Source of the DNA: a virus
Reading direction: 5' to 3' (one strand)
Virus record (IMG/VR): IMGVR_UViG_3300032163_000001
Span: 110,249 to 174,248 of that record
DNA: 64,000 bases
The notes under the pieces are model-generated. The model searched no databases and was not told the DNA's origin. It worked only from the letters and a program-made list of their open reading frames with translations. Positions within the stretch are counted from its first letter, which is position 1, and the number at the start of each line of letters is the position of its first letter. Below are positions 1-64,000 of the stretch, piece after piece. Made by a program: the position numbers and the translations under genes.

Positions 1-192
1 GTTATTATGAGAATTCATAAGTGGATTACTATAGCAATGTATTCTCCCGATTTTCAACCTGTTGGAAGAGTGATGACAAATGGTCATATCTTCTTCGTAG
101 TGGACCACCTCAGTTCCACGATGAAACGGTGTAAGAGTTTTGATGAGGCTATGGACAAACTGACAAGAAATATGTTTTGTAATTGAAGACTA

Positions 193-240
193 AAATATAG
201 TGCATCTTGATTGAGACTATTAAGGTGCACTATAGTAGCA
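193..240 (+). promoter_or_regulatory. Inverted repeat (ATATAGTGCA...TGCACTATAG) overlapping a sigma70-like TTGATT-N18-TATAGT; candidate promoter/operator upstream of the first gene
   Basis: 10-bp inverted repeat read directly. -35/-10-like hexamers with 18-nt spacer. Confidence 0.3.
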
Positions 241-405
241 TTCTAATTTTGTTTCAGTAGTAGAAGTAGAGAATTCCAAAACAAATATGAAAGGGGGTGA
301 TGTGAAACTCACAGAAGGAAAAGGGAATAGAGAGGCTAGAGTGTGACTCATAATGAGTCCATATAATTTTCATCAACCGTTATGAGAAAAAGGAGGAAAT
401 TTAGT

Positions 406-1347
406 ATGAAAAAGAATTATTTGTTAGCTTTAGTTTTGGCAGTGGTGCTAATGGCTACACCTGCTATGGCGTGGAACCTTGGCTACTCATTCAGTAGCTC
501 CGACTATAGCCAGACTTCAAGTGGTTGGGTTGGTCCTGGTACGAGTGGAGGTGTCACTACGAACACCGATTCTTTCCATGCTGTTGGGGTTCTTGGCAGT
601 GGTACTGTTTTTGGTAGTAATTACTCTGGTGGTTATGCAGTGACCACGAATATTAATCCGATTTCAGCACCTCCTGGACAAGATCCTAATCCAGGTGGTC
701 ATGAATGGAACGCAACTCAGAACTCTGGTGGAGCAGTAGGCGGGTTCAGTTACTCTATCCAGACTGGAAGTAAGAACTTCCTTTGGATTATCCCCCCTGT
801 AGCTGGAGGCATTGGTGGAACCAAAGGTGATGTTTCTCAGTGGAGTGCTGATGGGTCTAATGTGATTGGTCTAAGTGGAGGACTTACTGGTAGCTATGCT
901 TCACAAAACAGCGCTGCCGGATTCTGTGGTGCGGATGCAGATTTGCTCATTGGCAAGGATAAGAGTCCTGTGACTGGTTTATTCACAGGGAACTCTCTGG
1001 TCAATGGTGGAACCTATTCCTACTCTTACAGAGGTAATGATGGACTTGGCACCAAGTTCATTGGGACTGAGTCTGGTGCCGGTAACTCTGCTAATACAAT
1101 CATTACTGGTGGTATCGGTTCTGGTTATGCAGGTGGGAACGGTCAGACTTTTGGTGGATCGTCCATCAATCCAACCGGACTTCCGCCCAGTGTGCATGCT
1201 TCTACTTCTGGTATGTATGCTGGTCAGTTCTCTTACTCAGGAAATGGGAATGGGAACGTGGCTGGATATAGTCAGTCATATGGTACTGCAATACCCTATG
1301 GTTACGTCTTTGGTACCTACTCTGGTGTTAGTGTAAACATGCCGTAA
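406..1347 (+). CDS. Secreted Gly/Ser/Thr-rich protein with signal peptide (start moved to the ATG at 406 that follows AAAGGAGG)
   Basis: SD AAAGGAGG 7 nt upstream of ATG 406. N-terminus MKKNYLLALVLAVVLMATPAMAW is a signal peptide. Low-complexity G/S/T-rich body. Confidence 0.6.
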   Translation: MKKNYLLALVLAVVLMATPAMAWNLGYSFSSSDYSQTSSGWVGPGTSGGVTTNTDSFHAVGVLGSGTVFGSNYSGGYAVTTNINPISAPPGQDPNPGGHEWNATQNSGGAVGGFSYSIQTGSKNFLWIIPPVAGGIGGTKGDVSQWSADGSNVIGLSGGLTGSYASQNSAAGFCGADADLLIGKDKSPVTGLFTGNSLVNGGTYSYSYRGNDGLGTKFIGTESGAGNSANTIITGGIGSGYAGGNGQTFGGSSINPTGLPPSVHASTSGMYAGQFSYSGNGNGNVAGYSQSYGTAIPYGYVFGTYSGVSVNMP

Positions 1348-1448
1348 ACTTTCACAACTGGGACTTCAATGTCCTAATCTGAAAAGGAGGGAGTTAACTT
1401 CTAGTTGACTCCTTCCTTTACTTTAAGAAAGAGGAGGTAAAAAGAGTT

Positions 1449-2225
1449 ATGAAAAGAATATCTTTATTAATTATGGTTTTGATCATGATGTTCACTACCA
1501 CAGCATTTGCTCAGGTGGGTATCACTAACAGTCAGAACAAACCAGACTATTCCCCAGTGGCCCAAGCTGGAGCTCAATCCACATCTGGAGCTACAGCTGT
1601 TGCCAATCCATCAAGCGTATCTGGAGCTACAGCTAGTTCCAATCCAACAACCATATCTGGAGTTACTAATACTAATACTCCAGTAACTACAGGCATCGGT
1701 GTTGTGGGCGTTGACGTTAAAGTTCTATCTGAGAACCCGGTACAAAATATCCAAAATACTGCTTTCTTTCCTTTACCCATCTCTTTAATTCAAGGTGGTA
1801 GAGTTGGTGATATAACTGATCAGTTACCCAACTTCGCTGGTATGAAGAAGTTAAGAGTTCCTTATATCAGAGAGAATGGTGAAAGAAGAGAAGTTGATTT
1901 AGGGGAAATAGTAAATCCGGATAAGATCGAGACTTTCTCAGGCTGGTTCCTTGACAGGGTATGTCTAGAGGATCTCTGGAAAGACGTTGTAAAGTCCTTT
2001 AGAAAAATGCAGGACAAGGGATGGAATATTGCCAAGATGAGATACCGGGTTTACTATAAAGACAAAGCCAAAGGCGTTGGTGCTAGCCTTGGTGGTAGTG
2101 GTGGTATGTCAACCACATCTAATAGTGGCACTGGTATTCAAGCCTCTGGTGGTGCAACGATTGGATATGCTTCTAGTTGGGCAGATCCAATGTATGTTAT
2201 TACAATTTGTGAAGTCGTACAGTAG
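1449..2225 (+). CDS. Secreted protein with signal peptide and Ser/Thr/Ala repeats
   Basis: SD GAGGAGG. N-terminus MKRISLLIMVLIMMFTTTAFAQ. Repeated SGATA(V/S)(A/S)NP units. Confidence 0.6.
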   Translation: MKRISLLIMVLIMMFTTTAFAQVGITNSQNKPDYSPVAQAGAQSTSGATAVANPSSVSGATASSNPTTISGVTNTNTPVTTGIGVVGVDVKVLSENPVQNIQNTAFFPLPISLIQGGRVGDITDQLPNFAGMKKLRVPYIRENGERREVDLGEIVNPDKIETFSGWFLDRVCLEDLWKDVVKSFRKMQDKGWNIAKMRYRVYYKDKAKGVGASLGGSGGMSTTSNSGTGIQASGGATIGYASSWADPMYVITICEVVQ

Positions 2226-2303
2226 AATCCATTTAGTGGTTAGGGGAGGAGGATTTTAGTTTAATCCTCCTCTTTATTTTCTCTATTTAAGGAGGATGAA
2301 AAT

Positions 2304-2606
2304 ATGAAAAAGGTTGCCTTAGTGCTGTTGATTTTGACGCTGGCAGTAATTACTGGTTATGGTTCAGCGTATGCATTTGATTCACCCAGACATTTCTGCC
2401 ATCATCCTTTTAACATCAAAACATTCACAGGGTTACCTTCTGTATTCATATTACCTACCAACGATCTTTCTGGACTCTACTGGCAATATTTACTCACTAT
2501 AAAACCTGGTCGAAATGGATGGGTTTATAGTGACTTCGCATTGAAGAGTAAGTATCTAGGAAAACCGATCGTAGGTAAAGTTACAAAAGGTAAACCTCTA
2601 AATTAA
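2304..2606 (+). CDS. Small secreted protein (signal peptide)
   Basis: SD GGAGGATG. N-terminus MKKVALVLLILTLAVITGYGSAYA. Confidence 0.5.
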   Translation: MKKVALVLLILTLAVITGYGSAYAFDSPRHFCHHPFNIKTFTGLPSVFILPTNDLSGLYWQYLLTIKPGRNGWVYSDFALKSKYLGKPIVGKVTKGKPLN

Positions 2607-2633
2607 CAACTAATTTGGTTTAGAGGAGGAGTC

Positions 2634-3392
2634 ATGAAAATAAAAATCCTGCTGTTAATTGTAAGTATTCTATTTATGTCAAACGCAGGTTTCGCTTCTG
2701 ATTTAAAAGATTTCCCTAGAGATAACTTCTTTCTCGAAATCTATTTACCTCTAGGTGACGTAGGAAAACCATCACCAAATGCTATAGGTAAGGGGTTGAA
2801 TGGGACTCAGTTAAATAAACAGGATTGTATTGGTCCTGGATTGCTACCTGCTGGAGTTGAGGAATGGATAGTTATAGGAAAGAATAAGAAGGGGAAAGTA
2901 ATTGTACAAGCTTCCCCACCTAAACCTGTTCCTTCACCTCCACTAGTAGTACAAGTGCCACTTCCACCAGTGCCAAAAGTAATACCCACGTTACCTCCCC
3001 CGTTACCTCCCCCGCCACTTCCGCCACTTCTACCACCAAAAGTAATTCCACTAGTAGTTTTACCACCTATCTATTTTGATATAAATAAGAGTATGATAGA
3101 TGCTAGAACTGCAGGCACGCTGGATAAAATTGGTAAGATTTTGAAAGAGAACCCCAAGATGAAAATCGAAATCATGGGACATACTGACGACAGTGGTGTA
3201 GAGGTAGGAAATAAGAAGTTATCCGAGAAGAGAGCACTTTCCGCTCAGAAATATCTCTCCGACAAATTCGGAATTTCAGAAGATCGTTTGATTGCTAAAG
3301 GGTATGGATCAACGAAACCTATCGCTGATAATAAGACTATAGAAGGCCGTAGACAGAATAGGAGAGTTGAATTTCATATTATTGAGAAATAA
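2634..3392 (+). CDS. OmpA/MotB C-terminal-domain (peptidoglycan-binding) protein with signal peptide and proline-rich linker
   Basis: Signal peptide MKIKILLLIVSILFMSNAGFAS. Pro-rich PPLPPPPLPPLLPP linker. C-terminus MGHTDDSGVEVGNKKLSEKRALSAQKYL...GYGSTKPIADNKTIEGRRQNRRVEF matches the OmpA_C consensus (GHTD..G....N..LS..RA..V...L......G.G...P......T..G...NRRVE). Confidence 0.8.
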   Translation: MKIKILLLIVSILFMSNAGFASDLKDFPRDNFFLEIYLPLGDVGKPSPNAIGKGLNGTQLNKQDCIGPGLLPAGVEEWIVIGKNKKGKVIVQASPPKPVPSPPLVVQVPLPPVPKVIPTLPPPLPPPPLPPLLPPKVIPLVVLPPIYFDINKSMIDARTAGTLDKIGKILKENPKMKIEIMGHTDDSGVEVGNKKLSEKRALSAQKYLSDKFGISEDRLIAKGYGSTKPIADNKTIEGRRQNRRVEFHIIEK

Positions 3393-3397
3393 TAGCG

Positions 3398-3428
3398 GGG
3401 GAGGTATGTAATTCCTCCCCTTCTATTA
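3398..3428 (+). terminator. Rho-independent terminator (GGGGGAGG-loop-CCTCCCC + T-rich tail)
   Basis: Perfect 7-8 bp GC stem immediately after the stop of the OmpA-like gene, followed by TTCTATT. Confidence 0.65.
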
Positions 3429-3456
3429 CATATATTAATTTAATGAAAAGGAGGTG
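3424..3456 (+). promoter_or_regulatory. Conserved bipartite motif copy 1: TACATATATTAATT-N5-GAAAAGGAGGTGAAA (putative phage promoter/leader element)
   Basis: One of five near-identical copies (3424, 6208, 30686, 36068, 63148), all on + strand upstream of + strand genes. Confidence 0.5.
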
Positions 3457-3508
3457 AAACCAATAGGTAAATTTTAAACATTAAACATTTATCAAAAAAG
3501 GAGGGAGT

Positions 3509-4288
3509 ATGTTAAGATACTTTGCATTATTTCTAGTTGTTGGATTAATGTTGGGTTGTGTTCATGTGGAAGAAATAACAAAAGAAACTCCGCAGAGAAT
3601 TCTAAGTCCTATAGCGCTGGGAGAAAAGCCTCCAGAGATAGTTGTTGGTTCTAAATTTCTTTATAAAAGGACTAACGCTATTACTGGAGAAAGTATGATA
3701 TTTATTCAATCAATTAAGAATAAAGTTGATTGGATGGGTTCTCCTGCATATGTAGTAGAACTCATGAAAGAAGAAGCACTTCCCAATAAAGGCTACTCAA
3801 CATTTAAGTATGCTTTAATTGATAGTAACTTAAATATGTTAGCTGCTATGAATAAAGAAGGTCAACTTATCGAGGCTGTATCTGGAAATGTTTCAATTGT
3901 AACACCAAAGGGAACTACTATTGATGGACGATCTATAGTAGTCTATAATTGGCCACTTAAAGTCGGTGACGCCTTTTCAGTAACTTATGAGACCTTCAAC
4001 AAATCAGCTAATCAGACTGTAAAAAATACTGACCAAGTAAAAGTTGAGCAGAAAACCATGATTCGGAATTCTAATATTGGTTCTTGGTTAGCATATAAAA
4101 TTCGGCACACCGCTCCTGGGATGATTGAGACTCGTTACTATTCACCAGATCTTGGACTTGAAATTAGACAAGAAGTTAACCAGACAATTGACAATCCTCA
4201 AGGTGCGGGAGTATTTGTAGTTGATATGATTGGTTACTCAATTCCAGGAGTTGGCGAGAAAGGTGAGAAAATCAAACTTCTTAAATAA
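3509..4288 (+). CDS. Putative lipoprotein (lipobox LMLGC)
   Basis: SD AAAAAGGAGGG. N-terminus MLRYFALFLVVGLMLGCVHV has an L-x-G-C lipobox. Confidence 0.55.
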   Translation: MLRYFALFLVVGLMLGCVHVEEITKETPQRILSPIALGEKPPEIVVGSKFLYKRTNAITGESMIFIQSIKNKVDWMGSPAYVVELMKEEALPNKGYSTFKYALIDSNLNMLAAMNKEGQLIEAVSGNVSIVTPKGTTIDGRSIVVYNWPLKVGDAFSVTYETFNKSANQTVKNTDQVKVEQKTMIRNSNIGSWLAYKIRHTAPGMIETRYYSPDLGLEIRQEVNQTIDNPQGAGVFVVDMIGYSIPGVGEKGEKIKLLK

Positions 4289-4289
4289 A

Positions 4290-4500
4290 TACACCCATGG
4301 CTACGCCGGCTGAGGAGAGCCACCTCTAATCGGGCTATGGGTTATATGTCAACTAGAATGTGGTCAGCTGAGAGTAATCCCAGAAAGTTCTAGTTGACGA
4401 TACCATAATAGTCCTATAGACAGTAACTATTCCCTCCTCAAGGTAGACTCAACTCCGCCTTCGAAAGGTCTAGTAGTTACTGCCTATTTTATAAAGATCA
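4290..4500 (+). ncRNA. Structured, GC-richer intergenic element with nested perfect inverted repeats (candidate small RNA or multi-hairpin regulatory region)
   Basis: ACCCATGGC...GCTATGGGT stem enclosing GGCT-gaggag-AGCC. Perfect 11-bp GTCAACTAGAA...TTCTAGTTGAC inverted repeat. No ORF. GC clearly above flanks. Confidence 0.3.
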
Positions 4501-4517
4501 AAGAAGGGGGTGTTTAT

Positions 4518-4709
4518 ATGACTGACAAGGAAAAACTGGTAGGGATACGACAAGCATTGAAAGACATAATTGCCTATCCCAAAAAAGGGGAATCTCGTCG
4601 AACAAGAGACGGTTATCCTTCTGAAATTATTCATGACAAATTTGCGTATGACCGTATTGTGAAATCGTATCGTGATGCACTTAAAAAGGTTCTTCATCAA
4701 TACAAATAA
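4518..4709 (+). CDS. Hypothetical small basic protein
   Basis: SD AAGAAGGGGG. 63-aa ORF. Confidence 0.4.
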   Translation: MTDKEKLVGIRQALKDIIAYPKKGESRRTRDGYPSEIIHDKFAYDRIVKSYRDALKKVLHQYK

Positions 4710-4765
4710 CATCTAAACGGAGGAACCGCATTTTTTTCTAAAATAATATAAATCAAGGAGAAATT

Positions 4766-5161
4766 ATGAGACGTACGAGAATCAAAACTTTTACAATCTC
4801 TGAAATCTTAGACAATATTGATCTTTGTAAAGATAGTATGATATTAGATGAGTTTTCTGTCAATCTAACTCCTAGATTTCTAACTTTTAAAGTAGATGGA
4901 ATAAAATGTCATCACTGCGGATTAGAGGGTAGTTTCTTCTCTTTGGATAAATTTCAGATGGACAAATCTCCTCACTTAAATCTCTATGCTATTAAAGATG
5001 GAAAAGAAGTTTTAATGACATCTGATCATATTATACCGAAATCAAAAGGAGGTAGTAACGGTATAAGTAATAGGCAGTGCCTTTGTCATAAATGTAATGA
5101 GAAGAAAGATCCTGCTGTAAACAAGAAGGGAGAAAAAGATGGAGAAAGATCACGAGTTTAG
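4766..5161 (+). CDS. HNH endonuclease (small, free-standing)
   Basis: CHHCG...DHIIPKSKGGSNGISNRQCLCHKCNEKK is an HNH motif with Zn-binding Cys pairs. SD AAGGAGA. Confidence 0.7.
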   Translation: MRRTRIKTFTISEILDNIDLCKDSMILDEFSVNLTPRFLTFKVDGIKCHHCGLEGSFFSLDKFQMDKSPHLNLYAIKDGKEVLMTSDHIIPKSKGGSNGISNRQCLCHKCNEKKDPAVNKKGEKDGERSRV

Positions 5162-5366
5162 AAATTTATCTACTAATCACAATGTCATTATTTTAAAGTC
5201 GAATTCAAGTATATGTCATTCTAGTTGTCCTTGGAAACGCATGCTAGGTTTTTACTGTTATTTGTTTAATCGTAAGTTAGAAATTAATAATAATGTGGGT
5301 CCATATACAAACCGCTGTTTTGAATGTATTAAGATGGAAAAAAAGAAAGAGAGAATAGTACTATAG
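5139..5366 (+). CDS. Hypothetical Cys-rich small protein (weak)
   Basis: ORF with SD-like AAGGGAG. Overlaps the previous gene end. Low complexity. Confidence 0.25.
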   Translation: MEKDHEFRNLSTNHNVIILKSNSSICHSSCPWKRMLGFYCYLFNRKLEINNNVGPYTNRCFECIKMEKKKERIVL

Positions 5367-5381
5367 AAAGGGAGATGAACG

Positions 5382-5897
5382 ATGCAAAAAGAAGCAGAGG
5401 AGAAAGAATTGGAGAAAGAATTAGAGTTACTAATGAAAGAGGTAAAAACGGTAGTGGATTTTTTCCAAACAAAAACTGGAGAAAAATTGATGAAGATTCT
5501 TCTAGAAAAAACTGAACCAGAAGGGAGAACAAAAGAGTGTCCAAGCATTGATGAAATGTTAGTAGTATCTAAACAGTCCCATGAACGAGTTTATGAAGTT
5601 CTTAAAGATTTTGATTTTAAAGATATGAATTTATTACCAGATCCGCCAAGTTCTCCACTCTTACAAAATCCTCCGCTATTTAGACATATCGCAACTTGCT
5701 ACCATTGTACAATGTGGTTATCTGCTTATAGTAGTCCAACTTCTATTAAAATCCTAGGGGATCTTAAGAAACAATTTAAACCTTCTGAAATAAATAAAGT
5801 TAAAATTATTCTAAGACTTACTAAGAAAATGCAGAATCAAGCCATAGATCTTTTACTTAAAAAGGCAAAAGAAGAAAAAGAAGGAGATAAAAAATGA
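5382..5897 (+). CDS. Hypothetical protein
   Basis: SD AAAGGGAG. 171-aa ORF. Confidence 0.45.
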   Translation: MQKEAEEKELEKELELLMKEVKTVVDFFQTKTGEKLMKILLEKTEPEGRTKECPSIDEMLVVSKQSHERVYEVLKDFDFKDMNLLPDPPSSPLLQNPPLFRHIATCYHCTMWLSAYSSPTSIKILGDLKKQFKPSEINKVKIILRLTKKMQNQAIDLLLKKAKEEKEGDKK

Positions 5898-6157
5898 AAA
5901 AAGTTAGTGTATCTTCTGCACCATGGGGTGATCCATATCCGTGTGGTGATTTAACAGTTGTACGCATTGGTGGGAAAGTAGTAGGTACTACTGTTGGTGG
6001 AGACCCAATAGAAATTAAACAACTTGCTAAAAAGTCCTATGAACTGGGTTTAAAGGATGGTAGAAAAGAAGATAAACAAAATATCAAATCAGAAGATTGT
6101 ACAGGTGCTGCCAAGTGTATAAAATCTTACGAGAAGTTAACACAACCTAAAAAATAA
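5894..6157 (+). CDS. Hypothetical protein
   Basis: SD AAGGAGA. ATGA start/stop overlap with upstream gene. Confidence 0.45.
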   Translation: MKKVSVSSAPWGDPYPCGDLTVVRIGGKVVGTTVGGDPIEIKQLAKKSYELGLKDGRKEDKQNIKSEDCTGAAKCIKSYEKLTQPKK

Positions 6158-6159
6158 GT

Positions 6160-6207
6160 ATTTAGTTTAATTTAGTTTAAACTAAACTATTTAGTTTAAG
6201 TTCTCTT
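6160..6207. repeat. Direct and palindromic repeats of TTTAGTTTAA, including the perfect palindrome TTTAGTTTAAACTAAA (candidate operator/terminator)
   Basis: Three or more copies of TTTAGTTTAA within 45 nt. The 16-nt unit is self-complementary. Confidence 0.4.
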
Positions 6208-6242
6208 GATTTACATATATTAATTTTTGAAAGGAGGAACTA
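6208..6242 (+). promoter_or_regulatory. Conserved bipartite motif copy 2: TACATATATTAATT-N5-GAAAGGAGGAAC
   Basis: See copy 1. Here the GGAGG also serves as SD for ATG 6243. Confidence 0.5.
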
Positions 6243-6437
6243 ATGTGTGTGATAGAAAGTGAACAAGAAATTTGTGGGACTTGTCGTTTTTGGGATTTTT
6301 TACATTACGCTGCAGGTGGTGGAGATAATTTAGATTGTAAAAGGTTTCCAAGGTATGAGGAAAAGGGAAAGTTTGAATCTTGTGGAGAATGGAAATCTAG
6401 AAAGGAAAAACAAATCTTACACGAATCGAAAGAATGA
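6243..6437 (+). CDS. Hypothetical Cys-rich small protein
   Basis: ORF directly after motif/SD. CGTC...C...C pattern. Confidence 0.4.
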   Translation: MCVIESEQEICGTCRFWDFLHYAAGGGDNLDCKRFPRYEEKGKFESCGEWKSRKEKQILHESKE

Positions 6438-6461
6438 TTTATTGAGAGAAGGGAGAATATC

Positions 6462-7151
6462 ATGCAAAAACCAATACTAGACAAAATCATAGTTGTTGAT
6501 ATAGAAACAACTTGTTGGAGACAAGATGAGTGGCCTAAACTTGAAGATGGTTCTAAAGTTAGGAGTGAGATTATTGAAATTGGAATCTGTTTGCTTGATA
6601 TAAGAAGTAAAGTAGTTTCGGAAAATAAAGGTTTTATAATCAAGCCAGAGAGGACAGAAGTTAGTAAGTTCTGTGAAAATTTAACTACTTTAAAACAAGA
6701 AGATGTAGATAAAGGACAGTCTTTGGTATCTGCTATATCAACTATAACAGATATTTACAAAGCTCCTAAAAGAGTGTGGTCTAGTTATGGTTTTTTTGAT
6801 AAAAACCATGTTTCTCAAGAATGCTATGATAAAAGAATTAAATATCCATTCTCACAAAGACACATTAATGTTAAAACTTTATTTGCAGTTAAAAATGAAT
6901 TGCGTGAAGAAGTTGGAATGGCTAGAGCTTTAGACATGTTAAAAATACAACCTATTGGAATACACCATAGAGGAGTAGATGATGCTGCTAATATAGCAAA
7001 GATTCTAGCTGTTACAATCGAAGGGAGAGAAGAAGAGTTTAGAAAACTAATAGAAGAGTTGGAGAAGGAAGATAGAAAATTAAAGGAAGAGTTGAAGCGT
7101 GTTACAAGTGAACGAGATCAATTAAGAATATTACATGAACCATTACCCTAG
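6462..7151 (+). CDS. DEDDh 3'-5' exonuclease (DnaQ/RNase T-like; T4 DexA-like role)
   Basis: Exo I motif VVDIETT. Exo III motif HHRGVDDAANIAKIL. 229 aa with coiled-coil C-terminus. Confidence 0.7.
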   Translation: MQKPILDKIIVVDIETTCWRQDEWPKLEDGSKVRSEIIEIGICLLDIRSKVVSENKGFIIKPERTEVSKFCENLTTLKQEDVDKGQSLVSAISTITDIYKAPKRVWSSYGFFDKNHVSQECYDKRIKYPFSQRHINVKTLFAVKNELREEVGMARALDMLKIQPIGIHHRGVDDAANIAKILAVTIEGREEEFRKLIEELEKEDRKLKEELKRVTSERDQLRILHEPLP

Positions 7152-7206
7152 AAAAAATGAAAGGAGGTATAAATATCGAAAAATTAAAGTAAGGAGGGTA
7201 TAGAAC

Positions 7207-7908
7207 GTGGAAGCAAGACTAAAAATCATTCCTAAATGGACTATCGAAAAAATTGATGGTGGAATTATGATAAATGGCGTGCCCTACAAAGATTATATTA
7301 AAGAAGTTGAAGATCAGCAACTAAGAGCTGAAATAGAACTAGAAGTTAAGAACCAGATTAAAGAAAAGAGAGCAGCCATTTCACACTGTGAACCTAAACA
7401 CAACTCGCTCATCAAAAATGGACCAGCAGGGAAATGTATAATTTTTCCTATAAAGCGAATACGAAAGGAGTATCCAAATATGTCAGTAACAGAGAAAACA
7501 AACGAAGAGAAAATCGTAGAAATGATTATTGACCAGGGACCAATATCAGGGAGAGATATTTCTAAACACCTTGGTATAGAACTATCCTCAATCAGAGCTG
7601 CTGTAAGTAGAATTACCAGATCCGTACCCGATCTTATTGATAAAATTCGAGATGGTACATCAGTTACTTATCTGAAAAATAAACACTCTGGATTTGGTCA
7701 GGAACTGACAGCAAAAGATGTATACGAAAAGTACAGAGAAAGAAGTACGAAGAAAGGCATAAAGAAAGAAGTAAAAACTCCATTTTCTCCAACCCCGTCA
7801 CTTATACCAGAACTTAGTACTTTAATGGGGATACCAAAAGAAGTGAAAGTTACAGTTGAGTTTATTGGACAAATCAATGTAGTTTTTGGATTTAAGAAAT
7901 CTGATTGA
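7207..7908 (+). CDS. Hypothetical protein with possible winged-helix region (GTG start)
   Basis: SD AAGGAGGG 8 nt upstream of GTG. Segment GPISGRDISKHLGIELSSIRAAVSRI is HTH-like. Confidence 0.4.
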   Translation: MEARLKIIPKWTIEKIDGGIMINGVPYKDYIKEVEDQQLRAEIELEVKNQIKEKRAAISHCEPKHNSLIKNGPAGKCIIFPIKRIRKEYPNMSVTEKTNEEKIVEMIIDQGPISGRDISKHLGIELSSIRAAVSRITRSVPDLIDKIRDGTSVTYLKNKHSGFGQELTAKDVYEKYRERSTKKGIKKEVKTPFSPTPSLIPELSTLMGIPKEVKVTVEFIGQINVVFGFKKSD

Positions 7909-7953
7909 GAAGGAGGGTGAACTCAAAATTTCTTTTAGAAGGAGGGGTGTGAC

Positions 7954-8202
7954 ATGATTAAGTTAGGTAGTAAAGTAAGAGATCCGATTACAGGATTGAC
8001 AGGTATTGCAGTAGTACGATCAGAATGGTTGTGGGGATGTGTAAGAATAGGAATACAACCCAATGAGATAAAAGATGGAAAACCTGTCGAGGAAACCTGG
8101 TTCGATGAGAACCGATTGGAAGTAGTCGTTAAAGAAAAAGGAGAAAAATCAAAACTAACTGGTGGTCCCGGAAGAGAGAGTAGAAAAGTAATTGAGGGAT
8201 AA
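7954..8202 (+). CDS. Hypothetical protein
   Basis: SD GGAGGGG. 82 aa. Confidence 0.4.
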   Translation: MIKLGSKVRDPITGLTGIAVVRSEWLWGCVRIGIQPNEIKDGKPVEETWFDENRLEVVVKEKGEKSKLTGGPGRESRKVIEG

Positions 8203-8263
8203 CATAACCTTCCTTATTTTCTCTCTTCATTCTAAAAAAAAAGAGAAAGGAGGTGATATATAA

Positions 8264-8515
8264 ATGGGAGAAATGAAAGTTATGATTCCTTTTAATGATC
8301 CAGAACATCCAAAAGAAGCAGGTCACATCAAAGAAGTATGGGATTCCTCTAAACCTGAAGAAGTACAACATGCGAAGGAAACTTATGAAAAATTTACTAA
8401 AAAAGGCTATCTTGCTTTTAGGGTAAAAAAGAATGGAGAACCTGGAGAAAAGATAAGTAAGTTTGATGCAGATGCTGAAATGATAATTCTCCAACCAATG
8501 TTAGCAGGAGGATAA
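8264..8515 (+). CDS. Hypothetical protein
   Basis: SD AAAGGAGG. 83 aa. Confidence 0.4.
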   Translation: MGEMKVMIPFNDPEHPKEAGHIKEVWDSSKPEEVQHAKETYEKFTKKGYLAFRVKKNGEPGEKISKFDADAEMIILQPMLAGG

Positions 8516-8516
8516 T

Positions 8517-9362
8517 ATGCAAGCTATAATGCTAGCTGCAGATGGTTCATCTGAACTTAATTGTATTGATAAGGAATATCCTTGTTTCAAAAGAGTGAAA
8601 TTACCTGAATCTTCTTACTACAAAGAAGATCAAGATCAAGATAGTCTTGTAGAAGTAGGAGTTATTCAATACAATCAAGTTGGTAGAATTTCATCAACAA
8701 ATTATTTGTTTGAACCAGAAATTAATAGGGATTCTGATTTAGTAATCTATATAGAAGAAGGAGTAAAGGAGGTGAGTGTAAGAGTGGTTTGTAATAATGA
8801 AACTAGTGATAATTCTTGGAGATATTGGACAAATAATACATACACAGCTTATACGTCAGGTGCATTTGTCCAATGGACAACTGATAGTGCTACAGCTAAT
8901 GTTGGTGGTTGCACTTTGGTATGTCAGAAACAACAACTCCGTCAAGAAACAGAAGAACAGAAGTGTGAAAGATTAGTTAAAGAAGAGGTAGCTAAAGAAG
9001 CAGTTAGAGTAGCAGCTGAAGAGTTGAAGAAAGAACAAAAGAGACTAAAAGAACTAAGAGAACTGTCTGAAAAGAGAGCTCTTGAACTTCTCTTAGATAA
9101 TCTCGATGGTAACCAAAAAGAAATTTATGAGAAGACCGGTGCTATTCCTGTTAAACCCCCTTCGGGTAGGCAGTATCAAATAGATGGTAAAAGTGGAACC
9201 ATATATGAATTGAATAGCGCTGGCAAGAAAATAAGTTCAATTTGTATTCATCCTCAACAAAGCTTTCCTCTTGCAGATTCTATCCTTGCTAAAAAATTAA
9301 TGTTTGAAATATGTGAAGAAGAAGCAAGGAAAATAGGTAATTTTTCTGATTGTAGAGCTTAA
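8517..9362 (+). CDS. Hypothetical protein with C-terminal coiled coil
   Basis: SD GGAGGATAATATG. 281 aa. Confidence 0.45.
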   Translation: MQAIMLAADGSSELNCIDKEYPCFKRVKLPESSYYKEDQDQDSLVEVGVIQYNQVGRISSTNYLFEPEINRDSDLVIYIEEGVKEVSVRVVCNNETSDNSWRYWTNNTYTAYTSGAFVQWTTDSATANVGGCTLVCQKQQLRQETEEQKCERLVKEEVAKEAVRVAAEELKKEQKRLKELRELSEKRALELLLDNLDGNQKEIYEKTGAIPVKPPSGRQYQIDGKSGTIYELNSAGKKISSICIHPQQSFPLADSILAKKLMFEICEEEARKIGNFSDCRA

Positions 9363-9396
9363 ATAAGAACTTAAAAAGAGGATTGTTAATACTAGC

Positions 9397-9478
9397 ACAG
9401 TAGGAATTGATAGCGGAAAATATGAGGGAGGATTTCCTATTGTGCTGTTTTCCTCCAGGTTCCTCCCTCATTTTTTTT
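9397..9478. terminator. Bidirectional terminator between convergent genes (nested hairpins GCACAGTAGGAA...TTCCTATTGTGC and ATGAGGGAGG...CCTCCCTCAT + T-run)
   Basis: Perfect 10-12 bp stems. TTTTTTTT follows on + strand and an A-run precedes. Confidence 0.6.
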
Positions 9479-9482
9479 GTTT

Positions 9483-10577
9483 CTAACACGGTAATTTATT
9501 TATAATCTCTTTATTTATTTTTTGTAATAAGAGTTTCCATTCATCTCTGTTAGAGTTAGTTTTAGCATGAGTAGAATGATTTAACCAGATTAGATTTTCT
9601 CTTGAGTCGTTTTGTTTGTTATAGTCTATGTGATGCAGGTGAGCTTCATCTGTTAACAACTCTTCTGTAATTGGATCTATGTTGTTTTGTTCTTGTTTGA
9701 TTTGACTTCGAAAATCTATGTTGAAGAATTTTTCTGTGTAGGGTGCAAATCTTTGTTCTCTATCTTCTATCCATCGATAGTTGTTTGGTCCAGTTCTTTT
9801 TTCTATAACTTCTGGAATTAGTAGTGGACTTTTATACCCATATTTCTCAAACACCTTTTCTTCAGACTTCTTTCTAACTTCAGGGTTAGACATAGCATGT
9901 TTAACTCCATATCTTTCTAAGTTAGTATTTTCTCTTCTCTCTTTAAACTCTTCAACTTGAGAAGGATTTTCTACTCCATATTTTTGAATACAAGTTTCTT
10001 TCTTCTTTTCTTTAATTTTAGATTCTCTTCCCGGATGTCCTTCTTCATAGTTCTTTTCCCAAGTATTTAAACACCTTTCCATAATATCAGGATTTGACAT
10101 CGCGTGTTTAACTCCATATCTTTCTAGATTAGTATTTTCTCTTTTCTTCTTAAATTCTTCAACCTGAGATGCATTTTTAACTCCATATTTCTCTAAAAAT
10201 GTTTGTTTACTCTTTTCTCTGATTTCTCTCCTCTTCATCGCATTATCCACACCATAGCGTTCTAAGTTCGTTCTTTTTGATTTTAAAGGATTGTTATAGG
10301 CGGGAGTTCCATATTTCTTTATTTTTGCTTCTTTCACTAGATTTTTATGAAATTCACTTTTCTGTACACATTTCCCATGGTATTTAAAGTATCCTCTTTC
10401 CATACAATCGAAGTTAGTAGCCTTTTTGCAAACTTCACAAAAACCTTCGTCATCTTTTTTTAAATATAAATCATAATATTCTTGAACTTTACTATGAAGT
10501 TTTTGAATATGCGTAGATAAGCTTCTTAACAATTCAAAATTCTTGTTACAAATTCTACATACTTTTTCACTAGACAT
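9483..10577 (-). CDS. HNH homing endonuclease with tandem YGV-repeat DNA-binding modules
   Basis: C-terminal HHIDYNKQNDSRENLIWLNHSTH is an HNH motif. Three or more repeats of ExYGVxNxSQVEEFK..RENTNLERYGVKHAMSNP. N-terminal Cys cluster. Confidence 0.65.
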   Translation of the reverse strand: MSSEKVCRICNKNFELLRSLSTHIQKLHSKVQEYYDLYLKKDDEGFCEVCKKATNFDCMERGYFKYHGKCVQKSEFHKNLVKEAKIKKYGTPAYNNPLKSKRTNLERYGVDNAMKRREIREKSKQTFLEKYGVKNASQVEEFKKKRENTNLERYGVKHAMSNPDIMERCLNTWEKNYEEGHPGRESKIKEKKKETCIQKYGVENPSQVEEFKERRENTNLERYGVKHAMSNPEVRKKSEEKVFEKYGYKSPLLIPEVIEKRTGPNNYRWIEDREQRFAPYTEKFFNIDFRSQIKQEQNNIDPITEELLTDEAHLHHIDYNKQNDSRENLIWLNHSTHAKTNSNRDEWKLLLQKINKEIINKLPC

Positions 10578-10671
10578 CGAAAAAAATACCTCTTTACTAT
10601 AGATTTTATTATTTGTTCTATAGTAAAGAGGTTGTAACTAACTAGGGTAGTAGAAATCTATAAGTTATTGA

Positions 10672-12651
10672 TTATTTTATGAAAAAGTTTAATTCTATTT
10701 TTTCGACTACTCTTGTAGGCTGAAGCGTCACGTTGATGTGAAATGTCTTTGTCTTCTTTTCATAATCACTAGCCCCTACTTCTACACTATATGAATAGAG
10801 ACCTCTCTTTTTCTTAAGATTTTCTAAGAATTCAACGATGTTACCAGCAACCATGTTCCAAGTAATTTGGTCATTCATTTCAAAAACGAAGAACCGACAA
10901 TAACGTTCTAGAGCTTTCTTACAATAAAGAACCAATCTTACAATATTTAAATCTTGTAAAGCGCTAGCTTTAGCTTGTGTAGTTAACTGACCCCAAACCA
11001 CATATCCTTCGTTAAATTTAACAATTGGGTTCAGTTGCTTCAAATACATTTGATCTCTTTGACCAAGTGAAGGGTTAAATCTTAGTTCTCTAATAGAATC
11101 GATTGCTGCTCGATTAAAGCCAGCTGCTGCATACCACAACTCTGCTACTGCATCATTTCGAGGTAAAATGTAAGACATATGATAAATTGGAGAGAACCAT
11201 ATATTTTGACCAGTAAACTGATCATAAACTTTGCTATATTCTTCGTACAAAGCACAGAAGTAGTTATTAAAAGTATGTACATCTTGTCTCTTACTCATAG
11301 CAGTAAGATAAGTTGGGTTATCTCCATTGTCCAATATAGCTACACAATCTCTTCTAGTCGTAACTAGACTTGAAATAAAAGTTTTAACCTCAGATGGATA
11401 TCCGCAATCAAACACCATATTAAAATAGACTGTTTCTGTGTCTAGAATTGACTCTACACGATCAGTACCATTTTCTACTGAAATTATTGTTCCAGCATAT
11501 CCTTGAGAAAGTAGTTGAGTAGCTTCCTCTTCAACTAGTTTTCCAGTTCCGTCTTTTAAAGCTCCATCAGAACCTTCCTTTAAAGGAAGTGGATTAAGAC
11601 TATTAAAAGGAGCAGCTATATTTCCATACTCTTTCTTGATATAATAATTTACTCCATAAGAAGCATCAAAATAGTCTATTTCACCGATCCAGCCTTTAAT
11701 TGCAGTAGTTAAATCTTTTTCATTAAAAACGTTGATTTGTGTTTTCTCACCTGAAGCTGTACCTAACCAACCATGAATTTTATTTCCTCTTCCATCAATA
11801 GCTATAATTGCAAAGTTAGCATTTCCAGTTTCAACGGCCGTTTGCCACTGAGTAAAATCTTGTTTTGAATCGCTAATAAAAGCACCACCATTTAGAATGT
11901 TAATATCAACGACTCCAATATTTTTGTCGTATATCTTAACTATATCATAATATCCAGAAGAATAGTCTTCGCTTGTTAAAATCATGTCAGCTCTAAGAAC
12001 TGCTGAATAAGTTTTTAACACATAAACAACCCAAATTGAATCTCCCGAGTTGTCAGTTGCACTTGGATCAAAAGATACTTCAAAAGATTCAATTATAGCT
12101 TCGTCTCCATCTGACTGTTTTTCATAGATGTCCATTACATAAACGCCAAATAGAGTTGGATTAGAATGTTCCAGAAATCTTACACCTAAACCGTTATAAT
12201 ATTCTCCTCTACCAATAGGATAGAAAATACAAATTGGATTAACCTCTCCTACTGTTTCTAAAGCAGTGTTGATATCTGTTTTTGTATTGATCGTATCTTC
12301 ATATTCTATTCTAATAGTAGCAGTTGAATCTGAACCAACCATTTCTGAACTAAATTTAATGTTTGCAAAAGTAGCATCAATTGATAAACATCTCATGAAA
12401 TATAGAGAACCAGATTCTCCCAAATAATTATAAGCACAATACAAACCTTGTCCATAATTCTTACCATATAAATTGATGTCGGGAGATCCCCATTCACTAA
12501 CAAGTTCAGATCTGGAGCCAACAAACTTTAATACGTTATCTTCTCCTTTTTCTGTCAAAGCACAAATTAATCCAGTCGTACCAGGAACTGCTTGTACGTA
12601 TGTGCTCAGATCTATGATTTTAGTATAAACCCCTGGTGAAATGTTCGGCAT
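10672..12651 (-). CDS. Contractile tail sheath protein (gp18-like)
   Basis: N-terminus MPNISPGVYTKIIDLS matches the sheath N-terminal signature (T4 gp18 MTLLSPGIELKE). 659 aa. Confidence 0.75.
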   Translation of the reverse strand: MPNISPGVYTKIIDLSTYVQAVPGTTGLICALTEKGEDNVLKFVGSRSELVSEWGSPDINLYGKNYGQGLYCAYNYLGESGSLYFMRCLSIDATFANIKFSSEMVGSDSTATIRIEYEDTINTKTDINTALETVGEVNPICIFYPIGRGEYYNGLGVRFLEHSNPTLFGVYVMDIYEKQSDGDEAIIESFEVSFDPSATDNSGDSIWVVYVLKTYSAVLRADMILTSEDYSSGYYDIVKIYDKNIGVVDINILNGGAFISDSKQDFTQWQTAVETGNANFAIIAIDGRGNKIHGWLGTASGEKTQINVFNEKDLTTAIKGWIGEIDYFDASYGVNYYIKKEYGNIAAPFNSLNPLPLKEGSDGALKDGTGKLVEEEATQLLSQGYAGTIISVENGTDRVESILDTETVYFNMVFDCGYPSEVKTFISSLVTTRRDCVAILDNGDNPTYLTAMSKRQDVHTFNNYFCALYEEYSKVYDQFTGQNIWFSPIYHMSYILPRNDAVAELWYAAAGFNRAAIDSIRELRFNPSLGQRDQMYLKQLNPIVKFNEGYVVWGQLTTQAKASALQDLNIVRLVLYCKKALERYCRFFVFEMNDQITWNMVAGNIVEFLENLKKKRGLYSYSVEVGASDYEKKTKTFHINVTLQPTRVVEKIELNFFIK

Positions 12652-12752
12652 TGCTTTTTCCTTTTTTTTCTAATTGAATTTTTATATTCTAATTAGAGAT
12701 TCCCTTACTTTCTACTATTCTATAAGACTCCTTTAGTAATTGAGTTTCTTTC

Positions 12753-13406
12753 TTAGCAATAAATGTACCAGACCAAAACGAGTTGTCTAGAAGAATCCTT
12801 GTATACTGAAGGAAAAGTAACTCTAGCAAATAAATGAAAGTCTCCGCTAAAACCACCTTGATTACTAACTGCAGTAAATAGCCCAGCTTCATTAATCTGA
12901 TTATTTATTGCATCTTCCTGACCAATTGTAATTAATATTCTTGCGATTAACCAAGAACTAGCATTATAAGTATCTTGTTCAAAGATCACTTCATCAAATA
13001 AATGTTTATAATATCCCTCAGCTCTGAGATCACCACAATGAATATTATCAGTAGGATGAATCATAATTGGTGTAACAAGATCAGTATTCGTGCTGGATGG
13101 TGGAGATGGATCAAATGGATCACCAAAGATCGTGCCTCCACTGCCGAGTCCTAACCAACAAATAAATTCATCAGTAGTTGGGGGTATTTCTGTATTTTCA
13201 GTGTTAAATATTTTACTAGCAACCCATTCTCTTCCTAAATATACTACTAAATTATCTTTCTCAAAAAGTTTCTTTTTTTCTCCATTAATGATTTCGTACA
13301 TCTCAACTTTTCCACGCAATGGAGATTTTCTATCACAGTTAGAGTTAAAATTATCTTCCATTTCAATTCTATCGCGTATAACTATTACCATATCTTTTTC
13401 TTTCAA
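12753..13406 (-). CDS. Hypothetical structural protein
   Basis: 217-aa ORF in the tail module. No recognisable motif. Confidence 0.4.
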   Translation of the reverse strand: MKEKDMVIVIRDRIEMEDNFNSNCDRKSPLRGKVEMYEIINGEKKKLFEKDNLVVYLGREWVASKIFNTENTEIPPTTDEFICWLGLGSGGTIFGDPFDPSPPSSTNTDLVTPIMIHPTDNIHCGDLRAEGYYKHLFDEVIFEQDTYNASSWLIARILITIGQEDAINNQINEAGLFTAVSNQGGFSGDFHLFARVTFPSVYKDSSRQLVLVWYIYC

Positions 13407-13449
13407 AGGTCTCTCCTAAGAAGGATTTATATTTTGTTCTCTGATCCTT

Positions 13450-14265
13450 TTAAAATAGAGCAGTTCCACATCCTTTACAAAACTTTGCGTCACTTTTAGA
13501 TCTTCTTCCACACGTTGGACACATAAGTTTAGTTTTAGTATGAACCGGTTTCTCTACTTTTTTACCATCTTTACTACCTTGTAATCTAATAATTATAACA
13601 TGAGAGTTTGTTTCTAAAGTTTCAACATTAGCAGGATAAAACACTTGTTCTGATTTAGATCCCGGCACGGTTATTCCATCAACATTGCAATTAAAACAAT
13701 TTACTTGTTCTATATTTTTATTTTGAAGATTATTAGAACAATTAAATGTTACGTCTCCCGGACTTCCAGATGTTAAACCTTTACCAACACTATAATTTCC
13801 GCTTGGTCCATATGATATATAAGGAGAATAAGGAGGCCACCAAGGCCAGTAGTAATAATTCCAATCATGATGGTGATAATGATAATCATTAATAACTTGA
13901 GGTTTAGAGGCTTCGAAAGTATACTGAACTCTGATGAGCCCATCATCTAATCTGTTCCCACGAAAGTTTGAAATCTGTTCTGTTTTCTCAATGAACTTAA
14001 ATTTGTTCACAACTCGAAAATCTTTTAAGAAGCCCTCTAAGGGGGTAGTTGAATTTGGTGTAACAATAATTGAACTATCAGAAACATCTATTCCATCAAT
14101 TGAAATTTTAACTAAAGCAGATCTGGTTTCTAAATTTTTAAGTAGTATTTGGTACTCAGAAGTAAATGGGAGTTTGACTACTGACTCTCCATTTTCATCA
14201 AATGTTTCTCTTAAAATTTTTCCATTACACTTAACTGCAACGACGAAACCTATTTTATGTACCAT
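13450..14265 (-). CDS. Hypothetical protein with aromatic-rich segment and C-terminal zinc ribbon (CPTCG...CKGCG)
   Basis: 271 aa. HYHHHDWNYYYWPWWPPYSPY segment. C-x2-C...C-x2-C at the C-terminus. Confidence 0.45.
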   Translation of the reverse strand: MVHKIGFVVAVKCNGKILRETFDENGESVVKLPFTSEYQILLKNLETRSALVKISIDGIDVSDSSIIVTPNSTTPLEGFLKDFRVVNKFKFIEKTEQISNFRGNRLDDGLIRVQYTFEASKPQVINDYHYHHHDWNYYYWPWWPPYSPYISYGPSGNYSVGKGLTSGSPGDVTFNCSNNLQNKNIEQVNCFNCNVDGITVPGSKSEQVFYPANVETLETNSHVIIIRLQGSKDGKKVEKPVHTKTKLMCPTCGRRSKSDAKFCKGCGTALF

Positions 14266-14333
14266 TGTTTTCCTTCCTTTCTTTAGGCTCTCTTGCTCAA
14301 AGCCTGTTTTAGTTTTAAAGCAAGATAGTTAGG

Positions 14334-14678
14334 TTAATTATACAACTTATGTTCTTTATGGTGGCATTTACTGCAAACACATTTCCAGTTCCACTGTTCT
14401 AAAATTGTAAAGTCTTTAGAAATACAATGCATGTTAAATCTTTTCTGTTTGTGCGTCTTTCTATAATCTTCTAAAGAAATTCTACATCCTTCACAAAATG
14501 GTTTTCCAAAGAACTTTCTTGCTTCTTCATGACAATAATCTTTTAATCCACCTTTCCAATTACAACTGTTTTCTCTACTTATTTTAATCTTAACTTCTGA
14601 TTTATTCATACCTTCTTTTGTTTTCTCACTTATCTTCTTTCTTATCCCTTCAGTTCTTATATAAATTCCCTTTGGCAC
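14334..14678 (-). CDS. Small HNH-family endonuclease (NWKGG-type)
   Basis: NWKGG...CHEEARKFFGKPFCEGC...CSKCHHKEH. Confidence 0.55.
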   Translation of the reverse strand: MPKGIYIRTEGIRKKISEKTKEGMNKSEVKIKISRENSCNWKGGLKDYCHEEARKFFGKPFCEGCRISLEDYRKTHKQKRFNMHCISKDFTILEQWNWKCVCSKCHHKEHKLYN

Positions 14679-14886
14679 TTACTCTTCTCCTTTTTAGAAG
14701 ATGTATAATATTCTGGATTTAAACTAAATCGTTTAGAATCCTTCTATCCTATTTAAGTATATGTTCTTTATACTTTTGACAAACAAAAACTGTTTTAGAA
14801 ATAGACTAAAAACACCAATAAAACGGGTAAAAAACAATTTATAATGGAACAAATATGAAATAAAGATTCCAAGGAAAAAAACCTAT

Positions 14887-16107
14887 ATGAAAAACATAGA
14901 CTATAAAAGAGTCAAGCAGTTTATTATTAAAAATTTCCATGATTTGACTACTCGACAAATGTTTGAAATTGTTAAACAATCTCATGGTTATAATTCTAAC
15001 TTTTCATCTTTTAAAGTATATGTTTCAAGACTAAAAAAGACGGTCATAACAAAGGGTAAGAAAAAAGAATTAGACCCATTTCAAAACAAAGTAATGCAAA
15101 TAATGTCTACTCATAAAGTAATGTCTATTATAGATATTTGTGATATGTTATCGTTTCCCCCTAGTTATGTTTTACAAACTGTATCAACTTTAGCTTCTAA
15201 GGGATGTGAGATTTCTTATGATGATCGTAATATTTACTTTGGAGTTGGGTGTGCTTCTATAGGAAAACCTATAGAAAAACCTCTTGAGGAAGATACTGAA
15301 ATAGTTTTTGGTACTCCATCAGATATACATTTTGGATCAAAAGCTTGTCAAATAACTGCTCTAAATGAATTTTGTGAAATATGCAGAAAACAAGGAGTAA
15401 AATATCAGTTTGTAGCTGGAGATGTCTTTGCAGGATTTAATGTTTACAGAGGTCAAGTTTTTGATTTATATGCTATTTCTTCTGACGAACAAGAAGAATC
15501 TACAATAGTAAATCTACCTGAAGGTTTTGAATGGTATATGCTTGGCGGAAATCATGACTACTCATTTATCAAATCTGGTCCGGGGCATAATCCATTTAAT
15601 GTTCTAACTAGTATAAGAAAAGATACACATTATTGCGGGTTTGATGAAGCAGTTGTACCACTGCTTCCAAATGTAGATTTAAAGATGTGGCATCCTTCTG
15701 GAGGAGTTCCTTATGCTTTATCATATAGGTTACAAAAAGGCATAGAACAAATAGCATTTAGTGAACTACAGAATATTTCTAAATCGTTAAAAGAAAAACC
15801 AACTGTTAGGTTTGTTTTAAGTGGTCATCTGCATATACAAATGCAAGCTATGTTTGGAAGTATTTTTGGAGCTCAAGTAGGAGCATTTGAAGGGACTAAT
15901 AATTTGCTAAAAAGAAAGGGAGTAGTTCCTGCAGTAGGAGGATGGATAATTAAAGCGACTTTAGGGAAAAATAATTTACTAAGATGTTTTGAAACAAAGT
16001 TTCATATGTTTGAGGAAATAGAGAACGACTGGAAAAATTATAAACATTATTTATCTAAAGATGAAAGAGAAAGGAAAGAACCAATTTTTAAACAAGAGAA
16101 AAAATGA
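14887..16107 (+). CDS. Calcineurin-like metallophosphoesterase with a roughly 130-aa N-terminal extension
   Basis: Motifs SDIHFG (D-x-H), VAGDVFAG (GD..D) and GGNHDY (GNH[DE]). Confidence 0.6.
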   Translation: MKNIDYKRVKQFIIKNFHDLTTRQMFEIVKQSHGYNSNFSSFKVYVSRLKKTVITKGKKKELDPFQNKVMQIMSTHKVMSIIDICDMLSFPPSYVLQTVSTLASKGCEISYDDRNIYFGVGCASIGKPIEKPLEEDTEIVFGTPSDIHFGSKACQITALNEFCEICRKQGVKYQFVAGDVFAGFNVYRGQVFDLYAISSDEQEESTIVNLPEGFEWYMLGGNHDYSFIKSGPGHNPFNVLTSIRKDTHYCGFDEAVVPLLPNVDLKMWHPSGGVPYALSYRLQKGIEQIAFSELQNISKSLKEKPTVRFVLSGHLHIQMQAMFGSIFGAQVGAFEGTNNLLKRKGVVPAVGGWIIKATLGKNNLLRCFETKFHMFEEIENDWKNYKHYLSKDERERKEPIFKQEKK

Positions 16108-16115
16108 GTAAGTAT

Positions 16116-17225
16116 TTATACTGGTTCTTCTCTTGACCCTAAGTAACAGCCTTTATTCACTCCACTATGGAACCATTTCATATGTCTCATAAGTTCTTCG
16201 TTAGTAGGACCTTCTTCAGATGGTAAATAAGAAACTTCTATGTAAATTTGAGTACATCTACACTCACCATCATAAAATCGAGACATAACATCTCCAAAAT
16301 ATTGTAGAGCATTAACTCCCTCTCCATTTACCCCATCAACAGTCCAAGTATTCCCGGTTTTTGGATTGTCATACCACAGATTTGCTTCCTCAACATAAGA
16401 AGTCTCAAAAGAATGGGCCCCTGATATATATACATGACCTCCAACTTGTATCGCCAAGTTCACGTAACCTGCATGACCTGTATCTACGCTTCTTACTAAA
16501 GCATAAACCTTAACATAATTAATTAATGAACCTTGCGGTATGTTAAAAGACAAAAACCCATATAAATCTTGAGGATCGAAACTACTAACTTCTATATAAA
16601 GTTGAGAAACGTAATATGTTGTTTCAGGACTATCAACCCCATACCCAAATGTATAGTTAGTATGCAAACTATTTATTTCTTCTGGTGTCCAAGGCTCATT
16701 TGTAAACGGATTTATATTTAGTCCCCAGCAAGTTGTTTCCCAATACTCATTGACTGGAAGATACTGTAACATATTACCAAGTCTTACATAAAATTTATCA
16801 CTATTTGATCCAGATAACTGTTGAGCCCGAACATAAATTTTAACAGACTCAATTACTCTATTAATAGGTATATTAAAACTTCCCATTGTAAATTCATCTG
16901 TACCTGCAGAGTCTGTATAATTATAATCATAATCCTCTTCAGGATATTCATTTATAGTTTCATATAGGTAAGATCCTTCTGACGGAGTCCAAGCAACATA
17001 TAAATCAGAAATTGGAAACTGTCGTTGCGTATAGAATGGTTCAGTTATACCGTTTATATAACAATAAGTAGCATCCCCATCGTGATTTCCTATCGGATCA
17101 TCCACAAGAGCATAATTGTAGTTTCCACCAGATCGGAGTTGTATAACATTAACATCAGATGTTGGAACTCTATTTTGAATTTCCATAGTATTATCCCAAC
17201 CAGCAACCTTTATTTTCTCCACCAT
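16116..17225 (-). CDS. Tail fibre/receptor-binding candidate carrying the conserved C-terminal ELMRHMKWFHSGVNKGCYLG motif
   Basis: 369 aa, Tyr/Asn-rich. C-terminal motif is shared with the upstream 824-aa gene. Confidence 0.5.
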   Translation of the reverse strand: MVEKIKVAGWDNTMEIQNRVPTSDVNVIQLRSGGNYNYALVDDPIGNHDGDATYCYINGITEPFYTQRQFPISDLYVAWTPSEGSYLYETINEYPEEDYDYNYTDSAGTDEFTMGSFNIPINRVIESVKIYVRAQQLSGSNSDKFYVRLGNMLQYLPVNEYWETTCWGLNINPFTNEPWTPEEINSLHTNYTFGYGVDSPETTYYVSQLYIEVSSFDPQDLYGFLSFNIPQGSLINYVKVYALVRSVDTGHAGYVNLAIQVGGHVYISGAHSFETSYVEEANLWYDNPKTGNTWTVDGVNGEGVNALQYFGDVMSRFYDGECRCTQIYIEVSYLPSEEGPTNEELMRHMKWFHSGVNKGCYLGSREEPV

Positions 17226-19665
17226 GAAACCATTTAAGATGTCTCATAAGTTCATCCGTAGTGGGAGCCGATGGTGGAGGTGGTGCTTCTGTATATGACC
17301 AAATACTCCCATCTTCTAAACCGGCCCATAATATATCATTTTCAACTTCAAGTGAATAAACGCTCGAATCAAAAGATTGAACATAAATCCAATCTGGATC
17401 ATCAAATCTATAAATCTTAGAATGTGTTTCAGAATTGTGAACACTAACATATAATTTATCATTATAGACAGCAATCTTTGCAGGTATGTTAAAAGGTTCT
17501 TCAAGATCTCCACCAATCTGGGTCCAATCTGTTTCTGATCCACTATATTTTCTAACTACTGTAGGAATTCCGTATGCTCCAGCGACACCGTAAAGTTCAT
17601 CATTAAAAATAATCAAATATTGTCCATAATAGTTATCAGGACTTATTGCTGTCCAAGTTGACTCACCATCAAATCTATAAACTTTTCCCTGATGACCTGC
17701 ACCATAAAGAACAACGAAGTGATTATCAATTGCGGCTAATGATATAATACTAACTTCTGCCCCTAATCTCCCAACAGAAGTCCATACTGGGCCATCATCT
17801 AAACGGTACACTATCCCAGATGGATAAGTTCCCACATATATTTGCCCTTCTCCAGTACCAGTATAGTCAAATTCGATCATACTATAAACAGATTTATTAG
17901 TTGATAAAGTACCTCCAACTTGAGACCATAAATCTGTCCCAGAATCGTACTTATATACTCTTGCATCACTGTCTGTACTACTGTAAATTCCTGTATAAAG
18001 CTCTCCACCATATACCAACAATACATTTGGTCTTTTAGGGGGTTGATGAATCATCAGTGTCCAATCAGGATCGTCAAAACGATACATTTCCATATATTCT
18101 GGAATGTCTACTGCAGTAAAAATGTTGGGAGATAGAAATGCAAAACTATGAACCTCAAATACAGGATATCCTGAGTATAAAGGAGTTCCTCTATTGATAA
18201 ATATAGGTTCAGGAGTTGATTCGTATGACCAAACAGTTCCATCCATTCCAGACCATAGTAATCCATCCCACGCTTTGAAACAATACAGGGAATCATATAT
18301 TTCAAAAATACCAGCTAACTGCTCCCAACTACCTGGAGTTCCTAAATATTTATAAAATTTAATCGGCCAAGGATCATCTCCAAAGCAACCTCCTATATAT
18401 AAGTCAGTACCATCAGAAACAAGTTCTCCATCCCCTCCATCAGCAAAATTTCCAATCTCAGTCCAGTCTGAGGGACCATTATACTTATAAACAAGAAGAG
18501 ACTCTTGATAATGGCAACCATAAAGTTCTCCGTTATGAACTACTAATCGAGAGCCTACTAAGTTTCCACTCTGTGCAACCCAACTACCAGTTACCAGTTT
18601 ATAGACCTTTCCATTGTAACCACCAGCAAATAACTCCCCACCAAAATCTATTAAAGAGTAAATTAAAGTTTCACTATCCACTTGTCCAAGGTCAGTCCAA
18701 GACTCACCATCTAATCTATAAACCTTTCCACTATTCCAGGTTCCAATATGGATTGTTCCATCAAAAACACACATACTACAAACTTCCTCATTAGTTCCAA
18801 TATCTCCTCCCACCTGTGTCCATGTTGTTTCACCCATATACTTGTAAACACGAGCATAATATGTTCCTGGAATTGTGCTTGAAGATGTTCCAACGTAAAG
18901 ATCACCACCGAATTCAACAAATCTATAGGCTGCTTCATATTCTCTAAAAGTACCAACAATTGTCCAAACACCACCATCATATCTATAAACACCAGCTAAG
19001 CTCGCATCGTCTGAACTTGTGCCAGAATATATTTCTCCACCAAAAGAAACAATATCTGACACTCCCCCATATGATAGAACCTCTCCTTTGTAAGTCCATC
19101 CAACAGGTGCTGGTTTTGTGGTAACTTGAGGATGGGATAGACCACTTTCCGGGGAAATTTCCCCTCCATCCAACAATAGTCTAAAATAATAAGTTGTATT
19201 ATAGAGAGCCTTAAGTGGTTGAATTGCAAAATCTATTTCTTGATATCCTATGTCAAAATATTTTGACAATGTTCCACTTTCATAGTAATTACCGTAAAGA
19301 GTACTGTTGCTTAGTTTAAAAGTAGATACTTGAGAAAATTCGTCGCCCTTACCGTTAGCATAAACCCAGTCGTAAGGGTAGGATCCAACATCACTAAAAT
19401 TCACGTCATCAGTACTATATTGCATTGAAACTATACCAGTAGCACCTTCCATCCCAAAGGTATTAACTGCTACCCTGCACCTAATTATGTTGTTATTTTC
19501 GAGTGTGGGTGTTACATTCTCCTCCTCTAATTGTTCAGTAGGTTCGGCTGCATCGTCTTGAAAAAACTTCCAATTGCTTTGAAACTGGGCAAACCAAAAC
19601 CGTAGAGAAGCTGGTGCTTCACCTTCTAATGTAAATGGATTCCACTCAAACTTTCTAATTGGCAT
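17191..19665 (-). CDS. Beta-propeller (kelch-like, YG-repeat) tail fibre protein ending in the ELMRHLKWFHGGENKGCWLG motif
   Basis: 824 aa with many repeats of the G(E/D)LY.G....(V/I)Y(K/R)(Y/F)(D/N) type. Confidence 0.5.
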   Translation of the reverse strand: MPIRKFEWNPFTLEGEAPASLRFWFAQFQSNWKFFQDDAAEPTEQLEEENVTPTLENNNIIRCRVAVNTFGMEGATGIVSMQYSTDDVNFSDVGSYPYDWVYANGKGDEFSQVSTFKLSNSTLYGNYYESGTLSKYFDIGYQEIDFAIQPLKALYNTTYYFRLLLDGGEISPESGLSHPQVTTKPAPVGWTYKGEVLSYGGVSDIVSFGGEIYSGTSSDDASLAGVYRYDGGVWTIVGTFREYEAAYRFVEFGGDLYVGTSSSTIPGTYYARVYKYMGETTWTQVGGDIGTNEEVCSMCVFDGTIHIGTWNSGKVYRLDGESWTDLGQVDSETLIYSLIDFGGELFAGGYNGKVYKLVTGSWVAQSGNLVGSRLVVHNGELYGCHYQESLLVYKYNGPSDWTEIGNFADGGDGELVSDGTDLYIGGCFGDDPWPIKFYKYLGTPGSWEQLAGIFEIYDSLYCFKAWDGLLWSGMDGTVWSYESTPEPIFINRGTPLYSGYPVFEVHSFAFLSPNIFTAVDIPEYMEMYRFDDPDWTLMIHQPPKRPNVLLVYGGELYTGIYSSTDSDARVYKYDSGTDLWSQVGGTLSTNKSVYSMIEFDYTGTGEGQIYVGTYPSGIVYRLDDGPVWTSVGRLGAEVSIISLAAIDNHFVVLYGAGHQGKVYRFDGESTWTAISPDNYYGQYLIIFNDELYGVAGAYGIPTVVRKYSGSETDWTQIGGDLEEPFNIPAKIAVYNDKLYVSVHNSETHSKIYRFDDPDWIYVQSFDSSVYSLEVENDILWAGLEDGSIWSYTEAPPPPSAPTTDELMRHLKWFHGGENKGCWLG

Positions 19666-19681
19666 TAAACTCCACCTTGGC

Positions 19682-20506
19682 CTATCCTACATACTCAATT
19701 GTTATAGCACCAATTTTTACATACTTACTATTTTGACTATACATACGAATTCGTATATTTAAAGTATCTCCTACTGCGAGATTTGAGATCACATTATCAT
19801 CATCAAAAAACTCTGCTGCTATAGTACCTTCTCTTTCTGAAGCCCAATCTCCAGCAGTTTCTGATACTATATCTGTTATACTAGAAGTAGTAGCTGATCC
19901 ATCTTTAGAAAGTATGATATCAATCTTATTATCTGCCGTTGAATCATCTTCTGTACAGATATCAACAATTATTGCAACTATATCATTAAAGTTAAGAAAT
20001 GTTTCAGGAACTCTCCATTGAAAAGAAATATCATAGCTTTGGAAAGTTACTTCATCAGAAACCCACTTATAGAAATTATAATTAAAATCATTATGGGTTT
20101 CCATATCTGTAGTCATATTTCCAATATTTGCACCACCAGGAGATGCAACGAATGTTGCTCCAGCAAATTCTGGAAAAAATACTTCTTTTCTTGAAAATCT
20201 AACATAATCTTTTGTTACATATTTATTTGTAGCACTTGGAGTTTCTTCTCCAGCTAGTGCTGCTTTCTGGTCTGAAGTTGGTCCAACATCTGATACATCT
20301 TTTAAAGCTACATCTAATTTATTAAGGCTTTCACCATGTGAATCTGTATGATCTATATAGTTTTCTTCGGTATATGACCTGCTACCAAAAACAGCATCTA
20401 TTATATCGAAGTTATTATTTAGAACCTGATCCCACGACTCAAAAGTTTCAGGATCTCGGTGAGATGGTTTCCTTAAGTTTAAATCCTCAGTATAGTTTGA
20501 AGACAT
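19682..20506 (-). CDS. Hypothetical tail/baseplate protein
   Basis: 274-aa ORF, tightly packed in the structural operon. Confidence 0.4.
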   Translation of the reverse strand: MSSNYTEDLNLRKPSHRDPETFESWDQVLNNNFDIIDAVFGSRSYTEENYIDHTDSHGESLNKLDVALKDVSDVGPTSDQKAALAGEETPSATNKYVTKDYVRFSRKEVFFPEFAGATFVASPGGANIGNMTTDMETHNDFNYNFYKWVSDEVTFQSYDISFQWRVPETFLNFNDIVAIIVDICTEDDSTADNKIDIILSKDGSATTSSITDIVSETAGDWASEREGTIAAEFFDDDNVISNLAVGDTLNIRIRMYSQNSKYVKIGAITIEYVG

Positions 20507-20534
20507 TTTTATTCTCCTTTACAATTTCCAAAAT

Positions 20535-21437
20535 TTATTCATCTCCGTTTAAGCCATAGTAACGAAAACCATACCACCAAGCACCATAGCCTGGTTTAAA
20601 CCATTTAGTATAGTCATCTGGAAAGTCTGGACTAATCTCAAAAGCTTTGATGTAGTTTGCCTTTTCTCTAGTATTATATTCTTTTTCATTCGAGATATCT
20701 AAAGATACATCAAATACTTCATATCTAGGTTCAACTACAAATAATCTTATTTCACAAATACCGATACCATATAGAGATATATCATCTCTAGGAACTAATC
20801 TTAACTCTAGAGAGCTAATTTCGTTACTAGTAAATTTTCTACTAAAAATTTTTTCCCAAAAGACTGTTTCCCAAGTTGAACTAAAAAATATTTCATCAGG
20901 TTTTAGTACACGCCATGAAGAACCTACTTTAATTATCGCACTTAAAGGAAAACTATTAGGAGGTCCAGATAGTTGTCTACCTCTAACTGCTATATCAATC
21001 CATCTATCTATCGATGAAGTTTCAACATCGTTAAAACCAAACGTAATAGCCTTAGAAGATGGATATTCAAATAAAGGTAGTGTTTGAGAAACGATTGTGA
21101 TTAATCTATTTTCTGAATAATGTTGTATTTCTCTTGGACTTGTTACTAGAGCAATAATTGTAGTATATAATAATTCGGGATAATAATATTGTATATCATG
21201 AGTATTAGTATCATACCAAACTATCGTAAAACTTGGTCCTTCAATATAATGTTGTAAGTCTTGAATAGACTCTTCAGAAACTATACTAAATAACGGTGTT
21301 TCAATATAGTTTTGTAAGTCTTGAATAGACTCTGCAGAAACTATATTAAACAATGGCGCTTCAATATAATTTTGTAAGTCCTCTATATCTATATCTATAG
21401 TAGACGTAGAATCGAGTTCTTCTTCATAAGTAGGCAT
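20535..21437 (-). CDS. Hypothetical structural protein with three tandem 19-20 aa repeats (IQDLQNYIE.PLF.IVS.ES)
   Basis: Protein repeats correspond to roughly 60-bp DNA tandem repeats. Confidence 0.45.
   Translation of the reverse strand: MPTYEEELDSTSTIDIDIEDLQNYIEAPLFNIVSAESIQDLQNYIETPLFSIVSEESIQDLQHYIEGPSFTIVWYDTNTHDIQYYYPELLYTTIIALVTSPREIQHYSENRLITIVSQTLPLFEYPSSKAITFGFNDVETSSIDRWIDIAVRGRQLSGPPNSFPLSAIIKVGSSWRVLKPDEIFFSSTWETVFWEKIFSRKFTSNEISSLELRLVPRDDISLYGIGICEIRLFVVEPRYEVFDVSLDISNEKEYNTREKANYIKAFEISPDFPDDYTKWFKPGYGAWWYGFRYYGLNGDE
21243..21400. repeat. About 2.6 copies of a 60-bp tandem repeat inside the 20535-21437 gene
   Basis: TCAATATA(A/G)T(G/T)TTGTAAGTCTTGAATAGACTCT(T/G)CAGAAACTATA(C/T)TAAA(T/C)AA(C/T)GG(T/C)G(T/C)T repeated head-to-tail. 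Confidence 0.6.
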
Positions 21438-21452
21438 TATAGTATCTCACTT

Positions 21453-22013
21453 TTACTGTAGTTTAATTCTAATTGTACAACCTAAAGTTTCATCTGCAGA
21501 TAATGTTCTACTTTGACTTAGAGCTACATAAGAAATAAGAGGTCCTGCAGTTCCGCTTCCAACTGTAGTTAGAACTGAATAAGTTACGGGTCCCCAACTA
21601 CCACCAGTAGCCTGAAAAATTACTTGTGCAGAAGTAATCATGTAATCTCCAGAATCAAGTTCTAAAGTAGGCCAGCTCGTACTATCTCTCGTTATTTCTT
21701 GTCTCTCATACCCATTAGTTGATGGCTCTCCCATAATATCTGCTAAAGAATCAGTTTCCTCAGGAGTATCATCAACAAGCATGAGATAGAAAGTTGGAGG
21801 AACATTTTGGTCCCTAAAATAAGCATCTAAAAGATTTTCTTCTCCTTCATCTGCTAAAGCATTTTCAGTAGTCCATTTAGCTATAAGTTCCCCATTTTTA
21901 TCTCTATGTTCCCATTCATATACTCCAAGCCAAAAAGGATGTTTCTTTCCATAGAGAACCTGCCTAGTAGCTGCCATCAGTTTTTCTTTAAAATTATTCG
22001 TAAACAACTTCAT
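21453..22013 (-). CDS. Hypothetical structural protein
   Basis: 186-aa ORF. Confidence 0.4.
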   Translation of the reverse strand: MKLFTNNFKEKLMAATRQVLYGKKHPFWLGVYEWEHRDKNGELIAKWTTENALADEGEENLLDAYFRDQNVPPTFYLMLVDDTPEETDSLADIMGEPSTNGYERQEITRDSTSWPTLELDSGDYMITSAQVIFQATGGSWGPVTYSVLTTVGSGTAGPLISYVALSQSRTLSADETLGCTIRIKLQ

Positions 22014-22199
22014 TTTAAACCTCCTATGTTAGTTATAATTTAATCCTCATCTGGATTTAAAGGACCGGAAAAACGAATTACAATATATGATAGTTCATTG
22101 GAATCTCTAACTTTTACATGAAAGTCAGTACTGTCTACTGGATATTTTTCCCAGATTGTACTCTTAATAGTTTCATTAGTTTTTAAAATTGCCATAATA

Positions 22200-24461
22200 T
22201 TACTCCGTTATATGAACACAAGCTTCAAATGTACTGCTACCAACAGGATTAACTACTGATAGTTTTACTAAAAAAACATCCATTCTAGGAAAACTATGGA
22301 CTGGATCTTTTTCGTTAGAAAAAGTGCCATCTCCAAAATCCCAATGAAAATTCAAGGAATCTAGATCTCCAATACAATCATTTGTAAATGATATAGCTAA
22401 AGAACCACTGTTAGAATAACTCCAAGAAGAAACTGGACCATTTAATCTTGGACTAATATATGTATTTGCTGGATTTTCTTCTTCTGATATATTACCATCA
22501 CCAAAAGTCCATCTCCAATCTGTAGGAATTCCAAGAGAAGTATTTGTGAATTGTACTAACAATGGACTATAACCAGATCTTGGATCTCCAGTAAAAGAAG
22601 CTTCTAGTACAAAAATACCTGTTTGAACTTTTACTAAGTCAGTTCCACCAATACAATCGAAGACACCACCCCAGTCAAAACCTAAGGAACCACCTGCTAT
22701 CAATACTTCAATATCACCAGAAGTAGCATCACTATGTCCATTAGTTGGAAGAAGTTCAAACTCAAGTTCAGTAGTAGCATCAGTTTGTACTTGCTGTCGG
22801 TACCAATAGTCACTTGACAAAACTTCAAATTCTAGATCAGAAGTTGTGTCACTCCATGGTGTAATACGACAGTTTAAAGAACTACCAGCATATTGAGTTA
22901 AGAGATATTGTAAAGGTTCATCCCACGCAATTCCAATATCAAAATAAGAACCACAATCATATGTTTCTCTTGAGTATAGAATTGGTTCTATAACACTAGT
23001 ACTATCAAAGCACTCTAATAAAGGAGACGAACAACATGCTAAACTATCAGCTGTTGCCCAATCATAGAATGGAAGTACACATTTAATGTAAAAGATTAAG
23101 TCGTAGAGTCTTACTACATCAAAGAGAGGGTTATCTATAATATAAGCAAATTGGATTCCAAGAAGTCTTGCTCTATAAGGTTTAAATACATTGACTATTC
23201 TTTTAATTTTTGCAAAAGCTCCAACACCTAATACAATTGAAATGATATCAGAAAATTCTGGTCCAATATGAATTTCCACCCATCCTGTTAGATCTTGTAG
23301 TAAATTGGCTAGAAGTTCATATTGTCTTCCAGAAGAGATCCAAGAATCTAAACTACCTTTTAGATCAGAGTTAATAAGCTGTAATTTTTGTCCAGCAGAA
23401 GATTTATCTTGTATAAAGTTTCTTGATCTTATTCTAGTAAAAGTATCGTAAAATTGTTCTATGTGTGATTCTCTATATGCTTTTTCTCCAACTGGATCAT
23501 CTGAATTATATTCTGGATATCCAGCTAAATCTTCGTATTGTTGAGTTATTTGATGAGTATTCGTTAAATCTCCATCGTAACATATATAAAGTGCAGAATC
23601 TGGAGCAGAGTCTGTCCCGTAATTATAGTAATTATTAAAAGTATATATACATGATAAATAAAGTTCTAGTAAAGAAACTGTATAATTTAAATAACTTAGT
23701 CTAACATCTTTCTCTAAATATCGTGTAGAAATCCATTTATCATATTGGTCTTCTACTTTTCTAATAAGAACAGCAAACGCTACTTGCACATTAGATATAT
23801 TAAATGCTGGTCTTAATCCAAAGTAAGGAGATTTAGAAGGAAGAGCTATTTTATTTAAATTAATAAGTTCTAAAATTTGTTCTTTACTTTGCATCCAATG
23901 AGGATCAATATTTATAGTTTCTTCAAAACTGATATCTGGCCAACCAATTATCGAATATTCAGGAAATACTGAAATTCCTCTAAAAATTAGTTCTCCATCT
24001 TCATTCTTTTGTAACCAATATTCAGCTAAATCTGTATCTTTCAAACCATAGTAATCAATAGCACTTTTTATAGCTAGAGGAGTTCCTTTTATTTTATAAA
24101 GATTAACAAGGTCTAGAAAGAAGTTTACTCTAGATGTTAAAGATAAAATGTCAGACGGATATTGAAATCCGAAGCTCTTTATTAATTCATCTAGATATTT
24201 CTGGGGCAAAATAAATGGATCACTGGTATGTTTTTGAATAGTTCCTAGTGTTCGAAAACCAGAATACCAATCTATAAGGAATTTTCGTATTCTTTTATAA
24301 TCTTGCGAATTAAAGCAGGTTTGATCAATTGTTTGTTCAAATAGTGTTCTTGCTTTAGTTCTTTCTGCATCGGACAAAATCTGTAAGGTTCCATCTAAAT
24401 CAGGAACTTGTTGTCCACTTAAGTACTGGAAGATTTTCCAGTAATCTGAGATATTAAACAA
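22200..24461 (-). CDS. Baseplate/tail protein with two C-terminal PKD domains
   Basis: WRWTFGDGNISEEENPANTY and FHWDFGDGTFSNEKDPVHSF match the PKD W.FGDG..S....P.H.Y signature. 753 aa. Confidence 0.55.
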   Translation of the reverse strand: MFNISDYWKIFQYLSGQQVPDLDGTLQILSDAERTKARTLFEQTIDQTCFNSQDYKRIRKFLIDWYSGFRTLGTIQKHTSDPFILPQKYLDELIKSFGFQYPSDILSLTSRVNFFLDLVNLYKIKGTPLAIKSAIDYYGLKDTDLAEYWLQKNEDGELIFRGISVFPEYSIIGWPDISFEETINIDPHWMQSKEQILELINLNKIALPSKSPYFGLRPAFNISNVQVAFAVLIRKVEDQYDKWISTRYLEKDVRLSYLNYTVSLLELYLSCIYTFNNYYNYGTDSAPDSALYICYDGDLTNTHQITQQYEDLAGYPEYNSDDPVGEKAYRESHIEQFYDTFTRIRSRNFIQDKSSAGQKLQLINSDLKGSLDSWISSGRQYELLANLLQDLTGWVEIHIGPEFSDIISIVLGVGAFAKIKRIVNVFKPYRARLLGIQFAYIIDNPLFDVVRLYDLIFYIKCVLPFYDWATADSLACCSSPLLECFDSTSVIEPILYSRETYDCGSYFDIGIAWDEPLQYLLTQYAGSSLNCRITPWSDTTSDLEFEVLSSDYWYRQQVQTDATTELEFELLPTNGHSDATSGDIEVLIAGGSLGFDWGGVFDCIGGTDLVKVQTGIFVLEASFTGDPRSGYSPLLVQFTNTSLGIPTDWRWTFGDGNISEEENPANTYISPRLNGPVSSWSYSNSGSLAISFTNDCIGDLDSLNFHWDFGDGTFSNEKDPVHSFPRMDVFLVKLSVVNPVGSSTFEACVHITE

Positions 24462-25100
24462 TTAACCTTCTCCTCTATACGGAAGTATTTGAACTGAATT
24501 TATAGCCGTATAGTTAAACATATTTTCCACAAGGTAAACTTCATAACAACATTCTAGAACAGATGATGGAGTTGATAATAAAGTTTCATTATCATATAAA
24601 CTAAAAGAGTTATTTATCTTAAGATCTAAATATAAATAAACCATTTTTGATAGTTGAGTTGATAAAGAATTATAGTCAATATCAAGAATGATACTAGCAG
24701 TTGAATCAGCAGTTCTATATTCAAGAAGTTTATCAAGTATTTGTAAGTCATTAATATTAGTTGCATCTGTACTTAAAGAAAAAATATTTGTGTTACAAAC
24801 TGGAGGATCGTCGTCTGCTATAAAATATCTACCAGTAACTGGATAAAGAAGTAATCTGGTTTTTATAATATTAGTCCATGTTCTCGTTGCATCTTCTCTA
24901 TACAAATATCTATATGAAGTATAAATTCTAGGCCAATTATCATCGAACAGCAATCGAATGAAACTTCTATTTTCAGTAAAAAGAGAATCTGGTAATGAAA
25001 CTGGATATGGAACACCAGATTTATTTAGAGCGGTTCTCTTCAAAAAATTAGAGAAATAATACTGCACTTCACCAACTAGTGTATTACTATTTGGAGGCAT
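24462..25100 (-). CDS. Hypothetical structural protein
   Basis: 212-aa ORF. Confidence 0.4.
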   Translation of the reverse strand: MPPNSNTLVGEVQYYFSNFLKRTALNKSGVPYPVSLPDSLFTENRSFIRLLFDDNWPRIYTSYRYLYREDATRTWTNIIKTRLLLYPVTGRYFIADDDPPVCNTNIFSLSTDATNINDLQILDKLLEYRTADSTASIILDIDYNSLSTQLSKMVYLYLDLKINNSFSLYDNETLLSTPSSVLECCYEVYLVENMFNYTAINSVQILPYRGEG

Positions 25101-25899
25101 TAACTTCTTCTCCTACATTTAAGATTTTATTTGCACGTCTGGTTTCCCATTGTTTCTTATAAAATTCGATTGGACGATTTTTTGCTGATATACTCATATT
25201 TTTTCTAGTTTCTTCAGATTTTGGTTTTCCTTTAAGTGCTTTACTAATTTTTTCTCTAATCTGAATGGAACGAGGTCCTGTACGTTTTCCTTTTCTTGCT
25301 TTACTCTTTTTCTCCTTTACTTCTAGTCTACCGGATGTTTCAATTCCTGAGCACTTATTGCACATCTTACTTAATTGCAGTACTTCTCTTTCTCCACATA
25401 TAGGACATAGTTTTCTATTAGTTGTAATACCACCTTTCCAATTTGGATGATTCTCTCTAGAAAAATTTGGTCTTTTCTTTCCTCTCCAAACTTTACTACT
25501 TCTTTCTCTATCTTCTTCAGTAAAAAGATATCCAGAAGAACCTTCACCGCCATCAGTTTGGTTAGTTAAAGGACCTGATTTTAAATCAGATCTACCAATC
25601 ACAGAAATAAGAGACCTTTCTAGTTCAAAAGCTTGTTTTTCATTTACGTTATCTTTGAATTTTATAACAATAGGTTCTAGCCCTTCTTGTATAATTTTTT
25701 TAATCTTGTTAAACTTATGAAAATTTCCAGAATAACATTTATTATAGTTTTTAGCTTCTTTCAAATGAGCTAAATATTGATTCTTTTTTCCTTTTCCTAC
25801 ATAAAATGGTTCATAGTCAAATGAGTATTTATTATAATTATATTTTCCATATTTTCTTGGATCTAAATACATATAAACATAGAAATTATTTAGATCCAT
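25087..25899 (-). CDS. GIY-YIG homing endonuclease (Seg/I-TevI-like)
   Basis: N-terminal FYVYMYLDP...PFYVGKGKKNQYLAH is the classic GIY-YIG motif. NHPNWKGG and CPICGE Zn-finger/NUMOD-like C-terminal half. Confidence 0.8.
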   Translation of the reverse strand: MDLNNFYVYMYLDPRKYGKYNYNKYSFDYEPFYVGKGKKNQYLAHLKEAKNYNKCYSGNFHKFNKIKKIIQEGLEPIVIKFKDNVNEKQAFELERSLISVIGRSDLKSGPLTNQTDGGEGSSGYLFTEEDRERSSKVWRGKKRPNFSRENHPNWKGGITTNRKLCPICGEREVLQLSKMCNKCSGIETSGRLEVKEKKSKARKGKRTGPRSIQIREKISKALKGKPKSEETRKNMSISAKNRPIEFYKKQWETRRANKILNVGEEVNASK

Positions 25900-26482
25900 T
25901 TTCTTCTCCTACACTCAATAAATCTGCAGTAGATAACATATCTAGTATGTGGAGAAAAAAGACTTCAACTGGTAAGTTACTAAAGCTAAAATTAACGTCA
26001 GAATCTGAGCTCCACCTCCCAGGATGATATCGAGTACATTTTTCTAATAAACATACCTGTTCTTCCGTGAAAATTCTCATAAAAACTGACTTATTTTCAC
26101 GAATTATATCGCCAATTAATTGGTCATGCTTAGTATTTGTATATCTACTATTAGTTGGATCTATCCCATATTTGAAACTGTCGTGTAGCACTACAGAAAA
26201 AAGTAAAATATCAGAATCTAAACTTTTTGGAGAAATATTAAAAATTGACAGAAGTTTAACACATGCTACCAACATCTCATGTGTGTGTTCGGCAATACTA
26301 GGAACTGTTGAATCTCTTCTTCGATGATATTTTCCCGTACTACTAGAAAGTCGTTGCCAAACATCTGGAATCTTTTCTTTAAGACCCTTCCAAAGAAGAA
26401 AAGATCTTTCTGTCATATTAGTATATAACAACCCGTCAATCTTCTCCATATAGTCCATAACAGTTCTCCATTCACAATTCAT
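25886..26482 (-). CDS. HD-domain phosphohydrolase (YfbR-like 5'-deoxynucleotidase candidate)
   Basis: SIAEHTHEMLVA and VVLHDSFKYG resemble the YfbR SEHS..VA / ALLHDASE metal-binding motifs. Confidence 0.45.
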   Translation of the reverse strand: MNCEWRTVMDYMEKIDGLLYTNMTERSFLLWKGLKEKIPDVWQRLSSSTGKYHRRRDSTVPSIAEHTHEMLVACVKLLSIFNISPKSLDSDILLFSVVLHDSFKYGIDPTNSRYTNTKHDQLIGDIIRENKSVFMRIFTEEQVCLLEKCTRYHPGRWSSDSDVNFSFSNLPVEVFFLHILDMLSTADLLSVGEENGSK

Positions 26483-26588
26483 TTTATATTTGTTCCAAAA
26501 CTTTAAACAAGTTTAGATTAGACAAAAAATAAGTGGCCTACCTTTTTAGGTTCTTTAAAAAGTAAGCCACTTTTACAATTTAGATCTT

Positions 26589-26978
26589 TCAGTCTTCTTT
26601 AACAATCATATAATCAATCAGCTGTAACTCACTAGCTGAAAGTTTAACATCGGAAAGATCGTCTATTTTAATTGGTCTAATATCAACTTCTATTTCTTCG
26701 TCTAATAACTCTCCTACTTCCTTGTAGAAAATTTGTAAGTTTGAATCTGTAACTACAATTTTTCCCGACTCGTCTTCTGTTCCATATTTTGCAACTAGTT
26801 CAGTCCTAGCTTTTTCAAAAGGTTCTATTTCTTGACTTATTTTTCTTGTATTTCTAAGAATATTATAAGAAGTTTTTACTGGAAGTGAAGTAGTAGTTAA
26901 TTTTTGGAGGACTGAAGAACTTTCTAAAATCTCTCTGATTTTTACTTTCATATTCGTTTTTCTCCTTTCATTATTCAA
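26589..26978 (-). CDS. Hypothetical protein
   Basis: 129-aa ORF. Confidence 0.4.
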   Translation of the reverse strand: MNNERRKTNMKVKIREILESSSVLQKLTTTSLPVKTSYNILRNTRKISQEIEPFEKARTELVAKYGTEDESGKIVVTDSNLQIFYKEVGELLDEEIEVDIRPIKIDDLSDVKLSASELQLIDYMIVKED

Positions 26979-26982
26979 AAAT

Positions 26983-27399
26983 TTACTTAATTAATAGAAT
27001 CAATCCAATACTAAGAATTACAAGTAGAACTCTCTCAATTGTTATTGGTTTAGGTTCTTGTGCTTTAAGTAACTTTTGGTACTGGTCGGATTCGAACTTT
27101 CTAGTTTCTCTTTCTTGAGTAAATTGATTGTGCTCAAAATCTGCCCTTTTCTTTTCAAGATCAATTTCTTGTTTTAATAAGTCTATTTGTTTATCTGTCA
27201 AAGATTGTTCTTGTTTAAACAAATTAATAGTCTTCTGCAATTGTTCACTCGTTAACTTTGCCTTAAGCAAATCCTCTACTTCTTCATTTGACAATACTAC
27301 TTCATTCTCATTTATTCGAGTCCACGCTTGAGCGATTGAAATATTGATTAAGAAGGTTATCAATATCAGACTTATTGAGATGAGTTTTCTGAATTTCAT
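26983..27399 (-). CDS. Secreted/membrane coiled-coil protein
   Basis: N-terminus MKFRKLISISLILITFLINISIAQAW, then coiled coil, then C-terminal hydrophobic segment. Confidence 0.4.
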   Translation of the reverse strand: MKFRKLISISLILITFLINISIAQAWTRINENEVVLSNEEVEDLLKAKLTSEQLQKTINLFKQEQSLTDKQIDLLKQEIDLEKKRADFEHNQFTQERETRKFESDQYQKLLKAQEPKPITIERVLLVILSIGLILLIK

Positions 27400-27679
27400 C
27401 TACTTTTTTCTCCGACTCTTTAATTTGCTTCTGTAATACGATCTTATCCTTTTGAATCTGGTTTATTTGGCTTTGAAGTTTTACTTTATCCTGACTATAG
27501 TTTTGTTCAAATATCTTTCGCTGATCATCAATTTGCTTGACTTTCTTGTTTACTTCCTCCGTGAGTTGCTTCTTCATTAAATTAAGATCGGATCTATGTT
27601 TGAATTCATAATATACAACAAAGACAAGTAATAGAATTATTACCCAAATTATAGGACTCTTCAAAATCTTCGCAATCAT
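27308..27679 (-). CDS. Membrane-anchored coiled-coil protein
   Basis: TM segment IIWVIILLLVFVVYY then heptad-rich region. Overlaps the next gene by 92 nt. Confidence 0.4.
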   Translation of the reverse strand: MIAKILKSPIIWVIILLLVFVVYYEFKHRSDLNLMKKQLTEEVNKKVKQIDDQRKIFEQNYSQDKVKLQSQINQIQKDKIVLQKQIKESEKKVDEIQKTHLNKSDIDNLLNQYFNRSSVDSNK

Positions 27680-27687
27680 AATTTCTC

Positions 27688-28104
27688 CTATTTTATGATA
27701 TGATCAAATAATGCTTTGGCAAGAAGGAAGAAGCCTGAACTACCAATTGATACTATTACTGCATATACAACTAGTTTTCCCTTCATATTACTCACTTCTT
27801 TTCCAAGACTTACAATAGTAGGTTCAACTAGAGAAAGTCTTACATTGTTCAATTCAATTTGCTTCTCCTGAACTCCTACATCAAACTTCAATGGTTCAAG
27901 ATCTAAATGCAATTTTTCAATCACTTCTTTGAGTTCTTCAAATCTTCGTTCTTCCTCTATATTGGATTTGGCTAACTCTGCTAGAATCTGGACATGTGAT
28001 AAATCATTTTGATCCAAGCGGGCATCTACTCTACCAACCCATCTTTCCAGAGAACCGTTTTCAAGTATAATTGTATCTGGATTTATCTTCTTCCTTGCAG
28101 TCAT
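27688..28104 (-). CDS. Hypothetical protein with C-terminal TM segment
   Basis: 138-aa ORF. Confidence 0.4.
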   Translation of the reverse strand: MTARKKINPDTIILENGSLERWVGRVDARLDQNDLSHVQILAELAKSNIEEERRFEELKEVIEKLHLDLEPLKFDVGVQEKQIELNNVRLSLVEPTIVSLGKEVSNMKGKLVVYAVIVSIGSSGFFLLAKALFDHIIK

Positions 28105-28122
28105 ATTTTCCTCTCTCTTTAA

Positions 28123-28437
28123 TTATTCGTTTAATGAAGAAACTCTATCAGAAGAAACTAAATCATAAAGGTCAGAAAGTTTATTTCCAGGAAGATCTTT
28201 ATTAAATTGTTTAGAATAGCTTCTTAAGTTGCCTTCTAGAATTTTTAGTTTTTCAAGGAAGTGATAAATATTTTCTAGTAGTTTTACTTCGATAGGATCT
28301 GGGTCTAGTTTATTTTCTAGATCATCTGTCAACTTTAATAAATATTCAAAACTAGATTTAGACCCTTCCGATACTAAAGATTCTAAAAATAATTGAGCTG
28401 TTCTTCCTGGATTTATTGCCACTTTATTTTCCTCCAT
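28123..28437 (-). CDS. Hypothetical protein
   Basis: 104-aa ORF. Confidence 0.4.
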   Translation of the reverse strand: MEENKVAINPGRTAQLFLESLVSEGSKSSFEYLLKLTDDLENKLDPDPIEVKLLENIYHFLEKLKILEGNLRSYSKQFNKDLPGNKLSDLYDLVSSDRVSSLNE

Positions 28438-28460
28438 ATTTTATAGAACTAGTAACTATT

Positions 28461-30566
28461 CTACCATTCTACTAAAACTAAACCCGAACCTCCTGATGCG
28501 CCTTCACCGTGGGTATGCCCAGCCAGACATCCGCCACCCCCTCCACCACCTGCTCCACTATTTGCGGCAGCTGACTCACCATCGTCTCCATTACCATTAG
28601 AAGACGATGCACCATCACCGCCGGCTCCTCCATTTCCATATAAACCTCCACCACCACCACCACCACCAAAACCATAACTCAGAAAGTTTAATCCACCTCC
28701 ACCGCCAAATCCTATAGTAGATAATGGAGAAGGAAACGGACCTCCGTCACCAGCGGATCCTGTAGGATACCCACTATTACTACCCGCACCTCCACCACTT
28801 CCACCAATTAAAAACACAGTAAAAGCACCAGACTGTCCAGATCCATTGGGATATTGTCCTCCAGAACCAGCTAAATATTGGGGCCCGCCGCCGTTTCCAC
28901 CGTTACCGCTTTCATAAAGTGAACCTTCATGACCTGCTTTTCCTCCATCTGCTATAACAAAGCTGCCAAAAGATGACAGTGATCCAATAGTTTCTTCTGC
29001 ACCTCCAGTTCCAACGATTACAGAAATTTCACTACCTGGAGTTACGTGGACAGGATACCTATACACTACAGCTCCTGATCCTCCGGCACCGCCACCGGAA
29101 TTACCTGGCGGAGCGCCAGCCCCACCGGGTCCACCTCCACCTCCACCACCTAAACAAGTTACATTAACTAGTGATATATTATTTGGAACAGTAAAAGTGC
29201 CACTTACTGTAAATAATTGAGATTGGTTAGACACAGCGTTTCCTCCTGATCTCGAAATTTCATACCAAACACCATTGTAATTTACTAAAGTCAAAGTACT
29301 TCCTGTAACTGCCGTAAAATTTACACCTCCAGAAAGAACTATCAAACTTGGATTATGAACTAAAGTAGTATTACTATTTCCAAAATACAGTGTAATCATT
29401 ATTCCTGAATTGTTTCCTGAAGGAGCACCTGTAAAATTAATTATATTAGTAGACACTGTATTTTGTACTGCAAGAACCCCACAAACGTGACTACCTGATG
29501 ATAAAATGTTCGGAGTAGAAGAATTATCATTAACAATTTTAACAAGGTTTGTATATCCCATAGATAAGTCAAGAGTAGATATCGCTATTCGTAAACTATC
29601 AGAATTATTAATACTCCTAGTAGATGTATAAGAAGGTAGTAAATTTCCTCTAGCTGATTTGCCTATAAAATTTCTCAAATAATCTGTCTCTTGATCTAAT
29701 GCACTAGCAGCAGCAGTCAGACTTATTCCTTGAGTTGCTATTGTAGTAATACTAGTATAATTAGGATCTATATCAGATGCACCAACTGATCCTACATAAG
29801 TTCTTAGTTTAGTTAACTGATCTTCTAAATCTAGACTAAGTATTCCAATACCATCATGATTTAGAACTGGGTGAGAATACATATCATTTGCTAACTGTGT
29901 TAAATCTAATGAACTTCCTCCACCACCTCCACCAAAAGGTTGCCAACCACTAGAAGATCCATAATATACATCATCACTACTTCTAACAATAATAACTCTT
30001 GCGTAATCTCTAAGGAGATCAAATGTTGGTATGTTATCTTCTAAACCAAGGTATAGTTTTGAATAAATTCTTTTAACTGTAGGATTCTCAGGGTCTAAGT
30101 CACTTATAGAAACAGTTGAAAATTGTTCTCCTGGCAAGTTTACAAGAATAGCTTTTAGAAAAACATAAAGACCAGTTGCAAAAGGATTTCTTTGAGAAGG
30201 TTTTAGTATTCTAATTGAAGGCCTTGGTGCTGGTCTAGCCTTTTCATAAACATAATGCATTACTATATAATAGTATCCTGGTTCGTTCCAATATCCCCCA
30301 ACTCCAGGAGAAATATAGTAATCTCCATCTGCCATATCTACTGTACACTCTGATATGGTAATAAAAACGTCATCTTTGAAGAAAGAACCTGATGAGATAA
30401 GTATTTCACTTGTGGAGTCAGGAACTAAACTTACGTCAATTTTATCAGCAGAAAAGATACAATTCTCATAGTTGGAAACTAACCTTGTTAGTCTATTAAC
30501 TACGTTACTGTGGTAACTATCAAAGGGAGAAACTGTACAAGTATGAACAGGATATGGATTTCCCAT
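28461..30566 (-). CDS. Glycine-rich tail fibre protein
   Basis: 701 aa. C-terminal half dominated by GGGGGG/GNGG tracts typical of phage Gly-rich fibre proteins. Confidence 0.5.
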   Translation of the reverse strand: MGNPYPVHTCTVSPFDSYHSNVVNRLTRLVSNYENCIFSADKIDVSLVPDSTSEILISSGSFFKDDVFITISECTVDMADGDYYISPGVGGYWNEPGYYYIVMHYVYEKARPAPRPSIRILKPSQRNPFATGLYVFLKAILVNLPGEQFSTVSISDLDPENPTVKRIYSKLYLGLEDNIPTFDLLRDYARVIIVRSSDDVYYGSSSGWQPFGGGGGGSSLDLTQLANDMYSHPVLNHDGIGILSLDLEDQLTKLRTYVGSVGASDIDPNYTSITTIATQGISLTAAASALDQETDYLRNFIGKSARGNLLPSYTSTRSINNSDSLRIAISTLDLSMGYTNLVKIVNDNSSTPNILSSGSHVCGVLAVQNTVSTNIINFTGAPSGNNSGIMITLYFGNSNTTLVHNPSLIVLSGGVNFTAVTGSTLTLVNYNGVWYEISRSGGNAVSNQSQLFTVSGTFTVPNNISLVNVTCLGGGGGGGPGGAGAPPGNSGGGAGGSGAVVYRYPVHVTPGSEISVIVGTGGAEETIGSLSSFGSFVIADGGKAGHEGSLYESGNGGNGGGPQYLAGSGGQYPNGSGQSGAFTVFLIGGSGGGAGSNSGYPTGSAGDGGPFPSPLSTIGFGGGGGLNFLSYGFGGGGGGGGLYGNGGAGGDGASSSNGNGDDGESAAANSGAGGGGGGGCLAGHTHGEGASGGSGLVLVEW

Positions 30567-30685
30567 TTAACAAAGATCTCCTTTACTAAAAGATTTTTCC
30601 AAGAAACCAAACCATTTTGTTTTTGTTCTAGTCTAATTCTTAAAAAGTTGCGAAAGTTTCTTTTTTAAGAAAGAGTCTTGATTAC

Positions 30686-30718
30686 TATATATATTAATTC
30701 TTGGAAAGGAGGAACACC
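30686..30718 (+). promoter_or_regulatory. Conserved bipartite motif copy 3: TATATATATTAATT-N5-GAAAGGAGGAACACC, placed 55 nt before the MVP-like gene's own SD
   Basis: See copy 1. No ORF follows the internal GGAGG here, so GGAGG is part of the element rather than an SD. Confidence 0.5.
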
Positions 30719-30773
30719 GTATTACTAATTTTTTTACACTCTAAAACTAAACTAAAAGAAGGAGGAAAAAACT

Positions 30774-33245
30774 ATGGCGGCTCCACAAGAAAGTAATGTA
30801 GTATTATCACCAAATGAGTTTGTATTTGTTCAAGACTCTACGAAAGGAGAGATTAAGTGTTTAGCAGGACCTTACAAAACAGGTCTTACTGGTGAAGATT
30901 TTCCAGTCATATTTAATAAAGATTCAAAAAAGTTTGAAAAAGTAGATCTTTACAAAGCTACTCAACTTTTTGCTATTGCACCTGAAGGTTGGTATATTAT
31001 TTTGAAAAATCCAGCTGGACAATACCCTGATCCAGGAAAAGCAAATATCCCTATTCCACTTAATATGGGCAGAAAAATTAACATTCCAGGTCCAGTTAGT
31101 TTTGCTTTATGGCCTGGTCAAATGAAAAAAGTAGTCCAGGGCCATCACCTTCGATCAAATCAATATTTATTAGTTCGAGTTTATGATGAAGGTGAAGCTA
31201 TAAAGAACTTAGATAAAGCAATTATCAAACGAGTAGAAACTGAACCACCAGAGAAAAAAGAAGCTCCTCAAGAATCTAAAGTAGAGAAAAAAGAAGAAAT
31301 CAAAAAATCTGAGTTTGCTGTATCAGATTTAACAATGGGAAAACTTCTAATTATTAAAGGAACAGATGTAGCATTCTATATTCCTCCAACTGGTATTGAA
31401 GTAGTAGCTCCAGAAGATAATAAATATGTTAGAGAAGCAGTAACTTTAGAAACTTTAGAATACTGTATTCTTCTAAATGAAAATGGCAATAAAAGATATA
31501 TCAAAGGTCCAGCTGTAGTTTTTCCAGAACCAACTGAAACTTTCATTCAATCTAATGGAAAGAAAGTATTTAAAGCATATGAACTCAACGAAATATCTGG
31601 TCTTTATCTTAAAGTCATCTCAGCATATAGTGAAGATGATAAAGAATATGAAGTAGGACAAGAATTATTTATCACTGGTGCAGAACAAGCGATTTATTAT
31701 CCAAGACCAGAACATGCGATTATAAAATATGGAGATCAAGAAATCCATCATGGAATTGCTATCCCAGCTGGTGAAGGTAGGTACGTCCTCGATAGACTTA
31801 GTGGGTCAATTTTATTAAAGAAAGGTCCATGTGTTTTTTTACCAGATCCGAGACACCAAGTAATTGTTAGAAGAATTTTAGATTTAAGTACAGTTGATCT
31901 ATGGTATCCGGGGAACCTAGAAGCTAGAGAGTATAACTCTTTTTTATTGAACATGCTGCAAGAAACTAGGGGTTTTGCGCCAAAAGAGGGAGTTAATTAT
32001 ATAGACCAACAAATGTATTCTTCTAGAGTAGCACCTCAAGCAAAAGGTTTTGTGGCTGACGAAGTCAAACGAAAAAATGTATACACACCCCCTCGAACAA
32101 TCACTTTAGATACTAAATATGAAGGAGTTCCAATCATCAAAGTTTGGACCGGTTATGCTGTATTAATAACTAGTAAAACTGGAAAAAGAGAAATGGCTAT
32201 TGGACCAACTCCGGTTTTACTACAATATGATGAAACTTTAGAATTTATGGAACTTTCTACAGGAACTCCAAAAAGTGATACTAACTTACATAAGACTGTT
32301 TACCTTAGAGTGTTAAACAATAAAGTTTCAGACATAGTCAAAGCTGAAACTAAAGATCTTTGTCCCATTAGTATACAAGTTTCATATCGAGTGAATTTTG
32401 AAGGAGAAACTAGTAATTGGTTTAACGTTGAAAACTATGTAAAGTTCTTAACAGATCATTTAAGGTCTTTAATTAGAAGTAATATTAAACAATATGGAAT
32501 TGAAGAGTTCTACTCAAATTCAATTTCTATTGTTAGAGATTGTGTTTTGGGAAAGTCAGATGGAGAAAAGAGACCAGGAAGAGCATTTGATGAAAATGGG
32601 ATGAGAGTTTATGAGTGTGAAGTTTTAAACGTTGAAATTAGTAATGATACTGTTAAAAGGATGTTAACTGATGCTCAAACTGTATCTGTACAAAACACAA
32701 TTAACTTAGCAAAGAGCAGAAGTAATCTATCATTTACGACAGAAAATGAAGATATCAAAAGAAAAATTGAAGGAGAAGTACATAAAAGTTTTATTAGTTC
32801 CTCAGATATAAAGATTGATTCAACAAAGAGGATACTAATAGAAAATTTAGAAAAGATTAAATCATCATATAAAGAAACGATTGAAAATATTAACTACTCT
32901 TTAGAAAAAGTCAAATTAACGGAAGGTGTTACAACTCAAGAGGTTTCCAATCTTAAAATTCGATCCGACTATGATTATAAAGTCAATCAACAAGACCAAA
33001 TCTTAGGACTAGAAAAACTTAAAGCAGAAAACGAAGCTGAAATTAAGAAAGTTGAAGCCGTCTCAAAAGATTTAATTGCAGCTCTGCAGTCTTTTGGTGA
33101 TCAGATTGCTCTAGAGAAAGTTACTCAATCACTAGCTCCTCTGGCTTTACTTGGTGGAGGTTCAATAGCTGACGTAGTTAATAAACTACTAAAAGGAACA
33201 GTTCTTGAAGGGATTTTGGCTAAAAAAGTTAAAGAAGTAACGTAG
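30774..33245 (+). CDS. Major vault protein (MVP) homologue: N-terminal MVP-repeat domains, SPFH/band-7 shoulder, C-terminal cap-helix-like coiled coil
   Basis: Repeats such as LYLKVISAYSEDDKEYEVGQELFITGAEQAIYYPRPEHAII resemble human MVP [41 protein letters not shown]. Shoulder MAIGPTPVLLQYDETLEFMELSTGTPK ... ISIQVSYRVNFE ... FNVENYVKFLTDHLRSLIRSNIKQYGIEEFYSNSISIVRDCVLG resembles MVP [27 protein letters not shown] ... LQLQLAYNWHFE ... [44 protein letters not shown]. C-terminal ALQSFGDQIALEKVTQSLAPLALLGGGS resembles MVP [28 protein letters not shown]. Length 823 aa versus 893 for human MVP. Confidence 0.7.
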   Translation: MAAPQESNVVLSPNEFVFVQDSTKGEIKCLAGPYKTGLTGEDFPVIFNKDSKKFEKVDLYKATQLFAIAPEGWYIILKNPAGQYPDPGKANIPIPLNMGRKINIPGPVSFALWPGQMKKVVQGHHLRSNQYLLVRVYDEGEAIKNLDKAIIKRVETEPPEKKEAPQESKVEKKEEIKKSEFAVSDLTMGKLLIIKGTDVAFYIPPTGIEVVAPEDNKYVREAVTLETLEYCILLNENGNKRYIKGPAVVFPEPTETFIQSNGKKVFKAYELNEISGLYLKVISAYSEDDKEYEVGQELFITGAEQAIYYPRPEHAIIKYGDQEIHHGIAIPAGEGRYVLDRLSGSILLKKGPCVFLPDPRHQVIVRRILDLSTVDLWYPGNLEAREYNSFLLNMLQETRGFAPKEGVNYIDQQMYSSRVAPQAKGFVADEVKRKNVYTPPRTITLDTKYEGVPIIKVWTGYAVLITSKTGKREMAIGPTPVLLQYDETLEFMELSTGTPKSDTNLHKTVYLRVLNNKVSDIVKAETKDLCPISIQVSYRVNFEGETSNWFNVENYVKFLTDHLRSLIRSNIKQYGIEEFYSNSISIVRDCVLGKSDGEKRPGRAFDENGMRVYECEVLNVEISNDTVKRMLTDAQTVSVQNTINLAKSRSNLSFTTENEDIKRKIEGEVHKSFISSSDIKIDSTKRILIENLEKIKSSYKETIENINYSLEKVKLTEGVTTQEVSNLKIRSDYDYKVNQQDQILGLEKLKAENEAEIKKVEAVSKDLIAALQSFGDQIALEKVTQSLAPLALLGGGSIADVVNKLLKGTVLEGILAKKVKEVT

Positions 33246-33253
33246 TAAAAGAA

Positions 33254-33289
33254 TAGGGAGTAAAGGATTAATGTTTCTTTACTCCCTAT
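33254..33289 (+). promoter_or_regulatory. Perfect 11-bp hairpin (AGGGAGTAAAG-loop-CTTTACTCCCT) between the MVP-like and kinase-like genes, sequestering the upstream ATG 33271
   Basis: Read directly. No T-run, so more likely an attenuator/processing structure than a terminator. Confidence 0.35.
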
Positions 33290-33306
33290 TAGAGGGAGGG
33301 GGGCGT

Positions 33307-34074
33307 ATGAATTTAAAAACTTTTTTAGATAGATTCTTTAATAGGTTTAGATTATTTCAGTCTGAAAAACTTTCTCTAAAAACTCTTGTATCAGAATACA
33401 AAAAAGTCGTACATTACATTTTTCTGATACAAGAGAAAGATAAAAAAAGGATTTCAGAACATTTACATGAATGTTTATCAAATTTATCTACTCTCAGATT
33501 TTATACAGATATACTGGAGGGAAACAAATTAAGCAAAGAAACAGATTTTGCAGTAATAGTTGAACTAATAGATTCAACTATCAAACGTATAAACACTCTC
33601 ATTAGTATTACCAGACCAATTGTTATAGATCAGCTCGATATTGGTAGATCAATACATTTTCTTTGTAGGCATTTCGAGAGAAAAGGAAATGTTCAAATTA
33701 AGATGATATCACAAAATAATAAAGAAATTTTCATTACTGACAAAGTTCTAAAGATATCTATATATAGAGTTGTACAAACGTGTATATGGAAATCTATCAA
33801 AGTTTTTGGAGCTACTGTTATTTATGTTAGTTTAGAAAATTCACTCAAAATAACTGTAGAAGATAATGGAAAAGAAGAACCAGTAAATAAAGAATTTTAC
33901 AAAACTTTAAATTTATGGATAAACGAGTTAGTAAAACTTACACGAGGGTCAATCAAAGAAGAACGAACCAAACAAGGTACAAATAAAACAATTATCATAT
34001 GGAATATGGAGAAAATAAAAAGTGAGATAAACCAGTTAATAAAAAAGGAGGAAAACTATAATGAAAACAAATAA
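33307..34074 (+). CDS. Soluble HisKA_3-type histidine-kinase core (DesK/LiaS-like H-box + GHKL ATPase), no sensor/TM domain (start set at ATG 33307 after GGGAGGGGGG)
   Basis: H-box KKRISEHLHECLSNLSTLRF resembles DesK RERIARDLHDTLGQKLSLI. G1 box ITVEDNGKEE (D-x-G). 256 aa. Confidence 0.5.
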   Translation: MNLKTFLDRFFNRFRLFQSEKLSLKTLVSEYKKVVHYIFLIQEKDKKRISEHLHECLSNLSTLRFYTDILEGNKLSKETDFAVIVELIDSTIKRINTLISITRPIVIDQLDIGRSIHFLCRHFERKGNVQIKMISQNNKEIFITDKVLKISIYRVVQTCIWKSIKVFGATVIYVSLENSLKITVEDNGKEEPVNKEFYKTLNLWINELVKLTRGSIKEERTKQGTNKTIIIWNMEKIKSEINQLIKKEENYNENK

Positions 34075-34345
34075 GAAAAAAATGATGGCGATGTTGACAG
34101 AATTTAGTGTATCAACACCTCAGGCAAAGAATGTATTCCTAGTTGGAGATTTTAATCAATGGAATCCAAGTACACATCCATTGAAACAGAAGAAGGGAGG
34201 AATATGGAAGATTACTCTTGCTTTAGATCCAGGGAAACATGAGTATCGATTTCTCATAGATGGACAATGGATAAACGATGTACATTGTTCTTCTTTTGTT
34301 GAGAATCCATTTGGTACAAAGAACTGTTTAAGAATTGTGAGATAG
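34061..34345 (+). CDS. Stand-alone CBM48 / AMPK-beta glycogen-binding-domain protein
   Basis: NVFLVGDFNQWNPSTHPL...GGIWKITLALDPGKHEYRFLIDGQWINDV matches the CBM48 signature (V.L.GSFN.W......L......W.....L..G.H.YKF.VDG.W..D). SD AAGGAGGA. Confidence 0.65.
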   Translation: MKTNKKKMMAMLTEFSVSTPQAKNVFLVGDFNQWNPSTHPLKQKKGGIWKITLALDPGKHEYRFLIDGQWINDVHCSSFVENPFGTKNCLRIVR

Positions 34346-34389
34346 TTCTTCAATCGAAGATAAGGAAAGGAAGGTGAAACCAAAAAATT

Positions 34390-34417
34390 AAGGGGTGACT
34401 TTCAATAGTCACCCCTT
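34390..34417. terminator. Bidirectional terminator (AAGGGGTGACT-ttcaat-AGTCACCCCTT) closing the MVP cassette and the convergent gene
   Basis: Perfect 11-bp stem, A-run upstream and T-rich downstream. Confidence 0.6.
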
Positions 34418-34481
34418 AGTAACATAAATGTAACTGTAATTAGTAATTAATTTGTATTTTGTATTTGTTCATCTTATTTAG

Positions 34482-35186
34482 TTAAATTAGTTTTCTATGT
34501 TCTAAATAAGTTTTTACATCTTCAACAGTAGGATCAATTTTGTTTATTTCTATTATTATCCAACCATCTCTCTCAATCTTATGGTTCCTATGAATATCAG
34601 GCATACCATGGTTATGCCAAAACGTTTTTGGGAATTCTAAATCTATTTTCTTAAGAGGAATGCAAATATCTGTAACAATTCGATAGTCTAGAGACCCGGA
34701 TAGAGAAACTTTATCAATCATATAATTGTTAATAACAGTATCAGTTGGAAATAGATTTCTTAGAAATTCTAGAATTTGAAGCTTTCTTGGATGAATCTTT
34801 GGAGCATGTGGAAAGAGATTATTAGTTTTTTGAATTTTAACCTGTTTTACAACTACATTAGCTTTCTTTTCGAGCTTGGTAAGTTCAGGTTTTTTCTCTA
34901 CAACTTCTCTTTCTATATCTAAAACGTCAGTTTGTGTTAAAGTTAGTTTAGTTAAATCAATATCTTCTACAATTGGATTTTCCTCTGTTTTAGAAAATAA
35001 GTTACCCTTCAAATATCTTTGTCTAGCTTTGTATTCTACACTAGTTATCGGACAATCTGGAAATCTCTCTCTATAAATTGATAAAGAAATTCCATGTTTA
35101 TTTTTCAAGTGCGATGGAGTTATAATAGGGAATTCTTCACCACATATCTGACAAACAACTTTTCCCTTATCTGTCACTTTTTCCAT
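34482..35186 (-). CDS. Ros/MucR-type zinc-finger protein with C-terminal nuclease-like domain (homing-endonuclease-like)
   Basis: VCQICGEEFPIITPSHLKNKHGISLSIYRERF resembles the MucR C.ECGK.FK.LKRHL..HH..SPE.YREKW motif. C-terminal DGWIIIEINKIDPTVEDVKTYLEHRKLI resembles DUF559/Vsr-like HE tails. Confidence 0.45.
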   Translation of the reverse strand: MEKVTDKGKVVCQICGEEFPIITPSHLKNKHGISLSIYRERFPDCPITSVEYKARQRYLKGNLFSKTEENPIVEDIDLTKLTLTQTDVLDIEREVVEKKPELTKLEKKANVVVKQVKIQKTNNLFPHAPKIHPRKLQILEFLRNLFPTDTVINNYMIDKVSLSGSLDYRIVTDICIPLKKIDLEFPKTFWHNHGMPDIHRNHKIERDGWIIIEINKIDPTVEDVKTYLEHRKLI

Positions 35187-35242
35187 TTTCTCTTTACTCC
35201 TTTATTATTAATTTAAGTTTTGTTCAGAAGAAAGGAGAAGAA

Positions 35243-35623
35243 ATGTATCATTATTTAATTACAGTAGGTATTCAAGAAATAGATTCGTCTCTTGCAGGAA
35301 AAATGTATTTAGATAACTTTTTATCATATGATGACAAAGCAAGAAAAAATGTGGAGTCTTGTCAAAAGTTGTCACAAGATCATCTGTTTAAAACCACTCC
35401 AGAACAGTCTGCTGAAATATTTGACTGTAGTAGATTATTAAATGACTTACAAATGATACTAATAAGATGTAAAGTTCAAAACACAATTTTACTACACTAT
35501 ATATCTGAAGATCAATTAGATAAATGCTTTTTCGAAGAATGGGTAATGGTGAACTCTTTAGAAGAACTTAAAAAAGCTCAAGTGGGGAAAGGAGAGGTTC
35601 TCAAAGATGGACATAATTTATAG
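35243..35623 (+). CDS. Hypothetical protein
   Basis: SD AAAGGAGAAGAAATG. 126 aa. Confidence 0.4.
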   Translation: MYHYLITVGIQEIDSSLAGKMYLDNFLSYDDKARKNVESCQKLSQDHLFKTTPEQSAEIFDCSRLLNDLQMILIRCKVQNTILLHYISEDQLDKCFFEEWVMVNSLEELKKAQVGKGEVLKDGHNL

Positions 35624-36017
35624 TTGGCAAGAGTTCGAAAACGACTGTTACGATATCCTAAGACTTTTGTCTAAACTAAAAGAAGTCAAGAACATTTTTG
35701 GAATTCCCAGAGGAGGATTGATACTAGCTGTTAGACTTTCACATTTACTATCAAAACCAGATCACAAAGTACCGTTAATTTTGAGAGATGAAGAAATAGA
35801 ACCAGAAACTCTTATAGTCGACGACATTTCAGACTCAGGAAAAACTTTACTAGAATACTGCTCTTACTACCAAACCAGTTTATCTATTACATTATGGATA
35901 TGTAACGAAACAAAATTTACACCATCGTTCTTTTTAAATACAAAAAACAAGGGTGATTGGATAGTATTTCCATGGGAACAAAACTACCGGGGAACTGCTG
36001 TTGATCCTGAATTGTAA
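35607..36017 (+). CDS. gpt: Xanthine-guanine phosphoribosyltransferase-like (Gpt, type I PRTase)
   Basis: FGIPRGGLILA and PRPP-binding LIVDDISDSGKTL. C-terminal DWIVFPWEQ resembles E. coli Gpt TWIEQPWD. 136 aa. Confidence 0.65.
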   Translation: MDIIYSWQEFENDCYDILRLLSKLKEVKNIFGIPRGGLILAVRLSHLLSKPDHKVPLILRDEEIEPETLIVDDISDSGKTLLEYCSYYQTSLSITLWICNETKFTPSFFLNTKNKGDWIVFPWEQNYRGTAVDPEL

Positions 36018-36067
36018 ACTTTCTCCTAATATTGAACAAATAACCATTATTCTTATGTTGTCTACTA

Positions 36068-36100
36068 CATATATTAATTATTTGAAAGGAGGTGAAAGTA
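36068..36100 (+). promoter_or_regulatory. Conserved bipartite motif copy 4: TACATATATTAATT-N6-GAAAGGAGGTGAAAGT
   Basis: See copy 1. Confidence 0.5.
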
Positions 36101-36131
36101 GTTTTTGAATCCAATTTTTAAGGAGGAGAAA

Positions 36132-36671
36132 ATGAAACATCTTGGTCATATTATTGTTCAAATCTTTAAAGTGGCTGTAGCATTGTTCCTAATCTTGGCG
36201 ATATTTTCTGTGGTCCATGATTATCTAAACTTTTGTGTTCCTGTTCAATTTCAAGACGAACTAGAGAATACTAAAGTTCTTTTAACAAAGATGAAAGTGG
36301 ATCCAAAGAAACTTAATGAGTTTTCAATAGCTGTAAAAACAGCAAGTCGTCTAACTGGATTTGCAGAAGAACTTCTAATAGCTCTGGTCTATACGGAATC
36401 GAGATGGATAACAACCGCTTGTTCTCCTAAGGGCTATAAAGGATTAGCACAAATTCCATATGATTTATGGGATCCTGATATTAATGTTTTGACTGGAGCT
36501 AAAGAACTAGCGAAAAAACTGATTCAATCAAAAGGTGATCTAAAACAAGCTCTAATGCGATACAAAGGTTATAAAGATTTAGACTGTAAGGAGGGAAAAG
36601 AAGATGCAGAAAGAGTTATTAGAATCGCAAGAGATCTTAGAAATTCGAAAGTCCGCGGCGGAGAAATCTGA
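36132..36671 (+). CDS. Lytic transglycosylase (SLT-domain) with N-terminal TM anchor; endolysin or virion-associated lysin candidate (start set to ATG 36132)
   Basis: ALVYTESRWITTACSPKGYKGLAQIP matches the SLT E.S....A.S..GA.GLMQI motif. N-terminal hydrophobic IFKVAVALFLILAIFSVV. SD AAGGAGGAG. Confidence 0.65.
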   Translation: MKHLGHIIVQIFKVAVALFLILAIFSVVHDYLNFCVPVQFQDELENTKVLLTKMKVDPKKLNEFSIAVKTASRLTGFAEELLIALVYTESRWITTACSPKGYKGLAQIPYDLWDPDINVLTGAKELAKKLIQSKGDLKQALMRYKGYKDLDCKEGKEDAERVIRIARDLRNSKVRGGEI

Positions 36672-36693
36672 AGATATTATAGGAGGGACGAAA

Positions 36694-36888
36694 ATGTTCT
36701 TACAAAGACTCTCAGAAAGAATCCAAAAGGGGGGTTTCTGGTTTCTTTTGATCCTGTTAGCGGGAATTCTAATTGGATCTTTTGGTATGTTCAAATACCA
36801 CAAATCGCAATTAAAGAATGCTACAACATTAAGTGGTATTCTCATTGATGGAGTAGCTTACGATTTGAAAAAGAGAAACCCTTTCTAA
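36694..36888 (+). CDS. Small single-TM membrane protein, holin/spanin-like (start set to ATG 36694 after GGAGGG)
   Basis: MFLQRLSERIQKGGFWFLLILLAGILIGSFGMFKYHK. Lies directly downstream of the lysin gene. Confidence 0.45.
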   Translation: MFLQRLSERIQKGGFWFLLILLAGILIGSFGMFKYHKSQLKNATTLSGILIDGVAYDLKKRNPF

Positions 36889-36899
36889 AGTAAATTTTC

Positions 36900-37375
36900 G
36901 TAATGGTGAGGCCCATAATTGTTGATGTTTGGAAATGCTACTCCGCCACAGGGCACCCAAGATCTATTGGGGTAGACACCTTGGACTCGAAAAGTCCGTC
37001 GAGCTTCACCATTACGATTTGATCCGAATAAAGAATGAGAGGATGCCTGGTAAATGTATTATCAAATAAGTATGGGTTGATACCCTCCTGCGGGCATCAT
37101 CTCTAGAAAAGAAAGGCAGTGCGGTTTGGGGTGAGTATACAAACCTGCGTTTGAATCAGGAGACAGACGCACAAAACCAAGGAGGAAGGAACAGTAGGGA
37201 AAGCCGAATGCGAGATTATACCGGGAGATGACCCTGGCGGGCTCTGCATTAAATACTGCCTTGGGTGTTCTGGCCCACTCATTAGACCAGTCAAGACTCC
37301 TTAATTGAGAAAGACACCTATCGGTGAAAATCCGGTCACTGCCTTGTATTTATTTTATTTTTAGAGAAGAAAGGA
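36900..37375 (+). ncRNA. GC-rich, ORF-free island of about 480 nt; candidate structured RNA of unknown class
   Basis: GC roughly 45% against about 31% in the flanks. No ORF of 60 aa or more on + strand. Multiple short GC stems (CCTG..CAGG, GGACTCGAAAAGTCC). Confidence 0.3.
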
Positions 37376-37382
37376 GGAAGCA

Positions 37383-37640
37383 TTGGATATTACTGAAGAA
37401 ATTATTGAAGCTATAGATAACTGGCAAAATGATCCAAGTTGTCATCAACTAACATGTGGAAATAATTCAAATCACAAACCTCTTGTAATAGTTAAAGAAG
37501 AATCTGGTAAGATTTTTTTAAAGTGTATGAATTGTGATTACAAACAAGATCATGTGCCTGAATCTATAAAAAATTGGTGGAATGAAAAATCCGAAGTAAA
37601 TCATAAAGATTCAAATAAATTGGTTTGGAACAAACTTTAA
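37383..37640 (+). CDS. Small zinc-ribbon protein (TTG start)
   Basis: SD AAAGGAGGAAG then TTG. CHQLTCG...CMNCDY. Confidence 0.4.
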   Translation: MDITEEIIEAIDNWQNDPSCHQLTCGNNSNHKPLVIVKEESGKIFLKCMNCDYKQDHVPESIKNWWNEKSEVNHKDSNKLVWNKL

Positions 37641-37754
37641 ACAAGTAAAGGTAGAAAGCAGATAGGTTGGCACCTAATATGGAAAATAAACTTTCTTCCA
37701 GAAAGGTTAAAAAACGCTGTAGAATCTACTATCAATAAAAGCAATCTACCTGTC

Positions 37755-37807
37755 GTTAAACAAGTAGAGGACGCGGAATTAGATACCTCTACTTGTTTAA
37801 CTTTTTC
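37755..37807 (+). terminator. Rho-independent terminator: perfect 16-bp stem GTTAAACAAGTAGAGG / CCTCTACTTGTTTAAC + TTTTT
   Basis: Read directly. 15-nt loop and T5 tail. Confidence 0.65.
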
Positions 37808-37823
37808 AGGGAGTTTCTAAAGT

Positions 37824-38360
37824 ATGCATTTAGTTGGGATCATCGGTAAAAAAGGAAGTGGGAAATCCGAGTGTTCAAAAATTTTGTGTGAAAAATATAG
37901 TTTTCAGAGGACTTCGTTCGCTGATAAACTTAAGCAAACTGTATCAGATCTTTTCGATATTCCCTTAAACTTTCTTTATGATCCCAAACTTAAAGAAACG
38001 TATGATAATAGATGGGGAAAAACTTACAGAGAAATTATGCAACTTTTTGGTACCGAAGTTGGTAGATGTATTTATAATGACATATGGGTGTATCACGTTG
38101 AGAAACACTTATTACAAAATCCTGATCTTAGTTTTGTTATAGATGACGTTAGATTTAAAAATGAAGCTGTTTTAATCAAAAAACTCAATGGTTTATTAAT
38201 AAAAGTAGTGCGACCATCTAATGACATTCAAAAAGATTTTCATAAATCAGAAACAGAACAAGATGAAATTGAAGTAGATATAACTATCTTAAATAACTCA
38301 TCTAAAGAAGATCTATATAATACAGTCAATCAAGTTTACCTTGAATTTTGTAACAAATAA
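37824..38360 (+). CDS. Deoxynucleoside monophosphate kinase (T4 gp1-like)
   Basis: P-loop GIIGKKGSGKS. FADKLK, REIMQLFGTEVG and LIKVVRP align with T4 gene 1 (VIHVVRP). Confidence 0.65.
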   Translation: MHLVGIIGKKGSGKSECSKILCEKYSFQRTSFADKLKQTVSDLFDIPLNFLYDPKLKETYDNRWGKTYREIMQLFGTEVGRCIYNDIWVYHVEKHLLQNPDLSFVIDDVRFKNEAVLIKKLNGLLIKVVRPSNDIQKDFHKSETEQDEIEVDITILNNSSKEDLYNTVNQVYLEFCNK

Positions 38361-38428
38361 AATTATATCAGATATCTATAGCACTAAAACTATTGTAAAG
38401 ATAATACGTTGAAAGGGAGGTGAAAACA

Positions 38429-39352
38429 TTGAGCTTAAATGAATTAATAGGTAGAAAATCAGTTGGTCGTCCTTGTGTCCCTACTTTAAATTTCATAGTA
38501 GGAAATAGACAATGTAACATGGAGTGTAAATATTGTATTTCTAAAATGACGAAGGCTGAGTTATCTAAACGAGGAGAGGTTTCTCCTTTATGGTATAGAA
38601 ATAGACGTTTAGCTTTTAGCGTAGCAAAGAAGTTTAGTACTGATACAGTGTTAATCACAGGAAAAGGAGAACCAACTATCTGGAAAACAGAATTACTAGA
38701 TACTATAGCAAGAGCTAGTGACGAAGGATTTATTACAGAACTTCAAACAAATGGAGTTTTATTAGATGAATCTTATTGTATTCATCTTGCTGGAGCAGGT
38801 CTTAATACTATAGCTATTAGTAGAGTCACAGTTGATACAGCTACGAATAATTGGATATGTGATCCTATACATTTTAGTACTCCAAATTTACACCAGTTAA
38901 TTCCAATGATCCAAAGACTTGAAATAAAGATGAACATTCGAATTACTTTTGTAGCTATGAAAGGTTACAATGACTCAGTTGAAAAGATAGAGAAAACATG
39001 TCTTTGGGCTTTATCGAATGGAGTTAAACAAGTTACTATTAGAAGAATGGGGATGCCAAATCTTAGTTCAATTGAAAGTTTAGATAGTGCATTCGAGATC
39101 GAAAAATTTGTAACAGATAACCTTGTTCCAGATGAAGAATGGAAAAAGATCATAGATTTCTTTATGAAAGAATACACTATTTTAAGAGTTTTTGACTGGG
39201 GCTCAATCAGCTGGTCTATTAATGGAGTCCAGTGTTTAATAGCTGATTGTTTAACAGTGCCAGGATTAGATGGCACAATCAGGTATCTTATATATTATCC
39301 TGATGGTCATTTAAGATATAGTTGGGAACACGATTCTACAATAATTTTTTGA
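38429..39352 (+). CDS. Radical SAM enzyme (CxxxCxxC; viperin/MoaA-like core), function unknown; start uncertain (TTG 38429 or GTG 38420)
   Basis: RQCNMECKYC, GKGEP glycine motif, LQTNGVLLDE and LNTIAISRVTVD resemble viperin IVSNGSLIRE / LDILAISCDSFD and MoaA. Confidence 0.6.
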   Translation: MSLNELIGRKSVGRPCVPTLNFIVGNRQCNMECKYCISKMTKAELSKRGEVSPLWYRNRRLAFSVAKKFSTDTVLITGKGEPTIWKTELLDTIARASDEGFITELQTNGVLLDESYCIHLAGAGLNTIAISRVTVDTATNNWICDPIHFSTPNLHQLIPMIQRLEIKMNIRITFVAMKGYNDSVEKIEKTCLWALSNGVKQVTIRRMGMPNLSSIESLDSAFEIEKFVTDNLVPDEEWKKIIDFFMKEYTILRVFDWGSISWSINGVQCLIADCLTVPGLDGTIRYLIYYPDGHLRYSWEHDSTIIF

Positions 39353-39386
39353 CAGGTAGACTAACAAATCATTCGACTTCTAATAC

Positions 39387-39460
39387 TCAGGAGTCGTCTA
39401 ATTTAGGCAGGACATTTGACTTTGAATCAAAAAATAAAGGTTCGATTCCTTTCTCCTGAA
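39387..39460 (+). tRNA. tRNA-Gln (anticodon UUG)
   Basis: Acceptor TCAGGAG/CTCCTGA perfect 7 bp. D-arm GTCT..GGAC. Anticodon arm TTTGA-CTTTGAA-TCAAA (U33, anticodon TTG, A37). T-arm AAAGG-TTCGATT-CCTTT. No encoded CCA. Confidence 0.75.
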
Positions 39461-39539
39461 TAGTGGTAGGTTATTAGAAGTTGATGTTCCTACCTCTTAT
39501 TATAGAACAAATAACTAAATTCTATGATAGGAGAGAAAA

Positions 39540-40160
39540 ATGGATATATGCAGTTATGGTTGTGGATTAGAAGCAAAATATACTTTAAAAAACGGAAAGT
39601 TTTGTTGCGAACGAAGTTGTAATCAATGCCCTGAAGTAAGAAAGAAGAATAGTCTTTCTTTAAAAACAAGTTCTCATTATATTAGATTTAACCCAAGTAA
39701 AATAATGGATACTTGTACTTTTTGTAATAAATCAATTCCATATCCTTCAAAAAAAGGACACGAAAAGAGCTGTTATTTAAATCCAAACAACTTAAAATTA
39801 TGTATAGTTTGTGAAAAACCCATTAAGAACTATAAGTTTAATATAACATGTTCCCATATATGTGCAAATGGACACTTTAAACAAAATACAAAAAATGGAA
39901 TTCATTGTGATGAATACAGAAGAATCTGTTTTAAGTATCACAAAAAAGAATGCATTATATGTGGTGAAAGTAATATTGTACATGCTCACCATTTAGATAA
40001 AAATAAAGAAAATAACTCTCCCAAAAACTTAATTCCCTTATGTCCTACTCACCATTATTATATGCATTGTAAACTTAAAGAATTAATAATCAATAAAATC
40101 GAGTCTTATTTAAGAGAGTGGGAAAACTCAATGTTACTCTCAACCAAAATCATAATATAA
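39540..40160 (+). CDS. HNH homing endonuclease with N-terminal C-x-YGCG zinc-finger module
   Basis: ICGESNIVHAHHLDKNKENNSPKNLIPLCPTHH is an HNH motif. N-terminal MDICSYGCGLEAKYTLKNGKFCCERSCNQCPEVRKK is shared with the 48857-49615 gene. Confidence 0.65.
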   Translation: MDICSYGCGLEAKYTLKNGKFCCERSCNQCPEVRKKNSLSLKTSSHYIRFNPSKIMDTCTFCNKSIPYPSKKGHEKSCYLNPNNLKLCIVCEKPIKNYKFNITCSHICANGHFKQNTKNGIHCDEYRRICFKYHKKECIICGESNIVHAHHLDKNKENNSPKNLIPLCPTHHYYMHCKLKELIINKIESYLREWENSMLLSTKIII

Positions 40161-40177
40161 AAAAAGGAGGGTATGAA

Positions 40178-40573
40178 ATGTGTTTGAATCTTACAGTAAA
40201 AAGAATAGCTGAAAAAGATATTAAAGTTTGGAAAGTTTTTAGAAAAGAAGACCGTGAAGAAATATCTTTCTTATTTAGAAATATCAATGGAGGCAAGTTA
40301 TATGGCAACTGTTTTCCAGTTCCTAAAGAACTCCCAGAAGTATCATATGGATACCATGCATTTTTGAGCGAAGAAGCAGCTAAAGATTATATAGCATCCA
40401 TGTCTGTAGCTTTATGGGATCATAAAGACTTTGTTATAAAAGAGTTCTACATAAAGGAAGAAGACGAATATGAAATTGGATTCATACCATGGCCTTTTAA
40501 AGGATCAGGATTACAGAGTGTAAGATCTAAAAAGTTGTTTGCTCAAGAACAACTGCAAGAAGAAACAAAATAA
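40178..40573 (+). CDS. Hypothetical protein (start set to ATG 40178 after GGAGGG)
   Basis: 131-aa ORF. Confidence 0.4.
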   Translation: MCLNLTVKRIAEKDIKVWKVFRKEDREEISFLFRNINGGKLYGNCFPVPKELPEVSYGYHAFLSEEAAKDYIASMSVALWDHKDFVIKEFYIKEEDEYEIGFIPWPFKGSGLQSVRSKKLFAQEQLQEETK

Positions 40574-40602
40574 AGTATAGAAATTTTAGAAGGAGAAAAG
40601 AG

Positions 40603-40890
40603 ATGGCTAAATTTATAGACTTTGTTGATAAGAAATTTATATGTGATAACTGCAAAAAAGTTATTCAAGGAAAAGAAATTGTCTTAGAATTAGCTCCAAC
40701 TAATTTTGATATATTAACTCCTCTTCACCCACTCATTTTTATTGATAAAGATGGGATTATCAAAGGAGGTTCTAAATTTGCAGACGGGTCTATTGGGGAC
40801 CAAATATTGAACTGTCCAAAATGTAATTACCCTCATTTATATGGATTTACACCATATGAAGAGAAAACATTAAAAGAGATGGGTCGGTAA
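40603..40890 (+). CDS. Small zinc-ribbon protein
   Basis: CDNCKK...CPKCNYPH. The stop codon overlaps the tRNA 5' end. Confidence 0.4.
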   Translation: MAKFIDFVDKKFICDNCKKVIQGKEIVLELAPTNFDILTPLHPLIFIDKDGIIKGGSKFADGSIGDQILNCPKCNYPHLYGFTPYEEKTLKEMGR

Positions 40891-40957
40891 GCTTAACTGG
40901 TTAAACTGCTGGACTCCAAATCCAGTCTTCGGGGTTCGAATCCTCGCCGGCCTGCCA
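40881..40957 (+). tRNA. tRNA-Trp (anticodon CCA)
   Basis: Anticodon arm CTGGA-CTCCAAA-TCCAG. T-arm CGGGG-TTCGAAT-CCTCG. Acceptor GGGTCGG/CCGGCCT (2 G-U pairs). Discriminator G and encoded CCA. D-arm is atypical. Confidence 0.65.
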
Positions 40958-40977
40958 ATAAAAGAGGAGGTGAAAAT

Positions 40978-42141
40978 ATGATAATTAATTCGATTCTTGA
41001 CAACGATTTATACAAGTTCACAATGCAACAAGCCGTTTGCCAACTGTATCCATCTGCTCACGCTAGATACGAATTTATTAACAGAGGCAAAACGATATTT
41101 CCACCTGACTTTGATCGTAAATTAGAAAGTGAAGTTAGATATTTTAGTGAATTTAAACTTGGTAAATATGAAAGGCATTTTCTTAATGATATCTATTTTC
41201 TTTATCCTCCCTATATAGACTTCCTTGATGGTTATAAATATAATCCAAGCGAAGTTCAAATAGAACAAAAGCATGGGGATTTAAAGTTAATAGTTGAAGG
41301 TCCTTGGTATAGGGCTATTTTATGGGAAGTACCTCTACTTGCTTTAATCAGTGAACTGTACTTTAAAGAAATAGGGGATATTGGTCCTTTCGCAGGTTAT
41401 GAATCAATAGCTAAAGGAAAAGCAGCTAGATTAAGAGATATTGGTGCTAAATTTGCTGACTTCGGAACTAGGAGAAGGTATTCCTATGAAGTTCAAAACC
41501 ATGTCATTGGGGCTTTAGAAAGTGGAGGAGGTATCTTCTTTAATGGAACTAGTAACGTTTATTTTGCTATGCAACATCAAGTTAGGGCAATAGGCACTCA
41601 GGCGCATGAGTGGATGATGTTTCATGCGTCACAATATGGTTTTCATCTAGCTAACCAGATTTCGATGGAAAAATGGGTGGACACTTATCAAGGAGACTTA
41701 GGTATTGCTTTAGCTGATACTTATACTTCAGATGCTTTTTTCAAGTCGTTTAATACAAAGTTCTCTAAACTTTATGATGGCGTGAGACAAGACTCTGGAG
41801 ATCCAATAGAATTTGCAGATAAAGCAATTAAACATTATGAAAAATTAAGAATAGACCCAACAACTAAAACCATTGTTTTTAGTGATGGGTTAGATGTAAA
41901 CAAAGTAGAAGAAATTGAGAAACACTGTAGAGGAAAGATTAGGACTTCCTACGGGATAGGGACTAACCTAACGAATGACGTAGGAGTCAAACCTTTAAAT
42001 ATTGTTATAAAAATGACTGCGTGTAAATCTACTCTTAGTGATCCTTGGACTAATACATGCAAATTGTCTGACGTTCCCACTAAATATACTGGAGATCCTG
42101 AAATGATAAAACTATGTAAACAAGTTTTGGAGATACAATAG
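40978..42141 (+). CDS. pncB: Nicotinate phosphoribosyltransferase (PncB)
   Basis: DNDLYKFTMQQAV, GPWYRAILWEVPLLALISE, FGTRRRYSYEVQ, IGTQAHEWMMFH, VRQDSGDP and KPLNIVIKM align motif-for-motif with E. coli PncB. SD AGAGGAGG. Confidence 0.8.
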   Translation: MIINSILDNDLYKFTMQQAVCQLYPSAHARYEFINRGKTIFPPDFDRKLESEVRYFSEFKLGKYERHFLNDIYFLYPPYIDFLDGYKYNPSEVQIEQKHGDLKLIVEGPWYRAILWEVPLLALISELYFKEIGDIGPFAGYESIAKGKAARLRDIGAKFADFGTRRRYSYEVQNHVIGALESGGGIFFNGTSNVYFAMQHQVRAIGTQAHEWMMFHASQYGFHLANQISMEKWVDTYQGDLGIALADTYTSDAFFKSFNTKFSKLYDGVRQDSGDPIEFADKAIKHYEKLRIDPTTKTIVFSDGLDVNKVEEIEKHCRGKIRTSYGIGTNLTNDVGVKPLNIVIKMTACKSTLSDPWTNTCKLSDVPTKYTGDPEMIKLCKQVLEIQ

Positions 42142-42154
42142 GAGGAAAAACAAA

Positions 42155-43039
42155 ATGCAAAACCTAGTAGAAAAATTTCGAAAAGCTGGATTAAGTACTG
42201 TGATCTTAAAAGAACCTATACGTCGTCAAGGAAGAGGAATGGAAGATATTGTTCAAATAGACATCCAAAGAAACGTTAAAGGTTTTAACCGACGCGAAAG
42301 ATTTAGACTTTACCCTGGTGATAAAAGTAATATAATTCAAGTTCGAAACATTGATCCTAATCTCAAACAACTCGTACTTTTCGTTAAAGAGCCAGTTCGA
42401 GAGTTTGATAACGTTACTCAATTAAACAGTTTTACCACATTTAAAAGAGTCAAAGAAGAAGCAGAGAAAAGTCTCCATAAACCTGTTAGAATTTTTAAAG
42501 TTGGAAACGAAGCACATGTAGTTATGAAAACTTCAGAAGGTGTTCGTTATTTCCTCTGTGGAGTAGATGAGCGACAACTATTTATTGCTCAGTTAACTGG
42601 ACCAGCAACTACTGTAGAAGAGGCAAGAAAACTTCTTGGAAAAACTGTTCAATTTGCAGATGGAAAAAGACGAGGAAGTTCAGTAGATAGACAGGGAGAA
42701 TGGTTCTTCTTAGAAACGAAACAAAGTACTAGAGACGAAATTGAAAGAGCAATTAGAGGAACTAGAACTGCTATTCAGCGGAAAGTCGCTATTGGTAGAT
42801 TTTTGGGTCGTCCTAGCACTAATCTCCATATAGTCGATGAACTAGTTATTCTTCCTTTTCAGACAGTCACTAACCGTGATCCAAATAGGTTACAGAGACG
42901 TCAAGTATTTGTTCGAGGATCTATTCGACATAGAGATCACAAAACTGTTAAATTTTCTAATTGGAGAGAGGTAATTGCTAACAACGAATCACAATCTACT
43001 GCTCGAGGAAGTGCTTCTGGAGTTTTTTGGGTAGACTAA
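42155..43039 (+). CDS. Hypothetical protein co-transcribed with pncB
   Basis: SD AGGAGGAAAAACAAAATG. 294 aa, Arg-rich. No NMNAT (H/T)xGH or Nudix box seen. Confidence 0.45.
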   Translation: MQNLVEKFRKAGLSTVILKEPIRRQGRGMEDIVQIDIQRNVKGFNRRERFRLYPGDKSNIIQVRNIDPNLKQLVLFVKEPVREFDNVTQLNSFTTFKRVKEEAEKSLHKPVRIFKVGNEAHVVMKTSEGVRYFLCGVDERQLFIAQLTGPATTVEEARKLLGKTVQFADGKRRGSSVDRQGEWFFLETKQSTRDEIERAIRGTRTAIQRKVAIGRFLGRPSTNLHIVDELVILPFQTVTNRDPNRLQRRQVFVRGSIRHRDHKTVKFSNWREVIANNESQSTARGSASGVFWVD

Positions 43040-43074
43040 ATATCTTTTTATTTTATTAATAAAGGAGAAGAACT

Positions 43075-43464
43075 ATGACAATATCAAAAGGAATATGTAT
43101 TACTGATGAGTTTAAAGATGCAGTTTTCTATGCAGCTCACTCAATTTGTCCATGTGAAGATTGTACTCAAACACTAATATTTGAGTATGATAAGGAATTC
43201 AATTTAGTAAGTTTAGAAGTTGATGCTACTTTTGAAAATTATGATCTTTTTGGATTTAACTGGCGTTCAAAATCAAAGTCAGAACTTCTTTACAGAATTT
43301 GGCGACGAATCAAAATTCCCTTTATGTTTTTCTTTACTGGAAGAATGAGTTTACGACATAGCTTTATGTTTAAAACCGAACACATTGAAGACTACATCAA
43401 AGCTTTACAAGAAGGTTATGAAAAAGTAAAACAATACAAAAAAGAACAGGAGGACAAAAAATGA
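43075..43464 (+). CDS. Hypothetical protein
   Basis: SD AAAGGAGAAGAACTATG. Confidence 0.4.
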   Translation: MTISKGICITDEFKDAVFYAAHSICPCEDCTQTLIFEYDKEFNLVSLEVDATFENYDLFGFNWRSKSKSELLYRIWRRIKIPFMFFFTGRMSLRHSFMFKTEHIEDYIKALQEGYEKVKQYKKEQEDKK

Positions 43465-43973
43465 AAGCGGAACCCTATCCGTCGTTATCAAAAACTTTGA
43501 GGGAGAAAAGTCTTTTAAAGAAACTAGAAAAACAGTATGAAACTTATCCAACGTTATTATCTGGTATTGCTAAAGAGCTTGGGTTAAATGAGAAAGAAAT
43601 TCTCAAATGGGCAAGACAAAAGCATGGACTCAGGTTTAGAACTTGGGCGATTAAAAATGGTCCAGAAGTTATCGGATCAGTTACGTCTATTTTAAGACCT
43701 TGGCCTAAAAACAAAGATGACAAAGATCCGCAAAGGTTTACTATGCAACTTTGTTTTCTTTCTAAAGAGGATCTCTTTTCAAAATTCGATGGTCATAGAT
43801 GGGCGTGCCAAAAGTTATTTAAACATGAACCTAACAAACCACTTATGGTTATAAATAAACCATTTAAAGAAGCTAAAGCAGCAATTAAAGAGATCATAAT
43901 GGAAGAAATTAATAAACGAAGACAGTACAAAAAATATTTTAAGTTACCTGATTCTAAAATAGACGTTGTCTAA
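43461..43973 (+). CDS. Hypothetical protein
   Basis: ATGA overlap with upstream gene. 170 aa. Confidence 0.4.
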   Translation: MKAEPYPSLSKTLREKSLLKKLEKQYETYPTLLSGIAKELGLNEKEILKWARQKHGLRFRTWAIKNGPEVIGSVTSILRPWPKNKDDKDPQRFTMQLCFLSKEDLFSKFDGHRWACQKLFKHEPNKPLMVINKPFKEAKAAIKEIIMEEINKRRQYKKYFKLPDSKIDVV

Positions 43974-44060
43974 CAAATCATTTTGGGAGGTTATCTTTAT
44001 GGAAGATCCTTTGTCACAATGTCATCTCTTTCTGCAGTTTCTAAAAAGAAAGGAGGAAGT

Positions 44061-44261
44061 ATGAATTTAGAATCTTTCTTTATTCCAGTCAAAATAGAAG
44101 GAGTTGCTTTAGTTTATGCAAAGTCAGGAATAAAAGCAGAAAAAATTCTTAAAGATAGTAACGTAGTAGTTGCTGGTAACAAGATGTGTAAGAACTTTGA
44201 AATAAAGCAACTTGCTCCAGTAATGACAAGAGATCAGTTTGACAACACGCAAGGAGATTAG
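44061..44261 (+). CDS. Hypothetical small protein (start set to ATG 44061 after AAAGGAGGAAG)
   Basis: 66-aa ORF. Confidence 0.35.
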   Translation: MNLESFFIPVKIEGVALVYAKSGIKAEKILKDSNVVVAGNKMCKNFEIKQLAPVMTRDQFDNTQGD

Positions 44262-44263
44262 TT

Positions 44264-44548
44264 ATGGTTAAAGAAAATGGACGACACTGGTTTAGAATCA
44301 CAGGTTACAAAGCTCATGTTGGCACGAATAGAGAAGACACAGTATGTATCTTTATTTATGAAAGAGGTTTACTGGAAGCTTTGGACCGCTACAAAACTAT
44401 TCCAGGAATTAAAAAGAAAATTAGTTCTACAAAATTTCCAGATATTACTCCTCTATCTGAAGCAGAACAATTTATCCTTGAAGAGAAAATCAAGATGAGC
44501 AATGTAACTTTAGAAAGAGCCAAAGAAACATGGTTCTTCTTAAATTAA
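44264..44548 (+). CDS. Hypothetical protein
   Basis: SD AAGGAGA. 94 aa. Confidence 0.4.
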   Translation: MVKENGRHWFRITGYKAHVGTNREDTVCIFIYERGLLEALDRYKTIPGIKKKISSTKFPDITPLSEAEQFILEEKIKMSNVTLERAKETWFFLN

Positions 44549-44572
44549 GATTATTAAAGGAGGTGAATAACA

Positions 44573-44908
44573 ATGGCAGATGATGATATAGATATAGGAT
44601 TTATCGAAGTTGAAGAGTGGGGAAGAACAGAAATTGCAGTCTATAAGAAAATAGCTTTAAGTAGCAAAGCTCTCTTAGCTATATCAATGATGGAGAGATG
44701 GGGACTAGTAGCTGGAGAACCAGATGGAGAAGATTCAGCGGGGAGAAGTAAATTAAATCTTATGCCTGTAAAACAACTTGTTGAAAGAGCGTGTGAAACT
44801 GCTGATATCGCTTTTAAGGAATTCAAGGAAAGGAAATGGATACTAGATTTACCAGCACCAAAGATAACTAAAAAAGAGCCACTAACATCAAGAGCATCAA
44901 AAGAATAG
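44573..44908 (+). CDS. Hypothetical acidic protein
   Basis: SD AAGGAGGTG. 111 aa. Confidence 0.4.
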   Translation: MADDDIDIGFIEVEEWGRTEIAVYKKIALSSKALLAISMMERWGLVAGEPDGEDSAGRSKLNLMPVKQLVERACETADIAFKEFKERKWILDLPAPKITKKEPLTSRASKE

Positions 44909-44920
44909 CTTTAACGAAAA

Positions 44921-44952
44921 AATAGGTCTAGGATTTTACTCCTAGACCTATT
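44921..44952. terminator. Bidirectional terminator (AATAGGTCTAGGA-ttttac-TCCTAGACCTATT) between convergent + and - operons
   Basis: Perfect 13-bp stem flanked by A-run and T-run. Confidence 0.65.
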
Positions 44953-44991
44953 TAACCATTTTACTACATTAAATTTTTTGTTTCTCTAGAA

Positions 44992-46446
44992 TTAGTCACC
45001 AATCTCTAGAGCACAGATTCCAAGCACACGAACTAGAGCTGTAGCATATCGGGAAAGAATCGTTAAGCTGGGAGTTGCTCCTAGTGGCCATGGATGTAAC
45101 ACTGCTGGAACGTATGGGCTGTAGAAGTAAACGCTCTTAAGTTCATCTGGACTCTTAAGAACTACAACCATAGTACCTTGTGTAACTACTGCAGATGTTA
45201 ACACTTTCCATTTTCCACCAGCTAACGTAGCTGCTCTGTATCCAAGTTCTCCATCAAGAACTGAAGTTCCAGTATAAACAAATGAGTTAATATCTTCAAG
45301 AATAGCAGCATCCAATGGGTTAACAGCAATTGTATTTCCACCTTCAATATTAGTATCAGTATAGATTCTGGCAGAAAGACCATTTAGTACAGGAATAATG
45401 TTTTCATGCCAGTATTTTGGTCCCCAGAGATATCCACCTGGAGGCGTTCTATCGAAACCAGAAATATGGTTACTTGGATTCAATCTGGTGTTAGCAGTAA
45501 TCAATGAATTTATGATCTCTCTATCAATATCAAGAGCAATTTGTAGACCAAGTAGATTAACAATTTCTGCCTGAACAGAGACATCAAATAATGCTCTCAT
45601 GTCCTGTTCCATGTTGATTGACCAGTTAGCAGAAATCTGTCGATCTTTTGCATAAAGACGAATCTTATCTACAGTTAAAGTGATTTTTGGATTAACTTTA
45701 TTTTCCTCAAGAGAACAAGTCACCTGGTAACGAACAGAAGTAATATCACTACTTGCACTAGAAATAGAAACTGTTCCATTTAGATAATCAACTTTTCCAG
45801 AAATAACGTCATCTGGAAATGAAAGGCTAAATCTAACACTCTGAGAAAAATGACCTTCAACTGCTGGAATTATAGAAACATTAACAAAATGAGTTCCATC
45901 ATGACTTATACCTGTGATTTCGAAATCTCTTTCAAGATGAGCATCAGCTGAGGTAATTCCAGCTACTCCAAGAATATCATAGTTAATACTAGGAACATCC
46001 ACATGCGCAGTAAAAGGAATTCCAATAGAAGGACCACCAGAAATATCTGTATCAGTAACTGGTGCTGCAGCTGCTGTTCCACCGTAAGGAGTAAAAGTAG
46101 CTCTAATAAAAGCTTTCACGCATTCTGGTTTATCCATTGGAGAAACCGTAACTAATTCTTTAGCAATCAATTTTGGATAGAAAACTCGAAGAATAGGCAA
46201 GGTCAAAGTTTCGTAAGGGTTAATCTGGAACATAGAGTTTTCAAGTAAGCTAATTCTAGTGTTCTCAGCTAACAGTTTAAAAACTTCCTGATCTTGTTTA
46301 TTCGTAATTGATTCGGCTAAAGAAGTAACGTATGCGGAAAATGCCGCATCATCAACCAAAACCGCTTTTAAATTACCGGGTTTGGAAGGATCGATCCCTG
46401 ACAACTTCTTAGTTGTTTTGTAAGCTTCCATTAAAATATGCTTCAT
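44992..46446 (-). CDS. Major capsid protein (T4 gp23-like)
   Basis: TLPILRVFYPKLIAKELVTVSPMDKPECVKAFIRATF resembles T4 gp23 AVMGMVRRAIPNLIAFDICGVQPMNSPTGQVFALRAVY. LGLQIALDIDREIINSL resembles LATEIMLEINREVVDWI. YFYSPYVPAV resembles IYYAPYVAL. 484 aa. Confidence 0.75.
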   Translation of the reverse strand: MKHILMEAYKTTKKLSGIDPSKPGNLKAVLVDDAAFSAYVTSLAESITNKQDQEVFKLLAENTRISLLENSMFQINPYETLTLPILRVFYPKLIAKELVTVSPMDKPECVKAFIRATFTPYGGTAAAAPVTDTDISGGPSIGIPFTAHVDVPSINYDILGVAGITSADAHLERDFEITGISHDGTHFVNVSIIPAVEGHFSQSVRFSLSFPDDVISGKVDYLNGTVSISSASSDITSVRYQVTCSLEENKVNPKITLTVDKIRLYAKDRQISANWSINMEQDMRALFDVSVQAEIVNLLGLQIALDIDREIINSLITANTRLNPSNHISGFDRTPPGGYLWGPKYWHENIIPVLNGLSARIYTDTNIEGGNTIAVNPLDAAILEDINSFVYTGTSVLDGELGYRAATLAGGKWKVLTSAVVTQGTMVVVLKSPDELKSVYFYSPYVPAVLHPWPLGATPSLTILSRYATALVRVLGICALEIGD

Positions 46447-46463
46447 GTTATACTCCTCCCTCT

Positions 46464-46883
46464 TTAGTAACTTCTACTAATTGTTTTGTTTGAGATTTTT
46501 AAAATATCTTGTAAATATGAAGAAATCTTTTCCTCTGGTAACTTTTCTATAATTCTTAATAAAACAACCACTTCGTTCTTCAAAGATCTATTGTACTCAA
46601 ATTTTACAAAGTCAATATTAGATATCGCATCAAAGATATTCTTTATTTTTTTCTCTTTCTCATATATTCCAGTTAATCTTTCAAGTTCAGATTTTTCTTT
46701 AGATATCTTTTTCTGATTATTTTCAAACTCAAAAACAAGTGTATTCTTCTCTTCAACTCTTTTAGAAACTACCCCATCAAGTAATGGTGTAACTAAAGAA
46801 AGTATTCTATCTGATAGTAAAACTTTCTGTTGATCAATATTACTATCAATAACATCAGGGACAGAAGATTCAACTATTCTCAT
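46464..46883 (-). CDS. Coiled-coil protein, scaffold candidate
   Basis: 139 aa, heptad-rich. Sits between protease and MCP like T4 gp22. Confidence 0.4.
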   Translation of the reverse strand: MRIVESSVPDVIDSNIDQQKVLLSDRILSLVTPLLDGVVSKRVEEKNTLVFEFENNQKKISKEKSELERLTGIYEKEKKIKNIFDAISNIDFVKFEYNRSLKNEVVVLLRIIEKLPEEKISSYLQDILKISNKTISRSY

Positions 46884-47188
46884 ACTTCAACACCTAACTT
46901 AGATAGTAGTTTAGATCGAAGATTCGAATTTTCAGAACTCAAGTAAGAGGCTTTTTTTGATAAAGAGTTCTTTAGGAAAGAAATCTTCTCTAATACCTCA
47001 TTCTGTTTCTTTATCTTTTCTTTGATCTTTAAAATCTCTGTTTCTTCTATTTTAACTTTTTCATTAATTTGTAATCTTTTGTCTAACTTCGATATAGAAA
47101 AAACAGCATCTACAATACTTGAGATCAGTTCCTTCTTCTTTTGTATATGTTCTAGACCTGAAAACGATTCAGAGTTTACAATCTTCAT
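46880..47188 (-). CDS. Coiled-coil protein, scaffold candidate
   Basis: 102 aa, heptad-rich. Confidence 0.4.
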   Translation of the reverse strand: MKIVNSESFSGLEHIQKKKELISSIVDAVFSISKLDKRLQINEKVKIEETEILKIKEKIKKQNEVLEKISFLKNSLSKKASYLSSENSNLRSKLLSKLGVEV

Positions 47189-47279
47189 ACTTCCCTCAGT
47201 CAGTTTCTAATCAAAAAATTTTATTATTTAGAATGATTCTTATATAATCTAGTTCGTTTCTTTATGCTATTCCTCTCTT

Positions 47280-47939
47280 TTAGATCCACTTTTTACAAAA
47301 TCTGATTATCTTTTTTTCTACTAGTTTATCGAAATAGTTAGGTAAGAAGCAAACACCATATATACAAACCAAATCTTTAGTCTCTCTTAATATAGATGAT
47401 TCAAACCTCATCTCGCTAAAATTTACTATTGCAGAAGAGTGACTTGGTAAAGAAACTGCATCATAACAAATAATAGTTAACGGAGATTTTACTATAGAAG
47501 CATCTGCCCGTTTTTCTAACTCAGCCATCCCTCTCATACTAATCCCTACTCCCGTTTTATCATGTAACAAACCTAACAAAGTTCTTCCATTTTCAGTACG
47601 TAAAGTTTCAAGTTCTCCAATAACTTTATTTCCATCTAGTTCATATTCTCGGACTATATGAGATGCTTCTTTTAAAGCTACAGTAGTTTGTCTTACTCCA
47701 TCGTATTCATCATTTCCCATTGGAAATGGATGATCTAATTCTCCATAAAAAGATCTTCTTTCCATTCTTGGTCTACACTCTTTCAGTGCTTCCATAACAA
47801 CACTACTGGGGTATATTCTCTTATTTTGATTCTTTTCGTCTACTGTCTGAAGTATCATTCTAAAAAAAGCTTTATTAGGGCTAGATTTAATTACTTCTGC
47901 TTCTTGGAAAATAGCTTGCTCAATTATAAAATTAGCCAT
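47280..47939 (-). CDS. Prohead core protease (T4 gp21-like)
   Basis: NQNKRIYPSSVVMEALKE...FYGELDHPFPMGND resembles T4 gp21 NRNKRLYPKRILEKAVKD...ALGELNHPPRANVD. GISMRGMAEL resembles GVSSRGLGSL. Confidence 0.7.
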   Translation of the reverse strand: MANFIIEQAIFQEAEVIKSSPNKAFFRMILQTVDEKNQNKRIYPSSVVMEALKECRPRMERRSFYGELDHPFPMGNDEYDGVRQTTVALKEASHIVREYELDGNKVIGELETLRTENGRTLLGLLHDKTGVGISMRGMAELEKRADASIVKSPLTIICYDAVSLPSHSSAIVNFSEMRFESSILRETKDLVCIYGVCFLPNYFDKLVEKKIIRFCKKWI

Positions 47940-48840
47940 TTTGAATACTACCTCCAGTTTCCTTTTCCTCTTTAGGTCTGTAATAGAACTTTAGAATCTC
48001 GTAAACTCTTTCAATAAATTCGTAAAATAGTACTATAATATCATTTATCTTCTCTTTAAAAGAAGGTAAATTATCAATTACAACTCTAAATAATTCTATC
48101 GATTTTGAAACATAATCTCTCAAAACTAGAACTTTTTCATCAGTTGCAGTTGATAAATAATTTTCTAAAGCTAGTAATCTAGAAAAGATCTTTTTTAATT
48201 CAAACACTTTTCCAGGATCAGAAAACTGTTCTTGCGAAGTCATATCCATTTCTGAAGGATCTGGATCTCCTGGTGTATTCATATCAGCTTCAGGAGCAGG
48301 GGGAGTTCCACCAAAAGAACCAGGAGGAGCATCTGGATCTTCTTGTTCTACGATCTTTATTCCATAAACTTCAATTCCACCAGCTAAAGAATGTGGTAGT
48401 TCTCTTTCATACTCTTCGTCTGCTTCTGGACTTACATCTCTATAAACAGAAGGAGAAGGAAAAGCTGGAATTTCTTGTACATATTCATCACCTTCACCAT
48501 CTCCTATCCTTCTATCTAAATCATCCATAGCCTTTTTGGAACAACCAGGACACATACCATCACTTACTCCACCTTCAGCACCTTCACTATCTTTAGTACC
48601 CATATCCGCGCCACACCATCCACACTTGACTTTGATTTCAGCTTCACTCTGAACTAACTCTTTATCTTCATCAGTATCTACAATCTTAGGTATAGCATTT
48701 TGGGCATCCTTTGGTAAGGGAGGAGCATCTTTATACGTAGTCATTGGTCTTTCATCTTGAACATAAGGAACATCATCTACTACTGCATCTAATTCTAGTA
48801 AAATCTTAAATACTTTATCTAACATTACTTCTGTTATCAT
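47932..48840 (-). CDS. Acidic protein with Zn-ribbon (CGWCG...CPGC); prohead core/internal protein candidate
   Basis: 302 aa, Asp/Glu/Pro-rich. Lies between portal and protease. Confidence 0.4.
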   Translation of the reverse strand: MITEVMLDKVFKILLELDAVVDDVPYVQDERPMTTYKDAPPLPKDAQNAIPKIVDTDEDKELVQSEAEIKVKCGWCGADMGTKDSEGAEGGVSDGMCPGCSKKAMDDLDRRIGDGEGDEYVQEIPAFPSPSVYRDVSPEADEEYERELPHSLAGGIEVYGIKIVEQEDPDAPPGSFGGTPPAPEADMNTPGDPDPSEMDMTSQEQFSDPGKVFELKKIFSRLLALENYLSTATDEKVLVLRDYVSKSIELFRVVIDNLPSFKEKINDIIVLFYEFIERVYEILKFYYRPKEEKETGGSIQNG

Positions 48841-48856
48841 AGGATTTCTCCCAAAT

Positions 48857-49615
48857 CTAAAAACTTTTTATTTTATTATATAGTGCACCTTTATCATTTA
48901 ACTCATTTTCCCAAATAATTAAACAATCAAATCCATATTTTCTAAAGTGATCAATTCTATCTTGTTCATGTTCTTTATTAGTAAAAAAATCTTTATATTT
49001 TTTTCTTCTACGTTCTTCTCCATGAAAATAATCTCCAAAAAATTCTATTATTTGCTTCTTTCCATTGATATTGATCCAATCTGGATTTCTACCTCCAATC
49101 CAAACTTGAAAGTCTCCAACATATTTGAATTCATCTGGTTTAATAGTTCGAATCATATTATCAACTAAAAGTTCAGTGTCGTTTGGTTTTCTTTCACATG
49201 CCTTAAAAACTTTTCGGAAAAGATCTTCTTTTTCTTCATCTGTTTTATTTTTCCAAGAATCTTTTTGTGCTTTTGAATTTCTAGTTCTTTCTTCTGGTCT
49301 ATTCATTGCTTCTTTAAGATTCTTTCTCTTTTCTGGATCTTGCCAAGCTTCTTTCATTATTCCTGACATTTCTATTCTCTTTTCTGGATCTTGCCAAGCT
49401 TCTTTTAGTGACTTTAATTTTCTCTCTTTTACTTCAAGTCTGTTTAATGCATCTACTCTATTTTTTCTCTTTACTAGATTTTTCCAAGTTACTTTTATTA
49501 CTTCTGAATGCTTCTTTCTATTAACTGGACAAGAATTATGATGTTTACTACAGCACCATTTACCATTCTTGAACTGGTATTTCGATTCTTGTCCACATCC
49601 ATATTCACAAATCAT
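48857..49615 (-). CDS. Homing-endonuclease-like protein: N-terminal C-x-YGCG zinc-finger module + C-terminal Vsr/PD-(D/E)XK-like tail
   Basis: MICEYGCGQESKYQFKNGKWCCSKHHNSCPVNRKK parallels the 39540 gene. C-terminal IDHFRKYGFDCLIIWENEL. Confidence 0.55.
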   Translation of the reverse strand: MICEYGCGQESKYQFKNGKWCCSKHHNSCPVNRKKHSEVIKVTWKNLVKRKNRVDALNRLEVKERKLKSLKEAWQDPEKRIEMSGIMKEAWQDPEKRKNLKEAMNRPEERTRNSKAQKDSWKNKTDEEKEDLFRKVFKACERKPNDTELLVDNMIRTIKPDEFKYVGDFQVWIGGRNPDWININGKKQIIEFFGDYFHGEERRRKKYKDFFTNKEHEQDRIDHFRKYGFDCLIIWENELNDKGALYNKIKSF

Positions 49616-49617
49616 TT

Positions 49618-51591
49618 CTAAAACCCGCCTGTAGTTGGTCCTTCAATCCCACCTAATCCGCCAAGACCACCAAGACCACCCATACCTCCCATTCCTGTTG
49701 TTGAGTTCTCTTCTTCTTCACTTCGAGATTTTAAGTTTCTATCAATTTTCTCAGCAGTTTTAAAGTTATCTATTTCTACCCAGTCAATACCACTTAAATA
49801 TTTCTTCTTCGACCATGCTTGCGGAACTCCAAGTTCTGCTAAAGATTTAATTAGCTCAGATACATCTCTAATATATTTAGATTCTCTCTCAAATTGAAGA
49901 GATTTCGGAGGAAGAAATGCAACTATAATATCTGATGTCTCTAGTGCTTCTTCTGGATCAATTATCGAAACACACTTCCTTACTAAATCAGTTATCTGAC
50001 TAGACATATATTTTTGGTGGTGAATTACAGTTCTAGCAAAAAGAACATTCTCTTCTGATAGAGTACTTTTATTTGATAAGTTTTCCTCCAAGCCAATAAA
50101 TGCAGGGGGAACACCTAAAGAAGCAACTATAGAATCTCTAATAAATTTAAGTTCTTCAACTTTGCTTCTAGTCTCAACATTTCCTTCATTGAATGTAGAA
50201 ATATCCACGAATGGTTTTCCATCTTTTTGAGGAATATAAACATCTTCAAAAGTTGAAATCATCGAAGGAATAGTATCTATTGTTCCAAAAGAATCTAGAC
50301 TAATTTTTCTCTTTTTCATTTCTTCTCGAAGTTTTTCAATCTGTTTCTTAGCATCTCGAGGTAAACCAATTTCAATACTAATCTTTCTTTTTTCTGTAGA
50401 TCTATTTAATCTATGTATAACTAAAGCAGTTTCCATAGCTATTAATAGTTTTGCAGAAAACTGACATGTATCAAAAACAGATTCACCATAGGGGTAGTAT
50501 TTAGTAGATGGAACTAAAAAATGTTGCATTCTCTCAGGTGGAATATATCTAATATCAACTTGAGTATAGTTAGTTCCAGCTTTCGAAATCATCGCGTGAA
50601 GTAGTAATCTAATTTCATCTGCAGATCCTGGAATATTTTTAGCTTCAGGAATTTTCTTTTCAATCTTCTGTAAAATAGAAGAACATAATTGATTAACTAA
50701 TTGATCTTGTATCATAACTTGAGGAACAAATGTCATTAGTGGAAAAACTAAATATCCAAAACAAATAGGAAACGCCTCACTTTGAAGTTTTACTACTTGC
50801 CTTGGTTCATAAAATAAAAGCTTTAAGTCAGATAGTTTCTCACCTTTTGATTTTTCTTTTTTATCTTTATCCTCAGTGTTTAATTGTTGAGATTTATTTC
50901 TAGATTCGTTTAATAATGAAAAATCTAAATTTATTTTAAAATTAATGTCATTTACTTCTTGTTCAATTTTCTCAATATTTTCTTCTTTATCATCTCTATT
51001 AGTTAAAATTGCTTCTGTAAATGACTTATCTTCAGTAACAATAGATTTGCTAAGTAAAGCTGTTTTAGAATCCGCTATTTCACTAAAGAAATCTCCAAAC
51101 TTTAGAGTATTCTTAACAACCATTGTCAAATGTTTTTCAAGGTCTAATTTATCTATTACTTCTCTAACGCTTTGAACCTTTTTAGTATCGTTTTCTAGGA
51201 AAGTTTTAGCTTTAACTTCAAGAGCAACTTTTGTTATATCGTCAGGTGATATTATATTATCTACAATAACATTAAGAGCTCTATAACAATAGTTAATATG
51301 TGTTACTATAGCCTCATAAGTTTTATACCTCATGACTCTTATATTTTGTCCAAAAGCAGCAGGAGATACTCCAGTTTGTCCAAAACCCATTAGATTTTGG
51401 TTACTCAAATTACTACCAACAGTTGTTTGAGAAATTAACGTCTTTACTAAATCTATATATGAATTTCTACTAGTTTGAGTTCTAAACAAAGAAATCTCTT
51501 TAGAAGCCAGATCTAGTTTAACATCAATCTCAGAAGTCTTCGCGCCTGTGATCGCAGTTTTAAGTTGATTATATTTATCTTTAAGGCTCAT
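49618..51591 (-). CDS. Portal protein (T4 gp20-like)
   Basis: HRLNRSTEKRKISIEIGLPRDAKKQIEKLREEMKKR resembles T4 gp20 [37 protein letters not shown]. 657 aa. Position in head module. Confidence 0.6.
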   Translation of the reverse strand: MSLKDKYNQLKTAITGAKTSEIDVKLDLASKEISLFRTQTSRNSYIDLVKTLISQTTVGSNLSNQNLMGFGQTGVSPAAFGQNIRVMRYKTYEAIVTHINYCYRALNVIVDNIISPDDITKVALEVKAKTFLENDTKKVQSVREVIDKLDLEKHLTMVVKNTLKFGDFFSEIADSKTALLSKSIVTEDKSFTEAILTNRDDKEENIEKIEQEVNDINFKINLDFSLLNESRNKSQQLNTEDKDKKEKSKGEKLSDLKLLFYEPRQVVKLQSEAFPICFGYLVFPLMTFVPQVMIQDQLVNQLCSSILQKIEKKIPEAKNIPGSADEIRLLLHAMISKAGTNYTQVDIRYIPPERMQHFLVPSTKYYPYGESVFDTCQFSAKLLIAMETALVIHRLNRSTEKRKISIEIGLPRDAKKQIEKLREEMKKRKISLDSFGTIDTIPSMISTFEDVYIPQKDGKPFVDISTFNEGNVETRSKVEELKFIRDSIVASLGVPPAFIGLEENLSNKSTLSEENVLFARTVIHHQKYMSSQITDLVRKCVSIIDPEEALETSDIIVAFLPPKSLQFERESKYIRDVSELIKSLAELGVPQAWSKKKYLSGIDWVEIDNFKTAEKIDRNLKSRSEEEENSTTGMGGMGGLGGLGGLGGIEGPTTGGF

Positions 51592-52046
51592 TATCTAGTT
51601 TCTCCTATTGAAGGTTCAATCTCAATTTCTTTTCCCATTAGATTCTCTGTCGCAGTTTCTTTAATTTTATCATTCTCATAGTATCCACTAAAAAGTTCTA
51701 AAATATTAAACATCAACGTCTTATCATCACCAAAGAAATTTGAGAGTTCTTTCACAAGAGATGGACCAAGAAGTTTTAAAACAAGACTACAAAATTCTTT
51801 TGATACCGCTTTGTACTCTATTTCATTAATAGACATTGCTTCTATAGAATATATCATTATTCTATCTTTGTAAATCATATCGTAAGCTTTTTTAGAAAAG
51901 TATTCTAAAGTAGCTAAATAAGAATCAGACTTTTCAATAGAAAAAGTTCGACTCTTTTTTTCCATTTCTCGAGCTTTAAAAAAGATATAAGATACTGTTC
52001 CAGTTATAATACACAATGACATTACTAAATATAAAAAATCAACCAT
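51591..52046 (-). CDS. Membrane-anchored hypothetical protein (N-terminal TM)
   Basis: 151 aa. ATG overlaps portal stop. Confidence 0.4.
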   Translation of the reverse strand: MVDFLYLVMSLCIITGTVSYIFFKAREMEKKSRTFSIEKSDSYLATLEYFSKKAYDMIYKDRIMIYSIEAMSINEIEYKAVSKEFCSLVLKLLGPSLVKELSNFFGDDKTLMFNILELFSGYYENDKIKETATENLMGKEIEIEPSIGETR

Positions 52047-52059
52047 TTCTTTCTCCTTC

Positions 52060-52311
52060 TCATTGATCAGTTATAATATCTTGAATTTCTTCTTTCTTGA
52101 TTCCACTTTGTTGAAGATCTTCTGTTACTTTAATTCCATTCACTTTTGATGGTCTCAAAACTAAACTACATGAACTAGTCTCTAGTATAACTATATTGCC
52201 AGAAACAAACAAAGAAGAAAGGGATTTTGAATATTCTAACATAGTACTTTCATCTTCGTCAAATAGTTCCTCTGACGGTGAAGAATCAAATATAATCTTA
52301 ATTTTCTTCAT
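52060..52311 (-). CDS. Hypothetical small acidic protein
   Basis: 83 aa. Confidence 0.35.
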   Translation of the reverse strand: MKKIKIIFDSSPSEELFDEDESTMLEYSKSLSSLFVSGNIVILETSSCSLVLRPSKVNGIKVTEDLQQSGIKKEEIQDIITDQ

Positions 52312-52467
52312 AATATCGTTCCTTAACCCATTTTTTCAGAATTCTATATTTGGTTTTTGTTCACAAAAGAAACGAAAATCTTATCACAGAGATAACGATA
52401 AAAAAGAGGGATCTCCTTTTTATAGAAAGATCCCTCTTGTTTAAAACTATATTTTTATTACTTATTC

Positions 52468-53505
52468 TTAGACAACTTCATCTTCTTCAAAGAAGAAGTT
52501 TAAAGCTTCTTTACATTCTTCTATACCACATCTATCTTTATCTAATTTATCTTCTGGCATAGACTTTGGAGTACCAGGAGGAGTATCCTCTTTTATTTCT
52601 TTATCTACATCAATTTCTTCTTCTGGACCCTCTTCTTCTCCCTCTGGTTCTTCCTCTGGTTCTTCCTCATCTGCTTCCCCTAGTTTTTTTTGGGCAATAT
52701 GACCTGCTGCTCCTCCAGCCACTGCTCCAGGTAGTCCTCCAGCCATTGCTCCAAGAGCTGCACCTCCAACCGCCCCGGCGATGCCTTCTTTTATCACTTC
52801 TTCATCTTCAAGTTCAGCTATTAATTTCTCGATAATAGCTTTTTCTGCATCATCTTCAGATGGTGCTCCTTTAGGTTTGGCTTCGGTTCCGCCTTCGTCT
52901 TCTTGCTGTCCAATAAGATCCTCTGCCTCTTCTACTTCTTTTTCTTCCTCATCTTCTTCTTCAGGTCCTTCTTCTTCAGGTCCTTCTTCCCCTTCTTCGT
53001 CTTTTGCCTCTTTTACTTCTTCTGGTTTTTCTTCCTCTGCTTCTTTATCTTTATCCTCTTCCTCTTTTGAAGGTTCTTCGTCAATCTGTTCTTTAAAAAT
53101 TTTGTATGCTTCTAGAACTTCTTTATCCTCTTCTCCTTCTTCTTCTTTTTCATCTTCTTTCTCTTCATCAGGTTCTGCATCTTCACTAAGTTCATCTTTT
53201 ACTGCTTTAACACCTTCCGGAGGTTTAGCCTCAGTTCCACCTTCATCTTCTTGCCGATCAATAAGTTCTTCATTTTGTTCTCTAAAATAGAACCTCTCTA
53301 AAATAGAAGAAACATTCACGTGAGTTTCAAGTTCTCCTTTTCCCGGATAATCTAAAACTTTTTTAATTGGAGGCGTAGTAATATCAAATTGAGAAGTATC
53401 ATATTCAGAAACCTCTTTAATCGCCTCTTTTAACAAACTTATGTAAGAAACTTTCTTTGTTGTCATTGTATATTTCCTCCTAACATAGAATTCTGAAGTG
53501 TTCAT
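52468..53505 (-). CDS. Extremely acidic Glu/Asp-rich protein with internal repeats (QEDEGGTEAKP x2) and Gly/Ala-rich patch; scaffold/internal-head or DNA-mimic candidate
   Basis: 345 aa with roughly 40% E+D. Head-module position upstream of portal. Confidence 0.45.
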   Translation of the reverse strand: MNTSEFYVRRKYTMTTKKVSYISLLKEAIKEVSEYDTSQFDITTPPIKKVLDYPGKGELETHVNVSSILERFYFREQNEELIDRQEDEGGTEAKPPEGVKAVKDELSEDAEPDEEKEDEKEEEGEEDKEVLEAYKIFKEQIDEEPSKEEEDKDKEAEEEKPEEVKEAKDEEGEEGPEEEGPEEEDEEEKEVEEAEDLIGQQEDEGGTEAKPKGAPSEDDAEKAIIEKLIAELEDEEVIKEGIAGAVGGAALGAMAGGLPGAVAGGAAGHIAQKKLGEADEEEPEEEPEGEEEGPEEEIDVDKEIKEDTPPGTPKSMPEDKLDKDRCGIEECKEALNFFFEEDEVV

Positions 53506-53551
53506 TTGTATTTTGTTCTGATCGTAGGAAAGATCAAAGGTCAGTTTGTTT

Positions 53552-55030
53552 CTAAAAGAGGTTCCTCTGTCCTAACCCACCAAATGACAATGTTGGATCT
53601 GAAGTTGGGTCTGGTTTATTACTATTAGAAACTTTTGAAGCCGTTAGAAATTTAAAACAATTAAAATCTACTGTAAAATCTAAAGCTATATTAGTTTTTC
53701 CAGATCTATTCTTTCCTACTTTCATATGAACTAGATTCTCTTTTTGTTCGTCTAGAGCTAGCAAACCTATAAAATCTGCATGCTCAACTTTCTTAATCGA
53801 TTCAGATATTTGATCTAAGTTTAAGTTTCTAGAATCTTGTATCCTATACGCTGATCTTCCTAGTTGTGTAGCTGTTATAACTGGAATATTATAATGAACA
53901 GCAATAGTCTTTAAATCCAATGTTATCTGACCAAGTTCTATTCTATATAAATCAAATTTATAATCACAACTTAATAAATCTAGATAGTCAACATACAACC
54001 CTTTAATCGAATCTTTCCCATATTCGGATATTGTATCATCTAAAACCATCATGATATCAATACAACTAATTTTTGTTGGAGGAAAATATTTCATAATAAC
54101 ATTACTATCATTTCTATTTAAAAGACCTTTTAAATAAGACTTGATATCCAATCCACTAGAAATATCTCTTATAGCTTGAGCTGGACCTTTATTTGTTAGA
54201 CATTGATAAATTCTTTGCAAAGACTCATCTATTGTATTTTCTAAAGTGATATAAACGTAAGTTTTAAATTTACCTTTTTCTGCGTTTGGGTTTGGATTTA
54301 CTGCTGCGTTTATTATAAAGTTATCTAACAAAGTAGACTTTCCAGATCCAGAACCTCCTCCAAAAACATATAATCTTGACGGTTCAAACCCTCCATTAGT
54401 TAATATTTCAGTATCAAATATTGGAAAACCTGTTGGAGTTGTATTTTTTCTTTCATACTTCTTTCGTATCAATTCTATAACAGATGAATAATCATCTTTA
54501 ACTAAATCTAATGATGAAGAAGCTTCGATAGCTGCAAATCTATTGTTATCCATCATCTTTGTATACAGTTCTTTAATCACTACTTCATAATCCATTACTA
54601 CATCATCAATTGAGTCAAACGAACCATTTTTTATAGTATCAACAAAAGTGTTTAGTTTATCGTAATTTGAAAATAAAGAGAATAATTTCTTTCTAATTCT
54701 TACTTGTTTTACATTATCAAGTAAAACTAACTCATTAATTTCTTCATCTAATTTAGTATGTAAAAAGTCAGAAAACTGTTTATATTTCTCACTATAACAT
54801 AAGCTATCAACTATATTCAAATCTCCTTTATCTTCTAGCTTCATTTCACATATTTTACATAGACAATCTACTTTATTTCTAACTATAACTGGGATACCCA
54901 AAGAATCTTTCTCTTTAAAGAAATTAACAATTTCAAGAATATCCCTAAATAAGACTTTATCTTTTCTTATCTTTTCATGTGCAGAAAAAACTAAAGAAAA
55001 ACAATTATTTAGAAAAAACTCTGTTAGCAC
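53552..55030 (-). CDS. Replicative DNA helicase (DnaB/T4 gp41-like)
   Basis: Walker A GGGSGSGKST, RecA-like C-terminal domain. 492 aa. Confidence 0.65.
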   Translation of the reverse strand: MLTEFFLNNCFSLVFSAHEKIRKDKVLFRDILEIVNFFKEKDSLGIPVIVRNKVDCLCKICEMKLEDKGDLNIVDSLCYSEKYKQFSDFLHTKLDEEINELVLLDNVKQVRIRKKLFSLFSNYDKLNTFVDTIKNGSFDSIDDVVMDYEVVIKELYTKMMDNNRFAAIEASSSLDLVKDDYSSVIELIRKKYERKNTTPTGFPIFDTEILTNGGFEPSRLYVFGGGSGSGKSTLLDNFIINAAVNPNPNAEKGKFKTYVYITLENTIDESLQRIYQCLTNKGPAQAIRDISSGLDIKSYLKGLLNRNDSNVIMKYFPPTKISCIDIMMVLDDTISEYGKDSIKGLYVDYLDLLSCDYKFDLYRIELGQITLDLKTIAVHYNIPVITATQLGRSAYRIQDSRNLNLDQISESIKKVEHADFIGLLALDEQKENLVHMKVGKNRSGKTNIALDFTVDFNCFKFLTASKVSNSNKPDPTSDPTLSFGGLGQRNLF

Positions 55031-55042
55031 AAGAATCTCCTT

Positions 55043-55288
55043 TCATAATTTTACACTAGGACTAAGAGCGACATCTATAGTTTCTGAAGATAATTCACCT
55101 ACCTCTCCTTTTGAAACTATTAGTCCAGGTTTTCCCCACCGGTTTTTTAAAACCTTATCTCCACATAATATCAAATCAGCTTGATAAATTATACTATCTT
55201 TCATCCCCTTATAGTTCTCTATAGCTACCAATCCATGTCTCTCTATTAGTTCTGATCTCTCAATAAAAAGTACAGTTCCCTCTTTCAT
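55043..55288 (-). CDS. Hypothetical small protein
   Basis: 81 aa. Confidence 0.35.
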   Translation of the reverse strand: MKEGTVLFIERSELIERHGLVAIENYKGMKDSIIYQADLILCGDKVLKNRWGKPGLIVSKGEVGELSSETIDVALSPSVKL

Positions 55289-55298
55289 AAATCTCCTT

Positions 55299-56687
55299 TC
55301 ATATTTTTAAACCAGGGGTAAAAAGTAAAGTTTCACCCGTCAAATCAGTAAATTCATCTTTAGATAGAAACTTTTTTATTATATAATAGCAAAATTCTTC
55401 ATCTAAATTAGTTAACATTTCAATAGACTTTAAGATACTATTAGATTTTGATGTTTGTTTCTTAGTTACTTTTCCGTCATTCATATCAGAAACGATACTA
55501 GATGCTTTTCTATTAAATTCTTCAAGATTTCCACTTTCGTAAATTGCATATATACTAAGCGCTTGTTCCCTAAGAAAATCTTGTATCTTAGAATACATAT
55601 AGAGGGTTTGTAACATTGAATATATTTTCACTCTTTCAAAGAAAGTTCCAGTTTCTTCAGAATATACTTGTTCCATTTTAATATCTTTAAAGCCAAATTT
55701 ACAAAGTTCTTGTAGTGATTCTCTATATACATCTATCACTTTCTTTTCTCCCCAGTATCTCATTTCTAGAGAAGAAGATCTTATATTTAATCTTTTTACT
55801 TTACCATCTTCTAAAATTGGCAGAAGTCTCCCTATCATTAATCCTTTAAAAACCCCTGAAGAATCATACGTTATTTCTAGATCTATTTCGTGAACTTTTT
55901 GGACGTGTAATTTAAACAGTTCATAGAAAAAAATATCTCTAAAACCAGCTCCACCAAGAATATGAAAATATAGTTTCTTTCTATCAAACTTTTTAGCTCT
56001 ATTTATAAGAGGAATTAGAGGTAGAACATAAATGATACATGGAATACCAGTGTCTGATGCCATATTAGCTACAATGCCACCAGTAGCATGATACTTAAAT
56101 TTATTAAATAAATCATTCTCATCTAAGATTTTAGTATAAATTTCCCACAACTTGGGTGTTCTAAAATGGTGAATATAAATTATTTTTTCTCTAGCATCAT
56201 CTGGTAAATTAGATGCTTCAATATACGACTTTTCATTCATCTTATAAACATCATCAAAAGATTCAAAAATCTTGCATCCTGGTCCTGGAGGGATATCTAA
56301 GATAAAAGCTCGATCATAAACATCTTTATGAACTTGTACAAATTCATAATAAATTTTATGTAGAAGCTCAATTTCTCTTTTATCTAACAAACCAATTGAT
56401 GCTTGGAAACCTCCTGAGTCTGTCATAAAAATACAGTTATCAAGAAATCCATAACCCCTACACTTTTTAAAAAGAGCAGCTTCTTGTTCGGCATATTTTG
56501 AATGATTTTTTCTCCCTCCAAAACCACTTCCAAATGAATGTAAAAACTTATCACATGTTGAAAGAAAGAAATCATTCAAAGTTTTTTTAGTGAAATTATT
56601 ATCAAACTCCTTACTCTTAGTAATAAAGGAATCCATAAAGTCAGCTAAGGTTTCAAACCCTGCACATGTAAAGCCACAATTAGTCAC
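55299..56687 (-). CDS. dpdA: tRNA-guanine transglycosylase-family protein, DpdA-like DNA 7-deazaguanine transglycosylase
   Basis: IFMTDSGGFQASI matches the TGT catalytic ILTDSGGFQVFSL motif. ATGGIVANM resembles YAVGGLAVGE. 462 aa. Adjacent to queE. Confidence 0.65.
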   Translation of the reverse strand: MTNCGFTCAGFETLADFMDSFITKSKEFDNNFTKKTLNDFFLSTCDKFLHSFGSGFGGRKNHSKYAEQEAALFKKCRGYGFLDNCIFMTDSGGFQASIGLLDKREIELLHKIYYEFVQVHKDVYDRAFILDIPPGPGCKIFESFDDVYKMNEKSYIEASNLPDDAREKIIYIHHFRTPKLWEIYTKILDENDLFNKFKYHATGGIVANMASDTGIPCIIYVLPLIPLINRAKKFDRKKLYFHILGGAGFRDIFFYELFKLHVQKVHEIDLEITYDSSGVFKGLMIGRLLPILEDGKVKRLNIRSSSLEMRYWGEKKVIDVYRESLQELCKFGFKDIKMEQVYSEETGTFFERVKIYSMLQTLYMYSKIQDFLREQALSIYAIYESGNLEEFNRKASSIVSDMNDGKVTKKQTSKSNSILKSIEMLTNLDEEFCYYIIKKFLSKDEFTDLTGETLLFTPGLKI

Positions 56688-56969
56688 TTAATTTCCTCCT
56701 ACCATCTTTCCATAGATTTCACCTTCTTTTAAAACCTTTAAAATTTTCTTACCATTCATAACAGCTTGCCCACCATACTTCGCAAAAATGACTATATCCC
56801 CAGGTTTCAATATAGATACAACTTTTGGACCAACAGAAAGCACGTATCCATAGCATTGTGGTCTACTACTAACAGTTTCTGGGATGACTATACCACCCTC
56901 GCTAATTTCTTCTACTTCTTCTAGTACATCAACAACAACATGATCATTTAAAGCTTCGATTGTCTTCAT
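56688..56969 (-). CDS. groES: Co-chaperonin GroES (Cpn10) homologue
   Basis: EEISEGGIVIPETVSSRPQCYGYVLSVG and LKPGDIVIFAKYGG align with E. coli GroES [27 protein letters not shown] and VKVGDIVIFNDGYG. 93 aa. Confidence 0.75.
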   Translation of the reverse strand: MKTIEALNDHVVVDVLEEVEEISEGGIVIPETVSSRPQCYGYVLSVGPKVVSILKPGDIVIFAKYGGQAVMNGKKILKVLKEGEIYGKMVGGN

Positions 56970-56978
56970 CTTTTCCTC

Positions 56979-57653
56979 CTATGTGAAATTATAGACAATA
57001 TGCATTCTATCCGAAATGCAAAAGTTATACTTTTCTGCCATGTCTAAAACAACTTCAGAATTACCAATTAGTTCATCTCTAGTCTTTCCTTGTGGCATAA
57101 GATAAACTCTAAGGTTTGGAAAATTTAGCACCTTCAAGAAATCTAAATATTCATAAATCAACTCTTTATCTTCACATACTAATTTAATATAAACTCGTTC
57201 ATCATTCATTATTTCTTTACTTAGTTTCATATAGAAACCAAGATCTTCGTTTGTAAATATTTTAGGAGACAATATAAATCGAACCTTTTTCACTGGATCT
57301 ACTTTCTTAATTAAACCAACTAAATTACAACCATTAGTCTCTACATTATAAATTGGAGCATTTACACCATTTATTAAAGATATTGTCTGATTTAAATTTA
57401 AGTTAAAAGTTGGTTCTCCACCTGTAATCAATAACCCACAATTATGTTCATCTACAATATTCTGGATATCTCTTAGAGCATAATCTGCTTCATTAGAAAT
57501 CCTCATCTTAACTAAAGTATCACAAAATGGACATGGTGTTCCTGCAGATACTCTTGAGCACCTCTTAAATCTAAGAATTATCATTGGTTGTCCTACATCT
57601 TTTCCTTCTCCTTGAAAACTTAGAAAATTTTCTATAAGTCTAACCTTTGACAT
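56979..57653 (-). CDS. queE: 7-carboxy-7-deazaguanine synthase (QueE, radical SAM)
   Basis: N-terminal ENFLSFQGEGKDVGQPMIILRFKRC matches QueE EMFQTLQGEGYFTGVPAIFIRLQGC. Cys cluster C-x8-C-x2-C then CDT. Confidence 0.7.
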   Translation of the reverse strand: MSKVRLIENFLSFQGEGKDVGQPMIILRFKRCSRVSAGTPCPFCDTLVKMRISNEADYALRDIQNIVDEHNCGLLITGGEPTFNLNLNQTISLINGVNAPIYNVETNGCNLVGLIKKVDPVKKVRFILSPKIFTNEDLGFYMKLSKEIMNDERVYIKLVCEDKELIYEYLDFLKVLNFPNLRVYLMPQGKTRDELIGNSEVVLDMAEKYNFCISDRMHIVYNFT

Positions 57654-57666
57654 AATTTCTCCTTTC

Positions 57667-60600
57667 TCAAAACTTTAAGATGTTTTCATTTCTTCCTATT
57701 AACGGTTCTAGCATCAGTTTATATCTGTCAACCCATGAAAACTTAATCATTTCTTTTATATCTATATTGTAATAATTTGGTAGAGAAAGTTCTTCATCCG
57801 GTAAACATATAACATCTAACTTCTTATTTTTAGATAAAAATTCTTTACTGTATCGTTCTAAAACTTCTTTAGGAGCTATTTGATCATTTATTCCATTTAT
57901 CTTAAATAAATATCCTTTCGAACCATGAGCAAATATTTGATATTCTAAAACATTCCAGTTCAAAAAACCAATTACGTTTTGCGGAATCCTTTTATAATCA
58001 TCTAAATCTTTAGTAAAAGATGCTGGTCTAGCTACACTTTTTTCTCCTCCAGTAACTCTCTGAAAAAATTCTGTTTCTTTTGAATCAATAAATTTTTTAG
58101 TTGCAAACATAGAAAACTTTTCCGACTTCAAAATTAAATCTAAAAGTTCTTTTAGACATTCTTTTGTATAACTTGGATAATCGGATCTTTTAGTATCTAA
58201 ACCCATACTTTTAATTTCATCTGTTTCTGTCCCTTCTTCAGAGATAATGTATATAGAATAATGTTTTTTACTTAAAAATAATCCTCTCTTAATAACTAGT
58301 TCATTCTTTAAATCTAATCTATTATATTGTAAACTAACATTATGCTTTTCAACAAGTTTCTCTACAACATCTTTATTTAAATAAGATCGAATTTGATCAC
58401 ATAAAACTTTTACTTCTGCAACTTTCTCATTTTCATTCTTTCCTTTAATTAAAGAATCTAGACTTAAAAATACAGAATCAGTATCACCAGTAATAACATG
58501 TTCAATCTTTCTATCTAATTCTCCAAACATTTCTTTTTTATTTAATCTAGTTTGTTCAATGTCTTTTTTGACTCTTAGAGATTCAACAAATACGTCAGAA
58601 GAAACAATAGTTGATTTTAAAAATTCTTGACCACTTAAAGTAATACTTATTGCGCAATCTATATTATAAAATCTATAAGCTGCATTACCAAGAACTCCAT
58701 ACATAGCATTCGCTAAAACTTTAAAAACTAACTGTCTAACTTCATACAATTCTTCTTCAGATTTATTCTTTGCTTGTTTTGCTTCGAACATTTTCTTCTT
58801 AACTACTTTTCTAGATTGTAAAATATATTCTAATATTTCACTATAAAATGATAATTCGGTTCTATGAGGTTTAAAGAAACATCCATTTATTGTATATGTT
58901 AAATTAGATTCTATAATTTTCTCTATCAATTGTTCTCTAGTAATTTCCATTTCTTGAAGAGTTAAGTCAGGATCTAATATAACAGAAAGTTTCTCTGGTA
59001 ATTTTTCTGGTTGATAAATAAGATCATACCCAAGTGTATGGTCCTTAAGCTTCATAACAATTGTATTAAAACCAACATTAAATGTTTGAATTATACTAGG
59101 ATATAGTGATGTAAAATCAAAATCAACTATCCATTCATGTAAACCAACCTTAGGTTCTTTTACATAAGCTCCTGCAAAAGCTTCATCTTTTAACTGAACA
59201 TTTGCATTTCTAGAAGCATACCCTTTGGATTTTAACCAAGAAGATACTAAAGAATCTAATTGACCCATTGCATTTAGCGCTGATTGAAACGTACACTTAC
59301 ATATCTTTTTTAACTCACTAGCTAAAGAAATATGTTTAACTTTATCTTCTAATTTAACTGTTAGTAAAACGTCTCTTCTATTGTATTCAATCGCTTTATT
59401 TACATCATCTCTAAACATCTGGGAGAAGTTTGATCCACTATCTAATTTACTTTCTTTTAGTTCTATCTGTGCTATCGTTCCAAGTCTATAGTTTTCTTTC
59501 TTTGTAGGTGTAAAAGTCCTGTATAAAGTTAACTGGTCAAGAATTATAAAACCATAAATATCTGCGTAACCCTTATCTCCATCAATATTTACTTCTCCAA
59601 GTTTAGATAGAAGATCTTTGTTTATACCTAATTTTTCACATCGATTAGTTAAATATGGAATATCAAACCATGAAAGATTCCAACCAGTTATAACGTCTGG
59701 ATCTATTACTTTAATATCCTTTATGAATGTAGTGAGCAAATCTTTTTCACTTTTAAACACAAGAATTTCATCTGATGCTTTTATAGCTTGAAGAGAAGTA
59801 TCTTTTAAAAGAATTCTATTATCCATAACATACGTTACAATTTTATCTTTATAACCATAACTAATCATACAAACTGGATCTTTTGCTTCAGCAATATTAG
59901 GGAACTCTTTCTTAATACTATACACTTCTATATCTAAAAACATTATATTAAGATCCAAATTCTCTTCTTCTGGTTTTTGGATATAATAGTCATTAGAATG
60001 TTTAGTTACTAATTTGAAATCTCCATCATAAGTAACTTCATGGTCAAGTCCATACTTTTCTCTGTATAAAACTTTCATCTGAAATAGTTCATCATACTTC
60101 ATTACTTTTTTAGCTAAAACACCATCAGGTACTTTATAACAATAATAATCATCATTCTCCCTATGAAAAACTTTCTTACTATCTTTATCTTTAAAGATAT
60201 AAAGAACTTGGTTACTTCTATGTAAATATTGAATATCTAAAAGTTTGTAGTCTTTAGTGTAAAACTTATCTTCTATTTTATAAAAATGAATTCCCTTCTT
60301 TTCTAACTTTTCTACTTTCATAGAAGAAGATACAATTCCAGGAATACCCAAATATGCAGATACATATCTCATATCTTGATCAAACTTTTCTTCAAAACTT
60401 CTATTCCTAGAAACATATGAAGGATGGACCGTAAAAAATACGTCATGTTCTTTCCATCGAAACATCTTTCCTCTGAAGCTTGTTATATGAGCATCTTTAT
60501 CAAAAATCTCAAATGCTTTTCCTGCAGTCCCTCCCATTAGAACAATTAGCTTGGCATTACTACACTGTTCTATGATCTTAAAGCAATTTTCTTTACAAAG

Positions 60601-60909
60601 ATCTATAGTTCGATCACTTGGATTTATAGTTGTTTTTCTTTCTTTATCTAATGTCTGACAAAGAACTACGTTCGTCAAAAGATACTTAACACTGTTAAGT
60701 TTATACATACTAAAATATTTTCGAAATAATTGTCCAGTTTTTCCTATAAGTGGAACTTCTTTTTCAACCTCATCTTTCCCTGGATTCTCTGCAACAAAAA
60801 TTACTTTTATTTGATCAAAAGATTCTGCATTTGTTTCAAGTATACAAGACTTCTCTCCAAATAATTCACATGAAGAACAATCAGCAAAACTATTTTTAAT
60901 ACTAAACAT
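57667..60909 (-). CDS. Family B DNA polymerase with N-terminal family-4 uracil-DNA-glycosylase-like domain
   Basis: ITGDTDSVF (Pol C motif YGDTDS). DIEVYS exo I. N-terminal roughly 170 aa carry CSSCELFGEKSC, AENPGKDE (UDG4 GE.PG..ED) and VHPSYV (HPS). Confidence 0.8.
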   Translation of the reverse strand: MFSIKNSFADCSSCELFGEKSCILETNAESFDQIKVIFVAENPGKDEVEKEVPLIGKTGQLFRKYFSMYKLNSVKYLLTNVVLCQTLDKERKTTINPSDRTIDLCKENCFKIIEQCSNAKLIVLMGGTAGKAFEIFDKDAHITSFRGKMFRWKEHDVFFTVHPSYVSRNRSFEEKFDQDMRYVSAYLGIPGIVSSSMKVEKLEKKGIHFYKIEDKFYTKDYKLLDIQYLHRSNQVLYIFKDKDSKKVFHRENDDYYCYKVPDGVLAKKVMKYDELFQMKVLYREKYGLDHEVTYDGDFKLVTKHSNDYYIQKPEEENLDLNIMFLDIEVYSIKKEFPNIAEAKDPVCMISYGYKDKIVTYVMDNRILLKDTSLQAIKASDEILVFKSEKDLLTTFIKDIKVIDPDVITGWNLSWFDIPYLTNRCEKLGINKDLLSKLGEVNIDGDKGYADIYGFIILDQLTLYRTFTPTKKENYRLGTIAQIELKESKLDSGSNFSQMFRDDVNKAIEYNRRDVLLTVKLEDKVKHISLASELKKICKCTFQSALNAMGQLDSLVSSWLKSKGYASRNANVQLKDEAFAGAYVKEPKVGLHEWIVDFDFTSLYPSIIQTFNVGFNTIVMKLKDHTLGYDLIYQPEKLPEKLSVILDPDLTLQEMEITREQLIEKIIESNLTYTINGCFFKPHRTELSFYSEILEYILQSRKVVKKKMFEAKQAKNKSEEELYEVRQLVFKVLANAMYGVLGNAAYRFYNIDCAISITLSGQEFLKSTIVSSDVFVESLRVKKDIEQTRLNKKEMFGELDRKIEHVITGDTDSVFLSLDSLIKGKNENEKVAEVKVLCDQIRSYLNKDVVEKLVEKHNVSLQYNRLDLKNELVIKRGLFLSKKHYSIYIISEEGTETDEIKSMGLDTKRSDYPSYTKECLKELLDLILKSEKFSMFATKKFIDSKETEFFQRVTGGEKSVARPASFTKDLDDYKRIPQNVIGFLNWNVLEYQIFAHGSKGYLFKINGINDQIAPKEVLERYSKEFLSKNKKLDVICLPDEELSLPNYYNIDIKEMIKFSWVDRYKLMLEPLIGRNENILKF

Positions 60910-60912
60910 TAT

Positions 60913-61440
60913 TTATCCCCTAATAATTGAGAAATGTTCAGATATGAAACTTTTGATTTTTATTTGAATTCCTTCTTCTTTCTTCTTCTTTAAGTTCTTA
61001 ATTGCCTTAGCTTTTTCTGGTTTCAAAAGTCCAAGAGAGTCATAGATAGATTTTTTAGAATCTTCATCTTCTCTATCTATAATACTAGACAACAAATTTA
61101 TATCACAACCTTTTAATGTAGGAAATTTCTTCCTCAAAGCTTGAAATAAATCACTATTTTTTTTCGAACTAAAAAATGACAAATTATTTCTTCTAACTCT
61201 AAAGTCTATAATACACTTTTTGATAAACTTAAATAGATCTTCTTTCTCTAGATAAAACACTCCAACATTATTAAAATACTTATCTAAATAATGGTTAAGT
61301 TGTCCATACAACAAAAACATTGAAATAATTCTATTATTACTTATTGGAGAATTGTACTTTAAGAAAACTTCTTTTTGTGGAATTTCTGAAGTTCTACTCC
61401 CGTCAAACAACCATTGGTTAAAGACTTCGTATTCATTCAT
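60913..61440 (-). CDS. Hypothetical protein
   Basis: 175 aa. Confidence 0.4.
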   Translation of the reverse strand: MNEYEVFNQWLFDGSRTSEIPQKEVFLKYNSPISNNRIISMFLLYGQLNHYLDKYFNNVGVFYLEKEDLFKFIKKCIIDFRVRRNNLSFFSSKKNSDLFQALRKKFPTLKGCDINLLSSIIDREDEDSKKSIYDSLGLLKPEKAKAIKNLKKKKEEGIQIKIKSFISEHFSIIRG

Positions 61441-62374
61441 TACTCTCTTCTTTCATAATCCTTATTATATTGTTATAGAAATTATTAATAAGATCCTGAT
61501 TTAATAAGTTAGGAACTGTATCAAGAAAATCAATCCTTAATTCTGATCCTGCAGGGTATAAAAAAGGTTTTGGTAGTAACTCAGGATATGAGAACTTATC
61601 TGGAGCAATAACAGATGTGTTATTCATAACTGCTTCTAGAGCTTGATATCCAAATGTATCTTCATTAGTAGTGATTAATAAAACTTTTCCTTGCGATAGA
61701 AATTTATAATATTCTTTCCATGTTGAACATTCTTTTCTTACTATTTTAGTTTTCAAACTCTTCTCAATAAAACGTTCTAACCTTTTATTGACTTTCTGCC
61801 TACACGGTCTAGAAACCGAAATTATATCATATATCTTCTTTTCTTTAAACGTTTTAAAAGGGGGTTTTGGAAGACCTACAACTTCAGTATTTTTCCATCC
61901 TAGTTTTTCTTGGTGATATTTAGTTGCTACAAACACTTTTTTAAACAATTTTGAATGTCCAGTTTCTACTAACCATTTACTTTTTCTAACTGGAGCAAAA
62001 TAATCAAACGCATTTTTAGATGTTGCGTGACAGAACGCAAAACAATTTTTCATTGGTTTATGATACAAGACATTCGAAAACAAACCAGGAAAAGAAATAT
62101 CAGCTAAAAAGAGAATATCATCATTTTCTAATCTTATATTTAGAAACTGGTGAATTTGTTGATATTCAAAAGAAATAGATTGTTCAACTGGAGAAAATAA
62201 CCTTTTATCCCTATTATCTTCATAATCAGTAAGAGACTCTCCTAAAACAACAACTTCATCAAAATGTTTTATAAACTCTTTAAAAAATTCTCTATGCCAC
62301 CATTCTTGATATCTCATTTTAGCTGGAAACTGAGGAACAAAAATTATTCTGGACATATGATAAAGTTTCTCCAT
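61433..62374 (-). CDS. GT-B fold glycosyltransferase (GT4-like C-terminal E.FG...LEA motif)
   Basis: NEDTFGYQALEAVMNNTSVIAP. 313 aa. Confidence 0.55.
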   Translation of the reverse strand: MEKLYHMSRIIFVPQFPAKMRYQEWWHREFFKEFIKHFDEVVVLGESLTDYEDNRDKRLFSPVEQSISFEYQQIHQFLNIRLENDDILFLADISFPGLFSNVLYHKPMKNCFAFCHATSKNAFDYFAPVRKSKWLVETGHSKLFKKVFVATKYHQEKLGWKNTEVVGLPKPPFKTFKEKKIYDIISVSRPCRQKVNKRLERFIEKSLKTKIVRKECSTWKEYYKFLSQGKVLLITTNEDTFGYQALEAVMNNTSVIAPDKFSYPELLPKPFLYPAGSELRIDFLDTVPNLLNQDLINNFYNNIIRIMKEESNE

Positions 62375-62580
62375 TCTTCAGGAATACAATTACTTTTGAA
62401 TTCATTTGTAACAAACCAGTAGTTCTCTTTTTCGTTTAATGTTAGTTCAGTTAGTCCTTTAAATGTTTTAATTAATATTTTGTTACCAATTTCTTTAATT
62501 ACATCTAATTCAATATTGACTGGTCTAGTAAGCCAAGTTTCTACTTTCAACACTTTCTTTGAAGTTTTTAAGGATATCAT
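62344..62580 (-). CDS. Hypothetical small protein
   Basis: 78 aa. Confidence 0.35.
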   Translation of the reverse strand: MISLKTSKKVLKVETWLTRPVNIELDVIKEIGNKILIKTFKGLTELTLNEKENYWFVTNEFKSNCIPEEWRNFIICPE

Positions 62581-62597
62581 TGATCCTCCTTAATATC

Positions 62598-63095
62598 TTA
62601 TTTTACTAGCCACTTACACCGCCCTTCAAATAAGTAATATTTACCATCATTCGTCCACAAATCTTTTTGAGATGGATACACTTCATCTAACACTTCTTTC
62701 TTCTTCATCCAATGTTCAACTTCAAAACAATATGGTGCTTGCATATTTATTGAATAGAAAATAACATCAAGACCTGAACGAAGCATGCTTTCTCCTATTG
62801 CACCCCATCTTCTGTGTTGGTAATGACCAGCTTCAGTAGGGTCTGGAAAATAGAGAGTAGTTTTAGGGTTTATGAAAACTGGTGGGATTGAAGCTGTAAA
62901 GTACTGAGAAGTTACATTGTTAAACTTAGACTTAAGAGAAAGAGCTTCTTCTCTTCTAATTATATCAATATTAGTATCTGTATAAACTATACAAATACTT
63001 CTAGACTCATTTGATATGACTGAGAAACAACCAATTAGTTCATCATCAGCGTGGGGAGCCACAATCACAATTCTGTTATTTTCTTCTTTCACCAT
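62598..63095 (-). CDS. PIG-L/LmbE-family N-acetylglucosaminyl deacetylase
   Basis: IVIVAPHADDELIGCFSVI matches the PIG-L AHPDDE..G motif. 165 aa. Confidence 0.6.
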   Translation of the reverse strand: MVKEENNRIVIVAPHADDELIGCFSVISNESRSICIVYTDTNIDIIRREEALSLKSKFNNVTSQYFTASIPPVFINPKTTLYFPDPTEAGHYQHRRWGAIGESMLRSGLDVIFYSINMQAPYCFEVEHWMKKKEVLDEVYPSQKDLWTNDGKYYLFEGRCKWLVK

Positions 63096-63147
63096 TAATC
63101 TCCTTCCTTTATTTTATTCTAAAATTTTCAGTAACTATCGCACTAAC

Positions 63148-63180
63148 CATATATATTAATTACTGAGGAGGCAAACAATC
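63148..63180 (+). promoter_or_regulatory. Conserved bipartite motif copy 5: ACATATATATTAATT-N4-GAGGAGGCAAAC (divergent region)
   Basis: See copy 1. Confidence 0.45.
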
Positions 63181-63205
63181 TTTTTTGTTAAAGGAGGTGT
63201 TTCAG

Positions 63206-63484
63206 ATGAGAGCTTTTGTACTTCCAGATTCTAAATTAAGACAGGATGGAGATTGGAAATTTGTGCCAATCGGAAAGGGCAAAGCACTGGAAATATTGTC
63301 ACATGGTTTTGCATCTATAGTCCAAGATCCAGAAATATCTGACTTAATAGAAGATTATCTGGGAATTACTTTACCTTCTCCAAAAGATAATATATTTATG
63401 AAGAAAGGTGATAAGGCTATAGTAGTTGGAAAAAGTAAACCAAAACCCCAACTCCAATGCTTTCTCCTGACCAAAGAGAACTGA
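63206..63484 (+). CDS. Hypothetical protein (start set to ATG 63206 after AAAGGAGG)
   Basis: 92 aa. Confidence 0.4.
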   Translation: MRAFVLPDSKLRQDGDWKFVPIGKGKALEILSHGFASIVQDPEISDLIEDYLGITLPSPKDNIFMKKGDKAIVVGKSKPKPQLQCFLLTKEN

Positions 63485-63488
63485 AAAA

Positions 63489-63550
63489 AGAGTATAGTTG
63501 TATCCACATATTTTTTTAGTAAGGATACAACTATACTCTCTAAATTTTTT
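63489..63550. terminator. Bidirectional terminator: perfect 17-bp stem AGAGTATAGTTGTATCC / GGATACAACTATACTCT flanked by A6 and T8
   Basis: Read directly. Lies between convergent genes. Confidence 0.7.
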
Positions 63551-63570
63551 TGTGTCAATTCCTATCTTTT

Positions 63571-63990
63571 TTATATATGGGGTAAAGTCTGTATAATAGC
63601 ATATAATTCAAGTTTACAACTTAAGTGGGTCATAAAATCTCCCCATAAACTAGATATAAAAGTTTTATCTGTATACCATAAAACAGCAACTCCCTCAACA
63701 CAGCCTTTTTTTACAATATCATAATGAGTTACTATTCCATCACTAATCATACCAGTTACATTTCTTAGAGACTGAATATCATTTGTAAACATTTTCATAT
63801 TTTTACATTCTTCAGTAATAGTTAAGACAAGAGAATCTAAATCACTTAAAGACTGATCACATATTATTCCTACATACATAGGCCAACCTTCAAGTATATA
63901 CTTTCTAACTATAAGAGGAGAATAATTCTTATCTAATAACCTAGTTGATACACCTTCATCATTTCTTCCCAGCGAATGTGCAGGATTCAT
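63571..63990 (-). CDS. Hypothetical protein
   Basis: 139-aa ORF. No motif recognised. Confidence 0.4.
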   Translation of the reverse strand: MNPAHSLGRNDEGVSTRLLDKNYSPLIVRKYILEGWPMYVGIICDQSLSDLDSLVLTITEECKNMKMFTNDIQSLRNVTGMISDGIVTHYDIVKKGCVEGVAVLWYTDKTFISSLWGDFMTHLSCKLELYAIIQTLPHI

Positions 63991-64000
63991 TGTTTTCCTC

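Follow-up and report, generated by a model that had tools for sequence, protein, structure and literature searches.

The 64,000-nucleotide stretch of viral DNA analysed here (the window) carries a gene that, judged from its sequence, is a genuine full-length member of the prokaryotic branch within the major vault protein (MVP) family. Its product runs collinear with eukaryotic MVP: about seven beta-repeat modules come first, then the SPFH-like shoulder, next the long cap helix and at the end a C-terminal tail that is conserved. The explanation that we favour, and to which as a whole we give a probability of about 0.6, is that this is a long-kept phage MVP, encoded by an early non-structural gene, which would form an intracellular vault-like cage outside the virion. 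The 823-aa open reading frame of the sequence-only reading was confirmed and is uninterrupted, and its parts lie as follows.

30774..33245, + strand: coding sequence of the MVP homologue (uninterrupted open reading frame; 823 aa, 92.6 kDa, pI 6.2)
30774..32315, + strand: N-terminal rod of about seven MVP-type beta-repeat modules (residues 1-514; AF2, Foldseek, hhalign)
31236..31337, + strand: disordered Lys/Glu/Pro-rich insert in the third repeat module (residues 155-188; pLDDT, family alignment)
32316..32642, + strand: shoulder domain with an SPFH/band-7-like fold (residues 515-623; PF11978; pLDDT 70-90)
32646..33056, + strand: cap-helix-like long alpha-helix (residues 625-761, about 137 residues; AF2, profile alignment)
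33057..33242, + strand: conserved C-terminal tail (residues 762-823), a possible counterpart of the cap-ring

The proposal that a phage carries an MVP homologue over its full length held up, with the MVP_shoulder match, a collinear hhalign alignment, rod fold matches that are all MVP and a phage setting of the gene pointing the same way. The Pfam check suggested for it found MVP_shoulder (PF11978) far over its cut-off (95.4 bits vs 25, E 3.1e-27, residues 515-623, profile positions 2-117 of 118) and Vault_3 barely over (28.9 vs 28.8 bits), with Band_7 below threshold (14.9 vs 23.6 bits); MVP_shoulder and Vault_3 were found in 54 of 54 aligned relatives. MVP was the sole match of the protein in sequence searches of the PDB (phmmer, hmmsearch). 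Alignment to vertebrate MVP with hhalign gave a probability of 99.6 and an E of 1.3e-23 over 659 collinear columns at ~22% identity, and the N-terminal half alone, using a deeper alignment in global mode, gave an E of 3e-24. A transmembrane segment is absent (maximum Kyte-Doolittle hydropathy over 19 residues of 1.20), and going by its residues the homologue is a soluble protein.

The N-terminal rod was modelled by AF2 over residues 1-520 (pLDDT 89.3, pTM 0.78), and this model is confident because a 145-sequence alignment replaced the 54 close homologues. The full-length model was built on those 54 and is poor (pLDDT 55.8), and its top 12 fold matches are all MVP. Foldseek of the rod model against the PDB returned 16 matches, every one an MVP (E 1e-16 to 4e-12; next E 0.2), with TM scores of ~0.53 for the rat vault and 0.58 for the crystal structure of R1-R7; the confident N-terminal model therefore resembles vault structures alone in the PDB, a check the sequence-only reading had named. 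No match for the rod was found in the BFVD viral structure library. Segments compared by hhalign with single repeats matched R1, R2, R6, R7-type, R8 and R9 in that order (S1 to R1, E 5.5e-7; S2 to R2, 5.8e-6; S4 to R6, 2e-5; S6 to R8, 6e-6; S8 to R9, 1.9e-11), giving these equivalents of the vertebrate modules:

Residues 8-48: R1
Residues 53-122: R2
Residues 130-210: one generic repeat
Residues 219-257: R6
Residues 265-316: R7
Residues 324-450: R8, with a helical insert
Residues 454-508: R9

The MVP-type repeat array is present in kind without reaching the vertebrate number, as about seven modules were counted and not nine. For the repeats of about 55 aa that had been described, an MVP-type array was indeed found, but the strict form Y..V.D...G.....GP has no exact match and occurs relaxed at residues 230 and 461, while G.E.F..G....Y.P is present as a single occurrence at residue 295. 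Within the disordered insert, pLDDT is ~55 over residues 161-180 and falls below 50 at 165-167, and the insert positions vary across the family alignment.

The shoulder motifs quoted in the sequence-only reading are all literally there (GPTPVLL at residue 477, LSTGTPK at 494, IQVSYRVNFE at 534, FNVENYV at 550, YGIEEF at 574 and IVRDCVLG at 586). Flotillin, HflK/C, stomatin and prohibitin cages are secondary fold matches of the shoulder (E 1e-5 to 1e-3), and its kinship with the SPFH fold is real but secondary. The predicted cap-helix-like region also stands, in that a long helix does come after the shoulder: AF2 places helices at residues 625-713 and 721-761, the profile alignment to rat and human MVP reaches about residue 800 of MVP (792 in 4hl8 numbering), and the hydrophobic periodicity of ~3.8 residues is like that of an amphipathic helix. 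Tested alone against vertebrate MVP, the cap-helix region showed no significant similarity (E 0.0037). The terminal segment A.GP....L....L..SLG that had been assigned to the phage protein is in fact human MVP sequence, and the phage C-terminus is without it, reading ...VTQSLAPLALLGGGS... instead. Residues A770, F774, P789, A791, G794, G795 and S797 of the C-terminal tail are invariant in the 54-sequence family alignment; the tail has low pLDDT, and its likeness to the vertebrate cap-ring is not significant (E 0.39).

The window encodes a tail sheath, capsid protein, portal, prohead protease, DnaB-like helicase and DNA polymerase, and comes from a myovirus of divergent, jumbo type. The capsid protein of this phage is gp23-like and its tail contractile, but it is not closely related to T4. 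The capsid protein has at most 25% identity to that of any cultured phage, the best being phiR1-37, Xoo-sp13 and AR9/PBS1, with T4-type phages distant. The label "T4-like" can be kept loosely for the gp23-like capsid fold and contractile tail, but not in the sense of core-gene closeness to T4 (Straboviridae). The MVP gene is the first in a + strand block of non-structural genes that borders a large structural block and also encodes an NAPRTase (NAD salvage). Its upstream neighbour, 207 bp away, is a 701-aa glycine-rich tail-fibre-like gene (PF21722, PHROG tail fibre matches) from which it is divergent, and not convergent with a tail operon as had been stated. The same gene arrangement and junctions are found in a second, independent assembly, and L166, a relative of 90% identity found in a different sample, has the same upstream gene and intergenic region.

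Three elements flank the gene.

30690..30712, + strand: promoter-like or leader motif TATATTAAT-N5-GAAAGGAGG, 84 nt 5' of the MVP start codon
30760..30765, + strand: Shine-Dalgarno AGGAGG, a strong ribosome-binding site read from sequence, 8 nt 5' of the ATG
33252..33290, + strand: strong RNA hairpin with no U-run behind it, 6 nt 3' of the MVP stop codon

That the MVP gene has its own promoter-like motif was borne out and could be refined to a recurring, phage-specific pattern, which emerged from comparing the region with L166, where the copy upstream of MVP is kept. The pattern TATATTAAT-N4-10-AGGAGG has five copies in the window, all on the + strand, and none in 100 shuffles, and it is common to MVP and non-structural + strand genes including an RNase_T exonuclease. 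The motif is similar to the consensus of AR9 early promoters, AAATATATATTAT-(6N)-G (PMC5312081); AR9 is a distantly related phage, and the likeness is a lead and not a test. The transcript probably has its 5' end at the G near 30704. A scan for sigma-70 promoters returned no excess of sites over shuffled sequence and no site between the two genes. A search for a phage RNA polymerase came back negative among the scanned open reading frames of the 64-kb window (genome at least 185 kb). The hairpin downstream has a stem of 16 bp (-23.7 kcal/mol, z -4.2, with none of 200 shuffles as stable) and may act as a 3' stabiliser or attenuator.

Composition and divergence rule out recent horizontal transfer, and the suggestion of an acquired moron fails in the sense of a recent import. 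The gene has a GC of 0.331, a GC3 of 0.178 and a codon-usage correlation of 0.92 with the rest of the window, and its closest bacterial relatives are ~55% identical and lie in loci of 47-63% GC. Against L166 dN/dS is 0.27, and the gene is under purifying selection; the large-myovirus lineage has long retained it. Since bacterial metagenome-assembled genomes supply most of the close homologues, one could suspect misassembled host DNA or a bacterial contig misread as viral, but this is hardly credible given that the same junctions occur in two independent assemblies, L166 keeps the neighbour gene, codon usage is that of the phage, the phage's recurring motif lies upstream and hallmark phage genes flank MVP on either side.

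Relatives occur in other phage genomes and metagenomes: we found them in 199 IMG/VR contigs, many of them 100-500 kb long, in three huge-phage genomes and in 251 bacterial species genomes, the viral carriers including a 735-kb huge-phage record. The statement that no phage MVP homologue had been reported was mistaken, as a 2023 preprint (bioRxiv 10.1101/2023.11.10.566534) has two, from Caudoviricetes sp. ctOa11 and ct2Ri15, and JGI labels close relatives "major vault protein"; because the preprint already describes phage MVPs, our discovery is incremental. Compared by description, those two proteins are likewise phage-borne, ~810 aa long, nearest to bacterial kin, encoded outside the structural cluster and known in silico only, but their carriers are gut phages whose predicted hosts are Bacillota, and our searches did not retrieve them; the window represents a different, larger myovirus lineage. 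In a rough neighbour-joining tree the window protein groups with P0002-P0005, and the P0003 and P0004 contigs look phage-like; the other huge-phage and IMG/VR MVPs (39-47% identity, other neighbourhoods) fall outside this clade. Huge phages LR756500, LR756501 and LR756503 have intact MVP open reading frames as in the window, with 42% identity over 94% of the query, and LR756501 MVP has MVP_shoulder, Vault_3 and Band_7 domains, the last of these over the Pfam cut-off, unlike in the window protein.

Bacterial MVP homologues have been described previously (Daly 2013, PMC3762200; bioRxiv 10.1101/872010). Here they were found in Myxococcota, Desulfobacterota, Chloroflexota, Bacteroidota, Cyanobacteria-related groups and others, with 50-57% identity to the window protein over the full length and the same length and inserts. 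Desulfonema-like or myxobacterial bacteria are candidate hosts in which an MVP-carrying phage might be cultivable. The window gene differs from them in having a GC of 0.33 and the phage promoter-like motif, while the nearest bacterial MVP loci have a GC of 0.47-0.63. We know of no experimental study, function or solved assembly for bacterial MVPs, nor of any phage MVP with demonstrated assembly.

Clustering of 80 viral and 80 bacterial loci gave no conserved neighbours other than shadow open reading frames on the MVP gene itself, with the exception of one viral sub-lineage that has an RNA-repair-like module beside MVP. In the 63-65% identical clade, MVP lies among small open reading frames, gyrase/topoisomerase and helicase genes, and in other phages it is beside RNA-repair genes, DNA polymerase, replication or small early-type genes, not structural ones. 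The MVP neighbours seen in the window are absent beside MVP elsewhere, except for the NAPRTase at locus L048. An RNA-binding protein that neighbours MVP in some phages (phrog_850; DUF2828 + DUF7788; for example L051, 15662-17215) has no homologue in the 64-kb window. A kinship of this protein with Ro60/TEP1 (TROVE) was considered and gained no support, as single-sequence and profile searches of the PDB and NCBIfam gave nothing, and no relevant link is apparent in the accessible part of the DUF2828 literature. A scan of the window at Rfam gathering thresholds (64 kb of at least 185 kb) returned two tRNAs and nothing else, with no vault RNA or Y RNA family among the matches; compared with the eukaryotic vault ribonucleoprotein, none of TEP1, PARP4 and vault RNA was detected in the window, in a comparison that covered the Rfam families and the phrog_850 protein. 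A defence or anti-defence system was also rejected, PADLOC having no match at E <= 0.01 for MVP or the seven downstream + strand genes up to the NAPRTase region.

In the explanation that we prefer, MVP would be transcribed as an early-class, non-structural gene. We consider it non-structural and possibly early because of the + strand-only motif, the AR9 likeness and the replication, RNA-repair and small early-type contexts elsewhere. Copies of the protein would then pack laterally through their repeats, shoulders and cap helices, as in eukaryotic MVP, and this packing would give a hollow cage, closed and vault-like, in the infected cell's cytoplasm. During infection such a cage would sequester some macromolecule or metabolite of host or phage, as a compartment or sink of the phage's own making, and would be no part of the virion. 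Eukaryotic MVP forms a closed 78-mer (D39) barrel with no other protein needed, and the phage MVP may be self-sufficient as well, because all its parts are conserved and it has no conserved neighbour (in 80 bacterial loci, and in the viral loci overall) and no transmembrane segment. Compared with rat and human MVP (PDB 4V60, 9BW5; 861-893 aa vs 823 aa in the phage), the order of parts is the same, but the R3-R5 region is a single module bearing the disordered insert, the cap-ring motif is missing and the NAD+ pocket residues are not conserved. With two repeats fewer per subunit the barrel would probably fall short of the eukaryotic length, and having seven repeats and not nine could alter or even abolish the closed-cage geometry.

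The position of the gene where a large structural block ends, with a tail-fibre-like gene 207 bp away and this adjacency kept in L166, could also fit a virion component assembled with that block, whether it decorates the head or tail or is internal or ejected. We regard this as unlikely, since MVP transcription is divergent from the structural block, the promoter-like motif is shared with non-structural + strand genes, relatives place MVP among gyrase/topoisomerase, helicase, RNA-repair or DNA polymerase genes, and the MVP fold has no virion role on record and no match in BFVD. The virion decoration raised in the sequence-only reading is likewise at odds with the lack of any conserved linkage between MVP and structural genes in related phages. 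Another role could come from the shoulder, as human MVP holds NAD+, ADP and ADP-ribose between neighbouring shoulder domains (PMC12280208; bioRxiv 10.64898/2026.05.01.722283); by such a pocket the phage protein might be a nucleotide sink, either an NAD+ buffer or a soak for defence-made ADP-ribose-type signals, and an NAPRTase is encoded both in the window's + strand block and at locus L048. This sponge role was demoted to a long shot because only one of ten human pocket residues is conserved (K506, which is K500 in the phmmer alignment), the remainder changing from human to phage as R504 to T, R507 to S, P508 to D, H509 to N, R511 to H, L517 to R, D521 to N, F522 to K and W545 to V. The strongly basic "keyhole loop" is gone, NAPRTase linkage is seen in 2 of ~85 loci, and PADLOC is without a match.

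The SPFH fold of the shoulder brings in a third role, that of a membrane-apposed scaffold. An open half-cage or ring would sit on the inner membrane and there organise or shield some membrane process, much like the cages of HflK/C, flotillin and stomatin, in place of a free closed vault. Band_7 is found in 26 of 54 relatives at E <= 0.01 and is over the Pfam cut-off in the huge-phage homologue, the fold is like that of the HflK/C, flotillin, stomatin and prohibitin cages, a flotillin-like gene adjoins MVP in some phages, and eukaryotic vaults associate with membranes in situ according to the accessible part of a 2026 paper (PMC13100048). With that said, the window protein has no transmembrane or strongly hydrophobic segment, its 514-residue N-terminal rod is MVP-specific with matches to vaults alone, and its own Band_7 score is under threshold, which leaves the scaffold a rather improbable reading compared with the cytoplasmic cage.

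A parallel to the proposed intracellular cage is jumbo-phage chimallin, a single phage protein that self-assembles inside the cell into a closed shell (PMC13282480). The likeness is one of proposed function only. Chimallin has an unrelated fold and surrounds the replicating DNA with a large lattice, while vaults are small cages that do not vary in size; the present analysis gave no evidence of a link between MVP and DNA. It is a tentative idea, and one that we hold with some doubt, that large phages make a vault-like organelle early in infection, the second after the chimallin nucleus, and in one sub-lineage perhaps with the adjacent RNA-binding and RNA-repair genes. If true, the combination of MVP with an RNA-binding/RNA-repair set would echo the eukaryotic vault ribonucleoprotein, in which MVP is joined by a TROVE protein and a small RNA. 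To our knowledge, the question of vault function has had no answer since 1986, and a phage organelle of this kind would offer a tractable phage and bacterial route to this 40-year-old question.

The window phage keeps an intact, selected, well-expressed-looking MVP gene, and MVP genes turned up again in at least 199 viral contigs. Any phage gene has to earn its keep in one infection cycle, and the role of MVP should therefore be one that helps within minutes to hours; sequestration, shielding and storage would fit a single cycle. On the practical side, an MVP with prokaryotic codons and a probably shorter barrel is a candidate engineerable nanocage.

The open reading frame for the phage major vault protein (MVP) is uninterrupted and has a ribosome-binding site ahead of it:

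30774..33245, + strand, MVP ORF, 823 codons, uninterrupted
8 nt 5′ of the MVP ATG, + strand, ribosome-binding site AGGAGG

In Pfam the product matched MVP_shoulder at residues 515-623 (95.4 bits, E 3.1e-27) and Vault_3, slightly over the cut-off, at residues 468-507. Searches of all PDB sequences returned MVP chains only, whether the query was the single sequence (E about 5e-10) or a family profile (E about 2e-23, residues 466 to 760 aligned), and a profile-profile comparison of the family alignment (n=54 sequences) with vertebrate MVPs (n=22) gave a probability of 99.6% and E 1.3e-23, in a collinear alignment of 659 columns that spans residues 6 to about 790. No transmembrane segment was found in the protein. 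Initial sequence evidence for the N-terminal half was weak, with residues 224-356 alone aligning with human 275-408 (E 3e-6), and it was a deeper alignment of 145 sequences that settled the question. AlphaFold2 used this alignment to model residues 1-520 with a mean pLDDT of 89.3 and pTM of 0.78, and Foldseek searching of the PDB with the model gave 16 hits, every one of them MVP (E 1e-16 to 4e-12; next E 0.2), with the rat vault matched at a TM of about 0.53 and the murine R1-R7 crystal structure at 0.58.

The rod was split into model-derived structural modules and each was compared with the nine human repeats (R1-R9). Matches ran in order as R1 (5.5e-7), R2 (5.8e-6), R6 (2e-5), an R3/R5/R7-type module, R8 (6e-6) and R9 (1.9e-11), with one generic module at the position of vertebrate R3-R5. 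The full-length model was poor overall (pLDDT 55.8), though confident in the SPFH-like shoulder; it placed helices at 625-713 and 721-761, and its top 12 fold matches were vault structures, with SPFH cages ranking next. Across the prokaryotic family the C-tail shows strong conservation, and a significant match between it and the vertebrate cap-ring was not found. Taken together, the module matches and the full-length and C-tail results describe an MVP with about seven repeat modules, interrupted by one insert, then a shoulder, cap helix and C-tail:

residues 155-188 of the protein, Lys/Glu-rich insert, disordered

Homology to MVP, correctly proposed in the sequence-only reading, is now well supported by the modelled structure. 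Every shoulder-region motif named in that reading is literally present. The N-terminal repeats are also there, in about seven modules vs nine in human MVP, and their proposed pattern occurs in relaxed forms (residues 230 and 461) but has 0 exact matches in its strict form. The terminal motif 'A.GP....L....L..SLG' is that of human MVP; the phage protein lacks it.

The gene resides in a phage, as the window also encodes a tail sheath, gp23-type major head protein, portal, prohead protease, DnaB-like helicase and family B DNA polymerase. Describing this phage as T4-like is appropriate only in the loosest sense, since its head protein is ≤25% identical to that of any cultured phage and best matches the jumbo phages phiR1-37, Xoo-sp13 and AR9/PBS1. 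Misassembly was ruled out: contigs 111 kb and 185 kb long carry the identical MVP, and a 90%-identical MVP from another sample (locus L166) keeps the divergent upstream gene (71% identical in amino acids), with hardly any change in the intergenic region. That upstream gene (28461-30566, −) encodes a 701-aa protein that matches tail-fibre PHROGs and whose long C-terminal region is rich in glycine (PF21722 Gly_rich_2). A homing endonuclease (9483-10577, −; PHROG 3339 and an HNH match) adjoins the tail sheath gene, and relatives of it occur on L029, L035 and L044, three unrelated viral contigs with an MVP gene. Another MVP-carrying contig, L061 (IMG/VR_UViG_3300037245_003526, 244 kb), has the window's DNA polymerase module in common (about 48% identity over 1082 aa) along with 5 neighbouring genes; its MVP lies ≤10 kb from the polymerase, in a position unlike that of the window phage, and is only 39% identical.

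MVP is a long-resident, selected phage gene. Its GC (0.331), GC3 (0.178) and codon-usage correlation with other genes (0.92) are phage-like, the nearest bacterial loci have a GC of 47-63% and MVPs only 50-57% identical, and dN/dS against a close relative is 0.27, so the earlier suggestion of an acquired moron does not hold for a recent event. A better candidate for recent acquisition is the group of first genes at 382-3392, which includes an OmpA-family peptidoglycan-binding protein (2634-3392) and has a clearly raised GC of 0.40-0.47 and a deviant codon usage (correlation of 0.37-0.63, vs 0.7-0.94 elsewhere). In a rough neighbour-joining tree the window MVP grouped with four metagenomic proteins (63-87% identity); the contigs of two of these, P0003 and P0004, were examined and look phage-like, with many small ORFs, gyrase/topoisomerase, PTPS and helicase. 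The tree placed this clade with bacterial sequences and away from most IMG/VR phage MVPs, a placement that is indicative only because the bacterial loci were picked by similarity to the query. L085, a 4.7-kb Desulfonema limicola MAG contig with coverage of about 224x, carries one of the closest MVPs with a bacterial label (55-57% identical); the contig may give a clue to the hosts of the clade or may itself be a mobile element.

A protein search with the phage MVP gave 6,807 relatives, and when representatives at 50% identity were searched exhaustively, 1,232 clusters matched, with 618 under E 1e-30. Relatives occur in 251 GTDB species genomes from many phyla and, among phage genomes and metagenomes, in 199 viral contigs of IMG/VR, many of them 100-500 kb long, and in three 'uncultured phage' records in GenBank (462 kb and 735 kb); in the 735-kb record the ORF is intact, 809 aa long and has the domains MVP_shoulder, Vault_3 and Band_7. 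Discussion of bacterial MVPs goes back to 2013 (PMC3762200; bioRxiv 10.1101/872010), predicted vault proteins are mentioned in a Borg paper, and a 2023 preprint put forward proteins of two gut phages as the 'first viral MVPs', modelled them with AlphaFold and raised the same question about function (bioRxiv 10.1101/2023.11.10.566534). Vaults are not mentioned in a 2021 comparative jumbo-phage survey or in a 2026 review, and the BFVD viral structure library held no match to the phage MVP. Phage MVPs are therefore little known yet not new, and the claim that none had been reported was overstated given the two in the 2023 preprint. What we describe is an MVP in a new phage lineage, of a class already reported yet functionally unexplained.

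MVP is divergent from the tail-fibre-like gene and is first in a + strand block. A generic sigma-70 promoter scan of the sequence gave no excess over chance, while the motif TATATTAAT-N4-10-AGGAGG occurs 5 times in the window, always intergenic and on the + strand, and in 0/100 shuffles. Its copies, with the extended form (a)CA-TATATTAAT-N4-10-(GAA)AGGAGG, are located at:

3431-3454, + strand
6216-6237, + strand
30690-30712, + strand
36070-36092, + strand
63152-63171, + strand

One copy lies 84 nt 5′ of the MVP start and is kept in the relative. The motif looks like a phage-specific promoter with a conserved leader, and it resembles AAATATATATTAT-(6N)-G, the early-promoter consensus that a virion RNA polymerase reads in AR9 and that has AT-rich counterparts in phiKZ and phiR1-37 (PMC5312081). 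The phages with these AR9/phiKZ-type early promoters are also the nearest cultured relatives of the window phage by capsid protein. Early expression of MVP is moderately supported, as no RNA polymerase genes were found within the 64-kb window. A hairpin separates MVP from the gene that follows:

33252-33290, 6 nt after the MVP stop, 16-bp RNA stem (-23.7 kcal/mol, z -4.2) that extends a perfect 14-bp inverted repeat

This hairpin could make the MVP mRNA more stable or curb read-through. The downstream ORF has its first ATG (33271) inside the hairpin and more likely begins at 33307, with an ATG that comes after GAGGGAGGGGGG.

Eukaryotic MVP alone forms vault particles. No conserved partner gene adjoins MVP in bacteria or in the phage loci taken together, and every architectural part of the protein is kept under selection in the phage. 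On these grounds, the most economical reading is that phage MVP would self-assemble into a soluble, vault-like cage within the infected cell, with a barrel that is probably shorter given the two missing repeats. It is also conceivable that MVP is a component of the virion, as it adjoins a tail-fibre-like gene, but this seems improbable: the gene's orientation speaks against it, as do the sharing of its promoter-like motif with other genes and the place that MVP takes in related phages. Three other roles were demoted: an NAD+/ADP-ribose sponge, because the human pocket residues are not conserved; a known defence protein, because there was no PADLOC match; and a membrane SPFH scaffold, because the protein has no membrane anchor and its rod is MVP-specific.

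A lead worth following comes from about 16-19 related IMG/VR contigs, in which MVP sits within an RNA-repair-like gene set (sub-lineage contigs L031, L039, L043, L045, L047, L049-L052, L056, L057, L059, L066, L068, L071, L076 and L080-L083). The set comprises a phrog_850 'RNA-binding protein' (Pfam DUF2828 and DUF7788) 1-3 kb upstream of MVP, an RNA ligase, an HD and AAA_33 kinase, metallophosphoesterases, a nucleotidyltransferase and a RaiA-like protein; a 530-aa flotillin/Band_7-like protein occurs in eight contigs that partly overlap with these. Such a module possibly parallels the MVP-TROVE-RNA vault particle. Single-sequence and profile searches of the PDB found no relationship of the phrog_850 protein to TROVE, and the 64-kb window has no phrog_850 homologue.

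In the window, the + strand block headed by MVP continues with a soluble histidine-kinase-like ORF, a CBM48 module, an SLT domain protein and the following auxiliary metabolism and tRNA genes:

35607-36017, + strand, phosphoribosyltransferase-like
37824-38360, + strand, dNMP kinase
38420-39352, + strand, radical SAM enzyme
39387-39460, + strand, tRNA-Gln
40881-40957, + strand, tRNA-Trp
40978-42141, + strand, NAPRTase

The kinase-like ORF (33271-34074, +) is similar to sensor histidine kinases in their cytoplasmic HisKA_3/HATPase core (NCBIfam MctS 8.8e-14, UhpB 4e-7); no sensor part, membrane part or Pfam match was found for it, and a soluble protein of this kind is unusual for a phage. Its end overlaps by 14 nt with a stand-alone 94-aa CBM48 / AMPK-beta glycogen-binding module (34061-34345, +). 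After these genes the block is interrupted by a ROS/MucR-like zinc-finger gene (34482-35186, −) and, 3′ of it, a GC-rich, terminator-like 12-bp hairpin (34389-34418). The NAPRTase, an enzyme of NAD salvage, is a full gene, and one other MVP locus, L048, has a NAPRTase within 10 kb.

Follow-up and report, generated by a model that had tools for sequence, protein, structure and literature searches.

A loop-deleted purine phosphoribosyltransferase tied to the phage 7-deazaguanine DNA modification pathway

What use would a phage that may exchange guanine in its DNA for a deazaguanine have for a small phosphoribosyltransferase (PRT)? The question is raised by a 64,000-nucleotide stretch of viral DNA (positions 110,249 to 174,248 of IMG/VR record IMGVR_UViG_3300032163_000001), to which we refer as the window. 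The original prediction, made from the letters alone, read one of its genes as a Gpt-like type I PRT that might either recycle the guanine released by the exchange enzyme DpdA or phosphoribosylate a 7-deazapurine base. The gene and its surroundings are as follows:

35588..35597, plus strand: Shine-Dalgarno-like AAAGGAGAGG, 9 nt 5' of the PRT ATG, read from the sequence
35607..36017, plus strand: predicted mini purine (6-oxopurine-type) PRT, 136 aa, an ATG-to-TAA open reading frame with the flexible loop II deleted
37824..38360, plus strand: dNMP kinase (PF21448, 4.5e-15), a nucleotide-metabolism context only, with no demonstrated joint action with the PRT
39387-39460: tRNA-Gln
40881-40957: tRNA-Trp

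The 136-aa open reading frame is confirmed as a genuine conserved gene, because a Shine-Dalgarno site precedes it, its neighbours are the same in a 79%-identical relative (CBM48 protein, minus-strand 241-aa gene, 127-aa open reading frame, PRT) and a dN/dS of 0.21 in comparison with that relative shows that it is under purifying selection. Its start overlaps the 3' end of the preceding open reading frame (35243..35623) by 17 nt, and a promoter and terminator scan around the gene gave results indistinguishable from shuffled sequence. The tRNAs and the dNMP kinase do lie close by, as had been stated, and the neighbours as a whole are unrelated early genes, which also include those for an SLT lysozyme-like protein and a NAPRTase. 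As megablast of window positions 25000-49000 found no match among 50,697 phage records, the phage has no close cultured relative.

On the basis of profiles, motifs and a structural model, the gene is predicted to encode a type I PRT of the 6-oxopurine type, and the length and class originally assigned to it are confirmed. The protein passes the Pfam PF00156 gathering cut-off marginally (26.5 versus 26.3 bits) and matches PHROG 8995 ('phosphoribosyl transferase', 8.7e-12); its top NCBIfam model is the xanthine PRT NF006613 (6.3e-10), and among solved structures the one closest to it in sequence is 1vdm, the purine PRT of P. horikoshii (8.7e-10). A set of 5.8 billion proteins contains 55 homologues, with identities of up to 97%. 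The Gpt-like signatures at both termini are indeed present (W7 and W118-I-V-F-P122-W-E124), together with the segments G32-I-P-R35-G36-G37-L and L69-I-V-D72-D73-I-S-D76-S-G78-K-T80, so that the PPi loop (R35-G36-G37), the ribose/Mg pair (D72-D73), the 5'-phosphate loop (S77-G78-K79-T80), the N7 acid/base position (D76), the base-stacking tryptophan (W118) and the hood (P122-W123-E124) can all be placed. Within the family, G37, D72, D76 and G78 are invariant, and R35, G36, D73, T80, W118, P122 and E124 nearly so. The AF2 model (pLDDT 91.4, pTM 0.84) shows the core α/β fold of type I PRTs with a hood, and its top 50 Foldseek matches in the PDB consist solely of HGXPRT/XGPRT-type purine PRTs (probability 1.00, TM 0.70-0.79), including archaeal HGXPRT and the XGPRTs of E. 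coli, Yersinia and Helicobacter.

These data bear on whether the protein is instead a non-catalytic member of the fold, either a PyrR/ComF-like regulator or a sensor of guanine, PRPP or GTP that controls the GTP cyclohydrolase FolE. Such a role would fit the deletion of loop II, which is important for HGPRT catalysis, as well as the narrow Pfam pass, and the FolE fusions described below could then mean allosteric control. We nevertheless consider it very improbable. The residues for PRPP, PPi, Mg/ribose and base stacking are kept throughout thousands of sequences, the 50 top structural matches are without exception catalytic purine PRTs, and no PyrR or ComF profile matches the window protein, while PyrR models are hit by only 2-3 of 51 family members (E ~0.003). 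The short form, furthermore, occupies housekeeping contexts in Patescibacteria and DPANN archaea. The degenerate PyrR/ComF-like regulator, against which the original prediction had been set, therefore finds no support and was rejected, as profiles and structures point to purine PRTs and the cellular short forms are housekeeping genes.

The label Gpt-like itself stands in part. Family, 6-oxopurine PRT fold and motifs, and the best-matching profile agree with it, but orthology does not follow: because the protein scores 38.8 bits against the NF006613 equivalog, below the curated cut-off of 138, and because the flexible loop II is absent, it appears to be a loop-II-less relative and no Gpt orthologue. 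All 51 family members searched match NF006613, with a best E-value of only 2.2e-18. The spacing from RGG to xDD is 34 residues in the window protein versus 48 in E. coli Gpt, and falls mostly at 26-31 in the family (26-36 over the short form as a whole); about 18 residues of the loop II hairpin are missing between window residues 51 and 65 (1vdm chain residues 51-83). At the position of the lysine that contacts the exocyclic O6 in 6-oxopurine PRTs, K115 in Gpt and K165 in human HGPRT, the window protein has Cys99, with Lys103 four residues later. This site is a lysine in 73% of the viral PRTs linked to Que genes and mostly a histidine in cellular members.

The short form defines a large and previously unannotated clade of loop-II-less purine PRTs, with 6344 cluster representatives at E<=1e-10, which by sequence and model is probably related to both archaeal HGXPRT and bacterial Gpt. 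Patescibacteria, DPANN archaea and cultured Brachyspira carry it on their chromosomes; its cellular contexts are of the housekeeping kind (rpsO-PRT-NYN-pnp and pheS-pheT-PRT-uvrC), one archaeal copy adjoins transaldolase and transketolase genes, and the cellular neighbourhoods examined contain no deazaguanine genes. Patescibacteria and DPANN archaea depend on purine salvage. Since the short form is a housekeeping gene in these lineages and in Brachyspira, loss of loop II is not a sign of decay; the idea of a decaying Gpt was also rejected on the grounds of the structural matches to purine PRTs and the dN/dS of 0.21. The existence of such a clade in housekeeping contexts challenges the idea that 6-oxopurine PRTs cannot do without the flexible loop. 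In a neighbour-joining tree the viral and cellular sequences interleave, and their catalytic columns are identical. A C-terminal tail of the form D-S-x-x-[IV]-Q-D-Y and H/K substitutions occur in the viral Que-linked proteins and are missing from most cellular members.

The original prediction further presupposed that this phage has a DpdA. This holds by remote homology only, for a gene 19 kb from the PRT, and two genes with similarity to QueE were also located:

38420..39352, plus strand: a second protein of the radical SAM type, weakly similar to QueE, 2.4 kb 3' of the PRT
55299..56687, minus strand: divergent DpdA/TGT-like transglycosylase, 462 aa, by remote homology; motifs FMTDSGGFQ, FHILGG and TYDSSG
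56979..57653, minus strand: QueE-like protein of 224 aa (radical SAM, 7-carboxy-7-deazaguanine synthase family), flanked by the UDG-PolB gene and GroES, 21 kb from the PRT

The 462-aa protein has no Pfam (including PF01702) or PHROG match, and phmmer and hmmsearch against PDB sequences and tblastn against isolate phages returned nothing; its relationship to tRNA-guanine transglycosylases (TGTs) is visible only by profile-profile and fold comparison. It reaches E=3.7e-4 against our own DpdA HMM, and hhalign pairs its family alignment with the DpdA alignment at 94.9% (E=4.7e-8). The six best Foldseek matches of its AF2 model (pLDDT 89) are all TGTs (E=2e-5 to 3e-4), at TM values of only 0.4-0.5. 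It combines a TIM-barrel with a catalytic Asp in a D-S-G-G-F-Q-type motif and a second Asp/His motif, as in TGTs, and FMTD89SGGFQ, FH241ILGG and TYD274SS do not vary across 34 homologues. The enzyme presumably releases guanine from DNA. An HMM built from its family alignment matched no further DpdA in the PRT loci that we fetched. A second candidate, the open reading frame at 61433..62374, was rejected, having a weak glycosyltransferase PHROG match and no DpdA signal.

The QueE-like assignment at 56979..57653 draws on PHROG 2076 (5e-25), our own QueE HMM (1e-56) and tblastn with the QueE of phage immuto (3e-15), and that of the second radical SAM protein on PF04055 (3.5e-11), PHROG 2076 (2.7e-4) and the same QueE HMM (5e-20). 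QueC is encoded just past the window end. When DpdA, FolE, QueC, QueD and QueF of immuto_2-6A and Bhz54 were compared with the window by tblastn, only the QueE-like gene and the PRT were matched, and Pfam and PHROG scans of 50 window open reading frames showed no TGT, FolE, QueC or QueD. On the 111,530-bp contig ena:ERZ27247924:k141_4250956, neither FolE nor QueD was seen in the 81.6 kb examined (positions 8524-90170, with 1-8523 and 90171-111530 outside).

Across viruses, the PRT was found next to the deazaguanine genes themselves. We counted these genes within 10 kb of the PRT in the 80 best IMG/VR loci: at least one is present in 65 and none in 15 (FolE in 62, QueE in 60, QueD in 54, DpdA in 49 and QueC in 40), and the link is retained in 44 of the 51 clusters formed at 70% identity. 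The co-occurrence with dpdA that had been proposed as a check is thus seen in 49 of these 80 loci. FolE lies on the same strand as the PRT in 62/62 loci and is its immediate neighbour in 45 of them. Among isolate phages, FolE is found in at least 25 of the 26 that bear the PRT, versus 407 of 50,697 overall (0.8%); this frequency serves as the base rate, a control scan of dNMP kinase neighbourhoods having given only 2 loci and being unusable. In Stenotrophomonas phage Bhz54 the two proteins are fused into one of 297 aa with its catalytic motifs kept, which we checked directly, and in about 16 other records of Stenotrophomonas, Pseudomonas, Vibrio and Sphingomonas phages, where fusion is deduced from the annotated feature under the match, the PRT match falls within a gene whose annotation reads GTP cyclohydrolase I. 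The fusion-type order is QueE-QueC-QueD-[PRT-FolE]-DpdA, in small siphophage clusters; no FolE fusion occurs among the 150 top-scoring PRT cluster representatives. Deazaguanine clusters that enclose the PRT were also seen in Flavobacterium phage immuto_2-6A, in one metagenomic contig and in a Brevundimonas phage. The DpdAs that accompany it belong to several subtypes, 32 of 50 neighbouring ones being of the immuto DpdA3-like type, and genes for NTP pyrophosphohydrolase, thymidylate/dNMP kinase and RNR lie near the PRT in the window as well as in immuto, phiST and Brevundimonas phage StAshley. Together, the 65 of 80 loci, the usual FolE neighbour, the Bhz54 fusion and the isolate counts bear out the anticipated connection with guanine/7-deazaguanine exchange, and strongly support a tie between the phage mini-PRT family and the 7-deazaguanine DNA pathway.

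Could the window enzyme simply serve generic purine salvage, converting hypoxanthine or guanine from degraded host RNA and DNA to nucleotides in company with the dNMP kinase and NAPRTase, without being tied specifically to DNA modification in this phage? Its position among unrelated early genes, far from the Que and DpdA-like genes, would fit, as would the 15 of 80 viral loci without a nearby deazaguanine gene, the long-form clade that is never Que-linked (9 loci) and the cellular members, which would be plain salvage enzymes. We regard this reading as unlikely, however, because the window protein is of the short form, for which 64/71 viral loci are Que-linked versus 0/9 for the long form, FolE accompanies the PRT in isolates far above the base rate, and the window phage carries DpdA-like, QueE-like and QueC genes. 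Generic salvage would also leave the recurrent FolE fusion unexplained.

The explanation we favour, with confidence that is about evenly balanced, is that the mini-PRT is an active 6-oxopurine PRT, most likely guanine-preferring, that acts as an accessory of phage 7-deazaguanine DNA modification. For each deazaguanine inserted, a DpdA-type transglycosylase would excise one guanine, and for each deazaguanine base made, FolE would use one GTP. The PRT would convert the guanine and PRPP to GMP and PPi, host or phage kinases would raise GMP to GTP, and the GTP would feed FolE, closing the guanine loop and roughly halving the net guanine cost of modification; a 111.5-kb genome copy holds about 36,800 guanines (window G+C 33%). 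Furthermore, free guanine competes with the incoming base in the established ping-pong mechanism of TGTs, and its removal by the PRT may pull base exchange towards completion. We infer PRT catalysis, guanine as its substrate, DpdA as the guanine source and the product-removal effect alike.

Guanine is favoured over a deazapurine as the substrate because DpdA enzymes take a free base and several of their subtypes co-occur with the PRT, because the PRT adjoins GTP-consuming FolE rather than QueC, QueE or DpdA, and because no deazaguanine genes lie near the cellular orthologues. Several points weigh on the other side. Cys99 replaces the O6-binding lysine of Gpt and HGPRT, and loop II, a transition-state shield in HGPRTs, is missing. 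The window gene adjoins no Que gene, the DpdA-like and QueE-like genes being as distant as listed above, and neither FolE nor QueD came to light in the 81.6 kb of contig examined. GMP would need two further kinase steps, neither of which is encoded beside the PRT. Adjacency to FolE fits a supplier of its substrate and a consumer of the pathway product alike, and with so many of the adjacent DpdAs being of the immuto DpdA3-like type, itself associated with complete replacement, a nucleotide-level route fits equally well.

In that route, the PRT would join a 7-deazaguanine base (CDG, preQ0, preQ1 or 7-deazaguanine) to PRPP to yield a 7-deaza-GMP analogue, much as the tubercidin enzyme TubE does with CDG, a reading to which we assign a low probability. 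An equally doubtful extension has the product pass through kinase, RNR, dNTP and polymerase before replication, beside or instead of DpdA exchange; this could account for complete replacement of G, or yield a nucleotide cofactor or intermediate. TubE is encoded beside homologues of FolE, QueD and QueE, and the phage PRT clusters are alike in this. Isolate phages with full replacement bear the PRT, namely phiST, phi13:1 and phi19:2, whose DNA has 100% dDG, and immuto_2-6A with 100% fdPreQ1, and the immuto-type bias among DpdAs, the neighbouring pyrophosphohydrolase, kinase and RNR genes, and the tail and H/K substitutions that are rare in cellular members all point the same way. Heterologous DpdL and DpdA from phiST gave no dDG; in the view of the authors of that work, additional enzymes might be required.

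Consumption of the base would, however, compete with the DpdA family, which takes the free base and is present in 49/80 loci. The FolE fusions sit in siphophage clusters ordered like those of the Queuovirinae (queE-queC-queD-folE-dpdA), whose member iggy is ~16.5% modified. D76, which contacts the purine N7 in 6-oxopurine PRTs, is invariant, yet N7 is absent from a 7-deaza base. The PRT's close relatives in cells are housekeeping genes that lack Que neighbours, and size and fold are Gpt/HGXPRT-like, at 136 aa against 194 aa for TubE. If the nucleotide-level reading were true, it would explain both the 100% replacement in phages of the phiST and immuto types and the failed dDG reconstitution from DpdL and DpdA alone.

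The current picture of the pathway runs from FolE, QueD, QueE and QueC through tailoring enzymes to DpdA, and considers neither the fate of the excised guanine nor an extra source of GTP. In the principal papers on the phage pathway, the words phosphoribosyl, PRPP and salvage are absent, and the link of a PRT to FolE and the deazaguanine genes goes unmentioned. That hundreds of viral contigs have a PRT recurrently beside FolE, in some phages as a fusion, suggests that a metabolic step is missing from this picture, which may be guanine recycling and product removal that make high or complete replacement affordable, or a tubercidin-like branch at the nucleotide level. Either chemistry would help the heterologous reconstitution of deazaguanine DNA modifications.

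Among known enzymes, archaeal HGXPRTs (PH0095, 1vdm; S. solfataricus GpT-2/HGXPRT, 4z1o, 4zfn and 5bqp) are closest by sequence (8.7e-10 and 2e-5) and give the best structural matches (E ~1e-8, TM 0.70-0.74, 25-30% identity). They share with the window protein the RGG loop, the DD-x-x-D-[ST]-G-x-T loop and the W-I-V-F-P-W-E hood, but are 153-179 aa long and have the loop II hairpin that the 136-aa protein lacks, and they differ from the phage enzymes in genomic context, which in the phages is tied to FolE. Bacterial Gpt/XGPRTs (E. coli 1a95-1a98 and 1nul, Y. pestis, H. pylori) reach a TM of up to 0.79, and Gpt W134-I-E-Q-P-W-D140 aligns with window W118-I-V-F-P-W-E124, as do Gpt D88-D89/D92 with D72-D73/D76; identity is only 17-21%, however, Gpt residues ~58-78 (loop II) are absent, and Cys99 stands in for Lys115.

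The phage proteins are true homologues, which the pathway papers leave undiscussed. The window PRT is 43.6% identical to the immuto protein (gp60) and ~32% to that of phiST (CGPG_00045) and to the Bhz54 fusion; the immuto and Bhz54 proteins share its mini form, whereas that of phiST keeps loop II. All three lie in or beside a deazaguanine cluster, whereas the window PRT stands alone, with the phage's DpdA-like and QueE-like genes ~20 kb away, and is not fused to FolE as in Bhz54.

The only documented link between a PRT and deazaguanines is that of TubE and ToyH. TubE (194 aa, PF00156), from the tubercidin cluster, is a biochemically proven CDG and PRPP transferase encoded beside FolE, QueD and QueE homologues (PMC6112128), and ToyH from the toyocamycin cluster is its proposed preQ0 counterpart, both belonging to actinomycete secondary-metabolite clusters without DpdA or TGT (bioRxiv 10.64898/2026.04.15.718813). 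The comparison with them, which covered family (PF00156), gene context and length, shows clustering with FolE, QueD and QueE at the level of the phage family (65/80 loci); in the window, the nearest Que-type gene is 21 kb off and FolE was unseen. Unlike the TubE and ToyH clusters, however, the phage PRT loci hold the base-exchanging DpdA (49/80), and the window phage likewise has a DpdA-like gene.

In the window, whose DNA derives from the 111,530-bp contig ena:ERZ27247924:k141_4250956, the phosphoribosyltransferase (PRT) is encoded by a short open reading frame (ORF) in the following setting:

35607..36017, plus strand: ORF of 136 codons with an ATG start (ORF call), the putative mini purine PRT
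9 nt upstream of the PRT ATG, plus strand: AAAGGAGAGG (sequence reading)
37824..38360, plus strand: dNMP kinase
39387-39460: tRNA-Gln
40881-40957: tRNA-Trp

The kinase and both tRNAs lie where the original prediction had placed them, and the PRT ORF overlaps the tail of the preceding ORF (35243..35623) by 17 nt. Because the same genes lie upstream of a 79%-identical relative on another metagenomic contig, and comparison of the two gives a dN/dS of 0.21, we conclude that the gene is real, translated and under purifying selection.

Other genes of this phage deserve mention. A further radical SAM gene (38420..39352, +; product of 310 aa) separates the dNMP kinase from tRNA-Gln, 2.4 kb downstream from the PRT, and its product shows only weak QueE-like similarity. 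Beside the PRT, in positions kept in the related contig L181, are genes for a small CBM48 glycogen-binding protein (94 aa, 34061..34345, +) and a Ros/MucR-like zinc-finger protein (34482..35186, -). The same relative conserves an 823-aa vault-protein homologue (30774..33245, +; Major Vault Protein shoulder domain PF11978 at 3.1e-27, vault repeat PF17795), and an OmpA-domain protein is encoded at 2634..3392 (+). A nicotinate/nicotinamide PRT-family gene (40978..42141, +; PF04095 at 1.8e-62 plus the N-terminal domain) is followed by a 294-aa ORF of no detectable family (42155..43039, +), and the pair is possibly an NAD-salvage or NAD-reconstitution module.

The 136-aa protein is a type I phosphoribosyltransferase, as originally proposed: it scores 26.5 bits against Pfam PF00156 (cut-off 26.3), matches PHROG 8995 'phosphoribosyl transferase' at 8.7e-12 and has the xanthine PRT model NF006613 as its top NCBIfam hit (6.3e-10). 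The closest solved structures by sequence are a purine PRT from Pyrococcus horikoshii (1vdm, 8.7e-10) and the HGXPRT GpT-2 of Sulfolobus solfataricus (2e-5). In an alignment with 50-55 homologues, G37, D72, D76 and G78 are invariant and R35, G36, L38, D73, I74, T80, P106, W118, P122 and E124 nearly so. The protein has an R-G-G PPi loop, an acidic pair predicted to hold the ribose hydroxyls and Mg, and a D-S-G-K-T 5'-phosphate loop, in which we take D76 to be the counterpart of the Asp contacting purine N7 in 6-oxopurine PRTs. Its C-terminal hood, W-I-V-F-P-W-E, corresponds in the alignment to W134-I-E-Q-P-W-D140 in E. coli Gpt. A caveat for substrate specificity is that, where Gpt has the O6-binding lysine K115, the window protein has Cys99, with Lys103 nearby; 73% of deazaguanine-linked phage members have Lys at this position. 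When a confident AlphaFold2 model (pLDDT 91.4, pTM 0.84) is compared with the PDB by Foldseek, each of the top 50 matches is an HGXPRT/XGPRT-type purine PRT (TM 0.70-0.79, E about 1e-8), from P. horikoshii, S. solfataricus, E. coli, Y. pestis and H. pylori. The protein is thus very probably a catalytic purine PRT. That it is instead a non-catalytic regulator of the degenerate PyrR or ComF kind, a case allowed for in the original prediction, is highly improbable, as its catalytic residues are conserved and its structural neighbours purely catalytic; all 51 family members match the xanthine PRT model, PyrR models match only 2-3 of the 51 (E about 0.003) and ComF models none.

The Gpt-like label needs narrowing, however. 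Fold, motifs and profiles are those of 6-oxopurine PRTs, but the curated NF006613 score is not reached (38.8 bits against 138) and the protein lacks the flexible catalytic loop II, which takes up residues about 58-78 of Gpt and chain residues about 52-82 of the archaeal enzymes. These two points together place it outside the Gpt equivalog, although it would work like Gpt/HGXPRT. RGG and xDD are 34 residues apart in the window PRT, compared with 48 in E. coli Gpt and 26-31 in most family members.

This short form is also found in cells. Searched with a profile, 1.84 billion cluster representatives gave 6344 matches at E<=1e-10, of which 263 reach E<=1e-30; most are 110-140 aa long, and more than 362 relatives were confirmed in GTDB genomes. 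The best 80 of these come from Patescibacteria (Saccharibacteria and Parcubacteria-type phyla), DPANN and other archaea, Brachyspira (many species, cultured strains included), Clostridia MAGs and Sulfurimonas, whose sequences are of the long form with the loop retained. Short-form genes occur in the orders rpsO-PRT-NYN-pnp in an uncultured bacterium and pheS-pheT-PRT-uvrC in Brachyspira, and adjoin transaldolase and transketolase in one archaeon; deazaguanine genes are near the PRT in only about 6 of the 80 best cellular loci. Patescibacteria and DPANN rely on purine salvage and, given this dependence and the housekeeping contexts, the loop-less form is most simply read as an active purine PRT. 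A decayed Gpt was rejected as an explanation, the short form being a large family in cellular housekeeping contexts. In a crude neighbour-joining tree the clade of the window PRT mixes viral Que-linked (with a deazaguanine gene within 10 kb) and Patescibacteria sequences, and the catalytic columns of these two groups are identical. Between the fetched viral (L016-L095) and cellular (L096-L175) loci, the Que-linked viral PRTs are distinguished by a conserved C-terminal tail, D-S-x-x-[IV]-Q-D-Y, absent from most cellular members, and by favouring His and Lys in the Gpt F113 and K115 columns, where cellular members favour Phe and His; these features may be specificity or interaction determinants.

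In phages the picture is dominated by the deazaguanine pathway. Among 50,697 isolate phage genomes, tblastn found 26 records with a PRT match, Cellulophaga phages phiST, phi13:1 and phi19:2 among them. About 17 of the matches, from phages of Stenotrophomonas, Pseudomonas, Vibrio and Sphingomonas, fall within a gene that carries the annotation 'GTP cyclohydrolase I'. The 297-aa 'FolE' of Stenotrophomonas phage Bhz54 combines a PRT domain (about aa 22-120), whose catalytic motifs are intact, with FolE in one fused chain. In Flavobacterium phage immuto_2-6A the PRT sits within the deazaguanine cluster. Representative gene orders are:

immuto_2-6A: QueD, QueE, two small ORFs, PRT, FolE, NTP pyrophosphohydrolase, DpdA, PurN-like formyltransferase, Tmk, QueF
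Bhz54: QueE-QueC-QueD-[PRT-FolE]-DpdA
Brevundimonas phage StAshley: RNR-dNMP kinase-FolE-PRT
A metagenomic phage contig: QueD-QueE-QueC-x-x-PRT-x-FolE-QueF-DpdA

An IMG/VR scan gave at least 472 viral contigs with a PRT relative, and the 10-kb flanks of the best 80 loci, a sample biased by score and with some loci cut at contig ends, were searched with in-house Que and DpdA HMMs iterated from phage seeds.

Deazaguanine genes within 10 kb of the PRT in the best 80 viral loci
Any deazaguanine gene: 65/80
FolE: 62/80
QueE: 60/80
QueD: 54/80
DpdA: 49/80
QueC: 40/80
QueF: 8/80

Grouping the PRTs at 70% identity yields 51 clusters, of which 44 have a link to a deazaguanine gene and 41 to FolE. PRT and FolE share a strand in all 62 loci and are immediate neighbours in 45 (FolE-PRT in 31, PRT-FolE in 14). 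The link is specific to the short form, being seen in 64 of 71 short-spacing loci versus none of nine in the long-spacing clade; one further Que-linked locus has a 48-residue spacing and falls outside that clade. The long-form viral clade (L035, L043, L054, L061, L066, L067, L071, L073 and L076 from IMG/VR) keeps loop II with a spacing of 43-46, carries a second PRT-family ORF of 190-330 aa in five of nine loci and looks like a distinct nucleotide-salvage module. FolE occurs in at least 25 of the 26 PRT-bearing isolate records, against a base rate of 407 in 50,697 (0.8%). At the level of the family, the proposed tie to the guanine/7-deazaguanine pathway is therefore borne out, and we hold with good confidence that the phage PRTs are functionally bound to it.

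The window phage itself is less direct. Searches of the window by tblastn, Pfam or PHROG found no DpdA, and neither FolE nor QueD was found in the 81.6 kb read of the 111.5 kb contig. The candidate pathway genes are:

55299..56687, minus strand: DpdA-like ORF of 462 aa with motifs FMTDSGGFQ, FHILGG and TYDSSG
56979..57653: QueE-like gene (PHROG 2076 at 5e-25)
L011 (a fetched locus) 6794-7519, minus strand in window orientation, 1.6-2.3 kb past the window end: QueC (PF06508, 241 aa)

The 462-aa ORF matches the in-house DpdA HMM at E=3.7e-4. Its homologues number at least 593, share about 55% identity with one another and have invariant DSGGFQ, HxLGG and YDSS motifs; no Pfam or PHROG domain was found in the family and no match in the 50,697 isolate phages. 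Against a DpdA alignment, hhalign gives the family a probability of 94.9% (E=4.7e-8) over the catalytic region, and the six best PDB matches of its AlphaFold model (pLDDT 89) are Zymomonas tRNA-guanine transglycosylase (TGT; E=2e-5 to 3e-4), with TM of only 0.4-0.5. These profile and model comparisons suggest an as yet undescribed subfamily of DpdA/TGT-like transglycosylases. The gene belongs to the core of an uncultured T4-like lineage, whose related phages share the block UDG-PolB, QueE-like, GroES, (ThyA, HD), DpdA-like, DnaB, portal; the first member is a family-B DNA polymerase with a uracil-DNA glycosylase domain fused N-terminally (1080 aa, 57667..60909, -), as in the related contigs L179 and L180. 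The premise of a DpdA in this phage is thus upheld by remote homology, but the PRT stands about 19-21 kb from the DpdA-like and QueE-like genes and is not adjacent to them. Generic purine salvage, unconnected with DNA modification, is plausible from the local gene context in the window, yet it leaves the family-wide statistics and the FolE fusions unexplained, and we regard it as rather unlikely.

For the reading that we prefer, a link to base exchange, the substrate is fairly likely to be guanine and not a deazapurine, since the PRT lies beside or fused to GTP-consuming FolE, co-occurs with base-using DpdAs of several subtypes, has an invariant D76 and has housekeeping orthologues in cells. 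DpdA-type enzymes would free one guanine per base inserted; the PRT would convert guanine and PRPP to GMP and PPi, GMP would be re-phosphorylated to GTP, and FolE would turn the recycled GTP into deazaguanine precursor. Since a 111.5 kb genome copy holds about 36,800 guanines at 33% G+C, high-level replacement over a burst would, as an order-of-magnitude estimate, free guanine comparable to the cell guanine-nucleotide pool and need an equal amount of extra GTP. Free guanine is a competitor of the incoming base in the TGT ping-pong mechanism, so that by analogy its scavenging should push the exchange forward. We give this whole salvage loop feeding FolE an even chance.

A TubE/ToyH-like enzyme, acting on a 7-deazaguanine base, is unlikely. 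TubE, whose gene accompanies those of FolE, QueD and QueE homologues in the tubercidin cluster, has been proven to act as a CDG+PRPP transferase (PMC6112128). The fully substituted phages phiST (dDG) and immuto_2-6A (fdPreQ1) are among the PRT-bearing isolates, the immuto DpdA3-like type makes up 32 of 50 neighbouring DpdAs, genes for NTP pyrophosphohydrolase, dNMP/thymidylate kinase and RNR are often neighbours, and DpdL plus DpdA alone failed to reconstitute dDG, all of which would suit such an activity. It fits poorly, however, with the DpdAs that accompany the PRT, with fusions being found in small siphophage clusters and with the housekeeping relatives in cells.

The terms 'phosphoribosyl', 'PRPP' and 'salvage' are absent from three central deazaguanine-pathway papers (PMC6884629, PMC10516641, PMC10484667), and a full-text search for DpdA or 7-deazaguanine with phage and phosphoribosyltransferase found nothing relevant. 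A few phage records label a homologue 'phosphoribosyl transferase', and elsewhere the domain is hidden under 'GTP cyclohydrolase I', so the gene appears to have been visible in databases and never interpreted. The sole link between a PRT and deazapurines in the papers searched is the secondary-metabolite case of TubE/ToyH; what is known here is the enzyme class, and what is undescribed is the subfamily and its proposed role in the pathway.

Follow-up and report, generated by a model that had tools for sequence, protein, structure and literature searches.

What a phage encodes in a spacer without genes of appreciable length is the question raised by positions 36889-37382 of the window, i.e., the whole stretch of 64,000 nt of viral DNA that was analysed. 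A preliminary description, based on the letters of the window and a list of its open reading frames, had singled out this place as an ORF-free, GC-rich island of roughly 490 nt and had proposed that it is a structured RNA or, alternatively, a degenerated intron or mobile element.

The GC-rich island and its genomic setting

The island is the entire 494-nt spacer that separates two plus-strand genes, and the coordinates in the preliminary description were exact. It starts directly after a small membrane-protein ORF (36604-36888, plus strand; TAA stop at 36886-36888), which overlaps the end of the gene for an SLT-domain lytic transglycosylase (36105-36671, plus strand) and is called as a protein of 64 amino acids (36694-36888) in the public assembly. 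It ends directly before a TTG start codon at 37383, which is preceded by the ribosome-binding site AAAGGAGG. The longest plus-strand ORFs within the island measure 39 and 46 amino acids and, if gaps between ORFs of at least 80 amino acids are considered, it forms the longest gap of the window, the runner-up (ca. 220 nt) being less than half as long. The reported jump in GC content to about 45% was also confirmed: the island contains 45.1% GC and its 3' core 49.4%, compared to 33.0% for the whole window, and the level of the island is reached by 1.9% of 494-nt segments, the remaining peaks being low-complexity coding regions. The GC maximum of the window (51%) lies in a tail-fibre-related gene (28461-30566, minus strand) with Gly-rich (GGT/GGA-type) repeats, and a 345-amino-acid ORF at 52468-53505 (minus strand), without a PHROG match, consists mostly of acidic low-complexity repeats (GAA/GAG-rich on the coding strand). 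An ORF of 63 amino acids on the minus strand of the island (37103-37294) had been dismissed as an artefact, rightly so, as its frame is open in this genome only and contains 2-6 stops in the relatives described below. The island consists of two parts, a 3' core (37114-37350) and a 5' part (36889-37113).

The window belongs to a metagenomic contig (ENA ERZ27247924; 111 kb or longer) of a tailed phage that has a major head protein, a portal, a DnaB-like helicase and a family-B DNA polymerase, the polymerase being less than 30% identical to T4-like ones. Downstream of the island follow genes for a dNMP kinase, a radical-SAM enzyme, two tRNAs and a NAPRTase. The tRNA genes, tRNA-Gln(UUG) at 39387-39460 and tRNA-Trp(CCA) at 40881-40957, are located 2-3.5 kb downstream of the core, with an HNH endonuclease gene (39540-40160) and two small ORFs between them. 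The radical-SAM gene (38420-39352, plus strand) is one of two in the window; the other (56979-57653, minus strand) is clearly QueE-like (E = 3e-25) and may point to a pathway that modifies DNA with 7-deazaguanine.

Comparison with known RNA families and elements

The preliminary description had suggested an Rfam/Infernal scan. This was performed with the 4227 models of Rfam 15 on the window at gathering thresholds, on positions 36600-37600 at E <= 10, and on the copy of the core in one of the related contigs (L037) together with the module on its 3' side; no family matched in the island. At gathering thresholds two tRNAs were the only hits in the whole window, and at E <= 10 nothing beyond chance-level matches was found in 36600-37600. 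The string that had been considered reminiscent of the P4 strand of RNase P is, therefore, not backed by any match to RNase P RNA, either at gathering thresholds in the window or at E <= 10 in 36600-37600. The same holds for group I and group II introns at both thresholds and, since the flanking genes are complete, the idea of a degenerated intron was abandoned: the SLT gene and the small ORF are full-length in comparison with those of relatives and have intact stop codons, and the downstream gene possesses its own ribosome-binding site and start codon. The mobile-element idea fared no better, as the core has no repeats or terminal copies. A repeat search of the window revealed no repeat family touching 36889-37382. 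Elsewhere in the window we noted three tandem copies of a 60-nt repeat inside a minus-strand gene (21218-21397), a 144-nt direct repeat with 81% identity inside another gene (9875-10225), and two adjacent genes with 79% similar 3' ends (16138-16209 and 17195-17266), which suggests that they are paralogs.

Other candidates were examined with equally negative results. ARAGORN identified only tRNA-Gln and tRNA-Trp in the window, both outside the island, and neither ARAGORN nor Rfam detected a tmRNA or tRNA-like structure within it. GOLLD, ROOL, OLE, raiA and HEARO RNAs were matched neither in 36600-37600 (E <= 10) nor in the L037 copy. For the known riboswitch classes no Rfam aptamer matched, and the downstream gene and its spacing are inconsistent across loci. 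With regard to diversity-generating retroelements (DGR), retrons and CRISPR, there was no second copy or direct repeat, and no such genes occur among the annotated neighbours and large ORFs. Searches of 50,697 phage records with the island (blastn) and of the literature with conserved strings of the core yielded no match. A link to cobalamin through GGTGAAAATCC was considered and rejected, as none of the other metagenomic matches to the pattern that were scanned (12) proved to be accompanied by a cobalamin riboswitch.

Homologs of the core in related phages

The core (37114-37350, plus strand) was found in nine distinct metagenomic phage contigs, including that of the window, with scores of 126-274 bits (nhmmer, cmsearch). 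To retrieve the eight further contigs (L004, L017, L037, L040, L052, L053/54, and the truncated L058 and L059), homologs of two flanking proteins, the dNMP kinase and SLT, were used together with a single pattern scan of metagenomes. Pairwise identities between the core sequences range from 72 to 87%. Between the SLT protein of the window and those of the relatives the identity is only 32-35%, whereas it amounts to 47-66% for other shared neighbour proteins and to 59% for the dNMP kinase.

According to covariance model R1 there is one copy of the core per genome, without a second copy in the window, and distant relatives (L055-57, with an SLT protein of 233 amino acids, L001/2, and L010-15) lack it. 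Weak partial matches to the core model at positions 2216-2285 of contig L051 (17 bits, E of ca. 1e-3) and 34365-34403 of the window (E = 1.2) lie in the convergent intergenic region before a MucR-like gene and are probably due to chance. In IMG/VR, two protein-based scans and five DNA patterns, derived either from the core or from the 5' module, returned no copy, and a further scan retrieved two distant dNMP-kinase loci only, both without the RNA; the clade of phages with the core seems to be absent from this database. In GTDB genomes the pattern CCTTGGGTGNNCTNNNCCACT gave 108 matches, none of which was homologous by nhmmer. So far the family is restricted to a single clade of tailed phages, which are large and uncultivated.

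Predicted fold of the core

The fold was defined on alignment A6, which contains the nine sequences. It is closed by helix P1 and comprises nine nested helices and two pseudoknots between hairpin loops and the 3' region. The conserved block of ca. 235 nt is bounded exactly by P1 (37115-37121 GGCAGUG with 37337-37343 CACUGCC), which is paired in 97.6% of cases and whose outer pair occurs as G-C, G-U or A-U. A pairing proposed by RNAalifold between 5' CAGUGC and an internal GUACUG was rejected, as it does not hold for the window or for L004; P1, in contrast, covaries. Hairpins P2 and P3 follow P1 without linkers. In P2 (37123-37128 GGUUUG with 37140-37145 CAAACC), which is fully paired throughout, three of the six pairs are changed on both sides (GGUUUG/CAAACC, GAUCUG/CAGAUC, GAUCUA/UAGAUU), and its loop L2 provides the 5' strand of pseudoknot PK1 (37129-37133 GGGUG with 37315-37319 CACCU). 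PK1 is also 100% paired, and three of its five pairs are changed on both sides, in L004 and L017. Hairpin P3 (37146-37153 UGCGUUUG with 37164-37171 CAGACGCA; 97% paired, two pairs changed on both sides) contributes in the same way, through its loop L3, the 5' strand of PK2 (37159-37162 GGAG with 37297-37300 CUCC), which is 100% paired and shows a change from G-C to C-G in L004. According to this model, PK1 and PK2 would join the 5' and 3' ends of the core into a compact knot.

The central domain (37177-37264) is closed by P4 (37177-37182 CCAAGG with 37259-37264 CCUUGG) and the pair 37192/37258, and holds P5 (37197-37199 with 37203-37205), P6 (37210-37217 with 37240-37247; two pairs changed on both sides) and P7 (37221-37225 with 37233-37237). 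The latter is variable: every complete copy has a short hairpin there, but with unrelated sequences. Pair 82/149 of the central domain occurs as C-G, U-A or U-G. P4 itself is invariant and, therefore, uninformative. In the 3' domain (37262-37290), helix B (37270-37273 CUGG with 37287-37290 CCAG) has two pairs changed on both sides (CUAA/UUAG, CUGA/UCAG), and an alternative helix A (37262-37265 UGGG with 37274-37277 CCCA) would form an H-type pseudoknot with it. Helix A excludes P4; as both are invariant, the alignment does not separate the two, and their mutual exclusivity could indicate a switch. The fold is completed by a terminal hairpin (37320-37324 with 37332-37336; 100% paired) with a 7-nt loop, UGAAAAU, that is invariant in all seven copies that reach that far. 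A U-rich tract follows the 3' strand of P1 in the six complete copies. In total the core contains about 100 invariant positions, many of which are predicted to be unpaired.

Of the motifs that the preliminary description had listed, the hairpin GGACTCGAAAAGTCC was found in the island. The proposed pairing of GGTGAGGCCCA with TGGCCCACTCA did not hold, since the former contributes to the 13-bp closing stem of the 5' module and the latter lies in a pseudoknot region of the 3' core.

Evidence for a structured, non-coding RNA on the plus strand

Covariation among related phages, which the preliminary description had suggested analysing, provides the main evidence for this fold. Standard pairs occupy 98.4% of 430 pair cells, a count from which P7 was omitted because its columns are out of register. 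Sixteen pairs are changed on both sides, compared to 5.2±1.7 in 500 shuffles, none of which gave a number as high, the fold being tested on the same nine sequences that were used to derive it; when the partners were slid by 1-3 columns as a control, at most two pairs were changed on both sides. Nine of the 11 helices, both pseudoknots among them, contain at least one such pair. Given a small sample that is restricted to a single clade, several of these changes may represent single inherited events, and a measure of further pair types (24, compared to 24.8 in shuffles) did not exceed its control.

Folding energies contribute little. The comparison with shuffled controls, another suggested check, gave unremarkable z scores for the plus strand (-1.34 for the core and -0.89 for the whole island; -2.34 and -2.64, respectively, for the minus strand), and the case for an RNA consequently rests on the comparative evidence. 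The choice of strand follows from the G-U pairs: 43 G-U cells would turn into A-C mismatches if the opposite strand were read, so that pairing amounts to 98.4% on the plus strand and 89.3% on the minus strand, which favours the former. In all loci the flanking genes lie on the same strand as the core.

A coding function can be dismissed, because indels within the core are limited to 1-2 nt among the full-length members and every frame contains stops in most members, none being open throughout. In tblastx the core gave weak matches in several frames and on both strands, as is observed for conserved non-coding DNA. It is thus well supported that positions 37114-37350 (plus strand) represent a structured RNA of ca. 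235 nt belonging to a previously uncatalogued family. The initial guess of a structured RNA has, therefore, held for the 3' 237 nt, which are non-coding, occur in nine contigs and show compensatory changes in nine of 11 helices, but not for the island as a single unit, as the 5' 225 nt are missing from the eight relatives. For the core, with homologs at the syntenic position and a predicted secondary structure with compensatory changes beyond those of the controls, we propose the family name SLT-3' RNA.

The 5' part and other accessory modules

The 5' part (36889-37113; 225 nt) has no counterpart in any of the eight relatives that carry the core. It contains a 5' module of 120 nt (36898-37017, plus strand) with a 13-bp closing stem (CGUAAUGGUGAGG / CUUCACCAUUACG) and four small internal hairpins, for which a minimum free energy of -44.9 kcal/mol (z = -3.66) was calculated, and a linker (37018-37113, plus strand) with one hairpin (GGAUGCC / GGCAUC; z = -1.38) and no homolog among the retrieved relatives. 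The sole relative with the 5' part is L051, the contig of which ends 70 nt into the 5' module. Its sequence is near-identical and its SLT protein 88% identical to that of the window, and it is thus too similar to be informative for testing the 5' module; a look-up of further variants gave the same contig only. For the two plus-strand ORFs in the 5' part, searches of phage records yielded no significantly similar protein.

A second GC-rich module, of ca. 165 nt and with a 12-bp closing stem (GCCAGCCCCUGA... / ...GAGGGGCUGGC; z = -2.65), is situated directly 3' of the core in L037 (1140-1300, minus strand), and its start is also present in L040 (1832-1873); it is missing from L017, L052 and L004. 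The module of L037 matched no Rfam family and has no evident homology to the 5' module of the window. The best explanation for the 5' 225 nt is that they form a separate, lineage-specific accessory module, other lineages having a different module 3' of the core. It thus seems that structured accessory modules are gained and lost while the core stays constant.

Transcription and possible roles

The SLT gene is the constant upstream neighbour of the RNA in the nine contigs. In the eight relatives the core lies on the strand of the SLT gene and starts 5-52 nt past its stop codon, a distance too short to accommodate a separate promoter; in the window it starts 443 nt past this stop codon and 226 nt past the small ORF. 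In L040 (1555-1598) and L052 (843-895) the spacer between the SLT stop and the RNA, of ca. 45-50 nt, is conserved and contains a small hairpin (GGAA...UUCC) and a TATAAAT-like string. On the 3' side the adjoining gene encodes 85 amino acids in the window, 243 in L004, and about 300 in L017, L037 and L052, at a distance of 20-190 nt from the core, and the window has its homolog of the 300-amino-acid gene at a distance of 5 kb. The ribosome-binding site that comes next in L017 is located ca. 10 nt past the conserved block and ca. 16 nt past the P1 core, which implies that the RNA would sit within a polycistronic mRNA.

The motif YTAYATATATTAATT, which was not found in the relatives, has five plus-strand copies in the window (3426, 6211, 30685, 36065 and 63147), where 1.8 are expected by chance. 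The four that were compared with the ORF list (3426, 30685, 36065 and 63147) lie 25-80 nt before a plus-strand ORF, that of the SLT gene included, and the motif is probably a phage promoter. A separate promoter for the island was considered and rejected, as the motif is situated upstream of the SLT gene and not within the island. Because most relatives lack room for a promoter and the only recurring promoter-like motif of the window is situated upstream of the SLT gene, we infer that the core is co-transcribed with this gene.

On balance, we favour the view, somewhat more probably right than wrong, that this is a phage structured RNA of a new family that is probably co-transcribed with the lysis gene and would act as a discrete folded RNA. 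It would arise as the 3' portion of the SLT transcript and would then act as a discrete, stably folded RNA, possibly trimmed from the mRNA, that may bind a specific partner (a protein, a small molecule or an RNA) or perform catalysis, rather than control the following gene. A discrete folded RNA seems most likely on the basis of the ca. 100 invariant positions, the two pseudoknots, and the linkage to the upstream and not the downstream gene. A more far-reaching version, which we regard as rather speculative, is that the core would constitute a new RNA class with its own biochemical activity, which could act as a ribozyme, sense a ligand or self-assemble like ROOL and GOLLD and would be deployed with the lysis enzyme late in infection, with exchangeable GC-rich modules (5' in the window, 3' in L037 and L040) that tune or extend the core.

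Several other roles have to be weighed against this. The core could regulate in cis, as a riboswitch or as an attenuator that binds a protein, the operon that it precedes and that always contains a dNMP kinase gene within 0.2-2 kb. P1, PK1 and PK2 would then be stabilised once a ligand or protein is bound, whereas in the unbound state pyrimidine strands such as CACCU or CUCC, or helix A in competition with P4, would influence readthrough or the accessibility of the ribosome-binding site. In every locus that is long enough a co-oriented gene set with the dNMP kinase indeed follows downstream of the core, the ribosome-binding site of L017 is close by, and the many invariant unpaired nucleotides are aptamer-like, while the invariant, mutually exclusive helices P4 and A and the U-rich tract after P1 in the six complete copies would also suit such a device. 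However, U-richness is the default at 33% GC, and no conserved terminator, antiterminator or sequestering helix was found, a terminator scan detecting a weak 6-pair stem only. Furthermore, the adjoining downstream gene and its distance vary by lineage, the SLT stop is near in eight of the nine loci, and no Rfam riboswitch matches. We consider a leader possible but doubtful. An element of the 3' untranslated region of the lysis mRNA, the fold of which would block 3'-to-5' exonucleases or mark a processing or termination site and thereby set the level or timing of the SLT protein, would explain why the core starts so soon after the SLT stop in the eight relatives, always on the same strand, and why a compact, P1-closed fold is followed by a U-rich tract. 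Yet the core of the window is far removed from this stop and from the small ORF (443 and 226 nt, respectively), the transcript of L017 must run on into the next gene, and simple stabilisers are short hairpins, so that ca. 100 invariant nucleotides and two pseudoknots exceed what protection needs; this role is, therefore, unlikely.

A last alternative dispenses with an RNA altogether and explains the locus as a decayed protein gene, a DNA site (an origin, a packaging site or an array of binding sites) or a recently transferred fragment, the similarity of which would be due to recency instead of selection. The GC content above that of the genome would fit a foreign origin, the minus strand of the window copy has its 63-amino-acid ORF within 77 codons without a stop, and an RNA more similar than its neighbours is what recent transfer would also yield. 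This alternative has been largely refuted and is very improbable, since compensatory changes in nine helices, pseudoknots included, are not expected for a DNA site or pseudogene, and the G-U asymmetry favours one strand. A decayed gene is at odds, moreover, with the small indels, with the stops in every frame of the relatives, with the weak tblastx matches that are scattered over frames and strands, and with the ORFs of the 5' part, which lack protein similarity.

Relation to known structured RNAs and implications

The closest analogues of the core are GOLLD and ROOL, which are likewise phage-encoded, contain multiple pseudoknots, were found by covariation and have no known function or protein partner. 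ROOL is roughly 580 nt long. GOLLD, often longer than 800 nt and induced at lysis, combines a conserved 3' region with a 5' region that varies (PMC12286853). The core of the window resembles it as a conserved 3' part that follows a lineage-specific 5' module beside a lysis gene, and the presence of two tRNA genes downstream in the window is reminiscent of both RNAs. However, the core has no Rfam match (E <= 10), is with ca. 235 nt far smaller, and is not adjacent to tRNAs. A likeness also exists to orphan motifs such as raiA and the candidates of Weinberg and Breaker, in which a conserved intergenic block likewise combines compensatory changes and pseudoknots with unpaired nucleotides that are invariant and a variable hairpin at the periphery; in contrast to these, the core matches none of the 4227 Rfam 15 models and occurs in one phage clade, in metagenomes only. 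Cobalamin aptamers are of similar size (ca. 200 nt) and closed by a P1 helix, and the hairpin loop GGUGAAAAUCC of the core may resemble their T-loop-type loop. The core differs from them by the lack of an Rfam match, another order of conserved blocks and the lack of a consistent downstream gene, and 12 other metagenomic matches to GGTGAAAATCCGGNCACTG that were scanned contained no cobalamin riboswitch. Because no model matches and the core is far smaller, we file it as a new family among the orphan structured RNAs of phages.

To the best of our knowledge, few phage-encoded structured RNAs of such complexity are known, and GOLLD and ROOL are still without a function. The immediate impact of the SLT-3' RNA is limited by its narrow range, i.e., nine sequences from one clade without a cultured host. 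Its size (ca. 235 nt), however, makes it suitable for chemical probing, cryo-EM or crystallography, and pull-downs of ligands or proteins, and its fixed place behind a lysis enzyme leads to the testable hypothesis that it may play a role late in infection, around lysis. The metagenomic "dark matter" of phages still contains RNA families that are absent from Rfam.
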